In this document: piece after piece, positions 1 through 64,000 of the stretch
Numbering within the stretch: position 1 is the first letter of the stretch
How the letters are laid out: every line of letters starts with the position of its first letter
Assembly (NCBI GenBank): GCA_037969235.1
Contig: JBBKXA010000091.1
Location: forward strand, 3,627-67,626
Direction: 5' to 3'
DNA length: 64,000 nt
Source: Bdellovibrionales bacterium
GTDB taxonomy: Bacteria > Pseudomonadota > Alphaproteobacteria > Micavibrionales > Micavibrionaceae
Made by a program: the position numbers and the translations under genes
The notes under the pieces: generated by a model
What the model was told of the DNA's origin: nothing
Seen by the model: only the letters and a program-made list of their open reading frames with translations
Databases searched by the model: none

Positions 1-1
1 G

Positions 2-694
2 ACACTCGATAGCCGCTTAATGGCGCTTAATGCCAATGACGGAAGCGTGATTTGGGAATACACAGGCATCAGCGACGAAGCTTCATTGGTCGGTGCACCA
101 AGCGCCGCCGCCAATCAAGACATCGTTGTCCCCGCTTTTTCATCAGGTGAAATCACCGCATTGCGCGTTGAAAACGGCTCGATAGCTTGGAGCGACAACC
201 TTTCCAACGTTCGCGGATTTGGCGGTATTTCTGCCATCACTGACATCCGCGCCCTGCCCGTCATTGATAAAGGTATGATCATCGCCATCAGCTTTTCTGG
301 CCGCCTTGTCGCCATTGATGAACGCACAGGATCGCGCGTCTGGCAACGCCAAATCAGCGGTTCACAAACACCGTGGGTCGCTGGTAATCACGTCTTTATT
401 CTATCCAGTGATAATCGTCTCATCGCATTGGGACGTGATAACGGCTCAATCCGCTGGATCACCCAATTGCCACGCTTTGATGATGGCGATCCCATCTTGT
501 TTTCTGGCCCAGTCTTAGCCGGAGGCCGCCTAATCTTAGCAGGAAGCGAAGGCCGCGTAGTCGAAGTACAACCCGAAAATGGTACGGTCATTCGTGAATG
601 GGAAGCCGAAGGCACAGTGAGCATTCCGCCCATCGTCGCCAACAACACATTATTCCTGCTCGATCGCGACGGAAAGCTGAGCGCCTATCGATAA
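2..694 (+). CDS. bamB: Outer membrane protein assembly factor BamB (PQQ-like beta-propeller), C-terminal part; the 5' end lies outside the window
   Basis: The frame stays open to the window edge, with no in-frame stop upstream of the ATG at 20. It contains repeated beta-propeller blades of the type 'ALNANDGSVIWEY', 'ALRVENGSIAWS', 'AIDERTGSRVWQ' and 'ALGRDNGSIRWI'. It lies in the conserved bamB-der neighbourhood. Confidence 0.75.
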   Translation, partial: TLDSRLMALNANDGSVIWEYTGISDEASLVGAPSAAANQDIVVPAFSSGEITALRVENGSIAWSDNLSNVRGFGGISAITDIRALPVIDKGMIIAISFSGRLVAIDERTGSRVWQRQISGSQTPWVAGNHVFILSSDNRLIALGRDNGSIRWITQLPRFDDGDPILFSGPVLAGGRLILAGSEGRVVEVQPENGTVIREWEAEGTVSIPPIVANNTLFLLDRDGKLSAYR

Positions 695-1237
695 ATGAAA
701 GATAGCTTCCGTGCATTTGCAAAAAAGATTGTTTCTAAATTTATAAATTTTAGAAACAATCACCCGCTTATTTTCAAATCAATACAAATTATCTGCTTTT
801 TATGGGTGTGTATAACATTAAGCACGGTGCATATATTGGGTTTTAACAATCTTATACTCACACCGCAAACAGAAAACGCCGCTTTTGGTTTTACCGAACA
901 CAATATAAACGATGCCAATCCAGCATTTGAAAAATATTACAAAAATCTTGATTTAAAAAACATGAATACACCACGCGTAAAAAATGAACTCATCGTATTC
1001 AACAATCAATTTAACACAGATTATCTTTGCAAAGCTAATAGCGGCGTCGATTTCACTTACACGTGTACAAACATAGCGCTGCAAATAATCGTAAGCTATA
1101 TCCCACTCATACTGACATTCATGTTTTTTGGCTTCGTATTTCCACCCTACCTTGTTTTAAGCGTAATCATGGCGCTGCCATTCATCATTGTTTTATTCGC
1201 CATAAAGAATTTATTGTTGCAGACATGTGTAAGATAG
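695..1237 (+). CDS. Hypothetical membrane protein (about 3-4 hydrophobic segments), AT-rich
   Basis: A 180-aa ORF whose ATG abuts the bamB stop (taaatg). Hydrophobic stretches include 'IQIICFLWVCITLSTVHILGF' and 'IPLILTFMFFGFVFPPYLVLSVIMALPFIIVLFAI'. I recognise no family motif, and the sequence is visibly more AT-rich than its flanks. Confidence 0.45.
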   Translation: MKDSFRAFAKKIVSKFINFRNNHPLIFKSIQIICFLWVCITLSTVHILGFNNLILTPQTENAAFGFTEHNINDANPAFEKYYKNLDLKNMNTPRVKNELIVFNNQFNTDYLCKANSGVDFTYTCTNIALQIIVSYIPLILTFMFFGFVFPPYLVLSVIMALPFIIVLFAIKNLLLQTCVR

Positions 1238-1269
1238 ACTCTGCGCACACTTCATGATAGAAAACGCAC

Positions 1270-2682
1270 ATGTTTACACTTGCGCTCATAGGCCGTCCAA
1301 ATGTCGGTAAATCCACGCTGTTTAACCGTATTGCGGGTAAGAAGCTGGCTATCGTTGATGACACCCCTGGTGTAACCCGCGACTGGCGCACCGCCGAAGG
1401 CTATTTCTTTGATCGTGAAGTGCGCGTTATTGATACCGCTGGTCTCGAAGAAAGCTTCGATAGCTCAATCCAAGGGCGCATGCGTCAACAAACTGAATCC
1501 GCTCTGCGCAATGCCGACGCCGCTTTATTTATAATTGATGGCCGCGCCGGAGTCACACCATTAGATATGCATTTCGCCCAATGGCTTCGCCGCCGTAAAA
1601 TGCCCGTAATTCTCGCGGTCAATAAAGGTGAAAACGAAAAGGCCGTAGCCAGTGCCATCGGCGAAGCATACAGTCTCGGCCTCGGTGAGCCGCACTTAAT
1701 TTCCGCTGAACATGGACATGGCATGGAAGACATCTACCACGCCCTCACACCTTTCTTCCCCGAAGAAGATAAAAAAAGCGAAAGCGCCGCCGATAACGCC
1801 GAAGATTTCGGAGATCTAGACGAACTGGAAGGGATAGAAGATTTTGAATTCGCCCAAGAAGCTGACGATCCAGAAAAACCAGTAAAAATCGCCATCGTAG
1901 GCCGCCCGAATGTTGGAAAATCTACCCTTTTGAACGCTATCGTCCAAGATCAGCGCGTCATGACCGGCCCCGAAGCAGGTATCACCCGCGATGCTATCGC
2001 CGTAGATTGGGAATATAAAGATCGTAAATTCCGCCTTGTCGACACCGCCGGTATGCGCCGCAAATCAAAAGTACAAAACAACATTGAAAAAATGAGTGTC
2101 GAAGATTCCATGCGCGCCATTCGCCTCGCGCAATTGGTCATCCTCGTCATTGACGGAACTGAGCTTTTTGAAAAACAAGATTTACAAATCGCCGAGCATA
2201 TCATCAATGAAGGCCGCGCACTCGTGCTGGCCATCAATAAATGGGATGATGTGCAAGACCGTGAAAACGTGCTTGAAGAAATAGAATACAAAGCAAAGAC
2301 CTCGCTGGCGCAACTCAAGGACATTCCCTATCAAACCACCTCGGCCTTAAACGGCAAAAACATCAATAAACTGCTTGATCGCTGCATTTATACATACGAG
2401 ATGTGGAACATGCGGATCAAGACTTCAGGATTGAACAAATGGCTCGCGAAAATGGAGAGCCAAAATCCCGCGCCATTGATTTCCGGTCGCCCCAACCGCT
2501 TAAAGTACATCACGCAAATTAAAACCCGTCCGCCAACTTTCGCGATGTGGGTTGCACGCCCAGACAAGCTACCCGAAGCGCATAAACGTTTTATTGTCAA
2601 CGGCCTTCGCCGCGATTATAAAATACCAGGCGTTCCAATTCGTCTGTTGATTCGTAAATCCAAAAATCCATATAATGAATAA
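1270..2682 (+). CDS. der: Ribosome-associated GTPase Der/EngA (double G-domain)
   Basis: Two P-loops are present, 'GRPNVGKSTLFNR' and 'GRPNVGKSTLLNA', each followed by DTAG and NKxD motifs. A C-terminal KH-like domain is present, and the 470-aa length fits. Confidence 0.95.
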   Translation: MFTLALIGRPNVGKSTLFNRIAGKKLAIVDDTPGVTRDWRTAEGYFFDREVRVIDTAGLEESFDSSIQGRMRQQTESALRNADAALFIIDGRAGVTPLDMHFAQWLRRRKMPVILAVNKGENEKAVASAIGEAYSLGLGEPHLISAEHGHGMEDIYHALTPFFPEEDKKSESAADNAEDFGDLDELEGIEDFEFAQEADDPEKPVKIAIVGRPNVGKSTLLNAIVQDQRVMTGPEAGITRDAIAVDWEYKDRKFRLVDTAGMRRKSKVQNNIEKMSVEDSMRAIRLAQLVILVIDGTELFEKQDLQIAEHIINEGRALVLAINKWDDVQDRENVLEEIEYKAKTSLAQLKDIPYQTTSALNGKNINKLLDRCIYTYEMWNMRIKTSGLNKWLAKMESQNPAPLISGRPNRLKYITQIKTRPPTFAMWVARPDKLPEAHKRFIVNGLRRDYKIPGVPIRLLIRKSKNPYNE

Positions 2683-2710
2683 ATCATTCAATTAAGAAGG
2701 AAATATAAGC

Positions 2711-3598
2711 ATGCCCGAACTCCCAACCGAAATTCTTAATCTAGACTCAGAATCTATGGATGGCGTGTTGCTCATAATTACCACATGGGGCATGCGCTTA
2801 CTGACGGCTGTTGCCATTCTTGTCGGGGGTTGGGTGGTTGGAAACTGGGTCAGTAAACGCATCACAAACATGAAAAAACTTGATGATACGCTTAAATCAT
2901 TCTTAGGCGGGCTATTCAAATACGCGATCATGGCGATAGCTTTTGTCGCATTGCTCGGACAACTTGGTGTACAAACCGCCAGCTTACTCGCTGTACTCGG
3001 CGCGGCAGGTTTAGCAATTGGCTTAGCGCTGCAAGGCACGCTATCAAACGTAGCCGCTGGCGTGATGCTCCTTATTCTTCGCCCATTTAGCGTCGGTGAT
3101 TACATTGAAACTGGCAGCATCAAAGGCACAGTCAAATCCTTAAGCTTGTTCGTCACTGAACTAGCCACTGTCGATAACGTGCATATTTTCGCACCCAATT
3201 CTCAAGTCTGGGATACAGAAATTTTTAATTTCAGCCGCAACACTCAGCGCCGCATTGATCTCGTGAACGGCATTTCTTATGGCGATGATATCGATAAAGC
3301 CATCAAAGCTATAGAAAAAATCGTATCTAATGATGATCGTCTGGTCACCACAAAAGGTAAGGAACCATTATATTTCGTTAGCTCTTTAGGCGATTCGTCC
3401 GTCAATGTGACTGCGCGTTTTTGGGTAAATACGTCCGAATATTGGCCAGCCAGATGGGATCTCACAAAATCCACAAAAGAAGCGCTCGACAAAGCTGGAA
3501 TCACCATCCCGTTCCCAACACGTACATTAGAGCTTAGCCCAGAAAGTGCGGAAGCGATGGCAGGCGGCGCAAAGGCAACAAAGAAAAAAGCAGCCTAA
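2711..3598 (+). CDS. Small-conductance mechanosensitive channel, MscS family
   Basis: A 295-aa protein with three N-terminal TM segments. The MscS pore and beta-domain region follows ('GLALQGTLSNVAAGVMLLILRPFSVGDYIE...IKGTV...ELATVDNVHIFAPNSQV'). Confidence 0.8.
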   Translation: MPELPTEILNLDSESMDGVLLIITTWGMRLLTAVAILVGGWVVGNWVSKRITNMKKLDDTLKSFLGGLFKYAIMAIAFVALLGQLGVQTASLLAVLGAAGLAIGLALQGTLSNVAAGVMLLILRPFSVGDYIETGSIKGTVKSLSLFVTELATVDNVHIFAPNSQVWDTEIFNFSRNTQRRIDLVNGISYGDDIDKAIKAIEKIVSNDDRLVTTKGKEPLYFVSSLGDSSVNVTARFWVNTSEYWPARWDLTKSTKEALDKAGITIPFPTRTLELSPESAEAMAGGAKATKKKAA

Positions 3599-3612
3599 AC
3601 AGCCCTAATCGA

Positions 3613-4185
3613 TCATACGGCATGCAGAGCATCACGAATATGGTCTGCAAATTCCAGCAATGTTTGATCGATCAACATCCCGAATATAGCCACAAATCCA
3701 CCCAGTTCCCAAGGAACTCGGAATACATGTGTTAATATATAACCGCTATACAAATACCCCACCATGATCATAAAAACGGCGTAACTTTCAAATTGTGTAC
3801 TTTCTTGCGCGCCCAACGCTATAGCCACCAGCAAAGGGCTGGTAAGTGCCAGCATAGCAATATTAAACCAATTCACGACATTGAGATATTTATAAAAATA
3901 TTGAGTCCGCTCATAATGTTTAGAAAAACAAAACACTAGCCCCAAAAACCCTACTAAAGCCAAAATAGTGATCGGAGTATATAAAAATACAATGAGCGAT
4001 GGAGAATATTCTGGTGACATTATAACGCGTACACCTAAAATCAGGGGCAGAATAACAAGAACAATAAGAAAGGATTTCAAGGCGTCACTTCGGCTATTGC
4101 TAAAACGATCAAATCCCGCCTTCATAAACAGCACGATTTCAAAACATCCCAATAAATTTTGTTTAACTTGTTTAGATAAAAACAT
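3613..4185 (-). CDS. Hypothetical polytopic membrane protein (Yip1-like appearance, unverified)
   Basis: A 190-aa ORF with about 5 hydrophobic segments and no recognisable catalytic motif. Its coding status is inferred from length and from hydrophobic periodicity. Confidence 0.5.
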   Translation of the reverse strand: MFLSKQVKQNLLGCFEIVLFMKAGFDRFSNSRSDALKSFLIVLVILPLILGVRVIMSPEYSPSLIVFLYTPITILALVGFLGLVFCFSKHYERTQYFYKYLNVVNWFNIAMLALTSPLLVAIALGAQESTQFESYAVFMIMVGYLYSGYILTHVFRVPWELGGFVAIFGMLIDQTLLEFADHIRDALHAV

Positions 4186-4269
4186 GCTGAGCCTCCCTTA
4201 AAAACCGCATCCTTATATTTTACGGTAAATAATCCAAAGGCGCAAATTTTTATTGCTATAGTCTGATGC

Positions 4270-5739
4270 TTAAGATTTTATCACACGCTCATTCAAAGAC
4301 GTGATTTTAGCGCCTGTCTGATTGCTGTCATGATCGACCAATTCAACAGGGTAATCCCCCGTAAAACACGCGTCACAATATTGCGGGTTTTGGTTATTAC
4401 GCTTTGTTTCACCAACCGCACGATACAATCCATCCAAAGACACATACGCTAGAGAATCCGCACCGATATAGGCACAAATTTCATCAATAGTTTTTTTCGA
4501 AGCGAGCAGTTCCGAGCTTGAAGGCGTATCGATGCCATAAAAACAGCTTTGAATGGTTGGCGGAGAGGATATGCGCATATGTACTTCCTTGGCCCCTGCC
4601 GCGCGGATCATCTCTACAATTTTCTTACTGGTGGTGCCGCGCACGATCGAATCATCAACCAATATCACGCTTTTGCCTTCGATGAATTTACGATTGGCAT
4701 TATGTTTCAGACGTACGCCTAAATTACGAATTTTATCCGTCGGCTCAATAAACGTACGCCCAACATAATGATTGCGAATAATACCTAGCTCAAATGGAAT
4801 ACCGCTCACTTCGGCATAACCAATCGCCGATGGCGTACCGCTATCTGGTACAGGCACAACCAGATCGGCACCCACAACAGGGTTTTCCCGCGCCAGCTCC
4901 GCGCCAATATTCTTGCGTAATTCATAAACGCTGTGACCCTCAAGCGAGCTGTCAGGACGAGCAAAATACACATATTCAAATATACAAAAGCGCTTATTTT
5001 GTTTTGTAAACGGAAAAGAGGAATGAATACCTTGGTCATCAAGGATAATCATCTCACCCGCTTCAACATCACGCACGAAATCCGCACCAATAATATCCAG
5101 TGCGCAAGTCTCCGAAGCCAAAATATGCGCATCACCCAAACGCCCAAGAACAAGAGGGCGAATGCCATGCGGATCACGCAGACCAATAACGCTGTTATTT
5201 GCACACGCCACCAATGAATATGCGCCTTTGATTTGCTTAACTGCATCAATTAAGCGCTCCGCCATGCTGCCCTCACGCGAGACAGCGACCAAATGCACAA
5301 TCGTTTCTGTATCGCTGGTGGATTGGAAAATGGAGCCACGCTTTACCAAATCTGTGCGCAACGTGTTGGCGTTGGTTAAATTTCCGTTATGCGCGACTGC
5401 AAAACCGCCAAAATCCATATCCGCAAACATCGGTTGAACATTACGAAGCGCTGGCTCACCGCTTGTGGAATAACGGTTGTGACCAATTGCAGCATGGCCT
5501 TTTAATTTGTCAATCACATTGATATCGCTGAAATTTGAATCCACTAAGCCTAGTGCTTTGTGAGAATAAAATTCCTCACCATCATAAGACACAACGCCGC
5601 AAGCTTCCTGTCCACGATGCTGCAAGGCATGAAGGCCAAGTGCAGTTAACGCTGCAGCGTCTTCGCTTCCATACACCCCAAACACGCCACATTCTTCGTG
5701 AAATTTATCATCGTCATAAAAGGCAGTTTCGTGCGTCAT
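4270..5739 (-). CDS. purF: Amidophosphoribosyltransferase (glutamine PRPP amidotransferase)
   Basis: An N-terminal propeptide is followed by the catalytic Cys in 'ECGVFGV'. The PRPP-binding loop 'VILVDDSIVRGTTSKKI' is present, as are C-terminal Fe-S cysteines ('CFYGIDTP', 'YCDACFTGDYP'). Confidence 0.95.
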   Translation of the reverse strand: MTHETAFYDDDKFHEECGVFGVYGSEDAAALTALGLHALQHRGQEACGVVSYDGEEFYSHKALGLVDSNFSDINVIDKLKGHAAIGHNRYSTSGEPALRNVQPMFADMDFGGFAVAHNGNLTNANTLRTDLVKRGSIFQSTSDTETIVHLVAVSREGSMAERLIDAVKQIKGAYSLVACANNSVIGLRDPHGIRPLVLGRLGDAHILASETCALDIIGADFVRDVEAGEMIILDDQGIHSSFPFTKQNKRFCIFEYVYFARPDSSLEGHSVYELRKNIGAELARENPVVGADLVVPVPDSGTPSAIGYAEVSGIPFELGIIRNHYVGRTFIEPTDKIRNLGVRLKHNANRKFIEGKSVILVDDSIVRGTTSKKIVEMIRAAGAKEVHMRISSPPTIQSCFYGIDTPSSSELLASKKTIDEICAYIGADSLAYVSLDGLYRAVGETKRNNQNPQYCDACFTGDYPVELVDHDSNQTGAKITSLNERVIKS

Positions 5740-5753
5740 GTTAATGCCTATTC

Positions 5754-6506
5754 TTAAGGGTTAGTACGTTCAGATTCGTAAGGTTCTTGGTTTGCGTCTT
5801 CGTTTATATTTTCAAATAAACGATCAACATCATCACGGAATTCTTCGCTATAACCTTTGGTTTCCGGTACATCTTGCACTTTATCATCAGCAGGCCGATC
5901 ATCGCGTTTTAATAAATCAATATCTTCAAGTTTTTTGCGCGTCTCATTATTTTTCTCAATCTGCTGTACGCTTTCTTTCATATCGTCTTTAGCCGATTCG
6001 GGAATAAATTTTTCAAGCTCAGCTGCAGTTTTCTCAAGATATAGATGCGTTTTACTACCAGCAAACCATTCGTCCTTGCTATCGGAAGCGGCAAATATAT
6101 GCACGGGCAAATACAACAAGCCCAGCAAGATAATGCCGCGGATCAAGCCAAAAATAAAACCGAGCGTGCGATCAACTGCGCCTAGCCCTAAATTACGAAT
6201 AGTTTCAGCTAGAAAATGACTTAAAATTGATAAAATAATTACTACAGTAATAAAAACTGCGCCGTAGGCCAAAATCATACCCAGTAAATCATACGGTAAA
6301 ATTCCAAATAATTTCTCAGGCTCCGTCCCCTCGACTACACCAAGCCAGCCTTTAAATAGCGGCGCAATTTTTGGCCCTATATAAAAAGCTGCGGCCAAAC
6401 CGCCAACAACACCAGTGATAGTCAAAACCTCACGAATAGCACCGCGTAAAAACGCAATCATTGCGGAGATGAGTAAAATAACGATAACAAGAATATCGAT
6501 AATCAT
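5754..6506 (-). CDS. cvpA: CvpA family membrane protein (colicin V production protein-like) with an acidic C-terminal tail
   Basis: The N-terminus 'DILVIVILLISAMIAFLRGAIRE' and a four-TM layout are typical of CvpA. It sits directly upstream of purF, matching the conserved cvpA-purF operon. Confidence 0.8.
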   Translation of the reverse strand: MIIDILVIVILLISAMIAFLRGAIREVLTITGVVGGLAAAFYIGPKIAPLFKGWLGVVEGTEPEKLFGILPYDLLGMILAYGAVFITVVIILSILSHFLAETIRNLGLGAVDRTLGFIFGLIRGIILLGLLYLPVHIFAASDSKDEWFAGSKTHLYLEKTAAELEKFIPESAKDDMKESVQQIEKNNETRKKLEDIDLLKRDDRPADDKVQDVPETKGYSEEFRDDVDRLFENINEDANQEPYESERTNP

Positions 6507-6589
6507 AAGTGCGCCATGCCTTTACATCATTGATTGAGGCCTTATATGTAGGCAAATTTTATGTACAAATCAAGTATTTAAAATAACCA

Positions 6590-8008
6590 TCATACAGCAT
6601 AAGCCTTAGGCGCAGCATTAACCGTAAAAAGATCAGCCAGCATTTGCACATGGTCAATTTCGGAAACCCGCATTTCATCACCACGCGCACGTTGTGCTTG
6701 GCCTTTTTTCTTAATAGTGGGGATGATCGCCTCACGAAACCCTAATTTTGTAGCTTCTTTCAACCGCAAATCAGGCTGCGCCACTTGACGAATTTCGCCC
6801 GCCAAGCCAACCTCACCAAAAAATACCGTCTCAGGTGGCAGTGGATTATTTTGCAGCGCACTAATCAACGCTGCCGCCACAGCCATATCCGCCGCAGGCT
6901 CGCTAATGCGTATACCACCCGCGATGTTGAGAAAAATATCACAGCCCGAAATTTGAAGCCCAATCCTCGTCTCTAACACGGCCAGAATCATCGCTAAACG
7001 ATTAGGGTCCCAGCCAATTACCGAGCGTCGCGGCGACGCGAGCGAAGATGGTGCAACCAACGCCTGCACCTCTACCAGCATCGGGCGTGAGCCCTCAAGC
7101 GCCGCCAAAACGGCGCTCCCCGCAACATTTTGATTGCGTTGGGAGAGAAAAATTTCCGAAGGGTTTTCGACCTGCACCAAACCAGAGCCCGCCATTTCAA
7201 AAACACCAATCTCATCCGTCGCGCCAAAGCGATTTTTTACCCCGCGCAAAATGCGAAATTGATGCGAACGATCCCCTTCAAAATATAAAACGCTGTCAAC
7301 CATATGCTCCAATACACGTGGCCCAGCAATTTGTCCGTCTTTCGTGACATGCCCAACAAAAAAAACCGCCATATTGTGAGCTTTGGCATGGCGGATAATC
7401 TCCTGTGCCGATGTACGTACTTGCGTCACCGTACCCGGCGCGGATTCGATATTGTCGATATACATCGTTTGAATAGAATCAATCACTAAAAGCTGCACAG
7501 GCTTTTCATCCGCGTCACGCTGTTCAACACTGGTGAGAATATCGCGCACATTTGTCGCGCTCGCTAATTCAACAGGCGCATCTTGCAAACCTAATCGTTG
7601 CGCCCGCATACGCACTTGATCAACTGCCTCCTCACCCGACACGTACACACACCGCACATTACGTTTTGACAGAGCGCATACCGCCTGTAATAACAATGTA
7701 GATTTACCAATCCCCGGATCGCCACCAATTAAAACCGCTGAGCCCGGAACCAACCCACCGCCCAGAACACGATCAAATTCATCTATGCCTGAAATATGGC
7801 GCGGATATTCTTCCTGATTGGCATCGTTAAGCGCCACAAAATCAATCTTACGCCCTTTTTTATTTCCACTCATCCCCTTTGGGACGCTCTGTGGTGCAAT
7901 TTCTTGCGCGATAGTATTCCATTCATTGCACGACTCGCACTTGCCCGCCCAACGGCTTGTTACCCCACCGCAAGACTGACATACATAATTATTTTTTTCC
8001 TTCGCCAT
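6590..8008 (-). CDS. radA: DNA repair protein RadA/Sms
   Basis: It has the zinc finger 'CQSCGGVTSRWAGKCESCNEWNT', the Walker A motif 'GGDPGIGKSTLLLQ' and the 'KNRFG' motif. A Lon-like C-terminal domain follows. Confidence 0.95.
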   Translation of the reverse strand: MAKEKNNYVCQSCGGVTSRWAGKCESCNEWNTIAQEIAPQSVPKGMSGNKKGRKIDFVALNDANQEEYPRHISGIDEFDRVLGGGLVPGSAVLIGGDPGIGKSTLLLQAVCALSKRNVRCVYVSGEEAVDQVRMRAQRLGLQDAPVELASATNVRDILTSVEQRDADEKPVQLLVIDSIQTMYIDNIESAPGTVTQVRTSAQEIIRHAKAHNMAVFFVGHVTKDGQIAGPRVLEHMVDSVLYFEGDRSHQFRILRGVKNRFGATDEIGVFEMAGSGLVQVENPSEIFLSQRNQNVAGSAVLAALEGSRPMLVEVQALVAPSSLASPRRSVIGWDPNRLAMILAVLETRIGLQISGCDIFLNIAGGIRISEPAADMAVAAALISALQNNPLPPETVFFGEVGLAGEIRQVAQPDLRLKEATKLGFREAIIPTIKKKGQAQRARGDEMRVSEIDHVQMLADLFTVNAAPKAYAV

Positions 8009-8061
8009 GATTCTATTTATGCCAGATTTTTAAGAACAAAGAAAGAACAAATTTTATCACC

Positions 8062-9759
8062 CTAACCCTCGCGCTGCAAAGCCCATTTAAATTCATGTGT
8101 TTTATCATTAACTTGGCCATAAATAACCAGTTGTTTGGTTTTGCGTGGACTGCAACCCTGCCCCATAAACACACTATCCTCTAACGCTAAAATTCCTCCA
8201 CCAATGTGAAATCGCCAGCCCATCCCACCAGACGTACGGATCAACGCCTCTTGCCCGTCACGAATAAGCGAAACCATTACTTGCGGATGCAAATGAAAGC
8301 GCACCGCAACATCATGCGACGACACAGAAGCATGATGAGATGTCAAAATATCCGCCCCTCTAATATCCGCACCTTTTTCACTCACGTAAATACGTCGCTT
8401 ATGCGTAAACCCATTTAACGCAACATATCCGTCATGGCTAGCCTCTAGCAAAACAGCATCCTTCATGTCTTCGCGCAGCACTTTGATCTTGCCGTGTTTT
8501 CGCGCAAAATGGCCGTTCGCTTCAACCTCACATACATTTCGATCATCCATGTTTAACGTGCTATGAGCGGGGGTAGAGCGCAGCGCATCTTGCCACTCAG
8601 CATCAAGTGGATGAGAGCCGCAATTCACAAACACACGATCACGACCGCTATTGAGTTCAAACGCGAGCGGCGCGGCATGCGCGATTTTATCATAAGGCCA
8701 ATCGGGCGGCGCTCCGCAATCCATTAAAATATGCGTACGCCCCAAAACCAAGCGTTCATAACCTGTACAGGGCAAAGAACTAAGCGATTTCCCACGAACA
8801 TGCGCCTGATGCAACGCGGAATCAATGCAATCCCTATCGCCCATCTGACCGCCATTAAACAACGCAAAATGCTTATCATTATAACGAAAAAACCGCGTAG
8901 CAAGCCCCATACGATCAATAGCATGCTGAATTTTTTCAGGCAGCGGATAATCACCCGTTTGCAAAACCATACGTACATCAAGCAGGATTTTCAACGCTTC
9001 GAATAACTGCGCTGGACTACGCGATACATGACCACCATCATGCGCAATTTGAACGTCAATCTCATGTACCAACATATGCAAACTTTGTGCGATCCATTCC
9101 TCCCGACCCTCAAAGGCGATCCCCGCATATAGCAAACCTTTAAGCGCCTGTAGCCGTCCCAAACCAAAACAGTCCGTATTATTATCTCGCGACAACACGC
9201 GTGACAAATGCCGCGCTTGGCGCATACAGCTTTCAAAAAAATCATCTTGAAAATGCTCAAGCGCATCTTCATCATCGAAAAACCCATCGCCAAAAAAATC
9301 ATAATGCGACAGCCACATTGAAAGTCGCACACCACATATATCTGGCCGCCAGCTTTGGGCATCCCACACCATATAATGCGATATCCAGCTCTCAATCATT
9401 GTTCGCGCTTGTACACTGGCCGACGCGCTCATCCCGCGCTCCGCCGAAACCGCCTTTAAATCGCGCAACCATGTAAAACCGTGCATATGCGTAATCCACG
9501 CATCACTCACCCCGTTTGGACTCCACCCTTCTTGCGTAAAACGCAACTCATCGCCTTCATAAGATAACGCCCCTTCACAAAGCCAACGCCCCACCTTTGC
9601 ACAACCCGACCACCCATCAACAGGGCGCACCGCTAACCGTTCAGGCACAACACCGCCCAAACTCCAATTGTAAAATACGGAGTTATAGGCCATATGACTG
9701 GCGCGATTTTTTAAACTGCGATAAAGCTGAACGGGCATGTTCATCCTTTTCTTAAACAA
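8062..9759 (-). CDS. Heparinase II/III-like family protein (conserved alphaproteobacterial protein of unknown role)
   Basis: The 565-aa size, overall sequence character and position next to rpe/rsmB match the 'heparinase II/III-like' proteins usually annotated at this locus in alphaproteobacteria. The assignment comes from recollection of the family, not from a diagnostic motif. The true start may be an internal Met. Confidence 0.55.
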   Translation of the reverse strand: MFKKRMNMPVQLYRSLKNRASHMAYNSVFYNWSLGGVVPERLAVRPVDGWSGCAKVGRWLCEGALSYEGDELRFTQEGWSPNGVSDAWITHMHGFTWLRDLKAVSAERGMSASASVQARTMIESWISHYMVWDAQSWRPDICGVRLSMWLSHYDFFGDGFFDDEDALEHFQDDFFESCMRQARHLSRVLSRDNNTDCFGLGRLQALKGLLYAGIAFEGREEWIAQSLHMLVHEIDVQIAHDGGHVSRSPAQLFEALKILLDVRMVLQTGDYPLPEKIQHAIDRMGLATRFFRYNDKHFALFNGGQMGDRDCIDSALHQAHVRGKSLSSLPCTGYERLVLGRTHILMDCGAPPDWPYDKIAHAAPLAFELNSGRDRVFVNCGSHPLDAEWQDALRSTPAHSTLNMDDRNVCEVEANGHFARKHGKIKVLREDMKDAVLLEASHDGYVALNGFTHKRRIYVSEKGADIRGADILTSHHASVSSHDVAVRFHLHPQVMVSLIRDGQEALIRTSGGMGWRFHIGGGILALEDSVFMGQGCSPRKTKQLVIYGQVNDKTHEFKWALQREG

Positions 9760-9814
9760 AAACTTTTAATGTAATGATCACCTCAGAATTGAGATAACCT
9801 TAATACGGCAAACC

Positions 9815-10501
9815 TCAACGAAGCGCCGCGATATTTCTTGCGTAATGATCTGGCCCGTCTTTGAATACAGCCGTGCCAGCCACCAAAACATCCGCGCCCG
9901 CGGCAATGCATTCTTTCGCCGTTTGCGCATTTACTCCGCCATCAATTTCTAAATCAATCGCGCGACCACTTCGTTTTTCTTCCGCATCAATCATCGCACG
10001 CGCATCGGCAATTTTGTCCAAAACGGGAATAAAACTTTGACCGCCGAAACCCGGATTAACCGTCATAATCAAAACCAAATCCACCAAATCCATCACATGT
10101 GCAATAGTCGAAATCGGCGTAGCAGGGTTAAGCGATACGCCGCATTTCACCCCATGTGATTTAATTGCTTGTAGCGTACGGTGCAAATGTGATCCCGCCT
10201 CAACATGCGCGGTAATAATATCCGCCCCCGCCGAAACAAAATCTGCGATCAAAGGATCAACAGGCGAGACCATCAAATGCACATCAAAAATTTTCTGACT
10301 ATGTGGGCGCAAACATTTCACCACGGGTGCACCAAACGTAAGGTTCGGCACAAAATGTCCATCCATCACATCAATATGGATATATTCCGCACCCGCTTCA
10401 TCAATACGGCGCACTTCTTCGCCCAAAATTGAAAAATCGGCGGATAATATAGATGGAGCAATACGGACAGGCTTTTGCGGCATAATAAGGGAATAACTCA
10501 A
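9815..10501 (-). CDS. rpe: Ribulose-phosphate 3-epimerase
   Basis: Motifs seen are '[10 protein letters not shown]', '[17 protein letters not shown]' and '[10 protein letters not shown]'. The 228-aa length fits. Confidence 0.95.
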
Positions 10502-10564
10502 TGAAAAAGACGGTTAATTTATTTTAGCAGAATCATATATGCAAAGATAGGGCGCAAAACGAAT

Positions 10565-11911
10565 TTATATTTTTGTAATCCGCGCCACATAAAAGCCGTC
10601 CATACCGCCCAAGGCCGCCTGATGAAACGGCAAAATCCGCAAATCCCCATCATCGGTCAGTGATTCATCATAACCGCCTAATTCTTTGGCTTTGATTGGC
10701 AAGCGTTGTGCATTCGTATGGGTTTGTAAAAAGCGCGCAATTTGCGCCTCACCTTCGGATTTTTGCAATGAACATGTGCAATAAACCAACACACCGCCCA
10801 CCATCAAATTATTAAACGCATTATCCAAAAGCGAAGCTTGCAACACTTCTAGCCGCTCAATATCAACGTTATTTTTTAAATGCAAAACATCAGGATGGCG
10901 GCGGATAGTACCCGTGGCGCTACAAGGGGCATCGAGCAATATATAAGCGACAGGATCGCGAACGCTCCAACGCGCGGCATCTTCGGCAACCACTTCTACC
11001 TGATCAACAAACTTCATCCGCTCCAAATTTTCACGCAAACGTTTAAGACGATTGGCCGAACGATCGAGCGCTGTGACATTCGCCCCAAACGCCGCCAATT
11101 GTAGTGTCTTCCCGCCTGGCGCGGCGCACAAATCATAAACATGCGCCCCTTTTATATCACCAAATAATTGCGCAGGTATCGCCGCCGAAGCATCTTGCAC
11201 CCACCAATGACCTTCATCAAAACCCTGCATTTCTGTAATATTCCCACTGCCCCTAACGCGTAATGTACGTGTTGTAAGCTCGGTCGCTTTGAAATGGCTT
11301 GCCCAATAGGTTTGCGATTGCGGATCACGCAGGAAAATATCCAGCGGCGCTTCAGCCAGATTTGCTTTAGCGATATCCGCCGCAACCCCAAGCCCGTAAT
11401 CCTCAATCCAGATTTTAAGTAACCATTCTGGCGTGTTCAAACGCGTCTCATCCTGCGCGCGTTTCCATGTAAAACCATCGCGCGTAGCGCTACGTAAAAT
11501 CGCATTCACAAAAGCTTTTTGCTTCGGCATCCCCCGAAGCTCGGCCAAACGCACAGACGTGTCTACCGCTGCATGATCCGCCACTTGCATGAATAAAATC
11601 TGACACACACCGATGCGCAAAACATTTTGTAGCGGCGCATTACGTGGTTGATCGCGTTCTACTGCGTGTTCAATAATGCTGTCAATCTGCCCCATACGCC
11701 GCAAAATCGTAGATACCAGCATCCGGACAAACGCCTTATCTTGCGTTGATAACGCCAAAAAACTTGGCTGTGAAACCAGCGCGTGATCTAAAGCCGATTT
11801 ACGCTCCAAAACATCCATAAGCAAATCAAGCGCAGCACTACGTGCCGCCATGCCTTCATCTTCAGGGTTTGCCTTATTTGCATCATCAATAATATCTGCT
11901 GCTTCGTTCAT
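10565..11911 (-). CDS. rsmB: 16S rRNA (cytosine967-C5)-methyltransferase RsmB/Sun
   Basis: An N-terminal NusB-like domain is followed by the SAM motif 'DLCAAPGGKT'. The catalytic cysteine regions 'DAPCSATG' and 'LVYCTCS' are present. Confidence 0.9.
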   Translation of the reverse strand: MNEAADIIDDANKANPEDEGMAARSAALDLLMDVLERKSALDHALVSQPSFLALSTQDKAFVRMLVSTILRRMGQIDSIIEHAVERDQPRNAPLQNVLRIGVCQILFMQVADHAAVDTSVRLAELRGMPKQKAFVNAILRSATRDGFTWKRAQDETRLNTPEWLLKIWIEDYGLGVAADIAKANLAEAPLDIFLRDPQSQTYWASHFKATELTTRTLRVRGSGNITEMQGFDEGHWWVQDASAAIPAQLFGDIKGAHVYDLCAAPGGKTLQLAAFGANVTALDRSANRLKRLRENLERMKFVDQVEVVAEDAARWSVRDPVAYILLDAPCSATGTIRRHPDVLHLKNNVDIERLEVLQASLLDNAFNNLMVGGVLVYCTCSLQKSEGEAQIARFLQTHTNAQRLPIKAKELGGYDESLTDDGDLRILPFHQAALGGMDGFYVARITKI

Positions 11912-12213
11912 GGTTTTTCACCCATAATGTCATGTTCCAAATCATGGGCATAATCAATCAGAGCGTCATAAATTTTCTGCACAAAAGCGCTATCCAATCC
12001 CGCATTATCACCCATTTTAATCGCGCGTGTTTTCACCGCCGCGGCGCGTTCGGGTTGAATGGCCTCCATATGGTTTTTAATTTTATAATGTCCCACCTTG
12101 CGCACCACAGCAAAACGTCGCGCCAGCACATCAATCAACTCACGATCCAGCGCGTCAATCTCAATACGATATACATCCAATTCATTCATAATTTTACTTT
12201 TAACTCTTTGCAT
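11908..12213 (-). CDS. Chorismate mutase (AroQ class, monofunctional)
   Basis: A 101-aa all-helical protein with 'RIEIDALDRELIDVLARRFAVVRKVGHYK', typical of AroQ. Its stop overlaps the rsmB start by 4 bp. Confidence 0.7.
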   Translation of the reverse strand: MQRVKSKIMNELDVYRIEIDALDRELIDVLARRFAVVRKVGHYKIKNHMEAIQPERAAAVKTRAIKMGDNAGLDSAFVQKIYDALIDYAHDLEHDIMGEKP

Positions 12214-12242
12214 TGTCGATCAAATCACTTACATATTGAAGT

Positions 12243-12428
12243 ATGAACAACAAAAAACCAAGTAGTATTGCGCGAAAGACTAACGTGGGCGACGTTTTAT
12301 CTGAAGCTCAGCAGGAAAATCCGAAAACTATTTTTGCAAAGGAAATAAACGGATACGAAGCGCAAGGCTTGAAAGAACCCACACGCTACGGTGACTGGGA
12401 GGTTAAAGGACGATGCTCAGATTTTTAG
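12243..12428 (+). CDS. DUF1674 family protein (SDHAF4-like succinate dehydrogenase assembly factor homolog)
   Basis: The C-terminal signature 'PTRYGDWEVKGRCSDF' is the hallmark ending of DUF1674/SDHAF4 proteins. The 61-aa length fits. Confidence 0.75.
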   Translation: MNNKKPSSIARKTNVGDVLSEAQQENPKTIFAKEINGYEAQGLKEPTRYGDWEVKGRCSDF

Positions 12429-13087
12429 CCATTTTTAGCCTTTTAATTCACCCCATTTCAGCATGGGCACAAAGTGCACAGACATCTGATATAAAAGTGG
12501 TGGAATTATTTACCAGCAAAGGTTGCCCCGCATGCCCGAAAGCTGACCGTGCATTTAACGGCCTGATTGCGCAAAACAACAATGTCATTGGTTTGTCCTG
12601 CCACGTCACATATTTTAACGGCAAAACCAAACATGACGCGCTTTCACAAAAATTCTGTAACGCCCGCCAAGGTGTATACAAATTGGCTTTAAACACGGGC
12701 GGTGTTTACACCCCCATGATGGTTATAAATGGCAAAACTGTCACTACAGGTTTAAAAACAGCCGAGCGCGATGCGGCGTTGAATAAGAATACACAAAAGA
12801 TCAGTCCCATAAATTTGATAAAAAGCGGTCAGTATATTGATATTACTCTGCCGCGCATTGCGCTAGAACAGCCCGTCGATCTCTGGCTCTTTGAAATTCA
12901 AATTCAAGGCACCCAAAGCGGGTATGAGCATTACCAAAACAGCGTGAGCAATATTACAAAACTGCTTGAATGGGATGGCCGACCTCATGAAATGGCCTTC
13001 CCCATAAGCGGCCAAAGCAATAAATCTTACGCCGTTATCGCCCAAACCTATAAAGGCGGCATCATCGCCGCAGGACAAACGCGTTAA
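12413..13087 (+). CDS. DUF1223 domain-containing secreted protein (thioredoxin-like fold, CxxC)
   Basis: It has the signal peptide 'MLRFLAIFSLLIHPISAWA' and the characteristic N-terminal motif 'VVELFTSKGCPACPKAD'. Confidence 0.75.
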   Translation: MLRFLAIFSLLIHPISAWAQSAQTSDIKVVELFTSKGCPACPKADRAFNGLIAQNNNVIGLSCHVTYFNGKTKHDALSQKFCNARQGVYKLALNTGGVYTPMMVINGKTVTTGLKTAERDAALNKNTQKISPINLIKSGQYIDITLPRIALEQPVDLWLFEIQIQGTQSGYEHYQNSVSNITKLLEWDGRPHEMAFPISGQSNKSYAVIAQTYKGGIIAAGQTR

Positions 13088-13089
13088 TC

Positions 13090-13878
13090 TTACGGTTTAA
13101 AATCTACAATTACAGGCACATGATCGGATGGTTTTTCCCAATCCCGCGCATGAGTTAATGCTTCGTAGGCCTTCAATCTGTTTTTCAATGGAGGCGTAAC
13201 CCAAACATGATCCAAACGCCGCCCACGATTAGATTTTTTCCAATCACGATTACGGTATGACCACCAAGTATACGTTTTTTCATCTTCGGCAATAAAATGT
13301 CTTGCACTGTCGACCCATTGCAAAGACTCACGCATCTTATTTAAACGTTCCGTCTCGGGCGGAGTATGCGAAACTACTTTTAGCAATTGCTTGTGTGACC
13401 ATACATCGTGCTCATACGGCGCAATATTGAAATCACCCACCGCTATTAATGGCGAATCGGGCGTGTACGTGTCATTAAACCAATCCGTCATCTCATCAAC
13501 AAAATCAAGTTTATGCGCAAATTTGTCATTCATCAAAACATCCGGCTCATCCCCACCAGCAGGAATATACAAATTGTGAATTTCCGCGCCCTCAATTTTG
13601 GCGGCAATATGGCGGCAATCCTCACGCCCTACACGGTGATGAATGTCTTTTGCGACAAAAGGCACTTTCGACAAAATCGCCAGCCCGTTATAACTCTTCA
13701 TCCCTTGAAAATGTTGGTGCTCGTATCCCATATCACGCAACGCATCGACAGGAAAAAATTCATCCTGTGTCTTGGTTTCCTGTAAACACAAAACATCGGG
13801 CGCAACCTCATCCGTCATCTTTTTAATAAGCGGCAATCGCAATCGCACAGAGTTAATATTCCAAGTCACCAAACGCAT
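13090..13878 (-). CDS. xthA: Exodeoxyribonuclease III
   Basis: Motifs seen are 'VTWNINSVRLR', 'LCLQETK', 'GDFNIAP' and C-terminal 'SDHVPV'. The 262-aa length fits. Confidence 0.95.
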   Translation of the reverse strand: MRLVTWNINSVRLRLPLIKKMTDEVAPDVLCLQETKTQDEFFPVDALRDMGYEHQHFQGMKSYNGLAILSKVPFVAKDIHHRVGREDCRHIAAKIEGAEIHNLYIPAGGDEPDVLMNDKFAHKLDFVDEMTDWFNDTYTPDSPLIAVGDFNIAPYEHDVWSHKQLLKVVSHTPPETERLNKMRESLQWVDSARHFIAEDEKTYTWWSYRNRDWKKSNRGRRLDHVWVTPPLKNRLKAYEALTHARDWEKPSDHVPVIVDFKP

Positions 13879-13904
13879 AAAATATCCTTCATTTTTATAT
13901 AAAT

Positions 13905-14675
13905 CTAATCGCGGTCAACCATAAGTGGCCCCGGCGCTTGCCTCGTCGGCATAATCTCAATACGATTAATATTGCAATGTTCCGGCTGAATAGCCGCCCA
14001 ATACACGCTCTCGGCAATATCCTTCGCCTCTAACGCTTTTGTACCCGCATAAACGCTCGCCGCCTTTTGCGCATCCCCGCCAAAACGTACAGTGGAAAAT
14101 TGAGTCTCCACCATCGCTGGCTCAATATTGGTTACACGTACATTCTTCGCATATAAATCACTGCGCAAGCTCAACGAAAATTGTTTAACAAACGCCTTAA
14201 CGGCGCAATACACATGCCCACCTGGATAGGGGTAATTACCCGCCGTAGAGCCAATATTTATAATGTGCCCACGCCCGCGATCAACCATACCGCCGAGAAT
14301 ATAATGTGTGATCGCCACCAAAGACGAATTATTCATCTCAATCATATCAAGCCAGTCATCAAGCTCACAATCTTGCGCAGGCGATTGCCCAAGCGCACCG
14401 CCGGCATTATTAATCAACAAATCAATATCGCAAAATGCTTTAGGAATAGCCGCCAAAGCGGGCTTGATTGCCGCGCGATCCATAATGTCAAAACAGCACG
14501 TATGAATATCGGCATGATGCGCGGCTTCAAGAGCAGATTTTAGCGCATCTAATTTATCTTGGCTTCGACCATGCAAAACCAATTTCGCCCCAGCCGCGGC
14601 AAATTTTTCTGCAAACGCCTTGCCGAAATCTCCCGTTGCACCAGTAATAAGAACAATTTTAGACGAATAAGTCAT
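13905..14675 (-). CDS. SDR family NAD(P)-dependent oxidoreductase (YdfG-like)
   Basis: It has the Rossmann motif 'ITGATGDFGKAFA', 'NNAG' and the catalytic 'YCAVKAF' (YxxxK). Confidence 0.85.
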   Translation of the reverse strand: MTYSSKIVLITGATGDFGKAFAEKFAAAGAKLVLHGRSQDKLDALKSALEAAHHADIHTCCFDIMDRAAIKPALAAIPKAFCDIDLLINNAGGALGQSPAQDCELDDWLDMIEMNNSSLVAITHYILGGMVDRGRGHIINIGSTAGNYPYPGGHVYCAVKAFVKQFSLSLRSDLYAKNVRVTNIEPAMVETQFSTVRFGGDAQKAASVYAGTKALEAKDIAESVYWAAIQPEHCNINRIEIMPTRQAPGPLMVDRD

Positions 14676-14998
14676 TAAATCGGCAATTTCGTCCCTGGTG
14701 GCAAGCCCATGCCTTCCATCATACCTTCGGTTTCATCCTTGATTTTGGCTTCTTTGGAATCATTTGCATTGTTCACAGCCGCAGTAATAAGATCTTCCAG
14801 CTCTTCTTTATTATTCGCCTCAATCAAACTCGGATCTATTGCAATATTGCGCACAATTCCCGCGCAAGTCATCACAACTTTAACCAAACCACCACCAGAT
14901 TCACCTTGAACCTCGATATCTTTCAGTTTTTCCTGCAATTCCTGCAATTTAAACTGCATTTGTTGCGCTTGTTGCATCATATCTTTGAAATTGAGCAT
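14675..14998 (-). CDS. ybaB: Nucleoid-associated protein YbaB/EbfC
   Basis: A 107-aa protein with 'MMQQAQQMQFKLQELQEKL...VEVQGESGGGLVKV'. It lies directly downstream of dnaX, the conserved arrangement. Confidence 0.9.
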   Translation of the reverse strand: MLNFKDMMQQAQQMQFKLQELQEKLKDIEVQGESGGGLVKVVMTCAGIVRNIAIDPSLIEANNKEELEDLITAAVNNANDSKEAKIKDETEGMMEGMGLPPGTKLPI

Positions 14999-15019
14999 TT
15001 AAACTCTCCTTTTTGTTAT

Positions 15020-16786
15020 TTAAGATTCTGTTTTGTTGGTTACAATTGATTTTATCTCCGCTTCGGGGAAGACCGAAAATATCTCCTTGATTATCGGAAG
15101 CTCCATAATTTCCAAACGCTCAGCTTCCAAAACAGCTTGCGCGGTTTGCGCTAATGTTGGCTGCCCCTCAGCGCTAGAAACACTTACCACCCAGCGGTCA
15201 CCCGTGATGCGTTTGAGCGTTGATGTTAAATCTTGTGTAAGGCGCGGCGGCGCTGATTTTGCGGGATTAATCTCAATCAAACCATCTTTTAACGCCACCA
15301 AATGGGCATATTGATACACATTCGAAGCCAGCAAAACCTCGCCATGTCCCTCCAACAACCCAACAATATCTTCAAGCGTTTTAATCGCACAAACGCCTAA
15401 GGGGGGATCGGATTTTGGAACAATCGCCAGCGCCGCACGCATATCATTATTACCACCGGGAGTACGCGCCACAGGTACGCCATCATCATTTTTTTGTGAA
15501 GCCCCTTGAGGCAGCGCTGTTTTCACAGACGCAGAAACTTGAGATGCACTGTTTTCAGATTTTGAACCAGAAGCGCTAACATATTCTTGCCCCTCCAACT
15601 TCTTCAACAATTCCGCAGGATCAGGCAAATCTGCCGCATAAACCAAACGAATAATAACCATTTCTGCCGCGCTCTGGGGGTTTGGAGCGCTCTGCACTTC
15701 TGCAATGCCTTTTAACAATATTTGCCATGTTTTGGATAGGGTCGGCATTGACAATTTATCCGCCAATTCCGCCGCACGCGCGGCTTGATCCGCCGCCATA
15801 GCATGCTTCATCCCCTTAGTCGCAGGCACAGCCCGAAACTTGGTGAGAATATGAGCCAACGCCAACAAATCTTGCATCAAAACCAACGGATCAGCCCCGC
15901 TACGATACAAATCGTCCATAATCTCCAGCGCTTTTGGCGTCTCACCCGTAAGCACACATTCAAGAAGATCAAGCGAGCGCGCCCTATCCGCAAGCCCAAG
16001 CATACTTTCAACCACATCCGAAGTAATCACATCATCTGTCAACGCCATCGCTTGATCGAGAATTGATAATCCATCACGCACCGAACCATCCGCTGCACGC
16101 GCAATCATCGTCAGCGCCGTCTCATCAGCTTTTTTGCCCTCTTTTTCGCAAATCGAAGCAAAATGGGCGGTCAATGTCGGCACATCTACGCGCCGCAAAT
16201 CAAAACGCTGACACCGCGATAACACCGTAATCGGCACTTTACGAATTTCAGTCGTCGCAAAAATAAATTTCACATGTTCTGGCGGCTCTTCGAGTGTCTT
16301 CAATAACGCATTAAACGCGTTTTTCGACAACATATGCACCTCGTCGATCACGTAAACTTTGTATCGCGCCTGTGTAGGAGCATAACGCACACCTTCAAGA
16401 ATATCACGAATATCATCAACCCCAGTATGGCTAGCGGCATCCATTTCAATCACATCAGGATGGCGATCTTCGGATATAGCCTTACAGATATCGCAATCAT
16501 TTGTAGCCCCCGTCGTCGGATCGCTCTGCCCATCTGGCCCAGCATAATTCAAAGCCTTGGCAATAATCCGCGCCGTCGTCGTTTTACCCACCCCGCGCAC
16601 ACCCGTCAGCATAAAAGCATGCGCAATACGCCCTGAATCAATCGCATTCGTCAGAGTACGCACAAGCGCATCTTGACCGATCAACTCGCTAAAATTCTGC
16701 GGCCTGTACTTACGTGCCAAAACACGATACGGCGCAGTTTTTTCAACAATTGGGGCAGGCGATGTTTTTTGCTTAGCTTCAGGCAT
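15020..16786 (-). CDS. dnaX: DNA polymerase III subunit gamma/tau
   Basis: Motifs seen are Walker A 'GVRGVGKTTTARI', a Cys module 'NDCDICKAI', 'VYVIDEVHMLS' and 'SRCQRFDL'. A low-complexity linker precedes a tau-type C-terminal domain. Confidence 0.95.
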   Translation of the reverse strand: MPEAKQKTSPAPIVEKTAPYRVLARKYRPQNFSELIGQDALVRTLTNAIDSGRIAHAFMLTGVRGVGKTTTARIIAKALNYAGPDGQSDPTTGATNDCDICKAISEDRHPDVIEMDAASHTGVDDIRDILEGVRYAPTQARYKVYVIDEVHMLSKNAFNALLKTLEEPPEHVKFIFATTEIRKVPITVLSRCQRFDLRRVDVPTLTAHFASICEKEGKKADETALTMIARAADGSVRDGLSILDQAMALTDDVITSDVVESMLGLADRARSLDLLECVLTGETPKALEIMDDLYRSGADPLVLMQDLLALAHILTKFRAVPATKGMKHAMAADQAARAAELADKLSMPTLSKTWQILLKGIAEVQSAPNPQSAAEMVIIRLVYAADLPDPAELLKKLEGQEYVSASGSKSENSASQVSASVKTALPQGASQKNDDGVPVARTPGGNNDMRAALAIVPKSDPPLGVCAIKTLEDIVGLLEGHGEVLLASNVYQYAHLVALKDGLIEINPAKSAPPRLTQDLTSTLKRITGDRWVVSVSSAEGQPTLAQTAQAVLEAERLEIMELPIIKEIFSVFPEAEIKSIVTNKTES

Positions 16787-16867
16787 ATATTATATGTAAG
16801 GCGATTCACGATGACGGGCAAGCAAAACCCGCCACTTTTAAAACGACATAAAAAACATACTGGGGGG

Positions 16868-16968
16868 AAATAAAATGGAAGACGGACACGACCCGAAAAA
16901 ATCACTTACGGCTGCTGGCTTTCGCCCCTGACCGGATTGGGCAATCTCTCGCCCGTGCCGCCTTCCAT
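16868..16968 (-). ncRNA. ffs: Signal recognition particle RNA (4.5S/small SRP RNA); ends approximate
   Basis: The minus-strand sequence reads 'GGAAGGCGGCAC...AAUCCGGUCAGGGGCGAAAGCCAGCAGCCGUAAG...GUGUCCGUCUUCC-AUUUUAUUU'. The segment 'GGUCAGG-(GGC GAAA GCC)-AGCAGCC' matches the conserved domain IV core of E. coli 4.5S RNA ('GGUCAGGUCCGGAAGGAAGCAGCC') and carries a GNRA tetraloop. The terminal arms GGAAGGCGGCAC and GUGUCCGUCUUCC pair into a long hairpin followed by a U-rich tail. The position upstream of dnaX is the conserved ffs location. Confidence 0.7.
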
Positions 16969-17041
16969 GTTTGATATATCGTTGATAAACTCTAATTGCA
17001 AGTGTAAGAAAGATAAATTGCCACAAAGAAAGCTAAAATCC

Positions 17042-17815
17042 GTGAAAAAAACCCTGCTGCTCCTATCGACCACAACACTACTATCAGCATGCGTCAGCAA
17101 CGGCACAAGCCCATCACAAGGTATGGATTGGGCTGGCACGGCGCAAAGTGTTCTTAATTCTGGAGTTTTAGGCACGAACGCCTCAAATGGCGCTGGTATC
17201 GGTGCATTAAGCATCGCTGAAATTACAGCAGGTTTGCGCGAAGCCTTAAGCATCGGCTCAACCAATGTAGTGGCACAACTCGGCCAGCAAAACGGCTTTA
17301 ACCTTGATCCAAAAATTCACATCCCATTGCCCGAAAATCTAAAACGCGTAGATTCTGCCCTCTCGGCTATTGGCATGAATAACCTCACCAGCGATTTGGA
17401 ATTGCGCCTTAACCGTGCCGCAGAGGCCGCAACGCCCAAAGCCAAAGCATTATTTTTATCCGCCATTTCGCAAATGACCATTGATGATGCACGCGGCATT
17501 TTAAATGGCCCTCAAGACAGCGCCACACAATATCTGCGCCGCTCAATGGGCGCGCAACTGGGCACTGAAATGCAGCCACTTATTCAAAGCGCACTCGCCC
17601 AGGCAGGCGCTGTACAAGCGTACGACCAAGTCATGGGACAATATGCGCAATTGCCTTTCATGCCGAACGTAAAGGCAGATCTACAAAACTACGTCACCAA
17701 CAAAGCCTTAGACGGCGTATTTTATTATGTGGCACAAGAAGAAGCCGCCATTCGTGCAAACCCCGTAAAACGCACAACGACATTACTTCAAAAAGTATTC
17801 GGCGCCGTTCAATAA
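17042..17815 (+). CDS. DUF4197 domain-containing lipoprotein
   Basis: The track ORF begins at 16937, but that part overlaps the SRP RNA. The in-frame GTG at 17042 gives 'MKKTLLLLSTTTLLSAC' with a lipobox. The body ('GLREALSIGSTNVVAQLGQQNGF...IHIPLPENL') resembles DUF4197 proteins. Confidence 0.65.
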   Translation: MKKTLLLLSTTTLLSACVSNGTSPSQGMDWAGTAQSVLNSGVLGTNASNGAGIGALSIAEITAGLREALSIGSTNVVAQLGQQNGFNLDPKIHIPLPENLKRVDSALSAIGMNNLTSDLELRLNRAAEAATPKAKALFLSAISQMTIDDARGILNGPQDSATQYLRRSMGAQLGTEMQPLIQSALAQAGAVQAYDQVMGQYAQLPFMPNVKADLQNYVTNKALDGVFYYVAQEEAAIRANPVKRTTTLLQKVFGAVQ

Positions 17816-17857
17816 GATGGGCAATAAGACTCGCAATAAAAAACAATCGCATTTCGA

Positions 17858-18991
17858 TTGAAACAGGCAGAGCCATACTGTAAAGCTTCACCCATGGCCC
17901 GCGCGTTAAAAATTCTGAATCGTTTAGCCGAAGCCGATATGGTGTTCTGGCTTATGCCCCCTTTGATGCTGTTGCTGGTCATTGGCACAGTTGCCCAGCG
18001 CTCTATGGGATTATGGCCCGCTCTTGATATGTTTTTCGGAAGTTTTGTAATCTGGGCGGGATTTATCCCATTGCCTGGCGCATATATTTTACTAGGCATC
18101 TTAAGCATTAATCTCGCGCTTAAATTTTTATTGCAAAGCCAATGGAAGTGGCAAAAATCAGGGATTATTTTATCCCATATGGGCGCATTAATTTTAATGT
18201 TTGGCGGATTAGTCACCGCCATAGATGCCGACGAACATTATATGCTGATCGCCGAAAACACTGAAACCCTCTACGCCTACAGCTATGTAGAGCGCGACTT
18301 TACGATCTATGAAGATAAGCAATTAATTCTCAACCTACCCTATGATAAAATCAAAAAATGGGATTTCAGCGCCCTGCCATTTGAAGTCAAAATCAAAAGC
18401 TGGTGCGACCATTGCAACATTTTAAAACGCTTTGAAGCCAAAAATTATAATGAAAGCGAAACCTATCAAGGCATGGCGATGCATATGACCCTGCAAAGCG
18501 CCCCCAAAGAGCCACAGCCCGAAAACAACCTCACGGGCTTCGAATTTGAAATCAATAATAGCGGCGCAGAAGGACATTACATCGCATTTGATGGCATGCC
18601 GAAACCTATTGAGTTCACCCATGATGATAAAAACTATGCATTAATGTTTGGTAAATCACAAATACGCCTACCCTTTACAATTTTTCTCAAAAAATTCACC
18701 AAAGATAATTATGAAGGCACGCAAATGGCACGCGGCTACAGCTCTGATATCATGATCAAAGATGGTGATTTAGAATGGCCAACACGCATCGAAATGAATA
18801 AGCCCATGCGCTACAAAGGTTACACATTTTTTCAATCCTCTTTCGAAAACGATGAAAAAGGTAGCATTAGTATTCTCGCCGTCGTAAAAAACAAAGGCTG
18901 GCTTTTGCCTTACTTCGGAACATTTATCATCAGCATCGGCTTGTTACTTCACCTGATCATAAATATCCGTAGCGTCAGGCGCACGCCATGA
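17858..18991 (+). CDS. ccsB: Cytochrome c biogenesis protein, ResB/CcsB (Ccs1)-like, System II; the start may be the ATG at 17894
   Basis: The N-terminal TM segment carries 'LLLVIGTVAQRS'. A periplasmic domain follows, then the C-terminal 'MNKPMRYKGYTFFQSSF' and a final TM, which is the typical ResB ending. Its stop overlaps the ccsA start (ATGA). Confidence 0.7.
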   Translation: MKQAEPYCKASPMARALKILNRLAEADMVFWLMPPLMLLLVIGTVAQRSMGLWPALDMFFGSFVIWAGFIPLPGAYILLGILSINLALKFLLQSQWKWQKSGIILSHMGALILMFGGLVTAIDADEHYMLIAENTETLYAYSYVERDFTIYEDKQLILNLPYDKIKKWDFSALPFEVKIKSWCDHCNILKRFEAKNYNESETYQGMAMHMTLQSAPKEPQPENNLTGFEFEINNSGAEGHYIAFDGMPKPIEFTHDDKNYALMFGKSQIRLPFTIFLKKFTKDNYEGTQMARGYSSDIMIKDGDLEWPTRIEMNKPMRYKGYTFFQSSFENDEKGSISILAVVKNKGWLLPYFGTFIISIGLLLHLIINIRSVRRTP

Positions 18992-20778
18992 TGAGAATAT
19001 TTTTATTATGTGCGTTTTTATTCCTCGCTCTACCTGCACAGGCGCAGGAAAATCTGGATTACTCCGCATTTCGTAACATCCCGATCCAGCATGAAGGGCG
19101 CATAAAGCCCCTGCAAAGCTTTGCCGCCATCACAATGAAGACCCTGTCCGGTGATGAGCAAGACGCCAATGCATGGCTTGCGCAAGTATTATTCGACCCA
19201 CAAAGCGCCGCAGAGCGCCCAATTATTCGCATTGAAAACAAAGCCACGCTTGAAAAATTAGGGTTGGATTCAAAACAAAATCTCTTCAGCCTCACCACCC
19301 TCAAGCCTGCGCTCGATCAAACACAAAACGATGTGCAAGCCTTGCTCGCCAAAGACAATCGCACCGACAATGAAAACGCACTTCTAGCTGTTCATGAAAA
19401 AGCGGCGATTTTGATAGAAATCATGCGCAGTTTCTCAGCCCTCCTCCCACTCGAAATCATTGTGCCACCGCCCTATACTAATGAAATAGGCTCGCCCGTA
19501 ACCTATTGGGAATTATCCTCCATTGCGCAACAAATCAACGCAGATATAAAAAATATTATCAGTAAAAAAGGACAAGACCCGAACACGTACACCCCTGATG
19601 AAATGGCAACTGCCAAAATGGGGTATCAAATACAAATGCTTGAGAATGCGGGGCGGCAAAATGAAATACTGCGTGTTATTCCTGCAAGCTGGAACGATTC
19701 ATCAGAATTTTTCTCACCTTGGGCGTTGCTCAATAATGGTCAAGGCTCTCTACAAAGCGCTTTTGCTTTTTCATTGTGGCAGGATTTAGCGCGTAGCTAT
19801 CGCGAAAGCGATGTCCAAAATTGGCTAAAAATTTCACAACAAATCCAAGACTTCACCCTAAACGAGCGTCCAGATATAAAGAGCGATAAATTTCAAATTG
19901 AACATTTTTATCACAATGTCTCATTATATATATACGCCATACTCGCATATGCTTTGGTTATAATCTTCATACGAAAACCCTATGCACGCATTCCTGTTAT
20001 TACAACAGCCATAGCCATAGCCATTCATATTACTGCTATGGCACTACGCATATATATTCTTGATCGCGCGCCTGTGGGCACTTTATATGAATCCTTACTG
20101 TTCGTCTCACTTATCTGTGCGTTAATCGGGTTAACGATCACGTTCAAACGAAAATCCCTCACCCCGTTAATCGCTGGCAACATCTCGGCCATTGGTCTTT
20201 TATTAATGGCACCTCTTTTCGCCCCTCAAGGTGATTCTCTCGAAGTGCTCGTGGCTGTACTCAACACCAATTTCTGGCTCACCACGCATGTGCTATGCAT
20301 CACCGCCGGATACGGCGCTTGCATCCTTGCAGCTGTACTGGCGCATGTCGGCTTATACAAACGCAAAAATAATAACGGCGACATCCGTATACAAAAAAAC
20401 ATCTACCAGCTTTCTCTCCTCGCGCTTCTACTCACAGCCTTAGGCACCGCGTTAGGTGGAATATGGGCAGATCAAAGCTGGGGGCGTTTTTGGGGATGGG
20501 ATCCCAAAGAAAACGGCGCTCTACTCATTGTGCTTTGGCTCATATGGGCACAACATGGCCGCGCATCCGACCACTTAAAGCCCGCAGCCTTCATGGCCGC
20601 TATCGCCGCACTCAATATTATCGTTGCGCTATCATGGTTTGGCGTGAACCTGCTCAATGTCGGCTTGCACTCGTACGGGTTTACTTCACAATTATTAGGA
20701 GGACTGATTGCTTTTTGTTTGATTGAGACTATCCTTATTGCATGGTTGATGTTGCGTATTAAAAGGACGAAATCATGA
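18988..20778 (+). CDS. ccsA: Cytochrome c-type biogenesis protein CcsA (System II heme-handling subunit) with a long N-terminal periplasmic extension
   Basis: It has the signal peptide 'MMRIFLLCAFLFLALPAQA' and the N-terminal motif 'HEGRIKPLQSFA'. The tryptophan-rich WWD motif 'WGRFWGWDPKENGALL' is flanked by TM histidines ('TTHVLCI', 'GLHSYGF'). Confidence 0.85.
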   Translation: MMRIFLLCAFLFLALPAQAQENLDYSAFRNIPIQHEGRIKPLQSFAAITMKTLSGDEQDANAWLAQVLFDPQSAAERPIIRIENKATLEKLGLDSKQNLFSLTTLKPALDQTQNDVQALLAKDNRTDNENALLAVHEKAAILIEIMRSFSALLPLEIIVPPPYTNEIGSPVTYWELSSIAQQINADIKNIISKKGQDPNTYTPDEMATAKMGYQIQMLENAGRQNEILRVIPASWNDSSEFFSPWALLNNGQGSLQSAFAFSLWQDLARSYRESDVQNWLKISQQIQDFTLNERPDIKSDKFQIEHFYHNVSLYIYAILAYALVIIFIRKPYARIPVITTAIAIAIHITAMALRIYILDRAPVGTLYESLLFVSLICALIGLTITFKRKSLTPLIAGNISAIGLLLMAPLFAPQGDSLEVLVAVLNTNFWLTTHVLCITAGYGACILAAVLAHVGLYKRKNNNGDIRIQKNIYQLSLLALLLTALGTALGGIWADQSWGRFWGWDPKENGALLIVLWLIWAQHGRASDHLKPAAFMAAIAALNIIVALSWFGVNLLNVGLHSYGFTSQLLGGLIAFCLIETILIAWLMLRIKRTKS

Positions 20779-21356
20779 AAAGAATATCCGTCATTATAAA
20801 TATAAGCGCCCTAATCGGCGCATGCCTTCTGGCCTACGCTCTGACGGTGCATTTCGCAAAAGCAAAACCGCAAAACATCACACAACCTGATACTCCGATT
20901 GAGCGATTAGAAAAAAATCAACCAGTTCCTGATTTCACCTTCAAAGACGCAAACGGCGCAGCCCACAACATCAATGATTTCAAAGGCAAAATTGTAATTC
21001 TAAACTTCTGGGCATCATGGTGCCCACCATGCATCAAAGAATTCCCTCATTTCATAAGCGCGGCCAAAGAATTTAACGAAAAAGTCGTTTTCGTCGGCGT
21101 ATCCTCCGACCTTGACCAAACCGCTATGAACACCTTCATGAGCAAAATAAAACTGCCAGAATCAAACAAAAATTTTTATGTGACACTCGATGATAATGGT
21201 GCGATCACTAAAGATATATTCCAAACTCTACGCCTACCCGAAACCATTCTCATTGATACTAACGGCATCATGCGATCCAAAATTATTGGCGCGAATTGGG
21301 ACTATGATGATCTGAAAACACAAATTGCAACCTTGCTTAACTTGCAAGAAAATTAG
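20775..21356 (+). CDS. TlpA/ResA-like membrane-anchored thioredoxin (thiol:disulfide oxidoreductase)
   Basis: An N-terminal anchor is followed by 'ILNFWASWCPPCIKEFP', a CxxC thioredoxin fold. Its start overlaps the ccsA stop (ATGA), indicating one operon. Confidence 0.85.
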   Translation: MKRISVIINISALIGACLLAYALTVHFAKAKPQNITQPDTPIERLEKNQPVPDFTFKDANGAAHNINDFKGKIVILNFWASWCPPCIKEFPHFISAAKEFNEKVVFVGVSSDLDQTAMNTFMSKIKLPESNKNFYVTLDDNGAITKDIFQTLRLPETILIDTNGIMRSKIIGANWDYDDLKTQIATLLNLQEN

Positions 21357-21457
21357 AGTAGAGAAAAATCGTATTTAATGATTCTTGATTTGCTCAAAAT
21401 AATGTATCATACCTTACTTGTTTCAAAATCTGCGCTACCGAAAAAGAAATCCAAATC

Positions 21458-24400
21458 ATGACTAAAAACCTCATCAAAGATGCTCTTGAATTACTCCCCG
21501 CTAGCGCCGCAAAAGGTGAGCGAGCCTTGCTTGAAGAACTGGCACAACATATGGTGCAAGATGATGCAAAACATTTTACGCCCGCGCTATTGGCACACGT
21601 AACTGAACAACATTGGGCGCTGGCGCAAAACCGCGACAGTGGCGAACCGAAACTAAAAATTTACTCCCCTCCCGAAGAAATGGGCGGATCACGCAAAACT
21701 ATTATTGATGTCGTAAGCGATGATCTTGCTTTTTTAGTGGATTCAATTGTCGCTGAAGTGAACAAAAATAATCTGTTGCTTGACCTTCTCATCCATCCCA
21801 TTCTTTACACATTATACGACAAAAACGGCGATCTACAGCGCACATCATTAGAGCCAAGCGAAGGCTATATCCGCCAAGCCCATGTCCACGTACAAATCAA
21901 AGATATCCCGCCCGAAGATGTACTCAAAGTTCTTGAAGATGGTCTATATACCGCGCTCAAAGATGTGCATTTATGCAACAAAGATTGGAAATCTATGCTT
22001 GAGCAGCTCAAGCAAGCCCGCCGCGATCTGGAAAACGCAAAGACTCGCCGTCCTTTAAAAGAAGTACAACAATATTGTGCTTTCTTAGATTATTTATACG
22101 AAAATAATTTCACTCTTTTAGGCTATCGCGAATATAAATTCATCAATTCTGGCGATAATGTTAAAAGCCAAACTATTAAAAATTCTGGCCTTGGCTTATT
22201 ACACAATGACGTCCGCCCCGCTTATATCAGCGAAAGCGATGAAGGCTTACCACGTAGCTTACAAGAAAAACGAAAATCTCTGCCGCCCTTATCAATTTCA
22301 AAAACCAATCGATTGTCCACCGTTCATCGACGCGTGCCAATGGATGCAATTGCCGTAAAAACATACGACAAAGACGGCAACGTTTCAGGCGAGAAATTAT
22401 TCCTCGGCCTCTTCACTTCCGTGACCTATTCCCGCAGCGTTGGCGATGTGCCTTATCTTCGTGAAAAAGTTCAGGAAGTCATGGATATGGCCAACTTGCT
22501 TGAAGGCTCACACGATCGCAAAGCACTGCGCCATATTTTGGAAAAATACCCCCGTGATGAACTCTTCCAAATTGATACTAAAGAACTTTTGAAAATTGCC
22601 ACAAGCATTCTGCACCTTCAAGAACGCCAACGCATAGCATTATTTATGCGTAAAGACCCTTTCCGCCGCTATGTTTCTGCGCTTGTGTATATTCCGCGTG
22701 ATCGTTTCGGCACCGATTTACGCATTAAAATGTGCGATATTTTAGAATATGAACTGGGCGGAAAATGCGACACGTTTTATACATCACTTGATGATTCCGT
22801 ATTTGCGCGTGTGATGTTTATTATCAACATCGCGCAAAATAATGATCATAAAATTGACACACCGCGTCTTGAAAAATTATTACAAGAAGCGGGAGAAACT
22901 TGGCCAGAACTCCTAAGCAGCGCCTTGGCAGAAAGCTATGACAGCGAAGGTGACATTGCACGCCTAGCCCAAAAATACGGTAACGCGTTTGGCGTTGGAT
23001 ACATCGCGCGCTACCGCGCAAAACAAGCCATCTTTGATATCCAAAAAACAGAAAATGTGCTCGACACTGTAACACTCAATCTTGATTTATATCGCACAAA
23101 CAAGCTTGAAGAAAATCAGCTACGTTTAAAAGTCTACAACCCCGAAATCCCACTCAACCTTTCTGATGTAATGCCAATTCTGGCCAATTTGGGATTACGC
23201 GCGATCTCCGAACTTCCGTTCCACATCACGCCAGATTGTGTAAAATGCGGCGTTTGGATGCATGACTTTTTATTGGAACGCGCAAAAGGAACAGCTTCAT
23301 TTGAAATTGAAACTGTTAAAAAGAATTTCGAAGAAGGCTTTGGAAAAATCTGGGCTGGGAAAATGGAAAATGATGGTCTAAACAGCCTGATTCTTTCCGC
23401 GAACATGAATTGGCGCGAAATTGTTATTTTGCGCACCTATGTGCGTTACCTTAAGCAAATACGCTATCATTTCAGCCGGCCTTACGTTGAAAAAGCGCTT
23501 ACACAAAATCCAAAGATCGCGCATTTATTGGTCGCTCTATTCGAAGCATTTTTAAACCCCGATAATAAAAAAGCGGCTGGCAAAACAGCCTCAAGCGTTG
23601 CTGAGGATATTGAAAAAGCACTCGAAGATGTCGATTCCCTCGACCAAGATCGAATCCTTAGAATGCTCAGCTCGCTTGTACACGCAACTTTGCGTACAAA
23701 CTATTATCAAACCAACAAAAACGGCGAGCCTAAACCCTGTCTGTCCATCAAGCTTGACAGTAAAATTGTACCTGAAATGCCAGAGCCGCGTCCTTATCGC
23801 GAGATTTTCGTCTATTCTCCTCGCGTGGAAGCCATTCATTTACGCGGTGATATCATCGCCCGTGGCGGCTTGCGCTGGTCTGACCGCGCCGAAGATTTCC
23901 GCACAGAAGTGCTCGGTCTCATGAAAGCGCAAATGGTTAAAAACGCCGTGATCGTACCTATGGGCTCCAAAGGCGGATTTGTCGTTAAAACACAAGGTCT
24001 CGAACGCAATGAATTTCGTGAAGAAGGCATTGAATGCTACAAAATATTTATCCGCGGCTTGCTCGATATTACCGACAACCGTAAAGGCACCAAAGTCATC
24101 CCCCCGAAAAACGTTGTACGTCGTGACGGCGATGATCCATACCTCGTAGTCGCCGCCGATAAAGGAACAGCCAGCTTTTCCGATATCGCCAACAGCATAT
24201 CACGTGAATACGGGTTCTGGCTCGATGATGCTTTCGCATCTGGCGGCTCCGCTGGATATGACCACAAAGAGATGGGCATCACCGCACGCGGTGCATGGGA
24301 ATCTGTAAAATTACATTTCCGCCAGCTTAACCATAACATCCAAGAACAAAGCTTTGACGTCACAGGCGTCGGCGATATGGGCGGCGATGTGTTTGGTAAC

Positions 24401-26251
24401 GGCATGTTGCTATCCAAACATATCCGCTTAATCGGCGCGTTTAACCATCTGCATATTTTCTGTGATCCAGATCCAGACGAAAAAACATCATTTAAGGAAC
24501 GCAAACGACTATTCGATGGCGTTAAAGGTTGGGGTGAATATAACACCAAACTTTTATCCAAAGGTGGCCGCATATTTGACCGCAACGAAAAGACACTTCA
24601 CCTTACGCCTGAAATTAAAAAGCGTTTCGATATTGCCGAAGATAAAGTCTCCCCCACCGTGCTCATGAAAGCCATCCTTCAAGCGCGCACTGATCTGATG
24701 TGGTTTGGAGGTATTGGTACGTATATTAAAGGGCAACAAGAAACCAACGCCGATGTCGGCGACAAAGCCAACGACCATTTGCGCATCAACGGTAAAGACC
24801 TTCGCGCTAAAGTCATCGGTGAGGGCGCAAATCTCGCGACAACCCAACTCGGGCGCATAGAATTTGCGGAACATGGCGGAAAGCTTAACACTGATTTCAT
24901 TGACAATTCGGGCGGTGTAAATTCCTCAGACCTCGAAGTTAATATTAAAATCTTGCTGTCCGATGTCATGAACAATGATTCCAATAAGATGGACATCGAA
25001 TCCCGCAATACATTGCTCGAAAGCATGACCGAAGACATTGCCGAACTTGTTTTGCGCAACAATTATCAACAAGCGCAAGCGGTAAGTTTGGCTGAAATTC
25101 AATCCACCGAAAAACTCCAATTACAGGGTGATTTCATCCGTGATTTGGAACGCGAAAAAGTCCTCAGTCGTGAAATCGAATTTCTCCCCAACGAAGACAA
25201 AATCGACAAGCGCCTGCATTCGGGCAAAGGCATGACTCGCCCAGAACTCTGTGTTTTGATGTCATACGCAAAAATCACATTCACCAGAGATTTAATGGCT
25301 TCCGATATCCCGGAAAACCCGGATATGGAAGACTGGATCTTAAATTATTTCCCCGATGATTTGCGTGAGAAATACGAAACGGAAATTAAGCGTCACCGTT
25401 TGGCGCGTGAAATAGTCGCCACTTCAATGGCCAACTCCCTCGTTAACCGTATGGGTCCGACATTTTTAAAATCAAAAATGAATAAAACAGGCGCGAGCGC
25501 CGCCGAAATTGCCAAAGCCTACATCATTGTTCGCGATGTCTTCGACCTCCGTAGCCTATGGGATGCTTTAGAAGGCTTGGACAATATGGTTCCTGCCGAA
25601 GTACAGATGAAAGCAATGCGTGAAATTGCGCAATTATCCGAACATGCAGTATCTTGGTTCCTCACACGTCTGGGTTACGATTTAAAAATTGGCCGTGAAA
25701 TTGAAAATTTCGGCAATGGCGTCAAAACATTGGGCAAAAATCTCGGCAAATTACTCTCCCCCGAAATTAAAAAGAGCGTAGAACAACGCACTCAAGCCGA
25801 AATTAACAATGGCTTACCCAAAAAATTAGCAGAACAAATTGCCTTAATGCCTGTTCTGGCCTCTGCGTGCGATATCATCCGCATTTCTAATGAACAAGAC
25901 ACCGATATTTTGGAAACCGCGAAAGTATATTTTGCACTTGGCGAAGCTTTCTCCATCACATGGCTACGCCAACAGGCACGCTATATTACCTCCGATGACC
26001 AATGGCAAGCCGAAGCCACGCGCGGGCTTGTTGATCAGCTTTATGGCTGTCAAGCGGCGCTTACCATCCGCGTCCTCACCGACACAAAAAGCAAAAAAGG
26101 CGAAGACAAAGCAAAACTCTGGCTTGAGAAACACGACCATCAAGTGCGTCAACTTAAACCATTATTCAAAGACCTCCGCCGTGCCGGTACAATTGAACTC
26201 CCCATGCTGGTGATTGCCGAACAACGCTTGAACAATCTGGCTGGTCGTTAA
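21458..26251 (+). CDS. gdhZ: NAD-specific glutamate dehydrogenase, large (about 180 kDa) class
   Basis: The protein is 1597 aa long. The catalytic core carries 'RGGLRWSDRAEDFRTEVLGLMKAQMVKNAVIVPMGSKGGFV' and 'VTGVGDMGGDVFGNGML'. Confidence 0.9.
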   Translation: MTKNLIKDALELLPASAAKGERALLEELAQHMVQDDAKHFTPALLAHVTEQHWALAQNRDSGEPKLKIYSPPEEMGGSRKTIIDVVSDDLAFLVDSIVAEVNKNNLLLDLLIHPILYTLYDKNGDLQRTSLEPSEGYIRQAHVHVQIKDIPPEDVLKVLEDGLYTALKDVHLCNKDWKSMLEQLKQARRDLENAKTRRPLKEVQQYCAFLDYLYENNFTLLGYREYKFINSGDNVKSQTIKNSGLGLLHNDVRPAYISESDEGLPRSLQEKRKSLPPLSISKTNRLSTVHRRVPMDAIAVKTYDKDGNVSGEKLFLGLFTSVTYSRSVGDVPYLREKVQEVMDMANLLEGSHDRKALRHILEKYPRDELFQIDTKELLKIATSILHLQERQRIALFMRKDPFRRYVSALVYIPRDRFGTDLRIKMCDILEYELGGKCDTFYTSLDDSVFARVMFIINIAQNNDHKIDTPRLEKLLQEAGETWPELLSSALAESYDSEGDIARLAQKYGNAFGVGYIARYRAKQAIFDIQKTENVLDTVTLNLDLYRTNKLEENQLRLKVYNPEIPLNLSDVMPILANLGLRAISELPFHITPDCVKCGVWMHDFLLERAKGTASFEIETVKKNFEEGFGKIWAGKMENDGLNSLILSANMNWREIVILRTYVRYLKQIRYHFSRPYVEKALTQNPKIAHLLVALFEAFLNPDNKKAAGKTASSVAEDIEKALEDVDSLDQDRILRMLSSLVHATLRTNYYQTNKNGEPKPCLSIKLDSKIVPEMPEPRPYREIFVYSPRVEAIHLRGDIIARGGLRWSDRAEDFRTEVLGLMKAQMVKNAVIVPMGSKGGFVVKTQGLERNEFREEGIECYKIFIRGLLDITDNRKGTKVIPPKNVVRRDGDDPYLVVAADKGTASFSDIANSISREYGFWLDDAFASGGSAGYDHKEMGITARGAWESVKLHFRQLNHNIQEQSFDVTGVGDMGGDVFGNGMLLSKHIRLIGAFNHLHIFCDPDPDEKTSFKERKRLFDGVKGWGEYNTKLLSKGGRIFDRNEKTLHLTPEIKKRFDIAEDKVSPTVLMKAILQARTDLMWFGGIGTYIKGQQETNADVGDKANDHLRINGKDLRAKVIGEGANLATTQLGRIEFAEHGGKLNTDFIDNSGGVNSSDLEVNIKILLSDVMNNDSNKMDIESRNTLLESMTEDIAELVLRNNYQQAQAVSLAEIQSTEKLQLQGDFIRDLEREKVLSREIEFLPNEDKIDKRLHSGKGMTRPELCVLMSYAKITFTRDLMASDIPENPDMEDWILNYFPDDLREKYETEIKRHRLAREIVATSMANSLVNRMGPTFLKSKMNKTGASAAEIAKAYIIVRDVFDLRSLWDALEGLDNMVPAEVQMKAMREIAQLSEHAVSWFLTRLGYDLKIGREIENFGNGVKTLGKNLGKLLSPEIKKSVEQRTQAEINNGLPKKLAEQIALMPVLASACDIIRISNEQDTDILETAKVYFALGEAFSITWLRQQARYITSDDQWQAEATRGLVDQLYGCQAALTIRVLTDTKSKKGEDKAKLWLEKHDHQVRQLKPLFKDLRRAGTIELPMLVIAEQRLNNLAGR

Positions 26252-27168
26252 AATACTTTAAAATGCAAAGCGCTTAGAATAACCACCGCGAGGATAATTA
26301 ATCCTAAATCGCGGTTGGATTTAAATGTCTCTAACGCGCTTTCGGGGTCATCAATATCCCATTGATAAAGCTGCCAAGCTAAATGCGCGCCAATAATCAC
26401 TAACCCTGGCAATGCGAGCAGATTTACCCCCGCCAGCGCAAACGCCAGCGATAAGCATAAAATCATGCCGAAATAAAACGCCCCCACCCACATCTTGCTT
26501 GCACGTCCAAAAATCAGCGCAGTAGACTTCACCCCCACTAACGCATCATCTTCTTTATCCTGATGCGCATAAATCGTATCATAGCCCAAAGTCCACAATA
26601 TTGCCGCGCTATAGAGCAAAAAAGGCGCGAGCGCTATATCATCCATCACTGCACTCCAACCCATTAATGCGCCAAAATTAAAGGTCATCCCCAAAATCAA
26701 TTGTGGCCAATTGGTAAAGCGTTTAGCCAGTGGATAGGCAACAATAAGCGGAATCACAAGCAAACCTTGTAAAATCACTGTCCCATTCATCATAATCAAA
26801 ATACAAAACCCGCCAAACAGCAACGCGCTTAAAAACACAATCGCACCCGCAATCGAAATCTCCCCCGATGCGATCGGCCTAACCGCCGTGCGCTCAATCA
26901 AGGCGTCAATCTTGCGATCCCATAAATCATTAATCACGCATCCCGCGCTGCGCATCACAATGGCACCCAGCGTAAATAAAATCGCAAGCCAGATCGCCCT
27001 AAATGAAAAAACACCCGCCGCGCCATAAGCCAAAGCCATGCTCCAAAAACACGGCAATAGCAAAAGCCATATCCCAATCGGACGATCAAGCCGCGCCAAA
27101 TACACGTACGGCCTATATCGCTCAGGTAGATTTTCAATCCATTGTAATTGCCGCATATCCGTAAACAT
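26248..27168 (-). CDS. ubiA: 4-hydroxybenzoate polyprenyltransferase (UbiA)
   Basis: Asp-rich motifs 'NDLWDRKIDALIERT' and 'YAHQDKEDD' are present in a 9-TM-like layout. The track ORF extends to 27237, but 'MFTDMRQLQ...' at 27168 or 27156 is the more plausible start. Confidence 0.85.
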   Translation of the reverse strand: MFTDMRQLQWIENLPERYRPYVYLARLDRPIGIWLLLLPCFWSMALAYGAAGVFSFRAIWLAILFTLGAIVMRSAGCVINDLWDRKIDALIERTAVRPIASGEISIAGAIVFLSALLFGGFCILIMMNGTVILQGLLVIPLIVAYPLAKRFTNWPQLILGMTFNFGALMGWSAVMDDIALAPFLLYSAAILWTLGYDTIYAHQDKEDDALVGVKSTALIFGRASKMWVGAFYFGMILCLSLAFALAGVNLLALPGLVIIGAHLAWQLYQWDIDDPESALETFKSNRDLGLIILAVVILSALHFKVF

Positions 27169-27255
27169 GCTTTTATGAAACACCAAGTTAATGGTGATTA
27201 CAAGGAAGATTGAGAATACAAAACCATGCGCGAACATTATAAAAAATTCTATAAA

Positions 27256-27951
27256 ATGCCTCGATGCTATACCGAATCTGACCTGCGCGAAGGCGGTGAA
27301 ATTACACTCGACTCAGTAAAATTGCACCATATCGGCACAGTCTTACGCCTTGGCGTTGGCGCAAATATTCGCATGTTCAACACACGAGACGGCGAATGGC
27401 TGGCAGAAATTATTACCCTCAATAAAAAAAACGGCGCGTTAAAATTAATCGAATGCATAAAACCACAGCCAACAAAGCCCGAGCCTTTGCGCCTGTTATT
27501 CGCACCCATTAAGAAAAACCGCATGGATTTCCTCATCGAAAAAGCTGTGGAATTAGGCGTAACCGGTCTATATCCCGTTATTACAGCGCGCACACAAATC
27601 GGCAAAATCAACGAAGCAAAAATCAATGCGCAAATTATTGACACCATTCAACAATGCGAACGTCTGCATCGCCCCACGCTCCACCTACCTCAGAAATTAA
27701 AAACGGCGCTCACAGCATGGAAACACGAAAGCAACATATGCTGGGCCGCAGAACGCCACGATGGTGCGTATATTAAAACCATAAACAACCCACGGGCTTT
27801 CCTAATCGGCCCCGAAGGCGGCTTCGATGATTCTGAAAATGCTTTTTTATCATCACTAAAACACGTGCAACCCGTGTCTTTGGGAGAAAATATTTTACGC
27901 GCCGAAACCGCCGCGCTCTTCTGCTTAGCACAAGCAAGCACATTGACGTAA
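27256..27951 (+). CDS. rsmE: 16S rRNA (uracil1498-N3)-methyltransferase RsmE
   Basis: It has an N-terminal PUA-like region and the C-terminal SPOUT knot motif 'FLIGPEGGF...LGENILRAETAA'. The start is chosen at 'MPRCY'; the track ORF starts at 27226. Confidence 0.85.
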   Translation: MPRCYTESDLREGGEITLDSVKLHHIGTVLRLGVGANIRMFNTRDGEWLAEIITLNKKNGALKLIECIKPQPTKPEPLRLLFAPIKKNRMDFLIEKAVELGVTGLYPVITARTQIGKINEAKINAQIIDTIQQCERLHRPTLHLPQKLKTALTAWKHESNICWAAERHDGAYIKTINNPRAFLIGPEGGFDDSENAFLSSLKHVQPVSLGENILRAETAALFCLAQASTLT

Positions 27952-28085
27952 GGCGAAACAAAATAAAGCCACAAAAAAGTCATTTTCTCTTGCTTTTCCG
28001 CTCTATTCTCCCTAAGTGTATTGCGGTATAGTGTTAAGAAAAAAACACCTGTGAAATTTTACCTACACTCTAATTTACAAAGATT

Positions 28086-28937
28086 ATGCGCATGTACAAA
28101 AAGCTAAAAACACTGTCAATCGCCCTAATTTCCATGATCACAGCCAGTTTGGCATCCTTTGCCCACGCCGCAGAGGGTGAACCAGTACCGTGGCAAATGG
28201 GCTTTCAACCTGCCGCGTCAATGTCGGCAACGCGCATCGATGATTTTCACACCTTGTTGCTTTGGATCATTACTGCCATTGCGCTATTTGTCTTAGTTTT
28301 GCTAATTTGGGTGATTGTCCGCTATAACTCCAAAGTAAATCCGGTACCCGCGCAATTCACCCATAATGTTATGATCGAAGTCTTGTGGACCGTTATCCCC
28401 GTGGTGATTTTGATTATCATCGCCATTCCGTCTTTCAAAATTTTGTATTTAAATGACAGCGTTGTAAATCCTGAGATGACATTAAAGATCACGGGTCGCC
28501 AATGGTACTGGGACTATGAATATCCCGACCAAGACGGCATCGCATTTTCTTCATATATGATCGCCGACAAAGAAATCACGAGCGACCAAACCCGTTTATT
28601 ATCAACAACCAATCCCGTTATACTCCCGATCGACACCAATATTGTTTTCCAAATTACAGGCGGTGACGTGTTGCATTCATGGACAATCCCCGCCTTTGGC
28701 GTTAAAATGGACGCTGTCCCCGGACGTTTAAACGAGACATGGGTTCGCATTGATAAACCCGGCACATATTATGGTCAATGCTCTGAGCTTTGCGGTAAAG
28801 ACCACGCCTACATGCCCATCGAAATTCACGCTGTTTCAAAAGAAGAGTTTGAAGCATGGGTAACCACAGCCAAAGAAGAATTCGCATCTTTAAAAGACGC
28901 GCAAAAACTAATCCAGCTTGCTGGTTTTCAAAATTAA
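28086..28937 (+). CDS. ctaC: Cytochrome c oxidase subunit II (aa3-type)
   Basis: A signal peptide and two TM segments are followed by 'HSWTIPAFGVKMDAVPGR'. The CuA site 'CSELCGKDHAYMP' is present. Confidence 0.95.
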   Translation: MRMYKKLKTLSIALISMITASLASFAHAAEGEPVPWQMGFQPAASMSATRIDDFHTLLLWIITAIALFVLVLLIWVIVRYNSKVNPVPAQFTHNVMIEVLWTVIPVVILIIIAIPSFKILYLNDSVVNPEMTLKITGRQWYWDYEYPDQDGIAFSSYMIADKEITSDQTRLLSTTNPVILPIDTNIVFQITGGDVLHSWTIPAFGVKMDAVPGRLNETWVRIDKPGTYYGQCSELCGKDHAYMPIEIHAVSKEEFEAWVTTAKEEFASLKDAQKLIQLAGFQN

Positions 28938-28945
28938 AACGATAG

Positions 28946-30556
<1,611 letters not shown>

Positions 30557-30577
30557 ACACGGCGCACATAAGAAACG

Positions 30578-30609
30578 AAAACCCCGACCTTTAAAATCGG
30601 GGTTTTTTA
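30578..30609 (+). terminator. Rho-independent terminator after ctaD
   Basis: The sequence 'aaaaccccga-cctttaaaa-tcggggtttttt' forms a perfect GC-containing stem followed by a T-run. Confidence 0.75.
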
Positions 30610-30673
30610 TATATTATCCACCGCTTATAGGAGTCATAATCCAAAAATATTGCATTAAGACGCAAAATTTGCT

Positions 30674-31564
30674 ATGACTCAACACATGGGGTTAGCATTT
30701 CACCAAAAAGCGCAAAGACTAAAACAGTATTATGAAGATGCTTGTCAAGATGCGCCCGATTTAGAAGCTGCTTTTGCTAACCATGCTTCGCCGCAAATCA
30801 GCATTGAACAAGCCCAACCGCGCGCAATCTTAAGCGCAAACTTCAATCCCGCAGCATCCATCGTCCCATCCAAAGCCCTTGGCATCATGGAAATCTGGAA
30901 CAATCAAGTCGGCAAGCAACATGAACTGTCTCAGGCATCCGAAAACACCCTCGACACAGCCACAGATGAAGAAGCTACAGAAACACACAGCGCTTGGAGC
31001 GAAAGCGATTCGCTCGAATTCTCCCCGCCCAAAGCTGGAGAATTTAGCTATTCCAAATTACTCGCGCAAATCGAAGACCTTATCTCAAGCGCACCGATCA
31101 TCGCCGCGATAGCATTGCTGCGCATTGACACCGCCAAAATCCCCGATGATCTCTACTGCGATTACAGCGCAATAGCGGATGATCTCACCCACGCGCTTAG
31201 CGGCATGGACCAATCAATCGCCGATATCTTAATGTACGATCTCGCACGAGAACTGGGCGCATTTGACGATCAAATCGAATTACATGCCGATGCCCCCGAA
31301 ACAAATATGGGCATCGATGCGATGATGAAAATGATGTTCGCAGGGCAACAGACAGATGGCCCGCCGCCTAAAGACCCTATTGGACTTCCACCTAGCGCAG
31401 GTATTACAGGGATGATTGCTGCCGTTCAAGGCGTAGCCGAAAATATTCGCATACAAGAAGCGCAAACCAACCTTCCTGTTATGCACCTGCCTAGCATGAG
31501 CTTAGTGGACCCTCGGCAATTAAAGCCCAACCCGTATGATCTTAACGGCTATACAATCCATTAA
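30674..31564 (+). CDS. Hypothetical acidic soluble protein (no recognised family), inserted between ctaD and ctaB
   Basis: A 296-aa ORF with no TM segment or signal peptide and a D/E-rich composition. It is called coding from length and the lack of a competing ORF. Confidence 0.5.
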   Translation: MTQHMGLAFHQKAQRLKQYYEDACQDAPDLEAAFANHASPQISIEQAQPRAILSANFNPAASIVPSKALGIMEIWNNQVGKQHELSQASENTLDTATDEEATETHSAWSESDSLEFSPPKAGEFSYSKLLAQIEDLISSAPIIAAIALLRIDTAKIPDDLYCDYSAIADDLTHALSGMDQSIADILMYDLARELGAFDDQIELHADAPETNMGIDAMMKMMFAGQQTDGPPPKDPIGLPPSAGITGMIAAVQGVAENIRIQEAQTNLPVMHLPSMSLVDPRQLKPNPYDLNGYTIH

Positions 31565-31613
31565 ACCAAAAATTGTGCTGGATTTCGACAGTGGGTATGA
31601 TACATAAATCACT

Positions 31614-32519
31614 ATGAATGCGGCCATTTCCACAAAAAACAAACCTGAAATAGAACCTGACGCTAGTGATGGCAGAGTCTCAGATTACTATGCGCTTCTT
31701 AAGCCCAAGGTAATGAGCCTCGTTATTTTTACTGGTCTCGCGGGCATGTGGGTCGCCCCAGGCATGGCACAAACCCATCCGTTTTTGTTGATTGTTGCTA
31801 TGTTTTGCCTAGCGATCAATGCGGGCGCAGCAGGTGCCATTAATATGTGGTACGAACGCGATATTGACGCGATCATGAAACGCACACAAAACCGCCCCCT
31901 CCCCCTTAATAAAATGGCACACAGCGAGGCACTTGCTTTCGGAATTATCATGTCCGTTTTTTCCGTGATGATAATGGGCATGGCTTTAAACTGGGTTGCG
32001 GCTGGTTTGCTAGCGTTTGCCAATTTTTTCTATGTGTTCATCTACACCATCTGGCTCAAACGCCGCACCCCACAAAATATCGTAATCGGCGGCGCAGCAG
32101 GCGCATTCCCGCCGATGATCGGATGGGCGGCTGTTACGGGCGATATATCGCTCTACCCAATCATATTATTTGCCATCATTTTCATCTGGACACCGCCCCA
32201 TTTTTGGGCGCTATCCCTGTTCGCCAACGAAGATTATAAGCGCGCTAAAATCCCGATGATGACGGTTACAGCGGGCCCGCGCTCAACTAAGCGACAAATG
32301 ATGGTTTATACTCTCATTCTTGTGCCGCTCACACTAAGCCCCACATTTTTAGGATTTGCCAGCATACAATACGGCATAATCGCGGCCGCATTGGGATTAA
32401 TTTTCATCCTCTCAAACATACGTGTATTGCAAAATGAAGATTTAAAACACGCAAAACGCATGTTCGGCTATTCGGTATTTTATCTTTTCGCCCTGTTTCT
32501 TGCCGTGATGGCGGGATAA
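31614..32519 (+). CDS. ctaB: Protoheme IX farnesyltransferase (heme O synthase)
   Basis: It has the UbiA-superfamily motif 'NMWYERDIDAIMKRTQNRP' and 'WTPPHFWAL'. Confidence 0.95.
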   Translation: MNAAISTKNKPEIEPDASDGRVSDYYALLKPKVMSLVIFTGLAGMWVAPGMAQTHPFLLIVAMFCLAINAGAAGAINMWYERDIDAIMKRTQNRPLPLNKMAHSEALAFGIIMSVFSVMIMGMALNWVAAGLLAFANFFYVFIYTIWLKRRTPQNIVIGGAAGAFPPMIGWAAVTGDISLYPIILFAIIFIWTPPHFWALSLFANEDYKRAKIPMMTVTAGPRSTKRQMMVYTLILVPLTLSPTFLGFASIQYGIIAAALGLIFILSNIRVLQNEDLKHAKRMFGYSVFYLFALFLAVMAG

Positions 32520-32540
32520 ATTATATAAGGACAAAACCCT

Positions 32541-32669
32541 ATGAAACCATTCCACAAATCAGAACTACACAAACAAAAATTAAAGAAAAACATCGCCGTG
32601 GCCGGCATGATCCTCGGTTTCATTGCTCTGATTTGGGTCATCACCATGATCAAAATTTCTGGCGCTTGA
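32541..32669 (+). CDS. Small single-TM protein (42 aa) between ctaB and ctaG
   Basis: This ORF is absent from the track because it is under 60 aa. It reads 'MKPFHKSELHKQKLKKNIAVAGMILGFIALIWVITMIKISGA', with an AAGGA sequence about 10 nt upstream. A small TM ORF at this position is common in alphaproteobacterial cta clusters. Confidence 0.5.
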   Translation: MKPFHKSELHKQKLKKNIAVAGMILGFIALIWVITMIKISGA

Positions 32670-32724
32670 AGCCTTTTCAAATATTCTGTACAATGAATAG
32701 GTAACTTTCACAAAGGCTAGAGCC

Positions 32725-33009
32725 ATGAAATTTTTTCTATTAACAATGTTTGCCGCCACCATAACATTCTCAGCCACAACCAACGCAGAAAATTGCGGCG
32801 TACCCAAAGGCTTTGTCCTTGGCACCGAAACAGTTGGACATTGCGACATCTATCAACGTCAACTCGCCTACCGCGAAGAAAGCCTTGAGATGAAAAGAAT
32901 AATGGAAGAGCGCCAAGAAAATTTCGCAGAACCTCGCCGTGAAGCCATCAAACAATACGAAGCCGATTTAGAAGCGTTAAACGAAAAGCGTAGCTCAACA
33001 CAAGATTAA
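32725..33009 (+). CDS. Hypothetical small secreted protein (signal peptide, 2 Cys, charged helical C-terminus)
   Basis: The sequence 'MKFFLLTMFAATITFSATTNA|ENCGVPKG...HCDIY' is followed by a heptad-like E/K/R-rich segment. No family is recognised. Confidence 0.5.
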   Translation: MKFFLLTMFAATITFSATTNAENCGVPKGFVLGTETVGHCDIYQRQLAYREESLEMKRIMEERQENFAEPRREAIKQYEADLEALNEKRSSTQD

Positions 33010-33047
33010 GCCTTTCCTGAAGCGCATATTCGTTCTATGTAATAACT

Positions 33048-33656
33048 ATGAACGATCATAAACCCAATCAAACCCAAGATATCCACGCACAAATGGCGCG
33101 TAAAAATGCGCGCCTAGGCCTCACCATTCTCGCCGTTGTTATCGGTATGGGCATACTGGCTTATGCGTCTGTTCCGCTTTATAGCGTGTTTTGCCGCGTT
33201 ACGGGCTTTGGCGGAACAACTCAAGAATCCAGCACATTCCCCACAACAGTACTAGACAGAACCGTCACCATACAATTTAATGCCGATATCGGTAATAATT
33301 TTGCTTGGGAATTCACGCCTGAGCAGCGCAAAATCGAAGTCAAGCTCGGGCAAAAAGGCCTGACCGCCTTCCACGCTAAAAATCTCACAAACAAGCCATT
33401 AACAGGCACAGCGCTCTATAATGTTACCCCGCTCAAAGTCGGGAAATATTTTAATAAGGTGCAATGTTTCTGTTTTGACGAGCAAACCTTAAACGGTGGC
33501 CAAGAAGTATCCATGCCTGTTTTGTTTTATATCGACCCCAAAATGAACGATGATCCGAATATGAGGGATGTAAAAACCATCACTTTATCGTATACTTTTT
33601 ACAAAGCGCAATCCGATGCGCTTGAAGAAGGCTTAGAAGCCTTTTACAATCAATAA
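33048..33656 (+). CDS. ctaG: Cytochrome c oxidase assembly protein CtaG/Cox11 (CuB chaperone)
   Basis: An N-terminal TM anchor is followed by 'FCRVTGFGGT'. The copper-binding motif 'CFCFDEQ' is present. Confidence 0.93.
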   Translation: MNDHKPNQTQDIHAQMARKNARLGLTILAVVIGMGILAYASVPLYSVFCRVTGFGGTTQESSTFPTTVLDRTVTIQFNADIGNNFAWEFTPEQRKIEVKLGQKGLTAFHAKNLTNKPLTGTALYNVTPLKVGKYFNKVQCFCFDEQTLNGGQEVSMPVLFYIDPKMNDDPNMRDVKTITLSYTFYKAQSDALEEGLEAFYNQ

Positions 33657-33710
33657 AAACAATGTATAACATTTGCGAATTAACATCATAAACCAACAGG
33701 AATAAAACCC

Positions 33711-34604
33711 ATGGCCGGCAATATTGAATACACAACCACTGGCAAGCCTCACCCTTATCACCTCGTGCGCCCCAATATTTGGCCACTCATCAGCGCTTTT
33801 GCTGGAGGTTTTTTTGCCGTAACGATGTTGATGTATTTCCCCGGCTATCGCGAAGCTTTGGCTGCTGGTGGAACGGAGCTACCTTTTCCATGGATGCCAA
33901 TGCTGGGCGTAACAAGCATTTTGATTTGCATGTTTTTCTGGTGGAAAGACGTTATTTATGAATCTGTGGTCGAACGCGCGCACACAAAAATCGCTGAAGT
34001 TGGCTTGCGCTATGGTATGGCATTGTTCATTTCATCTGAAGTGATGTTTTTCTTTGCATTCTTCTGGGCTTTTTTCAGCGCCTCATTATTCCCAACAGAG
34101 GCCATTGGCTACGTTTGGCCTCCCGTTGATATCCACACCATACCCGCCTTTGGTCTGCCGTTTTTAATGACCATGATTTTATTGCTCTCTGGCTGTACTG
34201 TGACATGGGCTCATCACGCCATCTTAGAAGGCGACAATAAAAACGCCATTAAAGCTTTAGGCATGACCGTATGTTTAGGTGTATTATTCCTCGGTTTCCA
34301 AGTTTACGAATATGCCCACGCTCATTTCGGCTTTACCGAAGGCATATTCCCATCAACGTTCTTTATGGCCACTGGCTTTCACGGTTTCCATGTTCTTGTA
34401 GGAACGATCTTCCTGTTCGTATGTTACCGCCGCGCCAAAAAAGGCCACTTCACACCCGAACATCATTTCGGCTTTGAAGCCGCCGCATGGTATTGGCATT
34501 TCGTTGACGTTGTATGGCTCTTCCTCTTTGTATCTGTTTATTTCTGGGGCAGCGACATCGGCATGGATCATAGCGCCTTGCACTCTGCAATTGTTGCAGA
34601 ATAA
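33711..34604 (+). CDS. ctaE: Cytochrome c oxidase subunit III
   Basis: Motifs seen are 'GFHGFHVLVGT' and 'AAWYWHFVDVVWLFLF'. The protein has a 7-TM pattern. Confidence 0.95.
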   Translation: MAGNIEYTTTGKPHPYHLVRPNIWPLISAFAGGFFAVTMLMYFPGYREALAAGGTELPFPWMPMLGVTSILICMFFWWKDVIYESVVERAHTKIAEVGLRYGMALFISSEVMFFFAFFWAFFSASLFPTEAIGYVWPPVDIHTIPAFGLPFLMTMILLLSGCTVTWAHHAILEGDNKNAIKALGMTVCLGVLFLGFQVYEYAHAHFGFTEGIFPSTFFMATGFHGFHVLVGTIFLFVCYRRAKKGHFTPEHHFGFEAAAWYWHFVDVVWLFLFVSVYFWGSDIGMDHSALHSAIVAE

Positions 34605-34609
34605 ATGAG

Positions 34610-34975
34610 ATGAGTATTGCCCCTGATTTTAAAATGTTCAAACTGGGCTTGGCTTGTAAATGCCCGCAATGCCAAAAAGGCGATTTATATAAACCAGGCT
34701 TAACACTTAATCTGCGCGATCAATGCGCCGAATGCGGCCTAGACCTGAGTAAGAATGACAGCGCCGATGGCCCAGCAGTATTCATGATCTTCATCCTCGG
34801 CGCATTGCTTGTGCCCATTGCATTAATCACCGATTCACTTTTTCATTGGCCTTTAACGGTACATGCCATCGTCTGGAGCATCGTCACATTAAGTCTGACA
34901 ATCGGCATGCTCCGCCCGATCAAGGCCTATATCATTGCATTGCAATATAAGCACACACCAGAAAACTGGAAATAA
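34610..34975 (+). CDS. DUF983 domain-containing protein (zinc-ribbon plus 2 TM)
   Basis: It has 'CPQCQKGDLY...CAECGLDL' followed by two TM segments. Its place between ctaE and SURF1 is the conserved one. Confidence 0.8.
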   Translation: MSIAPDFKMFKLGLACKCPQCQKGDLYKPGLTLNLRDQCAECGLDLSKNDSADGPAVFMIFILGALLVPIALITDSLFHWPLTVHAIVWSIVTLSLTIGMLRPIKAYIIALQYKHTPENWK

Positions 34976-34988
34976 CCGCGAGTACATC

Positions 34989-35687
34989 ATGAGAAAACCA
35001 CCATTCTGGGCAACCGTTCTAACGATCATCGGTGTTTTAATTCTCTGCGGTTTAGGCACATGGCAAATCAAGCGCCTAAGCTGGAAACAAAACCTCCTCG
35101 CGCAAATCGAACAAGAACACGCCCGCGACGTCTCGCGCATAATCATTGAACCCAGCGATATCACCGCCGATATGAATATGCAGCGCGGCGTTATCTACGG
35201 CACATTTGACCATGATCACGAAATCGCCATAGCACCTCGCACCCATGAAGGCACGCCCGGCTATCACATTCTCACGCCGTTATTGCTTCAAGATGATAGC
35301 ATAATGATAGTTAACCGCGGTTGGGTACCTTTGGACAAGCGTGCAATTGATACTCGTCCCGAAAGTCGCGTCAGCGGCAAAACAAAAGTCACTGGTATTT
35401 TCCGCACACCACAAAAACCCAATATTTTTGTACCGCAAAACGCACCCAATCAAGGTCAATGGTATAGAATAGATATTAATGATATCCAAAACCATATCGG
35501 CAAAGATGAAATAAAACCTGTCATTTTGTATGCCGAAGCCACAGACAATCAAAATCTACTCCCGCTCAGCAGCGCAACAAAACCTCAGCTCAATAATAAC
35601 CATCTGCAATATGCTTTCTTCTGGTTTTCGTTGGCTGTGACGTTGATTATCATTTATATATTGCGCTTTGTACGCACAAAAAAATAG
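34989..35687 (+). CDS. SURF1 family cytochrome oxidase biogenesis protein
   Basis: It begins 'MRKPPFWATVLTIIGVLILCGLGTWQIKRLSWKQNL' and ends 'NNHLQYAFFWFSLA' plus a TM segment. The start is chosen at the internal Met; the track ORF starts at 34935 and overlaps DUF983. Confidence 0.88.
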   Translation: MRKPPFWATVLTIIGVLILCGLGTWQIKRLSWKQNLLAQIEQEHARDVSRIIIEPSDITADMNMQRGVIYGTFDHDHEIAIAPRTHEGTPGYHILTPLLLQDDSIMIVNRGWVPLDKRAIDTRPESRVSGKTKVTGIFRTPQKPNIFVPQNAPNQGQWYRIDINDIQNHIGKDEIKPVILYAEATDNQNLLPLSSATKPQLNNNHLQYAFFWFSLAVTLIIIYILRFVRTKK

Positions 35688-35712
35688 CCGCTCTCACGAG
35701 GCCGCTATTTTA
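35678..35712. terminator. Candidate bidirectional terminator between convergent SURF1 and the M23 peptidase gene
   Basis: The sequence 'aaaaaaa-tagccgc-tctcacgag-gccgcta-tttta' forms an imperfect stem (one mismatch) flanked by an A-run and a T-run. Confidence 0.4.
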
Positions 35713-35742
35713 AAACGCCATATATTTTGAATGATGGTAATT

Positions 35743-37323
35743 CTAACGGATCGTCGTATCGGCATCTTCTTTTTGTGCAGAAGCAAATTTCAAACCATTG
35801 CTAAGCGATACATACTGCTTGTTCAACTCCGCAATAACCGCCTTGAAACGTGACATCTGCTTTCCAGCCAACTGCTCACCCGTAGGCAATTTCATGCTAC
35901 GTGGATCAGTTTGCGTGCCATTCACAAGGACTTCATAATGCAAATGCGGACCCGTAGAGCGCCCCGTCGTGCCCACCGCGCCAATAACTTGTCCTTGACG
36001 CACGCGACTACCAACCTTAACTGAAGAATCAATTTTATGCATATGCGCATAAGCAGTCTTTAATTTTGAATTGTGGCGAATACGAACATAATTACCGTAT
36101 GAGCTAAAACGCCCTGAATATTCAACAACCCCATCACCAGCCGCATAAATCGGCGTTCCTGTAGATGCAGCAAAATCCATCCCCTTGTGCATCTTACTAT
36201 ACCCCAATACTGGGTGGCGTCTCATACCAAAGCCTGAAGAAATTCGCGCACCATCAATAGGCGTCTTCATCAAAGTTTTGCGAGTGCTCATCCCTTTTGG
36301 ATCAAAATAATCTACGCGCCCGTCGCTCATTTCAAAACGATAGATAGGATATTCACGCCCGCCTACATTTAAATTGGCATATAAAACATTACCATATTTA
36401 GCAAACTCACCATCTTCCGTTTCAAAAGCTTCATACAAAACTTCCAGCTTATCGCCAGAGCGAATATCGCGTTGAAAATCAATGTTCCATGAATAAATCT
36501 TGATCATATTCGCAATCACAGAAGACGGAATATTCGCCCGCGCCGCAGAACCATATAGAGATGTTTTAATTTCTGCCTTTCGGGCATAAGTGCGCGGAAA
36601 TAATTCTTTTTCGCTGATCTCGGCTTTGAATGTCGCATCATCAGCTGGCTCAACGCTGACTTCCTTAATCGCGTCTAATTTCATCGCTAATTTTGAAAAT
36701 TGCATGTCGCCATTTTCATCAGGCTTAAAGTGAAGATCAATTTTTTGACCCGACTTAACTTTACGCACATCATAATATTTACCCAGCGCTTCAACTGCAT
36801 TATAAGCATCAGGGCCGCTTAAACCCGCCTCTTGAAGCACGCCAGCCACCGTTTCACCAGACTGGATTTCAAGCTCTCTATAGCGTGAATGTTTCGGCTT
36901 TTGCATCGCAAACTGTGCATTCCGCATCCCTTCTGAAACACCCGATTGTAGGGATGGATCCAGATCCATATGCGATAAAATACCTGATTTATTTTCATTG
37001 AGTACAAGCGCCTCACCAGTAGACGGTGAAAGGGATGCAAAAACATTATCATGATTAAAAGAATTCACCGTCATATTCGGCATAAAAGCAAAGGCGCTAA
37101 TAACAAGCAAACTCGCACACGGGGCAATATAGCGTAAACGCACACGATTGCCTCGTGTAAAAAGATACCTTTTGCGCAGAGGCAGAAATCTATGCATCGA
37201 AAACCCTAATTTTAATGACGCTTTAAAAGGCATCCTAAAAAACTCCATAATGTTCATGGATTTAGACGTAGCAGTTTGCTGCGCGGCATCCATAAATTTT
37301 ATTTTCAATGACTGAGTTATCAT
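35743..37323 (-). CDS. M23 family metallopeptidase (LytM-type) with an N-terminal anchor and an OapA/LysM-like region; start uncertain
   Basis: The C-terminal catalytic motifs 'HKGMDFAASTGTPIYAAGDGVV' and 'TGPHLHYEV' are present. The TM segment is 'YIAPCASLLVISAFAF', and several in-frame Met codons precede it. Confidence 0.85.
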   Translation of the reverse strand: MITQSLKIKFMDAAQQTATSKSMNIMEFFRMPFKASLKLGFSMHRFLPLRKRYLFTRGNRVRLRYIAPCASLLVISAFAFMPNMTVNSFNHDNVFASLSPSTGEALVLNENKSGILSHMDLDPSLQSGVSEGMRNAQFAMQKPKHSRYRELEIQSGETVAGVLQEAGLSGPDAYNAVEALGKYYDVRKVKSGQKIDLHFKPDENGDMQFSKLAMKLDAIKEVSVEPADDATFKAEISEKELFPRTYARKAEIKTSLYGSAARANIPSSVIANMIKIYSWNIDFQRDIRSGDKLEVLYEAFETEDGEFAKYGNVLYANLNVGGREYPIYRFEMSDGRVDYFDPKGMSTRKTLMKTPIDGARISSGFGMRRHPVLGYSKMHKGMDFAASTGTPIYAAGDGVVEYSGRFSSYGNYVRIRHNSKLKTAYAHMHKIDSSVKVGSRVRQGQVIGAVGTTGRSTGPHLHYEVLVNGTQTDPRSMKLPTGEQLAGKQMSRFKAVIAELNKQYVSLSNGLKFASAQKEDADTTIR

Positions 37324-37502
37324 AGTATTAATACGAATCCAAGGATTTAGAGCTTTTTTTTGAAATTTAAACGGGATGAAAATAACAATTTAATTGTCCG
37401 CTTAGGCCGCAGAATACGCCCTTATATATAATATAAGTTAAAAAAGGTTATAAAATCAACAAATGCTTCAGATTTTTAAAAAAGGCGCGGCGGCGATATA
37501 CT

Positions 37503-38009
37503 CTATTTACACTCATCATTCATGCGCTCATAAGCCTTACTAGAACCACTTAGCCCATAAACATCCGTCGTCAAAGTCCCGCGTGAAGATGTGCCTTTAA
37601 CAACCATATTGGTTCCGCTTTTAATAGCCTCAGCTATAGCCCGATCCATTTTTGAATCTGGCGCCCATGCATTTTCATCTTGCGTGAATAATTTAAATGT
37701 CTGGTCATCAATTTCCATCAACGCGTCACTACCCGCTTTGTAAGAATATCCAGTAATATAGCTAAAAACATCACTCGTGTTTTCTGCGGGGCGATTGGTA
37801 ATGAGCGCAAAAGGCTGCCCACGCTTGGTATAATCGCCTTCTTCCTGTTTCGGCTGACTTGCTATATAACAAACCTTATTACCGCCCTCAAAGAACACGT
37901 AAACTTCCCAATCACCATAAGTCGCCATCAACCGTGGCTCACCTGCAAAGGAAACACTAGGCAAAGCCAAAAGAACCAACGCGAAAAGGGATAAGACAAT
38001 ATGTTTCAT
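37503..38009 (-). CDS. Invasion-associated locus B (IalB)-like secreted protein
   Basis: It has the signal peptide 'MKHIVLSLFALVLLALPSVSFA'. The mature 'TYGDWEVYVFFEGGNKVCYIASQP' and the roughly 150-aa mature size are typical of the alphaproteobacterial IalB family. Confidence 0.6.
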   Translation of the reverse strand: MKHIVLSLFALVLLALPSVSFAGEPRLMATYGDWEVYVFFEGGNKVCYIASQPKQEEGDYTKRGQPFALITNRPAENTSDVFSYITGYSYKAGSDALMEIDDQTFKLFTQDENAWAPDSKMDRAIAEAIKSGTNMVVKGTSSRGTLTTDVYGLSGSSKAYERMNDECK

Positions 38010-38119
38010 AATTTTTTACAGCTCGTAATATTTTTCAAGATGTGCCCACCATACTAAATCCAAACACAAAATGCATGCGAAAAGTTCAAAAGATTTTTTT
38101 TATAAATCAGTGTACATCT

Positions 38120-38668
38120 TTAAATTTTTTTAGTTCGTACCTTACGGCGAAGATTGCTTTCTGGCGGTGCTAATAATTCCGTTGGTCCACCCGCACGTAC
38201 AGGCCGCTCGGCAAAACGCCCCATCGACAGCAAGCGATCATACATCACCAAAGCCCCTGCAACTCCAACATTGACACAAAATTTCATTGGAATTTTAATG
38301 ACATGTTCGCATCGCGCAGTAATTTCAGGCGACAAACTGCCCATCTCTGGTCCCAAAATATAAGCCGCCCGCGTTGGATGACGAAAACTGGGCAACTCCA
38401 CCGCACCCTCCATAAGCTCCACCCCCACCAGCGTACATTTATCTGGTAAATCTAACGCCGCCGCGCTTTCATATTCGTAATATGGCATATGATCAAACGC
38501 ATCCGAAGTATCAGATATCTTCATCAAATCCACTTCAATATCAGGCGCAATCGTAAAGAAAAAATTCGCGCCAAACGAATGCGCCGAACGCGCAATCGTC
38601 CCGATATTCTGCGCCTTGCTAATACCTTCAACCCCAATCCCAAAATATCCACGCGGTGTATGAATCAC
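38120..38668 (-). CDS. SpoU/TrmH family RNA 2'-O-methyltransferase
   Basis: SPOUT motifs seen are 'NIGTIARSAHSFGA', 'ILGPEMGSLS' and 'IPM...NVGVAGALVMYD'. Confidence 0.75.
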   Translation of the reverse strand: MIHTPRGYFGIGVEGISKAQNIGTIARSAHSFGANFFFTIAPDIEVDLMKISDTSDAFDHMPYYEYESAAALDLPDKCTLVGVELMEGAVELPSFRHPTRAAYILGPEMGSLSPEITARCEHVIKIPMKFCVNVGVAGALVMYDRLLSMGRFAERPVRAGGPTELLAPPESNLRRKVRTKKI

Positions 38669-39909
38669 GACTTAAAAACTCTTTCCATACGATCCAGCGC
38701 TTGATTCAAGCGGTTTTCGGAAATCGCAAAACACATGCGGATATAACCTGCCGCCGTCTGCCCGAATGCGCAACCTGGTGAAAGCAATACGCCTGACTCA
38801 TCAATAAATCGTTTCGTCAAAGCCTTACAATCACTCTGGCCTACAACTTTGAAAAACCCGTAAAACGTGGCTTCTGGATACGCCATGCTGACATTGCCCA
38901 ACGCATCAAAACGTTTCACCAAAATATTGCGGTTTCTGCGCCACATATCAACCTGGCTTTTCAAAAACGGCTCTCCATCCTTAAGTGCGGCAATCGCGCC
39001 ATATTGCGTAAAAGTCGGCGGACATAGATTATTATACAGCGCCACATCACGAATTTTATCCTCCGCAAGCTTAGGCCCTACTATCCATCCCAAACGCCAG
39101 CCCGTCATCGCCCAGCTTTTGGAAAAGCTATTGACCACCAGCAGAAGATCATCCTCTTGCGCCACATCTAAAAAACTATCCGCACGTAAATGCGCGTGAG
39201 AGCATTCATAAACAATTCGGCCATATACCTCATCGGCAAGCACCCAAATTCCGCGCAAACGTGCAAAATCAAGAATCGCTTTCATCTCTTCGGCGCTCGC
39301 GCTCCAACCCGTAGGATTAGACGGCGTAACAATCAACATCACTTTTGTTTTCTCGTTACAAGCGGCAAACAATTTCTCCAAATCTAACGACCAGCCGCTT
39401 TCGTCGTTATAATCTAACGAAACTTGACGCGTGGTAGCTTGCGTCAATTCAATAGCCCCCAGCAGATTTTTCCAAATCGGCGTCACAGCCACCACCTCAT
39501 CACCTTTATCCACCAACGCTGCCAATGATAAATGCATTGCCGTAGATCCCGAAGCGGTTACAAAAAATCGACTGCTTGGAATATCCAGTTTGTAAATGCG
39601 TTGATAATATTCGGACAAAGCCTCGCGCAACGGCGTTTGCCCCAACGTTGGCCCATATCCAGTTCTCCCCTCACGCATGGCCTTTGTCACCGCGTCCAGA
39701 ATAAAATCAGGTGTCGGAGAATCTCCCTCACCTTGTCCCAACGTAATCATATCAAGCTTACCCGCCGCGTAATTCATCATTTCCACCCCGGGGTTTGATG
39801 TCAGCGCATGCAGGACAGGACGGAATTTCAAGCCACTTTGCGTGCCTTCTTCACCTGTTTCATTAACAGTTTGTTCGGTATTAATATTTTTCATCATTGA
39901 ATCTTTCAC
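38665..39909 (-). CDS. Pyridoxal phosphate-dependent aminotransferase, class I/II (aspartate aminotransferase-like)
   Basis: The PLP lysine region 'SFSKSWAMTGWRLGW' and 'PSNPTGW' are present. The true start may be an internal Met. Confidence 0.85.
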   Translation of the reverse strand: MKDSMMKNINTEQTVNETGEEGTQSGLKFRPVLHALTSNPGVEMMNYAAGKLDMITLGQGEGDSPTPDFILDAVTKAMREGRTGYGPTLGQTPLREALSEYYQRIYKLDIPSSRFFVTASGSTAMHLSLAALVDKGDEVVAVTPIWKNLLGAIELTQATTRQVSLDYNDESGWSLDLEKLFAACNEKTKVMLIVTPSNPTGWSASAEEMKAILDFARLRGIWVLADEVYGRIVYECSHAHLRADSFLDVAQEDDLLLVVNSFSKSWAMTGWRLGWIVGPKLAEDKIRDVALYNNLCPPTFTQYGAIAALKDGEPFLKSQVDMWRRNRNILVKRFDALGNVSMAYPEATFYGFFKVVGQSDCKALTKRFIDESGVLLSPGCAFGQTAAGYIRMCFAISENRLNQALDRMERVFKS

Positions 39910-40107
39910 ACATATAATAAAGCACGATTTTCATCGGTTTTGAAGTTTTGTTTTGAAGGGGAGTTAGTCGTGCGCACTCGCACTATGGGCAAGATATGAG
40001 CGGCTAAGCCGCCGCGTTTGCGGCCGCAACAAAATTTACATTCATCGTAAAGCGCGTATCCATATAGATATTAAAGACAGCTTTCATAATTTTTTGCAAC
40101 ATCTATT

Positions 40108-42174
40108 TCACGCCGCATCAACAAATTCATATATTGGCTTCATGTGTAATTGCTTATGAATCTTTTCGAAATATTGCGCTTTCAAGCGTTCGTTATCATA
40201 TCCGTACGTCTCAGGCGTATTGATCGCCTTGCCGTTTAAAATCTGTGATGTAGGCTTTTCTGCCCGTTTACCATTGGGCGTTTTTAACACATAAGGCACA
40301 CCGATAATCTCATGTGGACAACATAACCGCCCGACGCTGTCAGAAATAATCGCTTTAATCTGCGCTTTTAAGCCCTCATCCATTTGAACACCATCCTTAA
40401 ACACAACAAACAACGCCGTATGATCGCCGCCTTGCGCATCTTTGAAACTCGCCGCAAGCGTATCAACGATAAGACCGCGCAGATCAGAGTGCTCTAACGC
40501 ATCATAAATTTGTTGCGTACCAATACGTACACCACCTTGATTCAAGGTTGTATCTGAACGCCCCTCAACAATAATCTGATCTTGGCTATATTTCACCGCA
40601 TCCCCATGCCTCCAAACGGGCGGATCACACTTAAAATGCCTAAAATATTCACCGTGAAAACGGCTGCCATCCGCATCATTCCAAAAACACAAAGGTCGTG
40701 AAGCAAAAGGCTTTGTAATCACCAATTCTCCAACTTCATTATCCTCCACGCGCTCACCCGCATCATTCCAAATCTCAACCGCCATCCCTAAAACCGCGCC
40801 TTTCAGATGCCCGGCAATCGTGGCCGTAAAGGGATTACCCATCGTATAACATCCTACAAAATCCGTGCCCCCGCATACGCCATCAATACTCATATCCGCT
40901 TTAATGTGCTCATGCACATATTCAAACCCTTCTGGCGAAAGCACCGATCCCGTGTACATGATGCTCCGCAAAGCCGAGAGATCAAAGGCCTCCCCTCTGA
41001 CATTATTCTTTGCCCAAACATCACCAATAATGGCCGCCGCGGTGCCCAAATGTGTACACCCGTAATCGCTGGCAAATTGTAATTGTGCCCCTGCATCGGG
41101 ATAAGCAGGATTACCGTCATAAATCATCAACGTTGCACCTTGCGCCAAACCACTCGCGAGCCAATTAAACATCATCCAACTGGTTGTTGAATGAAAAAAC
41201 ACGCGATCACCTGCGCGCACATCACATTGAAGCTGATGTTCAATTGTGTGCTTAATCAAAGTACCCCCTACGCCATGCACAAAGCATTTCGGCGAACCGG
41301 TACTACCCGAAGAAAATAAAATCGCCAGTGGATGATTAAAATCACGTGGAATATATATAATTTCACTTGGGTGTACGTCTTTTAACAGACTGTCCGCGTC
41401 TAACACATTGCCCTTTAAATCATCATTTTTTACAGCCTGTCCCAGATGCTTTAAATTCGGTATAATGATGGTATGCTCAATAGATTTTACGCTACATTGC
41501 AACGCTTTCACAACATCGCGCCGATCTTGAATTTCTCCACTTTGGCCGATTTTAGCCATATGTACATACCCGTCCACCGCGATTAAAATTTTCGGTTGGA
41601 TCTGCTCAAATCGAGCGCTCACCGCTTGCGCCCCCATCTCTACACCCACCGATGAAAACACCGCACCCACTTGTGCACATGCCATCATCAGAATATACGC
41701 CTCCGGGATATGCGGCAAATACGTGGCCACCCGATCACTATCACCCACGCCGTAACGCTCCAAAATTTGCACCCATTGGCTAACGCGATTATACAAATCG
41801 CGCCAGCTCAAAACTTGATCTTCATCCCGTCCCGCCACACGCGAAATTATCGCGGGCTCATCTGGATGAGTTTCATAACGCGCCAGCATATTTTCAGCAA
41901 AAGAAATACGCGCGTCTTTGAAAAAAACCGCGTCTAATATTGAATCAGGGTGCTCAATTGTACATGTCCCACGCACCCCTTTTATATTGCAAAAATCCCA
42001 CACGCATTCATGAAACAATGCCGCATGCTCCACCGACCATATTTGAAGTTTTTTATAAGCATCAGCGCCTACCGCGCCAAAATTCACATTGTGGCGTTCA
42101 CAAACATAATCAATAAAGCCAGAAAGCCGCGATGATTGCGTCTGCGCTTGTGATGGTATTCGCAACATTTTCAT
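40108..42174 (-). CDS. Acetoacetyl-CoA synthetase (acetoacetate-CoA ligase)
   Basis: It has the AMP-binding motif 'FSSGSTGSPKC'. The 688-aa size and N-terminal region are typical of acetoacetyl-CoA synthetases rather than acetyl-CoA synthetase. Substrate specificity is inferred. Confidence 0.75.
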   Translation of the reverse strand: MKMLRIPSQAQTQSSRLSGFIDYVCERHNVNFGAVGADAYKKLQIWSVEHAALFHECVWDFCNIKGVRGTCTIEHPDSILDAVFFKDARISFAENMLARYETHPDEPAIISRVAGRDEDQVLSWRDLYNRVSQWVQILERYGVGDSDRVATYLPHIPEAYILMMACAQVGAVFSSVGVEMGAQAVSARFEQIQPKILIAVDGYVHMAKIGQSGEIQDRRDVVKALQCSVKSIEHTIIIPNLKHLGQAVKNDDLKGNVLDADSLLKDVHPSEIIYIPRDFNHPLAILFSSGSTGSPKCFVHGVGGTLIKHTIEHQLQCDVRAGDRVFFHSTTSWMMFNWLASGLAQGATLMIYDGNPAYPDAGAQLQFASDYGCTHLGTAAAIIGDVWAKNNVRGEAFDLSALRSIMYTGSVLSPEGFEYVHEHIKADMSIDGVCGGTDFVGCYTMGNPFTATIAGHLKGAVLGMAVEIWNDAGERVEDNEVGELVITKPFASRPLCFWNDADGSRFHGEYFRHFKCDPPVWRHGDAVKYSQDQIIVEGRSDTTLNQGGVRIGTQQIYDALEHSDLRGLIVDTLAASFKDAQGGDHTALFVVFKDGVQMDEGLKAQIKAIISDSVGRLCCPHEIIGVPYVLKTPNGKRAEKPTSQILNGKAINTPETYGYDNERLKAQYFEKIHKQLHMKPIYEFVDAA

Positions 42175-42293
42175 GATAATTTAGCCCTGCTTATTGTCGC
42201 CCATTAGGTTTTTTGTAACATTTTACAAACCTTAGACGAATTCATCAATAATGTTAATGCGTTAATCTTTTTGAAAGTTAAGTTTATAAAATC

Positions 42294-44441
42294 ATGAAAA
42301 ATTTATTTTTAAGCCTACTATTTTTCTGTGTCCTGATGCTCTCCCCCGCATCATATGCGCAGCAGAGCGAAAACCACGTTAAAATTCGCCTCCTCGCCGA
42401 ACATGCCTCCGTAAAAGGCGGCGAAGAAATCTGGATCGGTACAGAGCAAATGATTGATCCGCATTGGCATACCTACTGGAAAAACCCTGGCGATTCGGGC
42501 ACCGCAACGCAAATAAAATGGGATATGCCTGATGACTTTCTAATCAGCGATATTCAATGGCCAACCCCGCAAAAAATTCAATATGGCCCCTTGCTGAACT
42601 ACGGCTATGAGCAACAGGTTATTCTCTTGCAAAAACTCACTTTGCCCAAGGATCTCCCTCGAGGTAAAATAACCCTCACCGCTGATGTCGAAGTTTTGGT
42701 GTGCAAGGAAGAATGCATTCCCGAATATGGCACGTACACCCTAATTCTAAACGGCGAGAACGCGGCAAATGAAGAAAACAGCGCTTATCTTGAAGCCGCC
42801 CGTCAGCTTTTGCCAATACATAATGATTGGCCCCTGTTTTTCGATGTCGACGAACAAAATTTTTCTCTCAAAATCACCATCCCTGCACACTTAAGAAGCC
42901 ATATTCAACTTGATAGCGTCAAATATTTCCCCGCCGATTGGGGCACATTGGCCAATGCTGAAAAACCAACCGCAACGATGAATGGAGAACAACTGATCCT
43001 CACGCAAATGCGTGGACAACGCCCTATCGAAAAACTCGAATCCTTAACAGGTGTCTTGCAATTTGCTGCAAACACTTCCGATAGCCAAAGCGAGAGCACA
43101 TATAACATTAACATCAAAGCTACGCCATCATGGATGGAAAGCCCAGCGGGCGCAGTCATATCCGAAGTGATGCAAGTCATGGAATATCCAGAACAAGGTG
43201 AATTAAATTTCTTTAAAGCCCTCATCCTAGCTATTCTTGGCGGAATGATTCTCAATCTCATGCCCTGCGTTTTCCCCGTTCTATCCATCAAAGCTTTAAG
43301 CCTTGTAAAAATCGCCGCAAAAAGTCCAAAACTTGCCAAAGCGCATGGTCTTTCATACACCGCAGGCGTCATCGCTAGTTTTGTATTGATCGCTGCAATT
43401 CTAATTACATTGCGCGCTGGTGGTGCGCAATTAGGCTGGGGATTCCAACTCCAAAATCCAATCATTATCACATTATTAGGATATTTACTCTTTGTAATCG
43501 GCCTCAACCTTATGGGGTTCTTCGAATTCAGCAGTCGTTTTAACAATGTCGGCGGTGGCTTAGCCCAAAAAGACGGTCTTACAGGGTCGTTTTTCACAGG
43601 TGTTCTGGCGACACTCGTAGCTGCACCATGCACCGCCCCGTTAATGGCAGGCGCCATAGGTTTTGCACTCATACAATCACCATTCATTGCGCTCGTGATT
43701 TTCTCCGCCCTTGGTTTGGGACTAGCCTTGCCTTATTTGGCATTATCATTCATGCCAAACTTGCAAGCGCGAATGCCAAAACCCGGCGCTTGGATGAGCG
43801 TATTCAAACAAATCCTCGCCTTCCCAATGTTTATTGCGGCCCTATGGATGTTTTGGATTTTAGCGCAGCAAGTTGATGTCACAAGCGCAAGCGCCGCTTT
43901 ATTGGGTGCCATTTTAATCACAATAGCGCTGTGGCTTTTAAAATTCAGCAACTTGAAATCATCTAAAAAATTCATTTTACGCATATTAGCCATCACATTA
44001 ATTGTTATATCAACTGCGTTTATCCCGCTTACTTTCCCCTCAAAGCCATCACTGCATGATAAATACATGGTCATCAAGGGATTTGGCGATACCTTTAGCC
44101 AAAGCGCGCTTGATAAAGCTTTAGAAGGAGACGACCCTATATTCACCGAAATGACCGCCGCATGGTGCATCACATGCAAGGTCAATCACAAAATTGCAAT
44201 AAATATCGATAGCACCAAAGCCCTGTTCGCCGAGCATAATGTGCGGTATTTAATCGGCGATTGGACAAACGAAGATCCCGAAATTACGAAATACCTCCAA
44301 AAACATGGACGAAACGGTGTGCCGCTCTATGTTTTTTATGGGTCGCGCGATGATGTAACCAAACAGCGTCCTGCACCGAAACTATTGCCACAGGTCTTAA
44401 CACCAACGATTATTAAAAAAATTGTTGAAGACAAACCCTAA
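42294..44441 (+). CDS. DsbD/ScsB-family thiol:disulfide interchange protein (three-domain reductant transporter)
   Basis: A signal peptide leads into an N-terminal periplasmic domain with 'VLVCKEECIPE'. The central TM core carries 'LNLMPCVFPVLS' and 'VAAPCTAPLM'. The C-terminal thioredoxin domain carries 'AAWCITCKVN'. Confidence 0.85.
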   Translation: MKNLFLSLLFFCVLMLSPASYAQQSENHVKIRLLAEHASVKGGEEIWIGTEQMIDPHWHTYWKNPGDSGTATQIKWDMPDDFLISDIQWPTPQKIQYGPLLNYGYEQQVILLQKLTLPKDLPRGKITLTADVEVLVCKEECIPEYGTYTLILNGENAANEENSAYLEAARQLLPIHNDWPLFFDVDEQNFSLKITIPAHLRSHIQLDSVKYFPADWGTLANAEKPTATMNGEQLILTQMRGQRPIEKLESLTGVLQFAANTSDSQSESTYNINIKATPSWMESPAGAVISEVMQVMEYPEQGELNFFKALILAILGGMILNLMPCVFPVLSIKALSLVKIAAKSPKLAKAHGLSYTAGVIASFVLIAAILITLRAGGAQLGWGFQLQNPIIITLLGYLLFVIGLNLMGFFEFSSRFNNVGGGLAQKDGLTGSFFTGVLATLVAAPCTAPLMAGAIGFALIQSPFIALVIFSALGLGLALPYLALSFMPNLQARMPKPGAWMSVFKQILAFPMFIAALWMFWILAQQVDVTSASAALLGAILITIALWLLKFSNLKSSKKFILRILAITLIVISTAFIPLTFPSKPSLHDKYMVIKGFGDTFSQSALDKALEGDDPIFTEMTAAWCITCKVNHKIAINIDSTKALFAEHNVRYLIGDWTNEDPEITKYLQKHGRNGVPLYVFYGSRDDVTKQRPAPKLLPQVLTPTIIKKIVEDKP

Positions 44442-44466
44442 CGTTGAAAATAAAAAGGACACCATC

Positions 44467-45075
44467 ATGAATAAAATATTCGCATATCTCATGGCTGTAT
44501 TTGTACTCGCCTTCGCGGCAATGCCCGTACATGCCGCCGTTGAAATCGGCCAACCAGCTCCAGAAATTTCGGCCAAAGACACAAATGGTAACGATTTTAA
44601 ACTCAGCGATCATAAAGGCAAAATCGTCGTTTTAGAATGGACAAATCACCACTGCCCATTCGTGATAAAACACTACAGCACCAAAAACATGCAAAATGTT
44701 CAAGCCAAAGCCAAAGAACAAGGCGTAGAATGGGTAACAATCGTATCATCCGCCGCGGGTAAGCAAGGCAATGTAACCGCCGAAGAAGCCAACACCATAG
44801 TAACGGAGCAAGGCGCAACCATATCTGCCAAAATCCTTGATGAAAGCGGCGAAATTGGCAAACTATATGATGCAAAAACAACGCCGCATATGTTCGTGAT
44901 CGATACCGAAGGCAACGTAGCCTACGCCGGTGCCATTGATGACAAATCTAGCCCCAATCCCGCCACCATCGAAGGCGCAGACAACTATGTGCTAAACGCA
45001 ATCGCAAGCTTACAAGCTGGTGAAACCGTTAAAACGACACAAACGCAACCTTATGGATGCGCTGTAAAATATTAA
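44467..45075 (+). CDS. Secreted redoxin/thioredoxin-like (AhpC/TSA family) protein
   Basis: It has the signal peptide 'MNKIFAYLMAVFVLAFAAMPVHA' and the motif 'VVLEWTNHHCPFVIKHY'. The start is chosen at the internal Met of the 44422 ORF. Confidence 0.75.
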   Translation: MNKIFAYLMAVFVLAFAAMPVHAAVEIGQPAPEISAKDTNGNDFKLSDHKGKIVVLEWTNHHCPFVIKHYSTKNMQNVQAKAKEQGVEWVTIVSSAAGKQGNVTAEEANTIVTEQGATISAKILDESGEIGKLYDAKTTPHMFVIDTEGNVAYAGAIDDKSSPNPATIEGADNYVLNAIASLQAGETVKTTQTQPYGCAVKY

Positions 45076-45093
45076 TACATAGCCACACAAATC

Positions 45094-45126
45094 AAACCGC
45101 TCTTACTTTTAAGGGCGGTTTTTTTA
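45094..45126 (+). terminator. Rho-independent terminator after the redoxin gene
   Basis: The sequence 'aaaccgc-tcttacttttaag-ggcggttttttt' forms a stem followed by a T-run. Confidence 0.6.
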
Positions 45127-45220
45127 TGGCCTACTCCAATAGTCACTATCTTGTCAGAATCAAGAACATCCCGTATGATGAAATAACGATTCGCATATTC
45201 AGATTGAAGAGTTTCCTTCC

Positions 45221-46843
45221 ATGTTCGCGCTCAAGAAAAAAAATTCAGGAATAAATATTGCGTTATTAGCGCAAAAACCCGCGGACAATGAAAATTTATC
45301 TCTAACAGGCAAAAAAAACTCTACCATTCAAGTCGACAATTTTAACAGCCGTGACTACGAAACGATGTTCAGCATGTCAAAAGATGCGCTGGTGAGTGTG
45401 AATGATTTTGGTGAGATCATTAAATGCAACAAAGCATTTTTAACACTCAATGGCTTTGATACAACCACTCTAGAAGGCATGCATTTTTTAGATCTGTTCA
45501 CCGAAGCCGACCGTAAATTCATGCGAAGCACCATTCAAACACTCGCCACCACTGAAAATACTCTCGAGGCACCAGGCTTTGCCTTCGAAGCTCAAATGCG
45601 CACCGCGGATGATTCCACCGTAAACATGCATTGGAATATTTGTCTTCGTGACGAAACCCTATATTGTAAAGGCCGCGATATTGGTGCAACGACGCGTCAA
45701 AGCCAAGCATTGAACCGTCGTGAGAAGCAACTGGCGCAAGCTGAATCTATTGGCCGCATGGGGCACTGGAATTGGGTTGTCGGCAAAGAAGCCATCGAAT
45801 GGAGCGACGAAATATATCGCATTTTCGGCGTTGAAAAAGGATCATTTGCACCGACATTGCAAGCCTTGGAAAACCTTGTGCATCGTGAAGACCGCGCCCG
45901 TTTCAACCAAGCTCTTCACCGCGCGATCATCGAAGAAAATAACTATGACATGGAATTTCGCATTTGCCGCGATGACGGTGAAACGCGCCATATCCGTTGC
46001 GAAGGGCGATGCGCCTTTGATGATGAGGGCGAAGTGATAGCCCTTTACGGCATGATGCAAGATATGACGGAACGCATTTTATATGAACGTGATCTGCGTA
46101 GTGCCAAAGATCAGGCCGAACAAGCCTACGCCGCACGCACGCAATTTCTCGCCAACATGTCCCATGAATTAAGGACGCCGCTCAATGCCATCATAGGTTT
46201 TTCCGAAATGATGCAGCGTCAGCTATTAGGGCCCATCGGCACCGAAAAATATCTGGAATATATTGGCGGCATTCGCGAAAGCGGCGAACATCTGCTTGAT
46301 CTCATTAGTGATATTCTTGATATGTCCAAAATCGAAGCTGGTAAATACGACCTCGCCTTCGAAAAAGTCAACATTGCCAAAGTGTTCAAACTCACTTTGC
46401 ATATGGTTGAAGCACGCGCCCAAGATGCGGGTGTACGTATCAAAATGGATAATATATCAGAAGATTTATGCATCATCGCGGATCGGCGTGCAATTTTGCA
46501 AATCGTCCTCAATATCGCATCCAACGCCGTAAAGTTTACTAAAAAAGGCGGCGAGGTGTTTATGAGCGTGCAAGAGCGTGAAGACCATATTTTGCTCAAA
46601 ATCACCGATACAGGCGTAGGCATCCCCGCACACAAAATTGCCAGTGTGACCAAACCATTCGAACAAGTTTCATCTTCTTATGCCCGCGAACATAGTGGCT
46701 CTGGCCTTGGTCTATCTATCACCAAAGATTTAACCGAAATGCATGGTGGATCGCTCTACATCGAATCTAGGCTCGGCGAAGGCACAAGCGTCAGTGTACG
46801 TCTCCCTAAAGACGCCAGCAAAAAAATAAAAAATAGCGTTTAA
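45221..46843 (+). CDS. Cytoplasmic PAS-domain sensor histidine kinase (no TM, no adjacent response regulator)
   Basis: Two PAS-like regions are followed by the HisKA motif 'NMSHELRTPLNAI'. The HATPase motifs 'NAVKFT' and 'GSGLGLSI' are present. Confidence 0.88.
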   Translation: MFALKKKNSGINIALLAQKPADNENLSLTGKKNSTIQVDNFNSRDYETMFSMSKDALVSVNDFGEIIKCNKAFLTLNGFDTTTLEGMHFLDLFTEADRKFMRSTIQTLATTENTLEAPGFAFEAQMRTADDSTVNMHWNICLRDETLYCKGRDIGATTRQSQALNRREKQLAQAESIGRMGHWNWVVGKEAIEWSDEIYRIFGVEKGSFAPTLQALENLVHREDRARFNQALHRAIIEENNYDMEFRICRDDGETRHIRCEGRCAFDDEGEVIALYGMMQDMTERILYERDLRSAKDQAEQAYAARTQFLANMSHELRTPLNAIIGFSEMMQRQLLGPIGTEKYLEYIGGIRESGEHLLDLISDILDMSKIEAGKYDLAFEKVNIAKVFKLTLHMVEARAQDAGVRIKMDNISEDLCIIADRRAILQIVLNIASNAVKFTKKGGEVFMSVQEREDHILLKITDTGVGIPAHKIASVTKPFEQVSSSYAREHSGSGLGLSITKDLTEMHGGSLYIESRLGEGTSVSVRLPKDASKKIKNSV

Positions 46844-47763
46844 ATTTTGCCCGATCCGAATAATGAAAGCGTATAATCTTCCGCTTCCATACACGCCTTT
46901 AAGCCCTCACGGAAATTTTTATATTTAAGCTCATAGCCTAGCGCATTAGTAATCTTTTCGCTACGTACACGCTTGTTATCATTATAGAAACTACGTGCCA
47001 TCAGCGATAACTCTGCCAATTCAAAATCAATGATCGGCGGGACAGGCCGTCCCAATAATTCACAACCATACGCAATAACTTCATGACTTGGTGCGGGCTC
47101 ACAATCGCTCAAATTATATATGCCACTGCTATCTTCCACATCAAAAGACGCCATAATCGCACCCGCTACATCTTCAACGTGAATACGATTAAAAATATGC
47201 CCTTCTTTTTCAACACGCTTTGCCACGCCTGCGCGAATAGAATCCAACGCACTTCGCCCTGGGCCGTAAATCCCCGCAAGGCGAAAAATATGCAATGGCA
47301 AATTATGGTTTTCCGCCAATGATATCCATTGATCTTCCGCTTTTAATCGCCGTTGGCTTCGCTCATTTGTGGGCATTGGCGGGCAATTTTCATCCACCCA
47401 CGCCCCTTGACGGTGACCATAAACACCAATCGTCGATAAATACCCAATCCATTGCAAATTTTTCATCGCCGCAATATCATCGGCATAACGCATAAATACT
47501 GGATCACCATCCGCATCTGGCGGCGTAGAAATCAGTAAATGCGTAGCATCTCGCAATATATATCCCGCATCCGCCAAGGGTTTTTCCTGATCATATAAAT
47601 AGGCACGCACACCCCGATTTTGCATCGCCTTTTTCTTATCGCTATCGCGCGTTGTCCCGGCGATATCCCATTCAGGCATGGTTTGCAATGCATGCCCCAA
47701 ATAATCGCAACAATAACCGTAGCCAAAACAAAAAAGGGACTTTTTACTCAATTTTTTCACCAT
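46840..47763 (-). CDS. NAD-dependent epimerase/dehydratase-like (atypical SDR) protein
   Basis: It has a degenerate Rossmann N-terminus 'LFCFGYGYCCDY' and the motifs 'YLSTIGVYG', 'FRLAGIYGPGR' and 'RIHVEDVA', as in extended or atypical SDRs. Its 3' end overlaps the kinase gene by 4 bp in convergent orientation. Confidence 0.6.
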   Translation of the reverse strand: MVKKLSKKSLFCFGYGYCCDYLGHALQTMPEWDIAGTTRDSDKKKAMQNRGVRAYLYDQEKPLADAGYILRDATHLLISTPPDADGDPVFMRYADDIAAMKNLQWIGYLSTIGVYGHRQGAWVDENCPPMPTNERSQRRLKAEDQWISLAENHNLPLHIFRLAGIYGPGRSALDSIRAGVAKRVEKEGHIFNRIHVEDVAGAIMASFDVEDSSGIYNLSDCEPAPSHEVIAYGCELLGRPVPPIIDFELAELSLMARSFYNDNKRVRSEKITNALGYELKYKNFREGLKACMEAEDYTLSLFGSGKI

Positions 47764-48050
47764 GTCGTATTATTTAACACTATAGCTGTATAGTGCCGAG
47801 CGCAATCATAATACACCCATCATGATTTTTTCAAATCTTTCACTATAAAATCAAAAAAAATCAGAATATTTGATAGGAAATTTATGTTATAATTGAGGAA
47901 CATACCTCGAAACGTTAACCTTTTAGTAAGACATTCTTAACACATTTCATATATTATAGTAGCAATAATATCGCACAACTGTGTGATGTTCAAAAAACGT
48001 AGTGGCGCTAAAGTATTGATTTTAAAGAGAGAAAAACGGGCGAAAACATA

Positions 48051-51050
48051 GTGGGTCAAACAAACACAAAGAAAGTTGCAAAATATATTGTAATGCCTGG
48101 AATATTTCCACGCATTAAGCAATTTCTGACGTCTGGGTTTGGCTATATCGCTTTTCTTATGGCGCAAATATATTCAATGGTGCGCCTTTTGCCACCCCAG
48201 CACCCCTATCTTGATCCAAAAAACATTGGTCATTATGGAATTCGCCACGTCATAGCACAAGCTGCAAACAATTTGGTCATGAGCAAAAAGAATATAGATC
48301 AAATTATAGTCTTCATCCTGATGCTTACGGGCGTAGTTTTAATTTTAGTCCAGCTTGGCGCCGTATTGTTTAGTGTTATTTTCGGCTCCGCCATGGCTTT
48401 GCCAACCATTTTTGAAACTGTAAACCCCGATAATGACATTGCTTTTATGTTGCTCGACCAAGTTTTTGGAGTTGGTGCATTACAAGCTGGTGGCACACCA
48501 TTTTTTAATTCATGCGTTTCGCAAGAAATAAGGTGTTTTCCAACAGATATAAATGGGCGGACATTCCCTTGGCCATTCCATTACGCTCTGCAGAACCTGT
48601 TTCGTTTTTATTCGCTAGGTATTTTGGTCATAGGTACAATTATTTTCCTATATTTTATGATGGTTATCGTCGTCGAAACTGCCACTTCGGGCACGCCCTT
48701 TGGTCAGCGCTTTCAAAATGTATGGGTACCCATTCGCCTTGTTATGGCCGTAGGGCTTTTGATCCCTTTAGGGTTTGGTTATAATGCTGGTCAATATATC
48801 ACTTTTATGTCTGCGAAGCTTGGCTCTGGCATGGCCACCAATGGCTGGATTGCGTATAATCGCGGTATCGAAACACCTGGGCCTGGCTCCACCTTAACAG
48901 CAAATAACGCAACAGGTGAGGACGAAAATTTAATTGCCATGCCCGCACAACCTGACGCCGCAATTTTTGCACAAATGATGTCCATCGTGCACTCGTGCGC
49001 TTTTGCGCACTATTTGCACAACCCACTTATTACCCAAGGTAGCGGCACAGCAAGAAACAATTCAATAAATGTACAGTTTCCGGAAAATCAATTCACCGCC
49101 ATTTGGTACTATTTCAATCCAAAAGCTGTAAAGCCATATTACGTAAAAGCAGAATCCCCTTGGCAAACGGGCGGGACCGTTGCAGAAGGCTTTCCGCTCG
49201 TACCCGACCCCTACCAAGAAGCTTTAGATTTTTATTCAAGTGGCGATATTATCATTCGTTTTGGGCGTGATGACCCTAATGGCTATTCTAATGATGAATA
49301 TACAGGAAAAATTGAACCCACCTGCGGAGAAATTCGTATTCCGATTAGTGACCGCAGAAAAACAACTAACACATCCATGCACATTCCCGGACCAGGAGAA
49401 GATAATGCTGGATATTTAGGCAGTGTAGCTCTCCAGCGTTTTTACTTTAATCTTATTAGCAGACTCTGGGGAGGATTTGGCATGTCCGAGGATTATATCG
49501 ATTTTGCTGGCCGCATGACAATGCTCTCCTCGCCTAAAGATAAGAGTGACAATGCTCATACACCCTGCGAAATGGGATGTGCAGGGCCAGTTGGCGTAAA
49601 TCCAGGACTCCCTGGCGGTGGCTGTGGAGCACCTGATTACCGCACCTCTGCTTGTGCACGAGACCCTGTCACATCGCTTTGGAAACAAAGAGCCATCGAT
49701 AAACTACAATTAGAAATCAATACCAATTTCGGCAATATTTGGCGCAATTATAATCAAGGCACCAATCAATTCGATACCACAGCAGAAATGCGCGATCGTG
49801 GCTGGGGCGGAGCAGGAATATGGTTCAATACCATCGCCGCAGTAAATGGCGCGTTTGTTGCTTCTGCCCTTGACGTGCCCTCCCTTACAACATATCCGCT
49901 GTTAATGGAAAAAGTACGTGCCGAAAAAGTTGGAAAAGACACGGGCGCTAGTGGTATTGAACTCTTTAATCCGAACGCATCCATTGATGGGCGAGAAGTT
50001 GCAATTAAAGAACTTGGCCCCGATGCAATGCCAGCGGCCAAATCAATGTATCACGTCATTGAATATTGGAATCAAGACAGTGCCAACATGGCGCATGCCA
50101 GCAAAACAACCAGTGCTGGCGCCATGGAAGACGCCATGAATATTATTTTTGGTACATATGGTTTATTTGCCATGACCGACGACAATGAGAATATCCACCC
50201 ACTTTCACAACTGGTGACGCTGGGCAAAGGCCTTGTTGAATCGGCTGTACGAAACGTGACGGGGGCTTCTCTTGCCTCAGCTATGGGCGGTGCTGCAAAA
50301 GCTATGGACACCTCCGCAGGACCTCTAGTCCAAGCGGCAAGTGGATTTTTAATGTCCACAGCCTTTGTTGGGCTCACGGCTGGGTTTGTTTTATACTATG
50401 TCCTACCATTTTTGCCTTTTGTGTATTTCTACTTTGCGGTCGCATCATGGTTAAAAACTATTTTCGAAGCCATGGTCGGCGTACCATTGTGGGCATTGGC
50501 GCATTTAAGATTGGATGGAGACGGCCTGCCTGGTGATTCCGCTTCCAACGGCTATTTTCTCATATTTGAAATTTTCATTCGCCCTATCCTGACCGTAGCA
50601 GGCTTAGTGGCCGCATTATTAATCTTTACCGCGCAAGTACGCATCTTAAACTTTATATGGCCAATTGTTACAAATTCAGTAGGCGGGTTTAACACTGATC
50701 CACTGGCAACACCAGCATTAGTCGCTGACCTTGCATTCAAAAAGCCGATTATTGACCAATTCTTCTACACTGTTATTTACGCGATTATTGTGTACATGCT
50801 GGCCACGACATCATTTAAACTGATTGATAAAATTCCTGACAACCTTTTGCGTTGGATGGGACAGGGCGTATCATCCTTCGGGGACCTCGATCAAGATCCA
50901 ACACAAAACCTTACCCGTTACGCGGCCATGGGTGGTATGACCGCCGGCCAACAAGCAGCGCAAGGAATTAATCAATTAGCCGGTGGATTAGGCGGCGGAG
51001 CTGGGCAAATATTAACTGGTGGCGGTACGTCCAAAATACCAGGTAGATAG
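48051..51050 (+). CDS. Large polytopic membrane protein, paralog 1 of 3; DotA/TraY-like architecture (family assignment tentative)
   Basis: The protein is 999 aa. The GTG start is supported by alignment of its N-terminus with the two downstream paralogs. About 8 hydrophobic segments are arranged as 4 N-terminal, a roughly 500-aa Cys-containing loop, then 4 C-terminal. Shared motifs are 'GIRHVIAQAANN', 'ETATSGTPFGQRFQNVWVPIR', 'GWGGAGIWFN', 'LPFLPFVYF' and 'PLWALAHLRLDGDGLPG'. Confidence 0.7.
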   Translation: MGQTNTKKVAKYIVMPGIFPRIKQFLTSGFGYIAFLMAQIYSMVRLLPPQHPYLDPKNIGHYGIRHVIAQAANNLVMSKKNIDQIIVFILMLTGVVLILVQLGAVLFSVIFGSAMALPTIFETVNPDNDIAFMLLDQVFGVGALQAGGTPFFNSCVSQEIRCFPTDINGRTFPWPFHYALQNLFRFYSLGILVIGTIIFLYFMMVIVVETATSGTPFGQRFQNVWVPIRLVMAVGLLIPLGFGYNAGQYITFMSAKLGSGMATNGWIAYNRGIETPGPGSTLTANNATGEDENLIAMPAQPDAAIFAQMMSIVHSCAFAHYLHNPLITQGSGTARNNSINVQFPENQFTAIWYYFNPKAVKPYYVKAESPWQTGGTVAEGFPLVPDPYQEALDFYSSGDIIIRFGRDDPNGYSNDEYTGKIEPTCGEIRIPISDRRKTTNTSMHIPGPGEDNAGYLGSVALQRFYFNLISRLWGGFGMSEDYIDFAGRMTMLSSPKDKSDNAHTPCEMGCAGPVGVNPGLPGGGCGAPDYRTSACARDPVTSLWKQRAIDKLQLEINTNFGNIWRNYNQGTNQFDTTAEMRDRGWGGAGIWFNTIAAVNGAFVASALDVPSLTTYPLLMEKVRAEKVGKDTGASGIELFNPNASIDGREVAIKELGPDAMPAAKSMYHVIEYWNQDSANMAHASKTTSAGAMEDAMNIIFGTYGLFAMTDDNENIHPLSQLVTLGKGLVESAVRNVTGASLASAMGGAAKAMDTSAGPLVQAASGFLMSTAFVGLTAGFVLYYVLPFLPFVYFYFAVASWLKTIFEAMVGVPLWALAHLRLDGDGLPGDSASNGYFLIFEIFIRPILTVAGLVAALLIFTAQVRILNFIWPIVTNSVGGFNTDPLATPALVADLAFKKPIIDQFFYTVIYAIIVYMLATTSFKLIDKIPDNLLRWMGQGVSSFGDLDQDPTQNLTRYAAMGGMTAGQQAAQGINQLAGGLGGGAGQILTGGGTSKIPGR

Positions 51051-51078
51051 TAAATTAGTATGAAAGCAAAAAAATAGT

Positions 51079-53874
51079 ATGAGTAGTTTTACAAAAAGAG
51101 ATTTTATAAATTATGCGGTGTTGCCGGGTTTCCGCCAACGCTTGCAGGATCTTTTGGAAAGCGGCTTTCAATATATCCCCTATTTTATCGCAATTGTATA
51201 TGGCGCTGTACGTCTGTTACCTGAAGGTCATCCCTACCTCAGCCCAGTGAATATGGGGCGCTTCGGTATTCGCCATGTCATTGCCGAAGCCGCAAACAAT
51301 ATCGTTTTATCCAGAAAAAATATTGACCAGATTTTATTATTTGTCTGTGTGCTTTTTGGATTAATAATTGTGATTCTTCAACTTATTTTACTGTTCACAG
51401 GTATTGTCATCCAGCCAGTAATGGCCCTACCAACGATGCCCACAAATTTTGCTGGATTTTTTGTCACACCAAATCCTGAACAAGATCTTGCCCACATCAT
51501 GCTTGATATGGTGTTTGGAATACCCAATTTATTCGATTCCTGTGTCGGCACTGGCACAGCTTGCCGCAATATTTTTGGAACGGCCATTGTCAAAGATGCT
51601 GGAGCACCTGGAGGGGTGTGGCTTATGGAAGGAACAGCCCTACCTTTCCCAATTCACCGCGGCTTACATGAACTTTTTTATATCTATAATATCGGCCTAA
51701 CCATCGTGGGTGTATTCATCGCCTCATATTTCATAGCGACCGTTGTGTTGGAAACCGCACAAACAGGTACACCAATGGGCAAGCGTTTTAACAAAGTCTG
51801 GGCGCCTGTACGCTTTGTCGTCGCCTTTGGCCTTCTCTTTCCGATCACCTACCATTTAAGTTCTGCGCAATATATTGTGCTTTATGCGGCGAAATTCGGC
51901 TCTGGCTTTGCCACAAACGGCTGGACAATGTTTTATGAAACGATGAATTATTATAATCCTAAAACCTTGCTGCCAGGGGTCACAGATAATGACCCAACAG
52001 TGCCTTCAGCCACAGGTCATGTGGCCAAACCACAAACACCTGATTTGACTGGCCTTATCCAGTTTTTATTCGTAGCCAAAGCGTGTGCAGATGCACACAA
52101 GCTGGCCTACCCATCTATGTTAAACATCGAGCCTTACATCGTAAAAAACACGGTCAGCACAGTACCATATTATCAATTCACTGTTGCGAGTGGCACTCCA
52201 GCCGAATATGATAATATCATTAATTTTATTGAAGGCGAAAATAAAATAATAATCCGCTTTGGTTATCCCAGCGCCCGAGACAACCCAAATGCGATGGGAA
52301 CAATAGCGCCAATTTGCGGTGAATTAAATTATACGGTCACCGATCCAAGACTATCTAGCATTCCAGCAAACCCAGATACAGCTGCAGAGCCCGCCATCGT
52401 TGCTTTGCAAATGCAACATTTACAAATAATATCAAATATGTGGTATTCGTGGCTAGACAACCTAGGGATAAATGGGGAACCTAACGTGCCCGACCGCTTC
52501 GCTAGAAGATACGCGCAATTTAATGCAACTAAAGCATATGACCCCAATCTCGTCATTCCAGATATCTCTTACAAGCGCGCGCTTATTGATTCATCACAAG
52601 CATTTTTAGAAGGCGTCATCAACGCCAGTGTAGATGTGCATGAGCAATCAAACAGCCAGGATTTTTACAAAGCCACCTTTACCGAAAAAGGTTGGGGCGG
52701 CGCTGGTATTTGGTTTAATAAAATTGCCGAATTAAATGGCTCCTTTTCATCAGCCGTTCTCAACGCCCCAACGCCAACAAGCTTTCCTTCAATCATGGAA
52801 AGTGTTTATGCCGAAAAGCGCCAAGGAGAAGAAGGACTCGACTTTGCAGAGCGTTTTAATCCGCGATCCAATAATGGTCAAGCTTCGGAGAGCTTGTCAG
52901 AAACGGATAAAAAAATCGCTTACGTACTTTGGAACGCCTATAACTATTGGGAAGACGTGACAAGCTCATCGTACACCGCACCGACAGGAAACAACATTAT
53001 CGACATAATCAATGCGTTATTCGGCACTGAAGGCTTGTTTAATATGCGTAAAAACGAAGGTGTACACCCGCTGGCACAACTCGCAGGTGTCGGTCGATCA
53101 TTGGTCGAAGGCGCTGTACGTAACCTCAGCTACGCCGCTATTGGCGGGGCAAGCGGCGGATTGGCAAGACTTGCGGATGCCGCAGGTTTCGCAGGAGCCG
53201 CGTCTAACGCTTCAAGCTTCCTCATAACATTCGCGATGATCGGTTTAACGGCGGGATTCGTTTTATTTTATGTTGTACCGTTCTTACCATTTATATACTT
53301 TTTCTTCGCACTTGGCGGCTGGGTGAAGGGCATATTCGAAGCCATGGTCGGCGCGCCGCTATGGGCATTGGCGCACTTACGTATTGATGGGCACGGTCTA
53401 TCAGGGCAGGCTGCCGTGAGCGGTTACTTCCTAATATTCGAAGTGTTCTTACGCCCGATACTCATTGTATTCGGTCTACTCGCAAGTATTTCCATTTTCT
53501 CTGCCCTCGTGAGTGTTTTAAATCAAATTTTTGATTTGGTTGTTATGAATGTGGGCGGCTTTGATGCAAAATATGAAATGACTGGCGCTGGAGCTTCTAG
53601 CAAAATGGGTGTAATGCGCTCGGCATTAGATAAGTTTTTCTACACCATTATTTACACTATTATTGTCTATCTCATTGGAATGTCCTGTTTTAAACTCGTC
53701 GATTTAATTCCGAACAATATTCTGCGGTGGATGGGGCAATCCGTGGCAACATTTGGCGACCAACAGGAAGATTTTGGACAAAGCTTGGTGGGCACGTCTA
53801 CCATGGGCGCGCAACAAACACTCGGCTCACTCAGTGGAGGTCTACAAAAAATGGCTTCAATTGGTAAATCCTAA
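51079..53874 (+). CDS. Large polytopic membrane protein, paralog 2 of 3; DotA/TraY-like architecture (tentative)
   Basis: The protein is 931 aa and begins 28 bp after paralog 1. Shared motifs are 'GIRHVIAEAANN', 'ETAQTGTPMGKRFNKVWAPVR', 'GWGGAGIWFN', 'VPFLPFIYF' and 'PLWALAHLRIDGHGLSG'. Confidence 0.7.
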   Translation: MSSFTKRDFINYAVLPGFRQRLQDLLESGFQYIPYFIAIVYGAVRLLPEGHPYLSPVNMGRFGIRHVIAEAANNIVLSRKNIDQILLFVCVLFGLIIVILQLILLFTGIVIQPVMALPTMPTNFAGFFVTPNPEQDLAHIMLDMVFGIPNLFDSCVGTGTACRNIFGTAIVKDAGAPGGVWLMEGTALPFPIHRGLHELFYIYNIGLTIVGVFIASYFIATVVLETAQTGTPMGKRFNKVWAPVRFVVAFGLLFPITYHLSSAQYIVLYAAKFGSGFATNGWTMFYETMNYYNPKTLLPGVTDNDPTVPSATGHVAKPQTPDLTGLIQFLFVAKACADAHKLAYPSMLNIEPYIVKNTVSTVPYYQFTVASGTPAEYDNIINFIEGENKIIIRFGYPSARDNPNAMGTIAPICGELNYTVTDPRLSSIPANPDTAAEPAIVALQMQHLQIISNMWYSWLDNLGINGEPNVPDRFARRYAQFNATKAYDPNLVIPDISYKRALIDSSQAFLEGVINASVDVHEQSNSQDFYKATFTEKGWGGAGIWFNKIAELNGSFSSAVLNAPTPTSFPSIMESVYAEKRQGEEGLDFAERFNPRSNNGQASESLSETDKKIAYVLWNAYNYWEDVTSSSYTAPTGNNIIDIINALFGTEGLFNMRKNEGVHPLAQLAGVGRSLVEGAVRNLSYAAIGGASGGLARLADAAGFAGAASNASSFLITFAMIGLTAGFVLFYVVPFLPFIYFFFALGGWVKGIFEAMVGAPLWALAHLRIDGHGLSGQAAVSGYFLIFEVFLRPILIVFGLLASISIFSALVSVLNQIFDLVVMNVGGFDAKYEMTGAGASSKMGVMRSALDKFFYTIIYTIIVYLIGMSCFKLVDLIPNNILRWMGQSVATFGDQQEDFGQSLVGTSTMGAQQTLGSLSGGLQKMASIGKS

Positions 53875-53951
53875 TAGAAAAGCGCAAATAATAACGTAGG
53901 AAGTATTTTGTTTAAATTCATACCACATAAGAAAGCAGGACAGAGTTTCAA

Positions 53952-56714
53952 ATGGCAACAAGCCGCGGCATATTAAAAAAGACTTTATTACCGGGAATCA
54001 TCCCGCGTATTTTGTCGCTGTTTAAATCGGGCTTCGTCCAAATGGCTTACTGCATTGCATTGGTCTACGCCAATGTACGTCTCCTACCGCCAAATCACCC
54101 CTATCTTAATCCCCAAAATATTGGCAGCTTCGGTATACGCCACGTCATTGCCGAAGCCGCAAATAATCTGGTTTTCAAAAGACAGAATATTGACCAGATT
54201 TTTATCTTTTTTCTCATCATGGCTGGTTTTGTTTTAATAATAATGCAATTTGGTCTATTGGCCATCGCCCTGCTTGCCGAACAACCCGCATTGGCTTTGG
54301 GCATTTTAAATGTTACGGAACTATTCGAAAACCCAAATACCGCCACCGGCTCACAAGGCCCCGCGCAGGATATAGCCTTCATTCTCATGGATCGGGTTTT
54401 TGGCGTAAAAGGATTTTTTGATTCTTGCGTATCGGATACTGCTGTAGCTTGTCTGTCTATGGACGGCGTAACACCTTACCCAACTCCCACAACGTATCCA
54501 TTTGCTTTTCACATTGGCCTTCATAAAATTCTACAGTTTTATTCGAATGGAATATTCCTCGTTGGCGTAATGGTCATCATTTATTTTGTCATTGCTGTAA
54601 CCGCAGAAACCGCGCAAACAGGAATGCCCTTCGGCCAGCGTTTCAACAAAGCATGGGTACCTGTTCGTTTTATCCTGTTTTTCGCGCTCATCATGCCTAT
54701 TAATATCGGTCAAGATAACGAGGGCTTTAATCTTGCACAACTCATCACATTTAAAGTCGTGCAGATGGGATCAAACTTTGCATCCAATGGATGGGCCTTT
54801 TTTAACAATGGTTCTACAGCAGGCGGCCCATTAACCCCAGGTTTATCCGACAGCTACATGACCCAGCAATATGACATGATCGCCACACCCAACGTCCCGG
54901 ACATCACCGAGCTTGTACACACGATGTTTGTCGCCCGCACATGTGCAACGGCATATCATTTCGTCAAAGGAACCGAAGACGGATTTTTAATCGATGCTTA
55001 TGTTATTCGCCAATCCACCCCTGGACTACCTTCCACAGTAAACGGCGGTGCAGGCGTTTTAGCAGATTCAATCCCTTTGGAAACAACAACCTATATAGCA
55101 GCAAGGGATTTTTCTTATAATGGCAATTTAACTATCCGTTTTGGTGAACGCCTTCGCCCTGGAAGTCAGTTAGAGACCGACAAAGGAGATGAATACAGAA
55201 ACTACGCCGGTGGCGTCAAACCCTATTGCGGGGATGTAACCATTCAAATTCAGAGCCAAACCCAACCCGCCGCAGAATTCATTTTCAACCAATATTATAA
55301 TATGATGCAAGGCATGTGGCTTGACACCAACCAAATTAGCCGCGCGCGTTGCATCGCTTATAAATATATAAATTCCAACTTAGAGCCAAACTGCACACCA
55401 CAACCCACAGAAGCTTGGGCAACATCACAAACAACAGCATACCAATTGGCACTCGTAGCCTACGTTCAAGGCGGAATTAATCAACAAAGAGCATTAGCGG
55501 ACTTTGATGTGAATGCTAATCTTATCTCACGCGGTTGGGCGGGAGCCTCAATATGGTATAATCGCATCGCAGATATGAATGGCGCCGTCACAGCGGCCGC
55601 ATATAATATCCCTAAAAGCTCAAAAGCACCATGGATTTACGAAATTGCTGCCAAAAGCGCCGCACAAGAAAATGAGATGGTCACATCCGCTATGATGAAC
55701 AATCAAGCCATGGCAAGCCGTTTAGGCTTAAACACTTTACTTGATATCGAAGAAGGAGAACGTGAAATTCTTCAAGCTATGAACTATGCCAATGGTTTTT
55801 GGAAAAGCAAAAGCGTCAATAATTTTCAAAATAAAACTGATCATATCTTGATTGATTTTATTAATGCCGTCATGGGAACAAGCGGGATTTTTGAAATGCG
55901 TAAAAACACAAATGTGCACCCACTCGCACAACTCAGCGCATTGGGCAAAGGTATGATGGAGGCCGTTAGCCGTAACGCCGCTTATGGCTTAGTCCTTAGT
56001 GGAGCAACATCTCTAGGCTTTACAATGGGTGATATCACTGGCGACATGGTTGGCGTGGCCAAAGGATTTTTCTTTACAATGGTTATGACGACCATGGCCA
56101 TGTCGGCGATTTTATATTATGTTCTGCCATTCCTACCCTTTATATATTTCCTATTTGCCATCAGCGGCTGGATCAAAAGTATATTCGAAGCCATCGTTGC
56201 AATGCCTTTGTGGGCACTCGCGCATTTACGCATTGACGGTGAAGGTATATCAGGCCCCGGAGCCACTAATGGGTATTTCTTATTACTTGAAATTTTCCTC
56301 CGCCCCATACTTATTTTATTCGGTTTCGTGGCCAGCATATCTATTTTCTCTGCTCTCGTAAGTGTACTGAACCAAATCTTTGATCTGGTCGTGGGCAATG
56401 TCGGCGGGTTTGATAATGAGTTTGAGCAAACGGGCGCCCTCATCCAAATGCTTGACGTCGCGCGCAACCCAATTGATGAATTTTTCTATACCGCCATGTA
56501 TGTCATCATCTGCTACTTAATCGGAATGTCATGTTTCAAACTCGTTGATAATATACCCAACAGCATCTTGCGCTGGATCGGGTCTTCTGTTCCTACAATG
56601 CAAGAACAATCGCAAGACCCTGCTGGCAAGCTAAGCAGTCAAGTTTTCCGTGGTACAAACCTTCTTGGAAACCAAATGCGTGGCAAAATGGGCGGCGATG
56701 TGGCGCTGATGTAA
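53952..56714 (+). CDS. Large polytopic membrane protein, paralog 3 of 3; DotA/TraY-like architecture (tentative)
   Basis: The protein is 920 aa and begins 77 bp after paralog 2. Shared motifs are 'GIRHVIAEAANN', 'ETAQTGMPFGQRFNKAWVPVR', 'GWAGASIWYN', 'LPFLPFIYF' and 'PLWALAHLRIDGEGISG'. Confidence 0.7.
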   Translation: MATSRGILKKTLLPGIIPRILSLFKSGFVQMAYCIALVYANVRLLPPNHPYLNPQNIGSFGIRHVIAEAANNLVFKRQNIDQIFIFFLIMAGFVLIIMQFGLLAIALLAEQPALALGILNVTELFENPNTATGSQGPAQDIAFILMDRVFGVKGFFDSCVSDTAVACLSMDGVTPYPTPTTYPFAFHIGLHKILQFYSNGIFLVGVMVIIYFVIAVTAETAQTGMPFGQRFNKAWVPVRFILFFALIMPINIGQDNEGFNLAQLITFKVVQMGSNFASNGWAFFNNGSTAGGPLTPGLSDSYMTQQYDMIATPNVPDITELVHTMFVARTCATAYHFVKGTEDGFLIDAYVIRQSTPGLPSTVNGGAGVLADSIPLETTTYIAARDFSYNGNLTIRFGERLRPGSQLETDKGDEYRNYAGGVKPYCGDVTIQIQSQTQPAAEFIFNQYYNMMQGMWLDTNQISRARCIAYKYINSNLEPNCTPQPTEAWATSQTTAYQLALVAYVQGGINQQRALADFDVNANLISRGWAGASIWYNRIADMNGAVTAAAYNIPKSSKAPWIYEIAAKSAAQENEMVTSAMMNNQAMASRLGLNTLLDIEEGEREILQAMNYANGFWKSKSVNNFQNKTDHILIDFINAVMGTSGIFEMRKNTNVHPLAQLSALGKGMMEAVSRNAAYGLVLSGATSLGFTMGDITGDMVGVAKGFFFTMVMTTMAMSAILYYVLPFLPFIYFLFAISGWIKSIFEAIVAMPLWALAHLRIDGEGISGPGATNGYFLLLEIFLRPILILFGFVASISIFSALVSVLNQIFDLVVGNVGGFDNEFEQTGALIQMLDVARNPIDEFFYTAMYVIICYLIGMSCFKLVDNIPNSILRWIGSSVPTMQEQSQDPAGKLSSQVFRGTNLLGNQMRGKMGGDVALM

Positions 56715-56870
56715 TAGACCTAAGCCAAGCCCAATTTCAACATATTAATACTGGCAATTTTGTGCAAAACGCGTTATAAAGCTTTAATCACAATCACCAA
56801 ACGAAAATGTAGGGTCACCCCAAATGGATAACCAGACAAAATGTGCGGAAAAATTTGGACACCTATAATC

Positions 56871-58085
56871 ATGAACACGATAAAAAAATTCTTACTTATT
56901 AACGCGCTTCTCATTTGCATCCCATTTTCCGACGCAAAAGCTGCTTATAATTTGCCATACATCGGCGAAACCATTGAATATACAGCGCGCCACGAAGATA
57001 CGTTTGTTCACCTTGCCCGCGACTATAACCTCGGTTTCACAGAAATGCGCGCCGCAAATCCATATGTTGACCCATGGCTACCAGGCGAAAAAACAACACT
57101 CATTCTCCCTACCCGTCATATTTTACCCAATGCGCCAAGAGAAGGCATTGTCATCAACGTCGCCGATATGCGCCTCTATGCCTACATCAATGGCGACAAC
57201 GAACCATACAGTACGCCAATAGGTGTTGGCCGCGAAGGGCTGAACACTCCTATCGGCACAACAACCGTAGTACGTAAAAAAGACGGCCCCACATGGCGCC
57301 CAACTGCACGCATGATTTCGGAAAAACCTGAACTTAAACCCGCATACCCCCCCGGACCCGATAACCCAATGGGCACGCACGCTATATATTTAGGCTGGCC
57401 AACATATGCGCTACACGGTACAAACCGTCCATTTGGTATTGGCCGTCGCGTTAGCTCAGGTTGTATCCGCCTATACCCCGAAGCCATTAAAGAAGTTTTC
57501 AAACGTATCCCCGTTGGCACAAAAGTTACAGTGGTCAACCAGCCCGTTAAAATGGCGTGGATTGGTGATGAATTATTTATCGAGGCGCATCCTACACTTG
57601 AACAATCCGTAGCGATGGAAGAAATGGGCGAAGTGCCCGAAGAAAAACTCACCAATGATGAGATGAACCAGCTTATCAAAATTGCAGGAAATCACCAAGA
57701 CCGCCTGCGCTGGCCCGCCATTCGTACAGCCCTCAAAGAACGTAGCGGCTACCCCGTATCAATCGCCCGTAAGCCAAGCGTTGAAGTCAACGACAGCGGC
57801 AAAATTGAAGAACACACCAATGCGACAAAGTTGACCACACAAAAAGCACAAGAATTATATGCAGGCTATGACGAAAAGTCCGATGTTTGGCGCGAAAATG
57901 AAAAAACTCCAGCAAAACAAATTGTTGTAGAAGAAACTGTAAAAATCACGTCACAAAAAGCAATCAAGGTCGAAGCTAACAAATCTCTAAACACCCTTCA
58001 TGTGGACGAAAAAAACGTGACGACCATCGCTGAAAATTCCGACCATAACCAAGATGATGCCAACTCCTATTCTTTAAACCAATAA
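56871..58085 (+). CDS. L,D-transpeptidase (YkuD/ErfK family) with a LysM-like N-terminal region and a long low-complexity C-terminal tail
   Basis: It has the signal peptide 'MNTIKKFLLINALLICIPFSDAKA' and the LysM-like segment 'YTARHEDTFVHLARDYNLGFTEMRAANP'. The catalytic motif 'HGTNRPFGIGRRVSSGCIRL' is present. The track ORF starts at 56841. Confidence 0.88.
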   Translation: MNTIKKFLLINALLICIPFSDAKAAYNLPYIGETIEYTARHEDTFVHLARDYNLGFTEMRAANPYVDPWLPGEKTTLILPTRHILPNAPREGIVINVADMRLYAYINGDNEPYSTPIGVGREGLNTPIGTTTVVRKKDGPTWRPTARMISEKPELKPAYPPGPDNPMGTHAIYLGWPTYALHGTNRPFGIGRRVSSGCIRLYPEAIKEVFKRIPVGTKVTVVNQPVKMAWIGDELFIEAHPTLEQSVAMEEMGEVPEEKLTNDEMNQLIKIAGNHQDRLRWPAIRTALKERSGYPVSIARKPSVEVNDSGKIEEHTNATKLTTQKAQELYAGYDEKSDVWRENEKTPAKQIVVEETVKITSQKAIKVEANKSLNTLHVDEKNVTTIAENSDHNQDDANSYSLNQ

Positions 58086-58100
58086 ATCGTTTTTAAATCA

Positions 58101-59312
58101 ATGAGCATATCATTCCAAGATATTGAAACGGCGTATGCCGCAATCAAGGATGCGACGATACGCACACCATGCGTCAAAGCTGTACGTCTTTCGCTACATC
58201 TTGGGATAGATCTGTATCTTAAGCTCGAAAACCTCCAACACACCAACGCCTTCAAAGCCCGCGGTGCATTGAATAAATTGCTCACGCTCAATGCCGAGCA
58301 AAGAAAAAACGGCGTCATCGCCTGTAGCGCAGGCAATCACGCTCAAGGTGTTGCCTATCATGCACAGCGCTTGAACATTCCAGCGACCATCGTCATGCCA
58401 AACGGTACACCATTCAACAAAATCAAACGCACAGAAGATTTCGGTGGTATCGTTGTCATTCACGGTAATAATTTCGATGAATCCGTTCAATTCACCATGG
58501 ATATGGCCAAGGACAAAAACTTCACCTTTATTCACCCATTCGATGATCCCGCCGTTGTTGCTGGCCAAGGTACATTGGCTATCGAAATGTTGGAGCAACA
58601 ACCCGACCTCGATGTTATCGTTGTACCTATCGGCGGCGGAGGTTTAATCGCTGGCGTAGCGACAGCCGTAAAAGCCATTAACCCCAAAATCGAATTAATC
58701 GGCGCCCAAGCCGAAATGTTTGACGCCGTAAAAGCCAATCGCGAAAAACGCAGCGCCCATGAAGGCGGCGCAACATTAGCAGAAGGCATTGCCGTCAAAG
58801 AGCCCGCACCCGAAAATCTAAAAATCATTGAAAAATTGGTTGATCGCATTGAATTAGCAAATGAAATAGAAATAGAAGACGCCGTTTTTGATTTACTCTC
58901 ATCCGAAAAAATTGTCGCCGAGGGCGCCCCCGGCGCTGGCCTTGCGGTCATCAAAAAAAACATCAAACATTTCAAAGGCAAAAAAGTCGGCTTGGTCGTT
59001 TGTGGTGGAAATATTGACTCTCGATTGCTTTCAACATTAATTCTGCGAGGCCTTGTCCGCGATGGCCGCATCACGCGCCTTGTATTCGAAATCAATGACA
59101 CCCCTGGTCAGCTCTCCGATATATCACGCATAATCGGCGAAAGCGGAGCAAACGTGATCGAAGTGATCCACCAACGTATGATGCAAAGCGTGTCTTTAAA
59201 ACAAGCGGAACTCGAAGTCGTCATCGAAGCGCGTGATAAACACCATGTCAAAGATTTAATTTCCACACTTAAAACCGCAGGTTTTAACGTAAAAGCTTCA
59301 AGCAACGTTTAA
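58101..59312 (+). CDS. ilvA: Threonine ammonia-lyase (threonine dehydratase) with a single C-terminal ACT-like domain
   Basis: The PLP lysine lies in 'ENLQHTNAFKARGA'. Also seen are 'SAGNHAQGVA' and the glycine loop 'PIGGGGLIAG'. The 403-aa length fits. Confidence 0.88.
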   Translation: MSISFQDIETAYAAIKDATIRTPCVKAVRLSLHLGIDLYLKLENLQHTNAFKARGALNKLLTLNAEQRKNGVIACSAGNHAQGVAYHAQRLNIPATIVMPNGTPFNKIKRTEDFGGIVVIHGNNFDESVQFTMDMAKDKNFTFIHPFDDPAVVAGQGTLAIEMLEQQPDLDVIVVPIGGGGLIAGVATAVKAINPKIELIGAQAEMFDAVKANREKRSAHEGGATLAEGIAVKEPAPENLKIIEKLVDRIELANEIEIEDAVFDLLSSEKIVAEGAPGAGLAVIKKNIKHFKGKKVGLVVCGGNIDSRLLSTLILRGLVRDGRITRLVFEINDTPGQLSDISRIIGESGANVIEVIHQRMMQSVSLKQAELEVVIEARDKHHVKDLISTLKTAGFNVKASSNV

Positions 59313-59325
59313 TGACTGGTTTAAT

Positions 59326-60606
59326 TTAAGCGCTCTTTTTCTCACGCTCATCTTCCATGGTCAAAGATAAAGCACGCGGCGTTTCTTCGATCGTTTCAAA
59401 ATCAGGCAATTCCGACAATGTGTGGTTGCTCGACTGCAGTTCCTTAAATTTACGCGCAGCAGGCAAAACCGAAGACTGCAAAGATCCCACCGCCGCATCA
59501 TAACCCTTCATCGCAGTTTGCAAATTCTTGCCCACTTTTTCAATATGACTGGTAAAGGTCAGCAAGCGCTTATACAAATCACTACCGCGTTCTGATATTT
59601 CCTGCGCGTTCTTCGCCAATTCCACTTGCCGCCAGCTCATCCCCACAACCCGCAACAAACTCATTAACAATGTCGGCGAAGCAATAATAATATTTAATCC
59701 CGCCGCATATTCAACCAAATTGGGCTCAGCCCGCAGCGCCAGTGAATAAATATGTTCCGATGGCAAAAACAACACCGTGAAATCAGGGCTCTGCTCGCCC
59801 TGCCCCACATTTTCCCAATATCCTTTTTTACTCAGCGCCTGCACATGCGATTTAACCTGGCGCGATAAATTTTGCATCAACGTATTATAATCCGTCTCAC
59901 TTAAATCTTCTGCCAATCGATCTGCAAATTGATTAATCGGCGCTTTGGAATCGATAATAATTTTAAATCCATCTTGCATATTAATCACAGCATCGGGACG
60001 CAACCGTCCAGCTTCGCCCTGCAACTGCACTTGAGTTTCATAATGCACACCCTTAATCAAACCAGATTTATCGAGAAGCCCTTCAAGTATATATTCCCCC
60101 CATCGCCCTTGCGCCGCAGGATCACGCAACGCGCCAACCAACCGCGCCGTTTCGCGGTTAAGCGTTTGCATATCTTCACGCAAATTATTATCCGTCGCCT
60201 TCACTTGCTCTAAAGCCTTGACCATATCTTCTAAATTTTTATGAACGGGCTTGATCATTTCCGCGATCGTGTTTTGACGCTTTTCCAAATCATGCGCACC
60301 ATCAGCCTGCGCCGCTTTTAAACGCTCCTGCGCCAAATGTAAAAACTGCTCACTACTTTGTTGCAACGCCGCCGCCGCCGTTGCCTTAAAACGATGATCC
60401 AGTGCCGCGCCAGCCTGATCAAACGCAATCTCTCGCTCACGCAATTGCGCTTTTATCTCCGCATTTTGCATCAACAAACCTTGACGATTATTCAAAAAAA
60501 CAATCGCTACTATTAAACCACCAAGCACAAACCCGACGCTTAATAAAAGAACGGGATCAAGTGTATTCAATGTAGCCATAAATTCCTGCATACTAAAACC
60601 TAACAT
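59326..60606 (-). CDS. rmuC: DNA recombination protein RmuC
   Basis: An N-terminal TM anchor is followed by a long coiled coil. The C-terminal nuclease-like region carries 'PDAVINMQDGFKIIIDSKAP' and 'FTVLFLPSEHIY'. Confidence 0.8.
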   Translation of the reverse strand: MLGFSMQEFMATLNTLDPVLLLSVGFVLGGLIVAIVFLNNRQGLLMQNAEIKAQLREREIAFDQAGAALDHRFKATAAAALQQSSEQFLHLAQERLKAAQADGAHDLEKRQNTIAEMIKPVHKNLEDMVKALEQVKATDNNLREDMQTLNRETARLVGALRDPAAQGRWGEYILEGLLDKSGLIKGVHYETQVQLQGEAGRLRPDAVINMQDGFKIIIDSKAPINQFADRLAEDLSETDYNTLMQNLSRQVKSHVQALSKKGYWENVGQGEQSPDFTVLFLPSEHIYSLALRAEPNLVEYAAGLNIIIASPTLLMSLLRVVGMSWRQVELAKNAQEISERGSDLYKRLLTFTSHIEKVGKNLQTAMKGYDAAVGSLQSSVLPAARKFKELQSSNHTLSELPDFETIEETPRALSLTMEDEREKKSA

Positions 60607-60628
60607 TGATTCTCAACAAAGAAAAGAA

Positions 60629-61345
60629 ATGAAAACAAAAAGTGAACAAAAAAATGTGAATGATCCTATCCGCGTCGCTGAACGAGGCAACGCTTTAATC
60701 TACGTTCTGATCGTCATTGTATTATTCGCAGCCCTTTCCTTTACCCTCATGCGTCAAGGTGATGACTCACAAAGCTCTGGGTTAAGCGATGAAAAAGCCG
60801 AGCTCTACGCCACGCAAATTATTTCTTACGCCGCACAAGCTCGATCCGCTGTTCAACAAATGCTGTTTACAGCATCCACAAAGGTCAGCGAACTTGATTT
60901 CACAACGCCCAATGAAGCCAACTTTGATACAGGCGCACTTATACATAAAATATACCACCCCCAAGGCGGCGGATTAACCGCAGCCACCCTGCACGCACCC
61001 GCAATATCACAAACAACAACAGACCCACAGGCTGATTGGTATTTCGGAGAATTTAACAATGTTGATTGGAGCAAAACCGCCGCAAATGATGTCATACTTG
61101 TGGCCTATCAAATCGCCCCGAAAGTATGCGGATTAATTAATAAAAAAGTGAATGGCACAACCACAATCCCAACCATCACCGCCCCCATTCGCAACGTCAT
61201 GATAGATGCCGCCCACCATAGCGGTGCAAACGTTGCATTCACTACTGATACAGGTGAAATTTGCTCTGAATGCCGCAACATGGCCTCACTCTGCGTACAA
61301 GAAGGCGGAATATATGCGTTCTACACCATTATCGCCGATCAATAA
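60629..61345 (+). CDS. Hypothetical protein with a PilX/pseudopilin-like N-terminal hydrophobic helix and C-terminal cysteines
   Basis: The sequence 'ERGNALIYVLIVIVLFAALSFTLM' is followed by a long amphipathic helix and 'CSECRNMASLC'. It has no canonical G|FTLIE prepilin site. Confidence 0.5.
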   Translation: MKTKSEQKNVNDPIRVAERGNALIYVLIVIVLFAALSFTLMRQGDDSQSSGLSDEKAELYATQIISYAAQARSAVQQMLFTASTKVSELDFTTPNEANFDTGALIHKIYHPQGGGLTAATLHAPAISQTTTDPQADWYFGEFNNVDWSKTAANDVILVAYQIAPKVCGLINKKVNGTTTIPTITAPIRNVMIDAAHHSGANVAFTTDTGEICSECRNMASLCVQEGGIYAFYTIIADQ

Positions 61346-61357
61346 GCAACACCATGC

Positions 61358-62017
61358 TTATTGCGTATAGCTAAGCAAAACCGCACGAAACTCTGCCAAT
61401 CCCGTGCCCTTATTTGCGCTGGTCGCCAAAACATAAGGATAAGCCGCCGCATGTTTTTTGATACTCGCTTTAATTTCAGACGTAATTTGCGCTAACTCTT
61501 GATCTTTAACTTTGTCGTTTTTGGTTAAAATAATGCGATATTGCACCGCCGTCTCGTCCAGCATTTTCATCAAATAAATATCACTGTCTTTTAAACCATG
61601 TCGCGAATCAATCAATATAAACACGCAGCGCAAATTCGGGCGTCCACGCAAATAATCAAAAATCAATTGCGTCCAATTATCGCGCTTGTCTTTAGAAACT
61701 TTGGCATACCCGTAACCAGGCATATCCACCATATATAATGTCTGACCGAGATTGAAAAAATTCAGCTGTTGCGTTCGCCCTGGTGTATTCGACGTTTTAG
61801 CCAGAGTTTTACGCCCCGTCAGAGCATTAACCAAAGTCGATTTACCCACATTCGAACGCCCCGCAAACGCAATTTCAGGCATATCTGCCGTAGGCAATTG
61901 CCCCAACTCCGCAACACCAAGCATAAAATCACAATCACCCGCAAACAGCTTACGAGCGGCTTCTATTTGGCTTTGAGAAAATTCTTCTTCATCGCCGCTC
62001 TTCATAATTTCGCTCAT
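61358..62017 (-). CDS. yihA: Ribosome biogenesis GTP-binding protein YihA/EngB
   Basis: Motifs seen are 'FAGRSNVGKSTLVNAL', 'DMPGYGYA' and 'TKNDK'. It lies immediately downstream of yidC with a 4-bp overlap, the conserved arrangement. Confidence 0.93.
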   Translation of the reverse strand: MSEIMKSGDEEEFSQSQIEAARKLFAGDCDFMLGVAELGQLPTADMPEIAFAGRSNVGKSTLVNALTGRKTLAKTSNTPGRTQQLNFFNLGQTLYMVDMPGYGYAKVSKDKRDNWTQLIFDYLRGRPNLRCVFILIDSRHGLKDSDIYLMKMLDETAVQYRIILTKNDKVKDQELAQITSEIKASIKKHAAAYPYVLATSANKGTGLAEFRAVLLSYTQ

Positions 62018-63969
62018 TTCTTTTTCTTCTTCTGCGTGGTGCGCTTTTTCGGCTTGGGCGGCTTAATCACTTTCGGCGCCTCATCCTCTTTGCCAAACAT
62101 GGCTTCTTCAATTTCATCTTCTGCCATTTCGCTCAAAGGATGCAAAGCTGGCCCTTCATCAACCGCTTTTTTCGCATCTTTTTCTTCCTGTGTTTCACCA
62201 AATAAATGGATGGGCACATCCATGGATTTCATGATAATCATCTGTTGAATAACCCCAATAAGCGCACTGCATGTCCAATAGATCACCAATCCAGCAGGAA
62301 AACGCGCCATGATAAAGGCAAACAAAAACGGCATATAATTGGCCATATCGCGCTGCAAAGGGTCTTGAGGCGGTGGATTAAGTTTCTTTTGTACAATCAT
62401 CGCAAGCAACATCAAACAGGGCCAAACGCCAATCATCAAAATCGACGGTGGATCCCACGGAATCAAACCGAATCCATTAAATATGCTGGTCGGGTCAGCC
62501 GCAGACAAATCCTGTATCCATCCAAAAAACGGCGCGTGACGGATTTCTATCGTCACGAAAAACGTTTTATAAAGCGCAAAGAATATTGGAATCTGCAGGA
62601 TAATCGGCAAACACCCCGACATCGGATTAACGCCTTCGCGTTGATACATCGCAATCAATTCCTGCTGCATTTTTTGTTTATCATCACCATATTTCTCGCG
62701 CATCTCTGTCACTTGCGGCGCCACTTTTTTCATCTTCGCAAATGAACGATATGACGTATTCGTGAGCGGGAATACAGCGCCGCGTATCATGATCGTCATA
62801 ATAATAATCGCCGCGCCCAAATTACCAAACCACAATCCCAAATAATGCAAGATGTAGAAAAACGGGATCGTCATAAACCAAAACCATCCAAAATCCACCG
62901 CCAGATCCAAACGCTTGATATTTTGCTCTGTTGCATAATCCTTGAGCACGAAAACGCGCTTTGCTCCAACAAATAAACGGCTCTCAACCTCGCCGCTTTG
63001 CCCTGCCTGTAATTCTAAAGGCGCACCAAGAAAATCCGCCTGATATTGTCCCACATTATCAGGATCTTTCGTCGGCCCCGCATATCCATAACTATATTTC
63101 ACATCTTGGCCTTGCGGCGGCACCAACGCAGTTAGCCAATATTTATCCGTATAACCCAACCATCCTTCTTGCGCCCACGCTGCCTCTTTTGTAGCTTTAC
63201 GCATATGGCCATAGCTTTTAGAAAACAATTTATCACCAATAAACCCAATCGGCCCCTCATGCGAAACCCATGTACCTTGAAAAGTTGGTGGAATGCCTTT
63301 CTGCGAAATCAAACCATACGGATATAATGTGACAGGTTTCCCTGAATTATTGATAACACGCTGTGTAATTGTAAATAAAAATTGATCATCAATGCTGATG
63401 CGACGCTCAAATGTCAGGCCGCTATTATTACTCCATTGCAATGTCACAGGATTATCTGGGCTTAAATTACCATTACCAGCAATTTTCCACACCGTATCTT
63501 TATCCGGCACACCGAACGCAGAATCCTTCGCAAGCCAGCCATATTCGACACTGCGTGGTCCTTTTGTGCCTTTAGGGCTTAAAACACTCACATTTTTTTT
63601 ATTCTTCAGCGTTTCAAAATAATTGTTCAAAATCACGTCATCAATACGGCCGCCTTTTAAATCAATCGTCCCGCGGATATCAGCATTTTTAAAATTAATC
63701 CGGCCACCTTCAACATCGGAGGCTTGCAAAACTTCATCACGTGATTTTATAGGCTCAATTTTTTTTCCAGTAACATCCTGACCAGATGCTTTAAGCTGCT
63801 TTTCAATTTTAGTTTGTTTTTCCATCGCCTCGCGTTGAGGCTTAAGGATAAAAGCATTGTAAGAAAAATACAAAAGCGCCGCCAACACAAAAAATATGAA
63901 CATATTGCGCATATCCGAAGGGTGCATTTGATCTTTTTTATGAGGGCCTAAGGGCTGCATAATACTCAC
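62014..63969 (-). CDS. yidC: Membrane protein insertase YidC, with an extended acidic-then-polybasic C-terminal tail
   Basis: The N-terminal TM segment is 'MRNMFIFFVLAALLYF'. A large periplasmic P1 domain is followed by the conserved core 'GCLPIILQIPIFFALY'. The tail ends '...PKVIKPPKPKKRTTQKKKKK'. Confidence 0.93.
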   Translation of the reverse strand: MSIMQPLGPHKKDQMHPSDMRNMFIFFVLAALLYFSYNAFILKPQREAMEKQTKIEKQLKASGQDVTGKKIEPIKSRDEVLQASDVEGGRINFKNADIRGTIDLKGGRIDDVILNNYFETLKNKKNVSVLSPKGTKGPRSVEYGWLAKDSAFGVPDKDTVWKIAGNGNLSPDNPVTLQWSNNSGLTFERRISIDDQFLFTITQRVINNSGKPVTLYPYGLISQKGIPPTFQGTWVSHEGPIGFIGDKLFSKSYGHMRKATKEAAWAQEGWLGYTDKYWLTALVPPQGQDVKYSYGYAGPTKDPDNVGQYQADFLGAPLELQAGQSGEVESRLFVGAKRVFVLKDYATEQNIKRLDLAVDFGWFWFMTIPFFYILHYLGLWFGNLGAAIIIMTIMIRGAVFPLTNTSYRSFAKMKKVAPQVTEMREKYGDDKQKMQQELIAMYQREGVNPMSGCLPIILQIPIFFALYKTFFVTIEIRHAPFFGWIQDLSAADPTSIFNGFGLIPWDPPSILMIGVWPCLMLLAMIVQKKLNPPPQDPLQRDMANYMPFLFAFIMARFPAGLVIYWTCSALIGVIQQMIIMKSMDVPIHLFGETQEEKDAKKAVDEGPALHPLSEMAEDEIEEAMFGKEDEAPKVIKPPKPKKRTTQKKKKK

Positions 63970-64000
63970 TCGCTTTTATTTATAGAGGTTGAACAGCGTT

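What the first reader, a model, noticed from the sequence alone, without database searches (positions are those of the whole stretch)
48051..56714. Tandem triplet of ~920-1000-aa polytopic membrane paralogs with DotA/TraY-like architecture and no other secretion-system genes in 64 kb
Three consecutive same-strand genes, separated by gaps of 28 and 77 bp, encode clearly homologous proteins of 999, 931 and 920 aa.

All three share one layout:
- a near-invariant N-terminal module;
- about 4 hydrophobic segments, including 'ET(A)(T/Q)(S/T)G(T/M)P(F/M)G(Q/K)RF(Q/N)(N/K)(V/A)W(V/A)P(I/V)R', followed by a hydrophobic helix;
- a roughly 500-aa divergent central region with conserved cysteines and a 'GW(G/A)GA(G/S)IW(F/Y)N' motif;
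- about 4 more hydrophobic segments carrying '(L/V)PFLPF(I/V)YF' and 'PLWALAHLR(I/L)DGxG(L/I)(P/S)G';
- divergent tails.

Eight TM segments, a central periplasmic loop of about 500 aa and a total of about 1000 aa is the published topology of Legionella DotA, the T4BSS inner-membrane and secreted component. The 'TAxxG...G.RF...W.P.R' stretch reminds me of the DotA/TraY family core, but I cannot verify that from memory. A second model is the tandem VirB6-like expansion of Rickettsiales (rvhB6a-e, virB6-1..4), which also produces arrays of giant polytopic paralogs.

No dot/icm gene and no virB3/virB4 gene is seen anywhere in this window. The flanking genes are housekeeping (SDR, histidine kinase, L,D-transpeptidase, ilvA). 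No integrase, transposase or tRNA flanks the cluster. Composition looks like the rest of the window by eye only.

A stand-alone, triplicated DotA-like module embedded in core chromosome would be an undescribed arrangement. It could be an autonomous membrane or secretion device rather than part of a canonical T4SS.
Basis: partly seen in the sequence, partly recalled or inferred. Interest (0 to 1): 0.85.

Follow-up and report, generated by a model that had tools for sequence, protein, structure and literature searches.

The report
Triplicated chromosomal DotA-like membrane proteins
Three adjacent genes encode distant relatives of DotA, the central channel protein of the Legionella type IVB secretion machine, and the same trio is a conserved core-chromosome feature of Micavibrio-like predatory bacteria with none of the usual secretion-machine genes nearby.

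Summary
Three same-strand ORFs (999, 931 and 920 aa; gaps of 28 and 77 nt) are 36-40% identical paralogs. All three pass the curated DotA/TraY family model (251-285 bits, cut-off 100). All three fail the DotA equivalog model (161-194 bits, cut-off 500). An AlphaFold model of the middle one matches only Legionella DotA among solved structures (E 4.6e-12).

They form a distinct subfamily. An ~84-aa conserved cytoplasmic module plus an extra membrane helix replaces the signal peptide of canonical TraY.

The trio is ancient. In 82 distinct loci from Micavibrio-like genomes, including cultured M. aeruginosavorus, clade A is always first, B second and C third. It lies in conserved core synteny. None of 17 other T4BSS components is detectable in the window or in about 1.9 Mb of flanks.

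In M. aeruginosavorus ARL-13 the trio (GMV_196-198, "putative membrane protein") is transcribed in both phases and is higher in attack phase. The genome paper reported no type IV secretion system. Its ORF table does list one "icmO" gene elsewhere. I could not retrieve that sequence.

Most likely this is a T4BSS-derived inner-membrane channel that works without the canonical envelope machine. Its function is inferred, not shown. I found no paper describing it.

The parts
48051..51050 (+). Paralog A (999 aa), a DotA/TraY-family protein. Clade A is always first in the array.
   Evidence: ORF. TIGR04346 251 bits against a cut-off of 100. It falls in clade A, where 76 of 76 members are at position 1.
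51079..53874 (+). Paralog B (931 aa), a DotA/TraY-family protein. This is the one that was modelled.
   Evidence: TIGR04346 285 bits. PDB DotA 9ngy E=1.2e-20. AF2 pLDDT 83.7, pTM 0.80. Foldseek DotA E=4.6e-12. Clade B has 70 of 70 members at position 2.
53952..56714 (+). Paralog C (920 aa), a DotA/TraY-family protein.
   Evidence: TIGR04346 268 bits. Clade C has 60 of 61 members at position 3.
51079..51330 (+). In paralog B: subfamily-specific N-terminal module (aa 1-84), basic, helical and predicted cytoplasmic. The equivalents are 48051-48302 in A and 53952-54203 in C.
   Evidence: K+R 9-10 against D+E 2-6 in paralogs A and B. pLDDT above 90 from aa 31. Many invariant residues. Outside the DotA/TraY profile. 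No PDB or plasmid match.
51331..51648 (+). In paralog B: an extra membrane helix TM0 (aa ~85-111), then a first periplasmic loop (aa 112-190) with a conserved Cys pair (C155, C162).
   Evidence: Hydropathy. Long helix 79-111 in the model. Conserved Cys. Canonical TraY has a cleavable signal peptide here.
51649..51858 (+). In paralog B: the TMI - ETAQTGTPMGKRF loop - TMII hairpin (aa 191-260), which is the start of homology to DotA/TraY.
   Evidence: Profile position 25 aligns to aa 195. DotA residues 59-151 align to aa 198-293. One of the two most conserved regions (57-66% within clades, 46-53% between paralogs).
51859..53178 (+). In paralog B: the extended domain (aa 261-700), predicted periplasmic, divergent between paralogs, with conserved Cys336/Cys413 and the GWGGAGIWFN motif.
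   Evidence: Topology from hydropathy and the DotA architecture. 31-33% identity between paralogs. Mixed helix/strand model.
53179..53733 (+). In paralog B: the C-terminal hydrophobic-helix core (aa 701-885) carrying PFLPFIYF and PLWALAHLRIDG. It is equivalent to DotA HH1-HH5.
   Evidence: Aligns to DotA 733-844 and 911-984. Long helices 705-767, 777-825 and 842-871. 59-67% identity within clades and 51-57% between paralogs.
53734..53874 (+). In paralog B: the paralog-specific C-terminal tail (aa 886-931) and the stop codon.
   Evidence: 45-49% identity within a clade but only 23-27% between paralogs.
47764..48050 (.). Upstream intergenic region of 287 bp, the likely promoter region of the three-gene operon.
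   Evidence: Only weak promoter-like hexamers at 47928-47957. No terminator-like site falls in either intergenic gap of the triplet. Short gaps are the rule across genomes, with medians of 23 and 28 nt.

Best explanation
**Shown**
- The three genes are an operon-like array of three anciently diverged paralogs (A, B, C) of the DotA/TraY family.
- They belong to a distinct subfamily. The cleavable signal peptide of canonical TraY is replaced by a conserved ~84-aa cytoplasmic module and an extra membrane helix.
- The array is vertically inherited. It is fixed in order A-B-C in the core chromosome of Micavibrio-like epibiotic predators.
- It is physically separate from any recognisable T4BSS gene.
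- It is transcribed in M. aeruginosavorus.

**Inferred**
- In Legionella, DotA forms the pentameric inner-membrane and periplasmic chamber of the secretion channel. By analogy, A, B and C assemble into an oligomeric inner-membrane chamber. The membrane helices form the wall, and the disulfide-bonded extended domains project into the periplasm.
- The assembly is probably a hetero-oligomer of the three paralogs. All three have been kept, in fixed order and with short gaps, for the whole history of the lineage.
- The added cytoplasmic N-module and the paralog-specific C-tails would be the docking sites for cytoplasmic partners.
- The best candidate partner is the DotL/IcmO-like ATPase annotated elsewhere in the ARL-13 core genome.

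**Speculative**
- The assembly moves macromolecules across the predator's inner membrane as part of prey attack or feeding.
For: **Family and fold**
- TIGR04346 scores of 251-285 bits against a cut-off of 100, for all three proteins.
- PDB DotA match at E=1.2e-20, over the TMI/TMII and HH regions.
- AF2 pLDDT 83.7. Foldseek's only significant hit is DotA 9ngy (E=4.6e-12, TM 0.38/0.41).

**Subfamily traits**
- The N-module lies outside the family profile.
- It is absent from the PDB and from canonical plasmid systems.
- Canonical TraY starts with a signal peptide.
- 771 representative clusters score E<=1e-30. Most of the best 150 align from about residue 1.

**Ancient triplication**
- Same-position identity is 47-58%, against 36-42% between paralogs.
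- Clades: A 76/76 at position 1, B 70/70 at position 2, C 60/61 at position 3.
- 74 of 84 loci have exactly three copies.
- Gaps have medians of 23 and 28 nt.

**Core chromosome**
- Synteny ABC-F | A B C | MlaC MlaA LptGF PepA is seen in about 65 genomes.
- The window is colinear with ARL-13 GMV_348..228.
- The triplet is outside the genomic islands.
- GC content is the same as the flanks.

**No partners nearby**
- 17 of 18 MPF_I proteins give no hit in the window plus 83 loci.
- The same seeds find partners at metagenomic T4BSS loci.

**Expression**
- GMV_196/197/198 have attack/attachment GEI of 11.9/3.9, 4.8/1.7 and 3.6/2.8. Only 33.4% of genes are transcribed in attack phase.

**Topology**
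- The N-terminus is basic.
- Conserved cysteines occur in even numbers in the predicted periplasmic parts.

**Candidate partner**
- GMV_383 is labelled 'icmO', is in the core genome and has GEI 4.3/3.5.
Against: - In Legionella, DotA does not assemble alone. The DotA-IcmX protochannel needs IcmX and DotG. No homolog of either was found near the triplet.
- Hetero-oligomerisation is inferred only from conservation. A 1:1:1 ratio does not fit a pentamer.
- In about 11 genomes, including M. aeruginosavorus, the copies at positions 2-4 form clades of their own. A few of these genomes have four copies.
- The icmO link rests on a 2011 annotation label. I did not see the sequence, and I did not test co-occurrence with the triplet.
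- The link to predation is circumstantial (lineage distribution and attack-phase transcription from a single RNA-seq experiment).
- The mapping of GMV_196-198 to the triplet is by synteny and gene length, not by sequence.
- The TM-score to DotA is only about 0.4.
Confidence: 0.5

Rival explanations
1. The three paralogs are not subunits of one complex. Each forms its own homo-oligomeric DotA-like channel with a separate role (sub-functionalisation), for example different substrates or different life-cycle stages.
For: - Legionella DotA is a homopentamer.
- The extended domains and C-tails are paralog-specific.
- The ARL-13 GEI values differ about three-fold among the three genes in attack phase.
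- Copy number is not strictly fixed. Four-copy arrays occur, and lineage-specific clades occur in about 11 genomes.
Against: - The order is fixed and the gaps are very short or overlapping in most genomes. That pattern is typical of co-translated subunits.
- The helices that would form lateral contacts are the most conserved parts across paralogs.
- In no complete locus has only one or two of the clades been retained. The two-copy loci are mostly cut by contig ends.
Confidence: 0.25
2. The triplet is an ordinary component of a complete but dispersed type IVB secretion system. The other genes lie elsewhere in the chromosome and were missed by older annotation.
For: - The ARL-13 ORF table has a gene labelled icmO (GMV_383) followed by hypothetical genes GMV_384/385.
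- The 2011 annotation called the triplet itself only 'putative membrane protein', so divergent components could have been overlooked.
- I could not scan a whole Micavibrio genome.
Against: - The ARL-13 genome paper states there is no evidence for a type III or IV system.
- Its ORF table has no label containing dot, virB, virD, trbI, traD, traG, conjugal transfer or DNA transfer.
- No partner lies in 64 kb of window or +/-10 kb in about 80 genomes, whereas canonical T4CPs are usually clustered with partners.
- Triplication and the N-terminal module are not features of any canonical T4BSS seen here.
Confidence: 0.15
3. The proteins have left secretion altogether and serve envelope biogenesis or maintenance, for example lipid or LPS traffic, as suggested by the conserved neighbours MlaC, MlaA and LptF/G.
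For: The triplet is adjacent to mlaC-mlaA-lptGF in about 65 genomes.
Against: - The neighbours are on the opposite strand.
- That adjacency is lost in the window, while the triplet stays intact.
- In ARL-13 the neighbours have the opposite expression pattern (GMV_192-194 attack-phase GEI 0-0.7, against 3.6-11.9 for the triplet).
- T4SS-driven lipid mixing in Legionella depends on DotG, not DotA.
Confidence: 0.08
4. The triplet is a decaying remnant of an integrated conjugative element and has no current function.
For: The DotA/TraY family is mostly plasmid-borne: 1305 plasmids match, and 965 of them are conjugative. ARL-13 carries ICE-like islands.
Against: - Intact ORFs of 860-1100 aa occur in about 80 species-level genomes, with 47-67% identity within clades.
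- Order and synteny are conserved.
- No integrase, transposase or relaxase lies nearby, and the GC content is native.
- The triplet is outside all ARL-13 islands.
- It is transcribed.
Confidence: 0.02

Closest known systems
Legionella pneumophila DotA (Dot/Icm T4BSS; PDB 9ngy/9nh0)
   Same: - Same family model (TIGR04346) and the only significant fold match.
- Same core plan: a TMI-TMII hairpin, a large disulfide-containing periplasmic extended domain, then a bundle of long hydrophobic helices.
- Similar size, about 900-1050 aa.
   Different: - About 15% identity, and well below the DotA equivalog cut-off (161-194 against 500).
- No cleavable signal peptide. Instead there is an ~84-aa cytoplasmic module and an extra TM helix.
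- Three paralogs rather than one gene.
- No IcmX, DotG or other Dot/Icm genes nearby.
- Core chromosome of a bacterial predator rather than a virulence locus of an intracellular pathogen.
TraY of IncI / IncL/M conjugative plasmids (MPF_I mating-pair formation system)
   Same: Same DotA/TraY family. Homology covers TMI/TMII and the C-terminal helix core.
   Different: - TraY is about 730 aa, single-copy, and has a signal peptide.
- TraY sits inside a full tra/trb cluster (TraH-TraX, TrbA-C) on a mobile plasmid.
- Identity is below 30% and is mostly limited to aa ~739-920 of the window protein.
Tandem VirB6-like expansions of Rickettsiales (rvhB6a-e / virB6-1..4) (comparison from my own knowledge of that literature)
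   Same: - A tandem, same-strand array of unusually large polytopic paralogs of the VirB6/DotA structural class, kept across a whole lineage.
- The 2025 structure paper describes DotA as structurally similar to VirB6.
   Different: - Those are TrbL/VirB6-family proteins and belong to a complete type IVA (rvh) system.
- The window proteins have no Pfam TrbL/VirB6 hit.
- They match VirB6/TrwI structures only at E>1.
- They have no other T4SS genes nearby.
Single DotA/TraY genes on alphaproteobacterial megaplasmids (Bosea sp. RAC05 pBSY19_1, Azospirillum ramasamyi)
   Same: - The closest plasmid relatives by coverage. Bosea has 22% identity over aa 193-927.
- They also lack detectable MPF_I partners within +/-20 kb, on replicons typed non-mobilizable.
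   Different: - Single copy.
- No Micavibrio-type N-module.
- Surrounded by transposases, recombinases and hypothetical genes rather than core genes.

Membership tests
DotA/TraY family (NCBIfam TIGR04346) | Whole-protein score above the curated cut-off of 100 bits | tested here: met
   251.1, 284.8 and 268.4 bits for the three proteins. In B and C the match spans profile positions ~25-656.
DotA/TraY family (NCBIfam TIGR04346) | DotA fold: a TMI/TMII hairpin, an extended periplasmic domain and a C-terminal bundle of hydrophobic helices | tested here: met
   The AF2 model (pLDDT 83.7) matches only DotA 9ngy_FP1 (E=4.6e-12, prob 1.0, TM 0.38/0.41). The sequence alignment covers TMI/TMII and the HH regions. 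The TM-score is modest.
DotA/TraY family (NCBIfam TIGR04346) | N-terminal cleavable signal peptide, as in DotA and TraY | tested here: not met
   The N-terminus is a basic ~84-aa module followed by a TM helix. K. pneumoniae TraY starts MNKSRNSLVALLPLSLFITPAYSA. DotA is described as having a signal peptide. No dedicated signal-peptide predictor was run.
DotA/TraY family (NCBIfam TIGR04346) | Encoded together with other T4BSS/MPF_I genes (IcmX/TraW, DotG/TraO, DotO/TraU, DotB/TraJ, DotL/TrbC and others) | tested here: not met
   17 of 18 MPF_I proteins give no hit at E<0.01 in the window plus 83 related loci. A positive control worked. The genome-wide state was not testable. There is one 'icmO' label in ARL-13.
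T4BSS protein DotA, equivalog (NCBIfam NF033886) | Score above the curated cut-off of 500 bits (true DotA orthologs) | tested here: not met
   166.2, 194.2 and 161.5 bits, and only the C-terminal third aligns well.
TrbL/VirB6 family (Pfam), including Rickettsiales RvhB6 arrays | Significant match to the TrbL/VirB6 profile or to the VirB6 structure | tested here: not met
   No Pfam family at E<=1 for any of the three proteins. TrwI/VirB6 chains of 7o3v/8rtd match only at E=1.7-5 with prob<=0.14.
Functional DotA-IcmX protochannel (Legionella type) | Pentamer capped by IcmX and caged by DotG, at the axis of an envelope-spanning machine | not testable with these tools
   Oligomeric state and partners cannot be computed here. 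No IcmX/TraW or DotG/TraO homolog is found near the triplet.
Integrative/conjugative or other mobile element | Integrase, relaxase or transposase, tRNA-flanked insertion, atypical composition, patchy distribution | tested here: not met
   No such genes in the window. GC content is native. Synteny is conserved in about 65 genomes. The triplet is outside the ARL-13 islands. No tRNA scan was run.

The most novel reading that the evidence does not exclude
Micavibrio-like epibiotic predators have stripped a type IVB system down to its central channel protein and triplicated it. They gave it its own cytoplasmic docking module, and perhaps kept only a DotL-type ATPase. They use this minimal DotA-based translocon, without the canonical outer-membrane core complex, as the conduit through which the predator injects factors into attached prey or draws material from it. 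That would be a new class of contact-dependent transport device. It would also be the first molecular handle on how 'leeching' predation works.
Probability: 0.15. Interest if true: 0.9.

Novelty: new variant of a known kind. Interest (0 to 1): 0.65.

Why it matters
DotA was recognised only recently (2025 in-situ structures) as the central, gated protochannel of the Legionella Dot/Icm machine. There it depends on IcmX and DotG.

A large, old subfamily of DotA-like proteins lives as a fixed three-gene array in the core genome of a whole predatory lineage. It has its own cytoplasmic module and no recognisable T4BSS neighbours. This suggests that the DotA chamber can be used outside the canonical machine.

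It gives T4SS structural biologists a natural 'minimal' system, and possibly a heteromeric one. It also gives predation biologists three specific genes, transcribed in attack phase, to knock out. M. aeruginosavorus is culturable, and how it feeds from the prey surface is unknown.

At the practical level, current annotation calls these genes 'DotA/TraY family protein' or 'type IV secretion protein DotA'. That wording could mislead automated inference into reporting a type IV secretion system in genomes where none has been found.

Tried and rejected
1. **Known transporter or other fold.** Rejected. No Pfam hit. Foldseek hits to MATE, MurJ, PPase and others are all at E>0.2.
2. **VirB6 membership.** Rejected.
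3. **Mobile-element origin.** Rejected.
4. **Source contig.** Exact look-ups of the window's own proteins found no contig on record.
5. **Identity of the N-terminal module.** No match to any PDB sequence at E<=10. No match to canonical T4BSS plasmid loci. Its origin stays unknown.
6. **Fetching the Micavibrio 'icmO' gene.**
   - No T4CP-like protein lies in the 84 loci held. The large P-loop candidates turned out to be a PBP1 and a KAP NTPase.
   - No window gene could be placed near GMV_383 in the ARL-13 table.
   - A metagenome scan with a six-sequence DotL/TrbC alignment returned only canonical T4BSS loci.
7. **Seeds from other plasmids.** The Bosea and Azospirillum plasmid loci were tried as sources of alphaproteobacterial T4BSS seeds, but they hold no recognisable partners. 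Accession AP005147 (R64) is not in the plasmid collection.
8. **Lipid-mixing literature.** Checked as possible support for a lipid role. It implicates DotG, not DotA.
9. **Promoter and terminator scans.** Uninformative.

Full report
**1. The observation**

The window holds three consecutive + strand ORFs:
- 48051-51050 (999 aa)
- 51079-53874 (931 aa)
- 53952-56714 (920 aa)

They are separated by 28 and 77 nt. The proteins are 36-40% identical to each other. GC content of the triplet (0.444-0.451) matches the rest of the window.

**2. What the proteins are**

Pfam gives no hit at E<=1. NCBIfam places all three in the DotA/TraY family. TIGR04346 scores are 251, 285 and 268 bits against a curated cut-off of 100. 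All three are far below the cut-off of the DotA equivalog model NF033886 (166, 194 and 162 bits against 500). They are therefore family members, not DotA orthologs.

The only solved structure with sequence similarity is Legionella DotA (9ngy, E=1.2e-20). The alignment covers the first TM hairpin and the C-terminal hydrophobic helices.

An AlphaFold2 model of the middle protein, built on 122 sequences, has mean pLDDT 83.7 and pTM 0.80. Foldseek against the PDB finds one significant match, DotA in the DotA-IcmX protochannel (E=4.6e-12, probability 1.0, TM 0.38/0.41). VirB6/TrwI appears only at E=1.7-5, and transporters only at E>0.2.

A known transporter family and VirB6 membership are both excluded.

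**3. How they differ from canonical DotA/TraY**

The family profile starts at about residue 190-195. The first ~190 residues are an addition, with three parts:
- a basic module of about 84 aa (K+R 9-10 against D+E 2-6 in paralogs A and B), helical, modelled with confidence from about aa 31 (pLDDT above 90), with many invariant positions
- a strongly hydrophobic helix at aa ~85-111 ('TM0')
- a loop of about 80 aa with a conserved cysteine pair

A profile of this region matches nothing in the PDB at E<=10. It matches nothing significant in canonical T4BSS plasmid loci.

K. pneumoniae IncL/M TraY begins with a classical signal peptide. Legionella DotA is described as signal peptide + TMI + TMII + extended domain + five hydrophobic helices.

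The inferred topology rests on the positive-inside rule, conserved cysteines in even numbers, and homology to DotA:
- N-module in the cytoplasm
- TM0 running outward
- loop 1 in the periplasm
- the TMI/TMII hairpin
- a 450-520-aa periplasmic extended domain
- the hydrophobic-helix core
- the tail

Mean identity by region:

| Region | Within a clade | Between paralogs |
|---|---|---|
| TMI-TMII | 57-66% | 46-53% |
| Hydrophobic-helix core | 59-67% | 51-57% |
| N-module | 53-56% | 48-49% |
| Extended domain | 39-40% | 31-33% |
| C-terminal tail | 45-49% | 23-27% |

The C-terminal tail is paralog-specific.

**4. Distribution and age of the triplication**

A homology search found 885 relatives. 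The 120 listed are nearly all unnamed or labelled 'DotA/TraY family protein', and come from Micavibrio, Alphaproteobacteria, Rhodospirillales or 'Bdellovibrionales' MAGs. NCBI taxonomy still files Micavibrio under Bdellovibrionota, which explains the last label.

A scan of one genome per GTDB species found 325 matching stretches. The best 80 gave 79 loci. All are from such MAGs, plus the complete genome of M. aeruginosavorus HCB189.

Findings across the loci:
- Of 84 loci held, 74 have exactly three tandem same-strand copies.
- Five loci show four entries. Four of these are real four-copy arrays and one is a split gene.
- Five loci show two copies. These are mostly cut by contig ends.
- Proteins at the same position in different genomes are 47-58% identical. 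Paralogs within a genome are 36-42% identical.
- In a neighbour-joining tree of 232 full-length copies, clade A holds 76 sequences, all at position 1 and from every lineage. Clade B holds 70, all at position 2. Clade C holds 61, of which 60 are at position 3.
- The window's genes are A, B and C in that order.
- In about 11 divergent genomes, including M. aeruginosavorus and the four-copy loci, the copies after A form clades of their own.
- Gaps between the genes have medians of 23 and 28 nt, and they often overlap.

An exhaustive phmmer search of 1.84 billion representatives gave 4,756 relatives at E<=0.001 and 771 at E<=1e-30. The best 150 were nearly all 785-1,069 aa. Most aligned from about residue 1, so they include the N-module. 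The subfamily is large and old.

**5. Genomic context**

In about 65 genomes the array sits in the same core neighbourhood: ABC-F ATPase (+) | A B C (+) | MlaC, MlaA, LptG, LptF (-) | PepA, a radical-SAM protein, HolC (+).

The window looks different at first sight. However, the published ORF table of M. aeruginosavorus ARL-13 shows that window positions 20-47763 are colinear with GMV_348 down to GMV_228. The shared genes include BamB-like, Der, CvpA, RadA, heparinase-like, Rpe, Xth, DnaX, NAD-GDH, UbiA, COX2/1, CtaB/G, COX3, M23 peptidase, SpoU, acetoacetate-CoA ligase, DsbD, AhpC and a sensor kinase.

In ARL-13 the triplet (GMV_198-196) lies about 29 genes further on, in the same orientation. 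The window therefore has the ancestral arrangement minus that block, with different genes on the far side (YkuD transpeptidase, threonine dehydratase, RmuC, EngB, YidC). Both flanks have been rearranged while the three genes stayed together.

Neither the triplet nor the icmO-labelled gene lies in any of ARL-13's nine genomic islands.

**6. Are there partner genes?**

The ORFs of at least 150 aa that I took as genes were annotated, nearly all by NCBIfam or Pfam. None is a secretion component.

I took 18 MPF_I/T4BSS proteins from a K. pneumoniae IncL/M plasmid: TraH/DotD, TraI/DotC, TraJ/DotB, TraK/IcmT, TraM/DotI, TraN/DotH, TraO/DotG, TraP, TraQ, TraR, TraT, TraU/DotO, TraW/IcmX, TraX, TraY/DotA, TrbA/DotM, TrbB and TrbC/DotL. 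I searched them against all six-frame ORFs of the window and of 83 Micavibrio-type loci, about 1.9 Mb in total. Only TraY/DotA hit (245 ORFs). The other 17 gave nothing at E<0.01.

As a control, the same seeds found DotM, DotB, DotC, DotO, IcmX or DotA next to the T4CP in most of 33 metagenomic T4BSS loci with GC from 0.28 to 0.70.

At genome level I depend on the literature. [quoted passage not shown] Its ORF table has no label containing DotA, TraY, dot, virB, virD, trbI, traD, traG, conjugal transfer or DNA transfer.

The table does contain one gene labelled 'icmO'. IcmO/DotL is the T4BSS coupling ATPase.
- It is GMV_383, 2583 nt long.
- Its GEI is 4.3/3.5.
- It lies next to dnaA-dnaN-recF-gyrB-argS.
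- Hypothetical genes of 582 and 1215 nt follow it.

I could not obtain this sequence. It remains a lead, not a result.

**7. Expression**

By synteny and gene length, the ARL-13 triplet is GMV_196 (2694 nt), GMV_197 (2763 nt) and GMV_198 (2742 nt). All three are annotated 'putative membrane protein'. The markers are Ttg2 and VacJ on one side. On the other side are Peptidase_M50 (1305 nt = the 434-aa M50 protein of L070, confirmed by Pfam) and the 1680-nt ABC-F gene.

| Gene | GEI attack | GEI attachment |
|---|---|---|
| GMV_196 | 11.9 | 3.9 |
| GMV_197 | 4.8 | 1.7 |
| GMV_198 | 3.6 | 2.8 |

The paper counts GEI<0.7 as not expressed, 0.7-10 as low and 10-25 as medium. It reports that only 33.4% of genes are transcribed in attack phase. 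The triplet is therefore on in free-swimming, prey-seeking cells. Its housekeeping neighbours GMV_191-193 read 0-0.1 in that phase. This is one experiment without replicates, and the mapping is not by sequence.

**8. Mechanism**

Shown:
- family and fold
- the subfamily-specific N-terminal addition
- ancient A-B-C triplication
- core-chromosome location
- absence of T4BSS partners nearby
- transcription

Inferred:
- In Legionella, DotA is a pentamer whose membrane and hydrophobic helices form a chamber. Its disulfide-rich extended domains sit in the periplasm, capped by IcmX and caged by DotG, whose N-terminal TM helices pack against DotA TMI/TMII. By analogy, the Micavibrio-type proteins most likely build an oligomeric inner-membrane chamber.
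- Keeping three diverged paralogs in fixed order with coupled spacing argues for one hetero-oligomer rather than redundancy.
- The cis-encoded TM0 might take the place of the DotG helices. The cytoplasmic N-module and the paralog-specific tails are the natural docking points for a cytoplasmic motor, and the icmO-labelled gene is the obvious candidate.

Speculative:
- That the device serves prey attack or feeding rests only on lineage distribution and attack-phase transcription.

The main objection is that Legionella DotA-IcmX cannot assemble without IcmX and DotG.

**9. Comparison and novelty**

The closest known proteins are Legionella DotA and plasmid TraY. They share the family, the fold and the core plan. 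They differ as follows:
- identity of about 15-30%
- a signal peptide instead of the N-module
- single copy
- location inside a complete T4BSS

The Rickettsiales RvhB6 arrays are the nearest parallel in arrangement, but they belong to a different family and to a complete T4ASS. That comparison is from my own knowledge. Membership was tested and not met.

Family membership is already reflected in public annotation ('DotA/TraY family protein'). However, I found no paper that mentions Micavibrio together with DotA, Icm or DotL, and none that uses the family name. The cultured organism's genome paper treated the genes as anonymous membrane proteins.

I rate this a new variant of a known kind. The subfamily architecture is new, as is the arrangement: triplicated, core-chromosomal and detached from the T4BSS.

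**10. Verdict**

The finding is real and is not an artefact. Autonomy is unproven because of the one icmO lead. The feature is lineage-wide rather than peculiar to this genome. Interest is 0.65.

Noticed in passing
window 20-47763: The window is colinear, almost gene for gene, with M. aeruginosavorus ARL-13 GMV_348 down to GMV_228. This identifies the source as a Micavibrio relative, although its DotA-like proteins are only about 40% identical to those of M. aeruginosavorus. The ~29-gene block GMV_199-227, which separates this region from the triplet in ARL-13, is absent here.
   Followed up: partly
M. aeruginosavorus ARL-13 GMV_383 (not in the window); table in PMC3189940 Additional file 4: A 2583-nt gene labelled 'icmO' (the DotL-type coupling ATPase) lies next to dnaA-dnaN-recF-gyrB-argS and outside all genomic islands. 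Its GEI is 4.3 in attack phase and 3.5 in attachment phase. It is followed by hypothetical genes of 582 and 1215 nt, and the second is about the size of DotM. The genome paper nevertheless reports no type IV secretion system.
   Followed up: partly
M. aeruginosavorus ARL-13 GMV_222, GMV_223, GMV_225 (not in the window): Three more large 'hypothetical' genes (2271, 2691 and 2715 nt; GEI 0 in attack phase and 0.7-1.6 in attachment phase) lie in the block that is missing from the window. Their sizes resemble the triplet, but they are not labelled as membrane proteins. Their identity is unknown.
   Followed up: no
L001:6850-10008 (paralog A), L068 paralog A, L002:12875-15847 (paralog C), and P0002: A few orthologs end in a Peptidase_S74-like tail (SD(I/R/P)RLKENI...GVMAQD...). 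This is the self-cleaving intramolecular chaperone domain known from phage tail fibres. Only 3 of 246 copies have the motif, and none is in the window.
   Followed up: partly
L084 (Bosea sp. RAC05 pBSY19_1) 19170-22106; L085 (Azospirillum ramasamyi plasmid) 18069-20624: The nearest plasmid relatives are single DotA/TraY genes on large plasmids typed as non-mobilizable. They have no detectable MPF_I partner within +/-20 kb. Solitary DotA/TraY genes may therefore be more common in Alphaproteobacteria than is assumed.
   Followed up: partly
L066, L072, L074, L077 (four tandem copies); L070, L071, L073, L075, L082: A divergent sub-lineage that includes M. aeruginosavorus has three or four copies. 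The copies after A form clades of their own rather than falling into B and C. This points either to independent duplications or to fast divergence there.
   Followed up: partly
L047:3-3221 and 16 other loci, 3-5 genes upstream of the triplet: A large protein (700-1359 aa among the 14 members of at least 550 aa) with no Pfam hit is conserved on the same strand upstream of the array in 17 genomes. A DUF3137 protein is conserved at position -2/-3 in 17 genomes.
   Followed up: no
L070:3425-5557 (- strand): M. aeruginosavorus HCB189 carries a 710-aa KAP-family P-loop NTPase between the ABC-F gene and the M50 peptidase, just upstream of the triplet. No gene of that size is listed at this place in the ARL-13 table, so it looks like a strain-specific insertion.
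   Followed up: no
window 695-1237, 3613-4185, 30674-31564, 46840-47763, 60629-61345: Five ORFs of 180-307 aa have no Pfam hit at E<=0.001, and the two that were also scanned against NCBIfam (695-1237 and 3613-4185) have no hit there either. The 238-aa ORF at 60629-61345 has homologs in two of the other loci.
   Followed up: no
window 48001-54000: GC skew over the triplet is near zero (-0.01 to -0.02), while the rest of the window is clearly negative (-0.05 to -0.27). GC content is unchanged. This may reflect the amino-acid composition of these membrane proteins rather than foreign origin.
   Followed up: no
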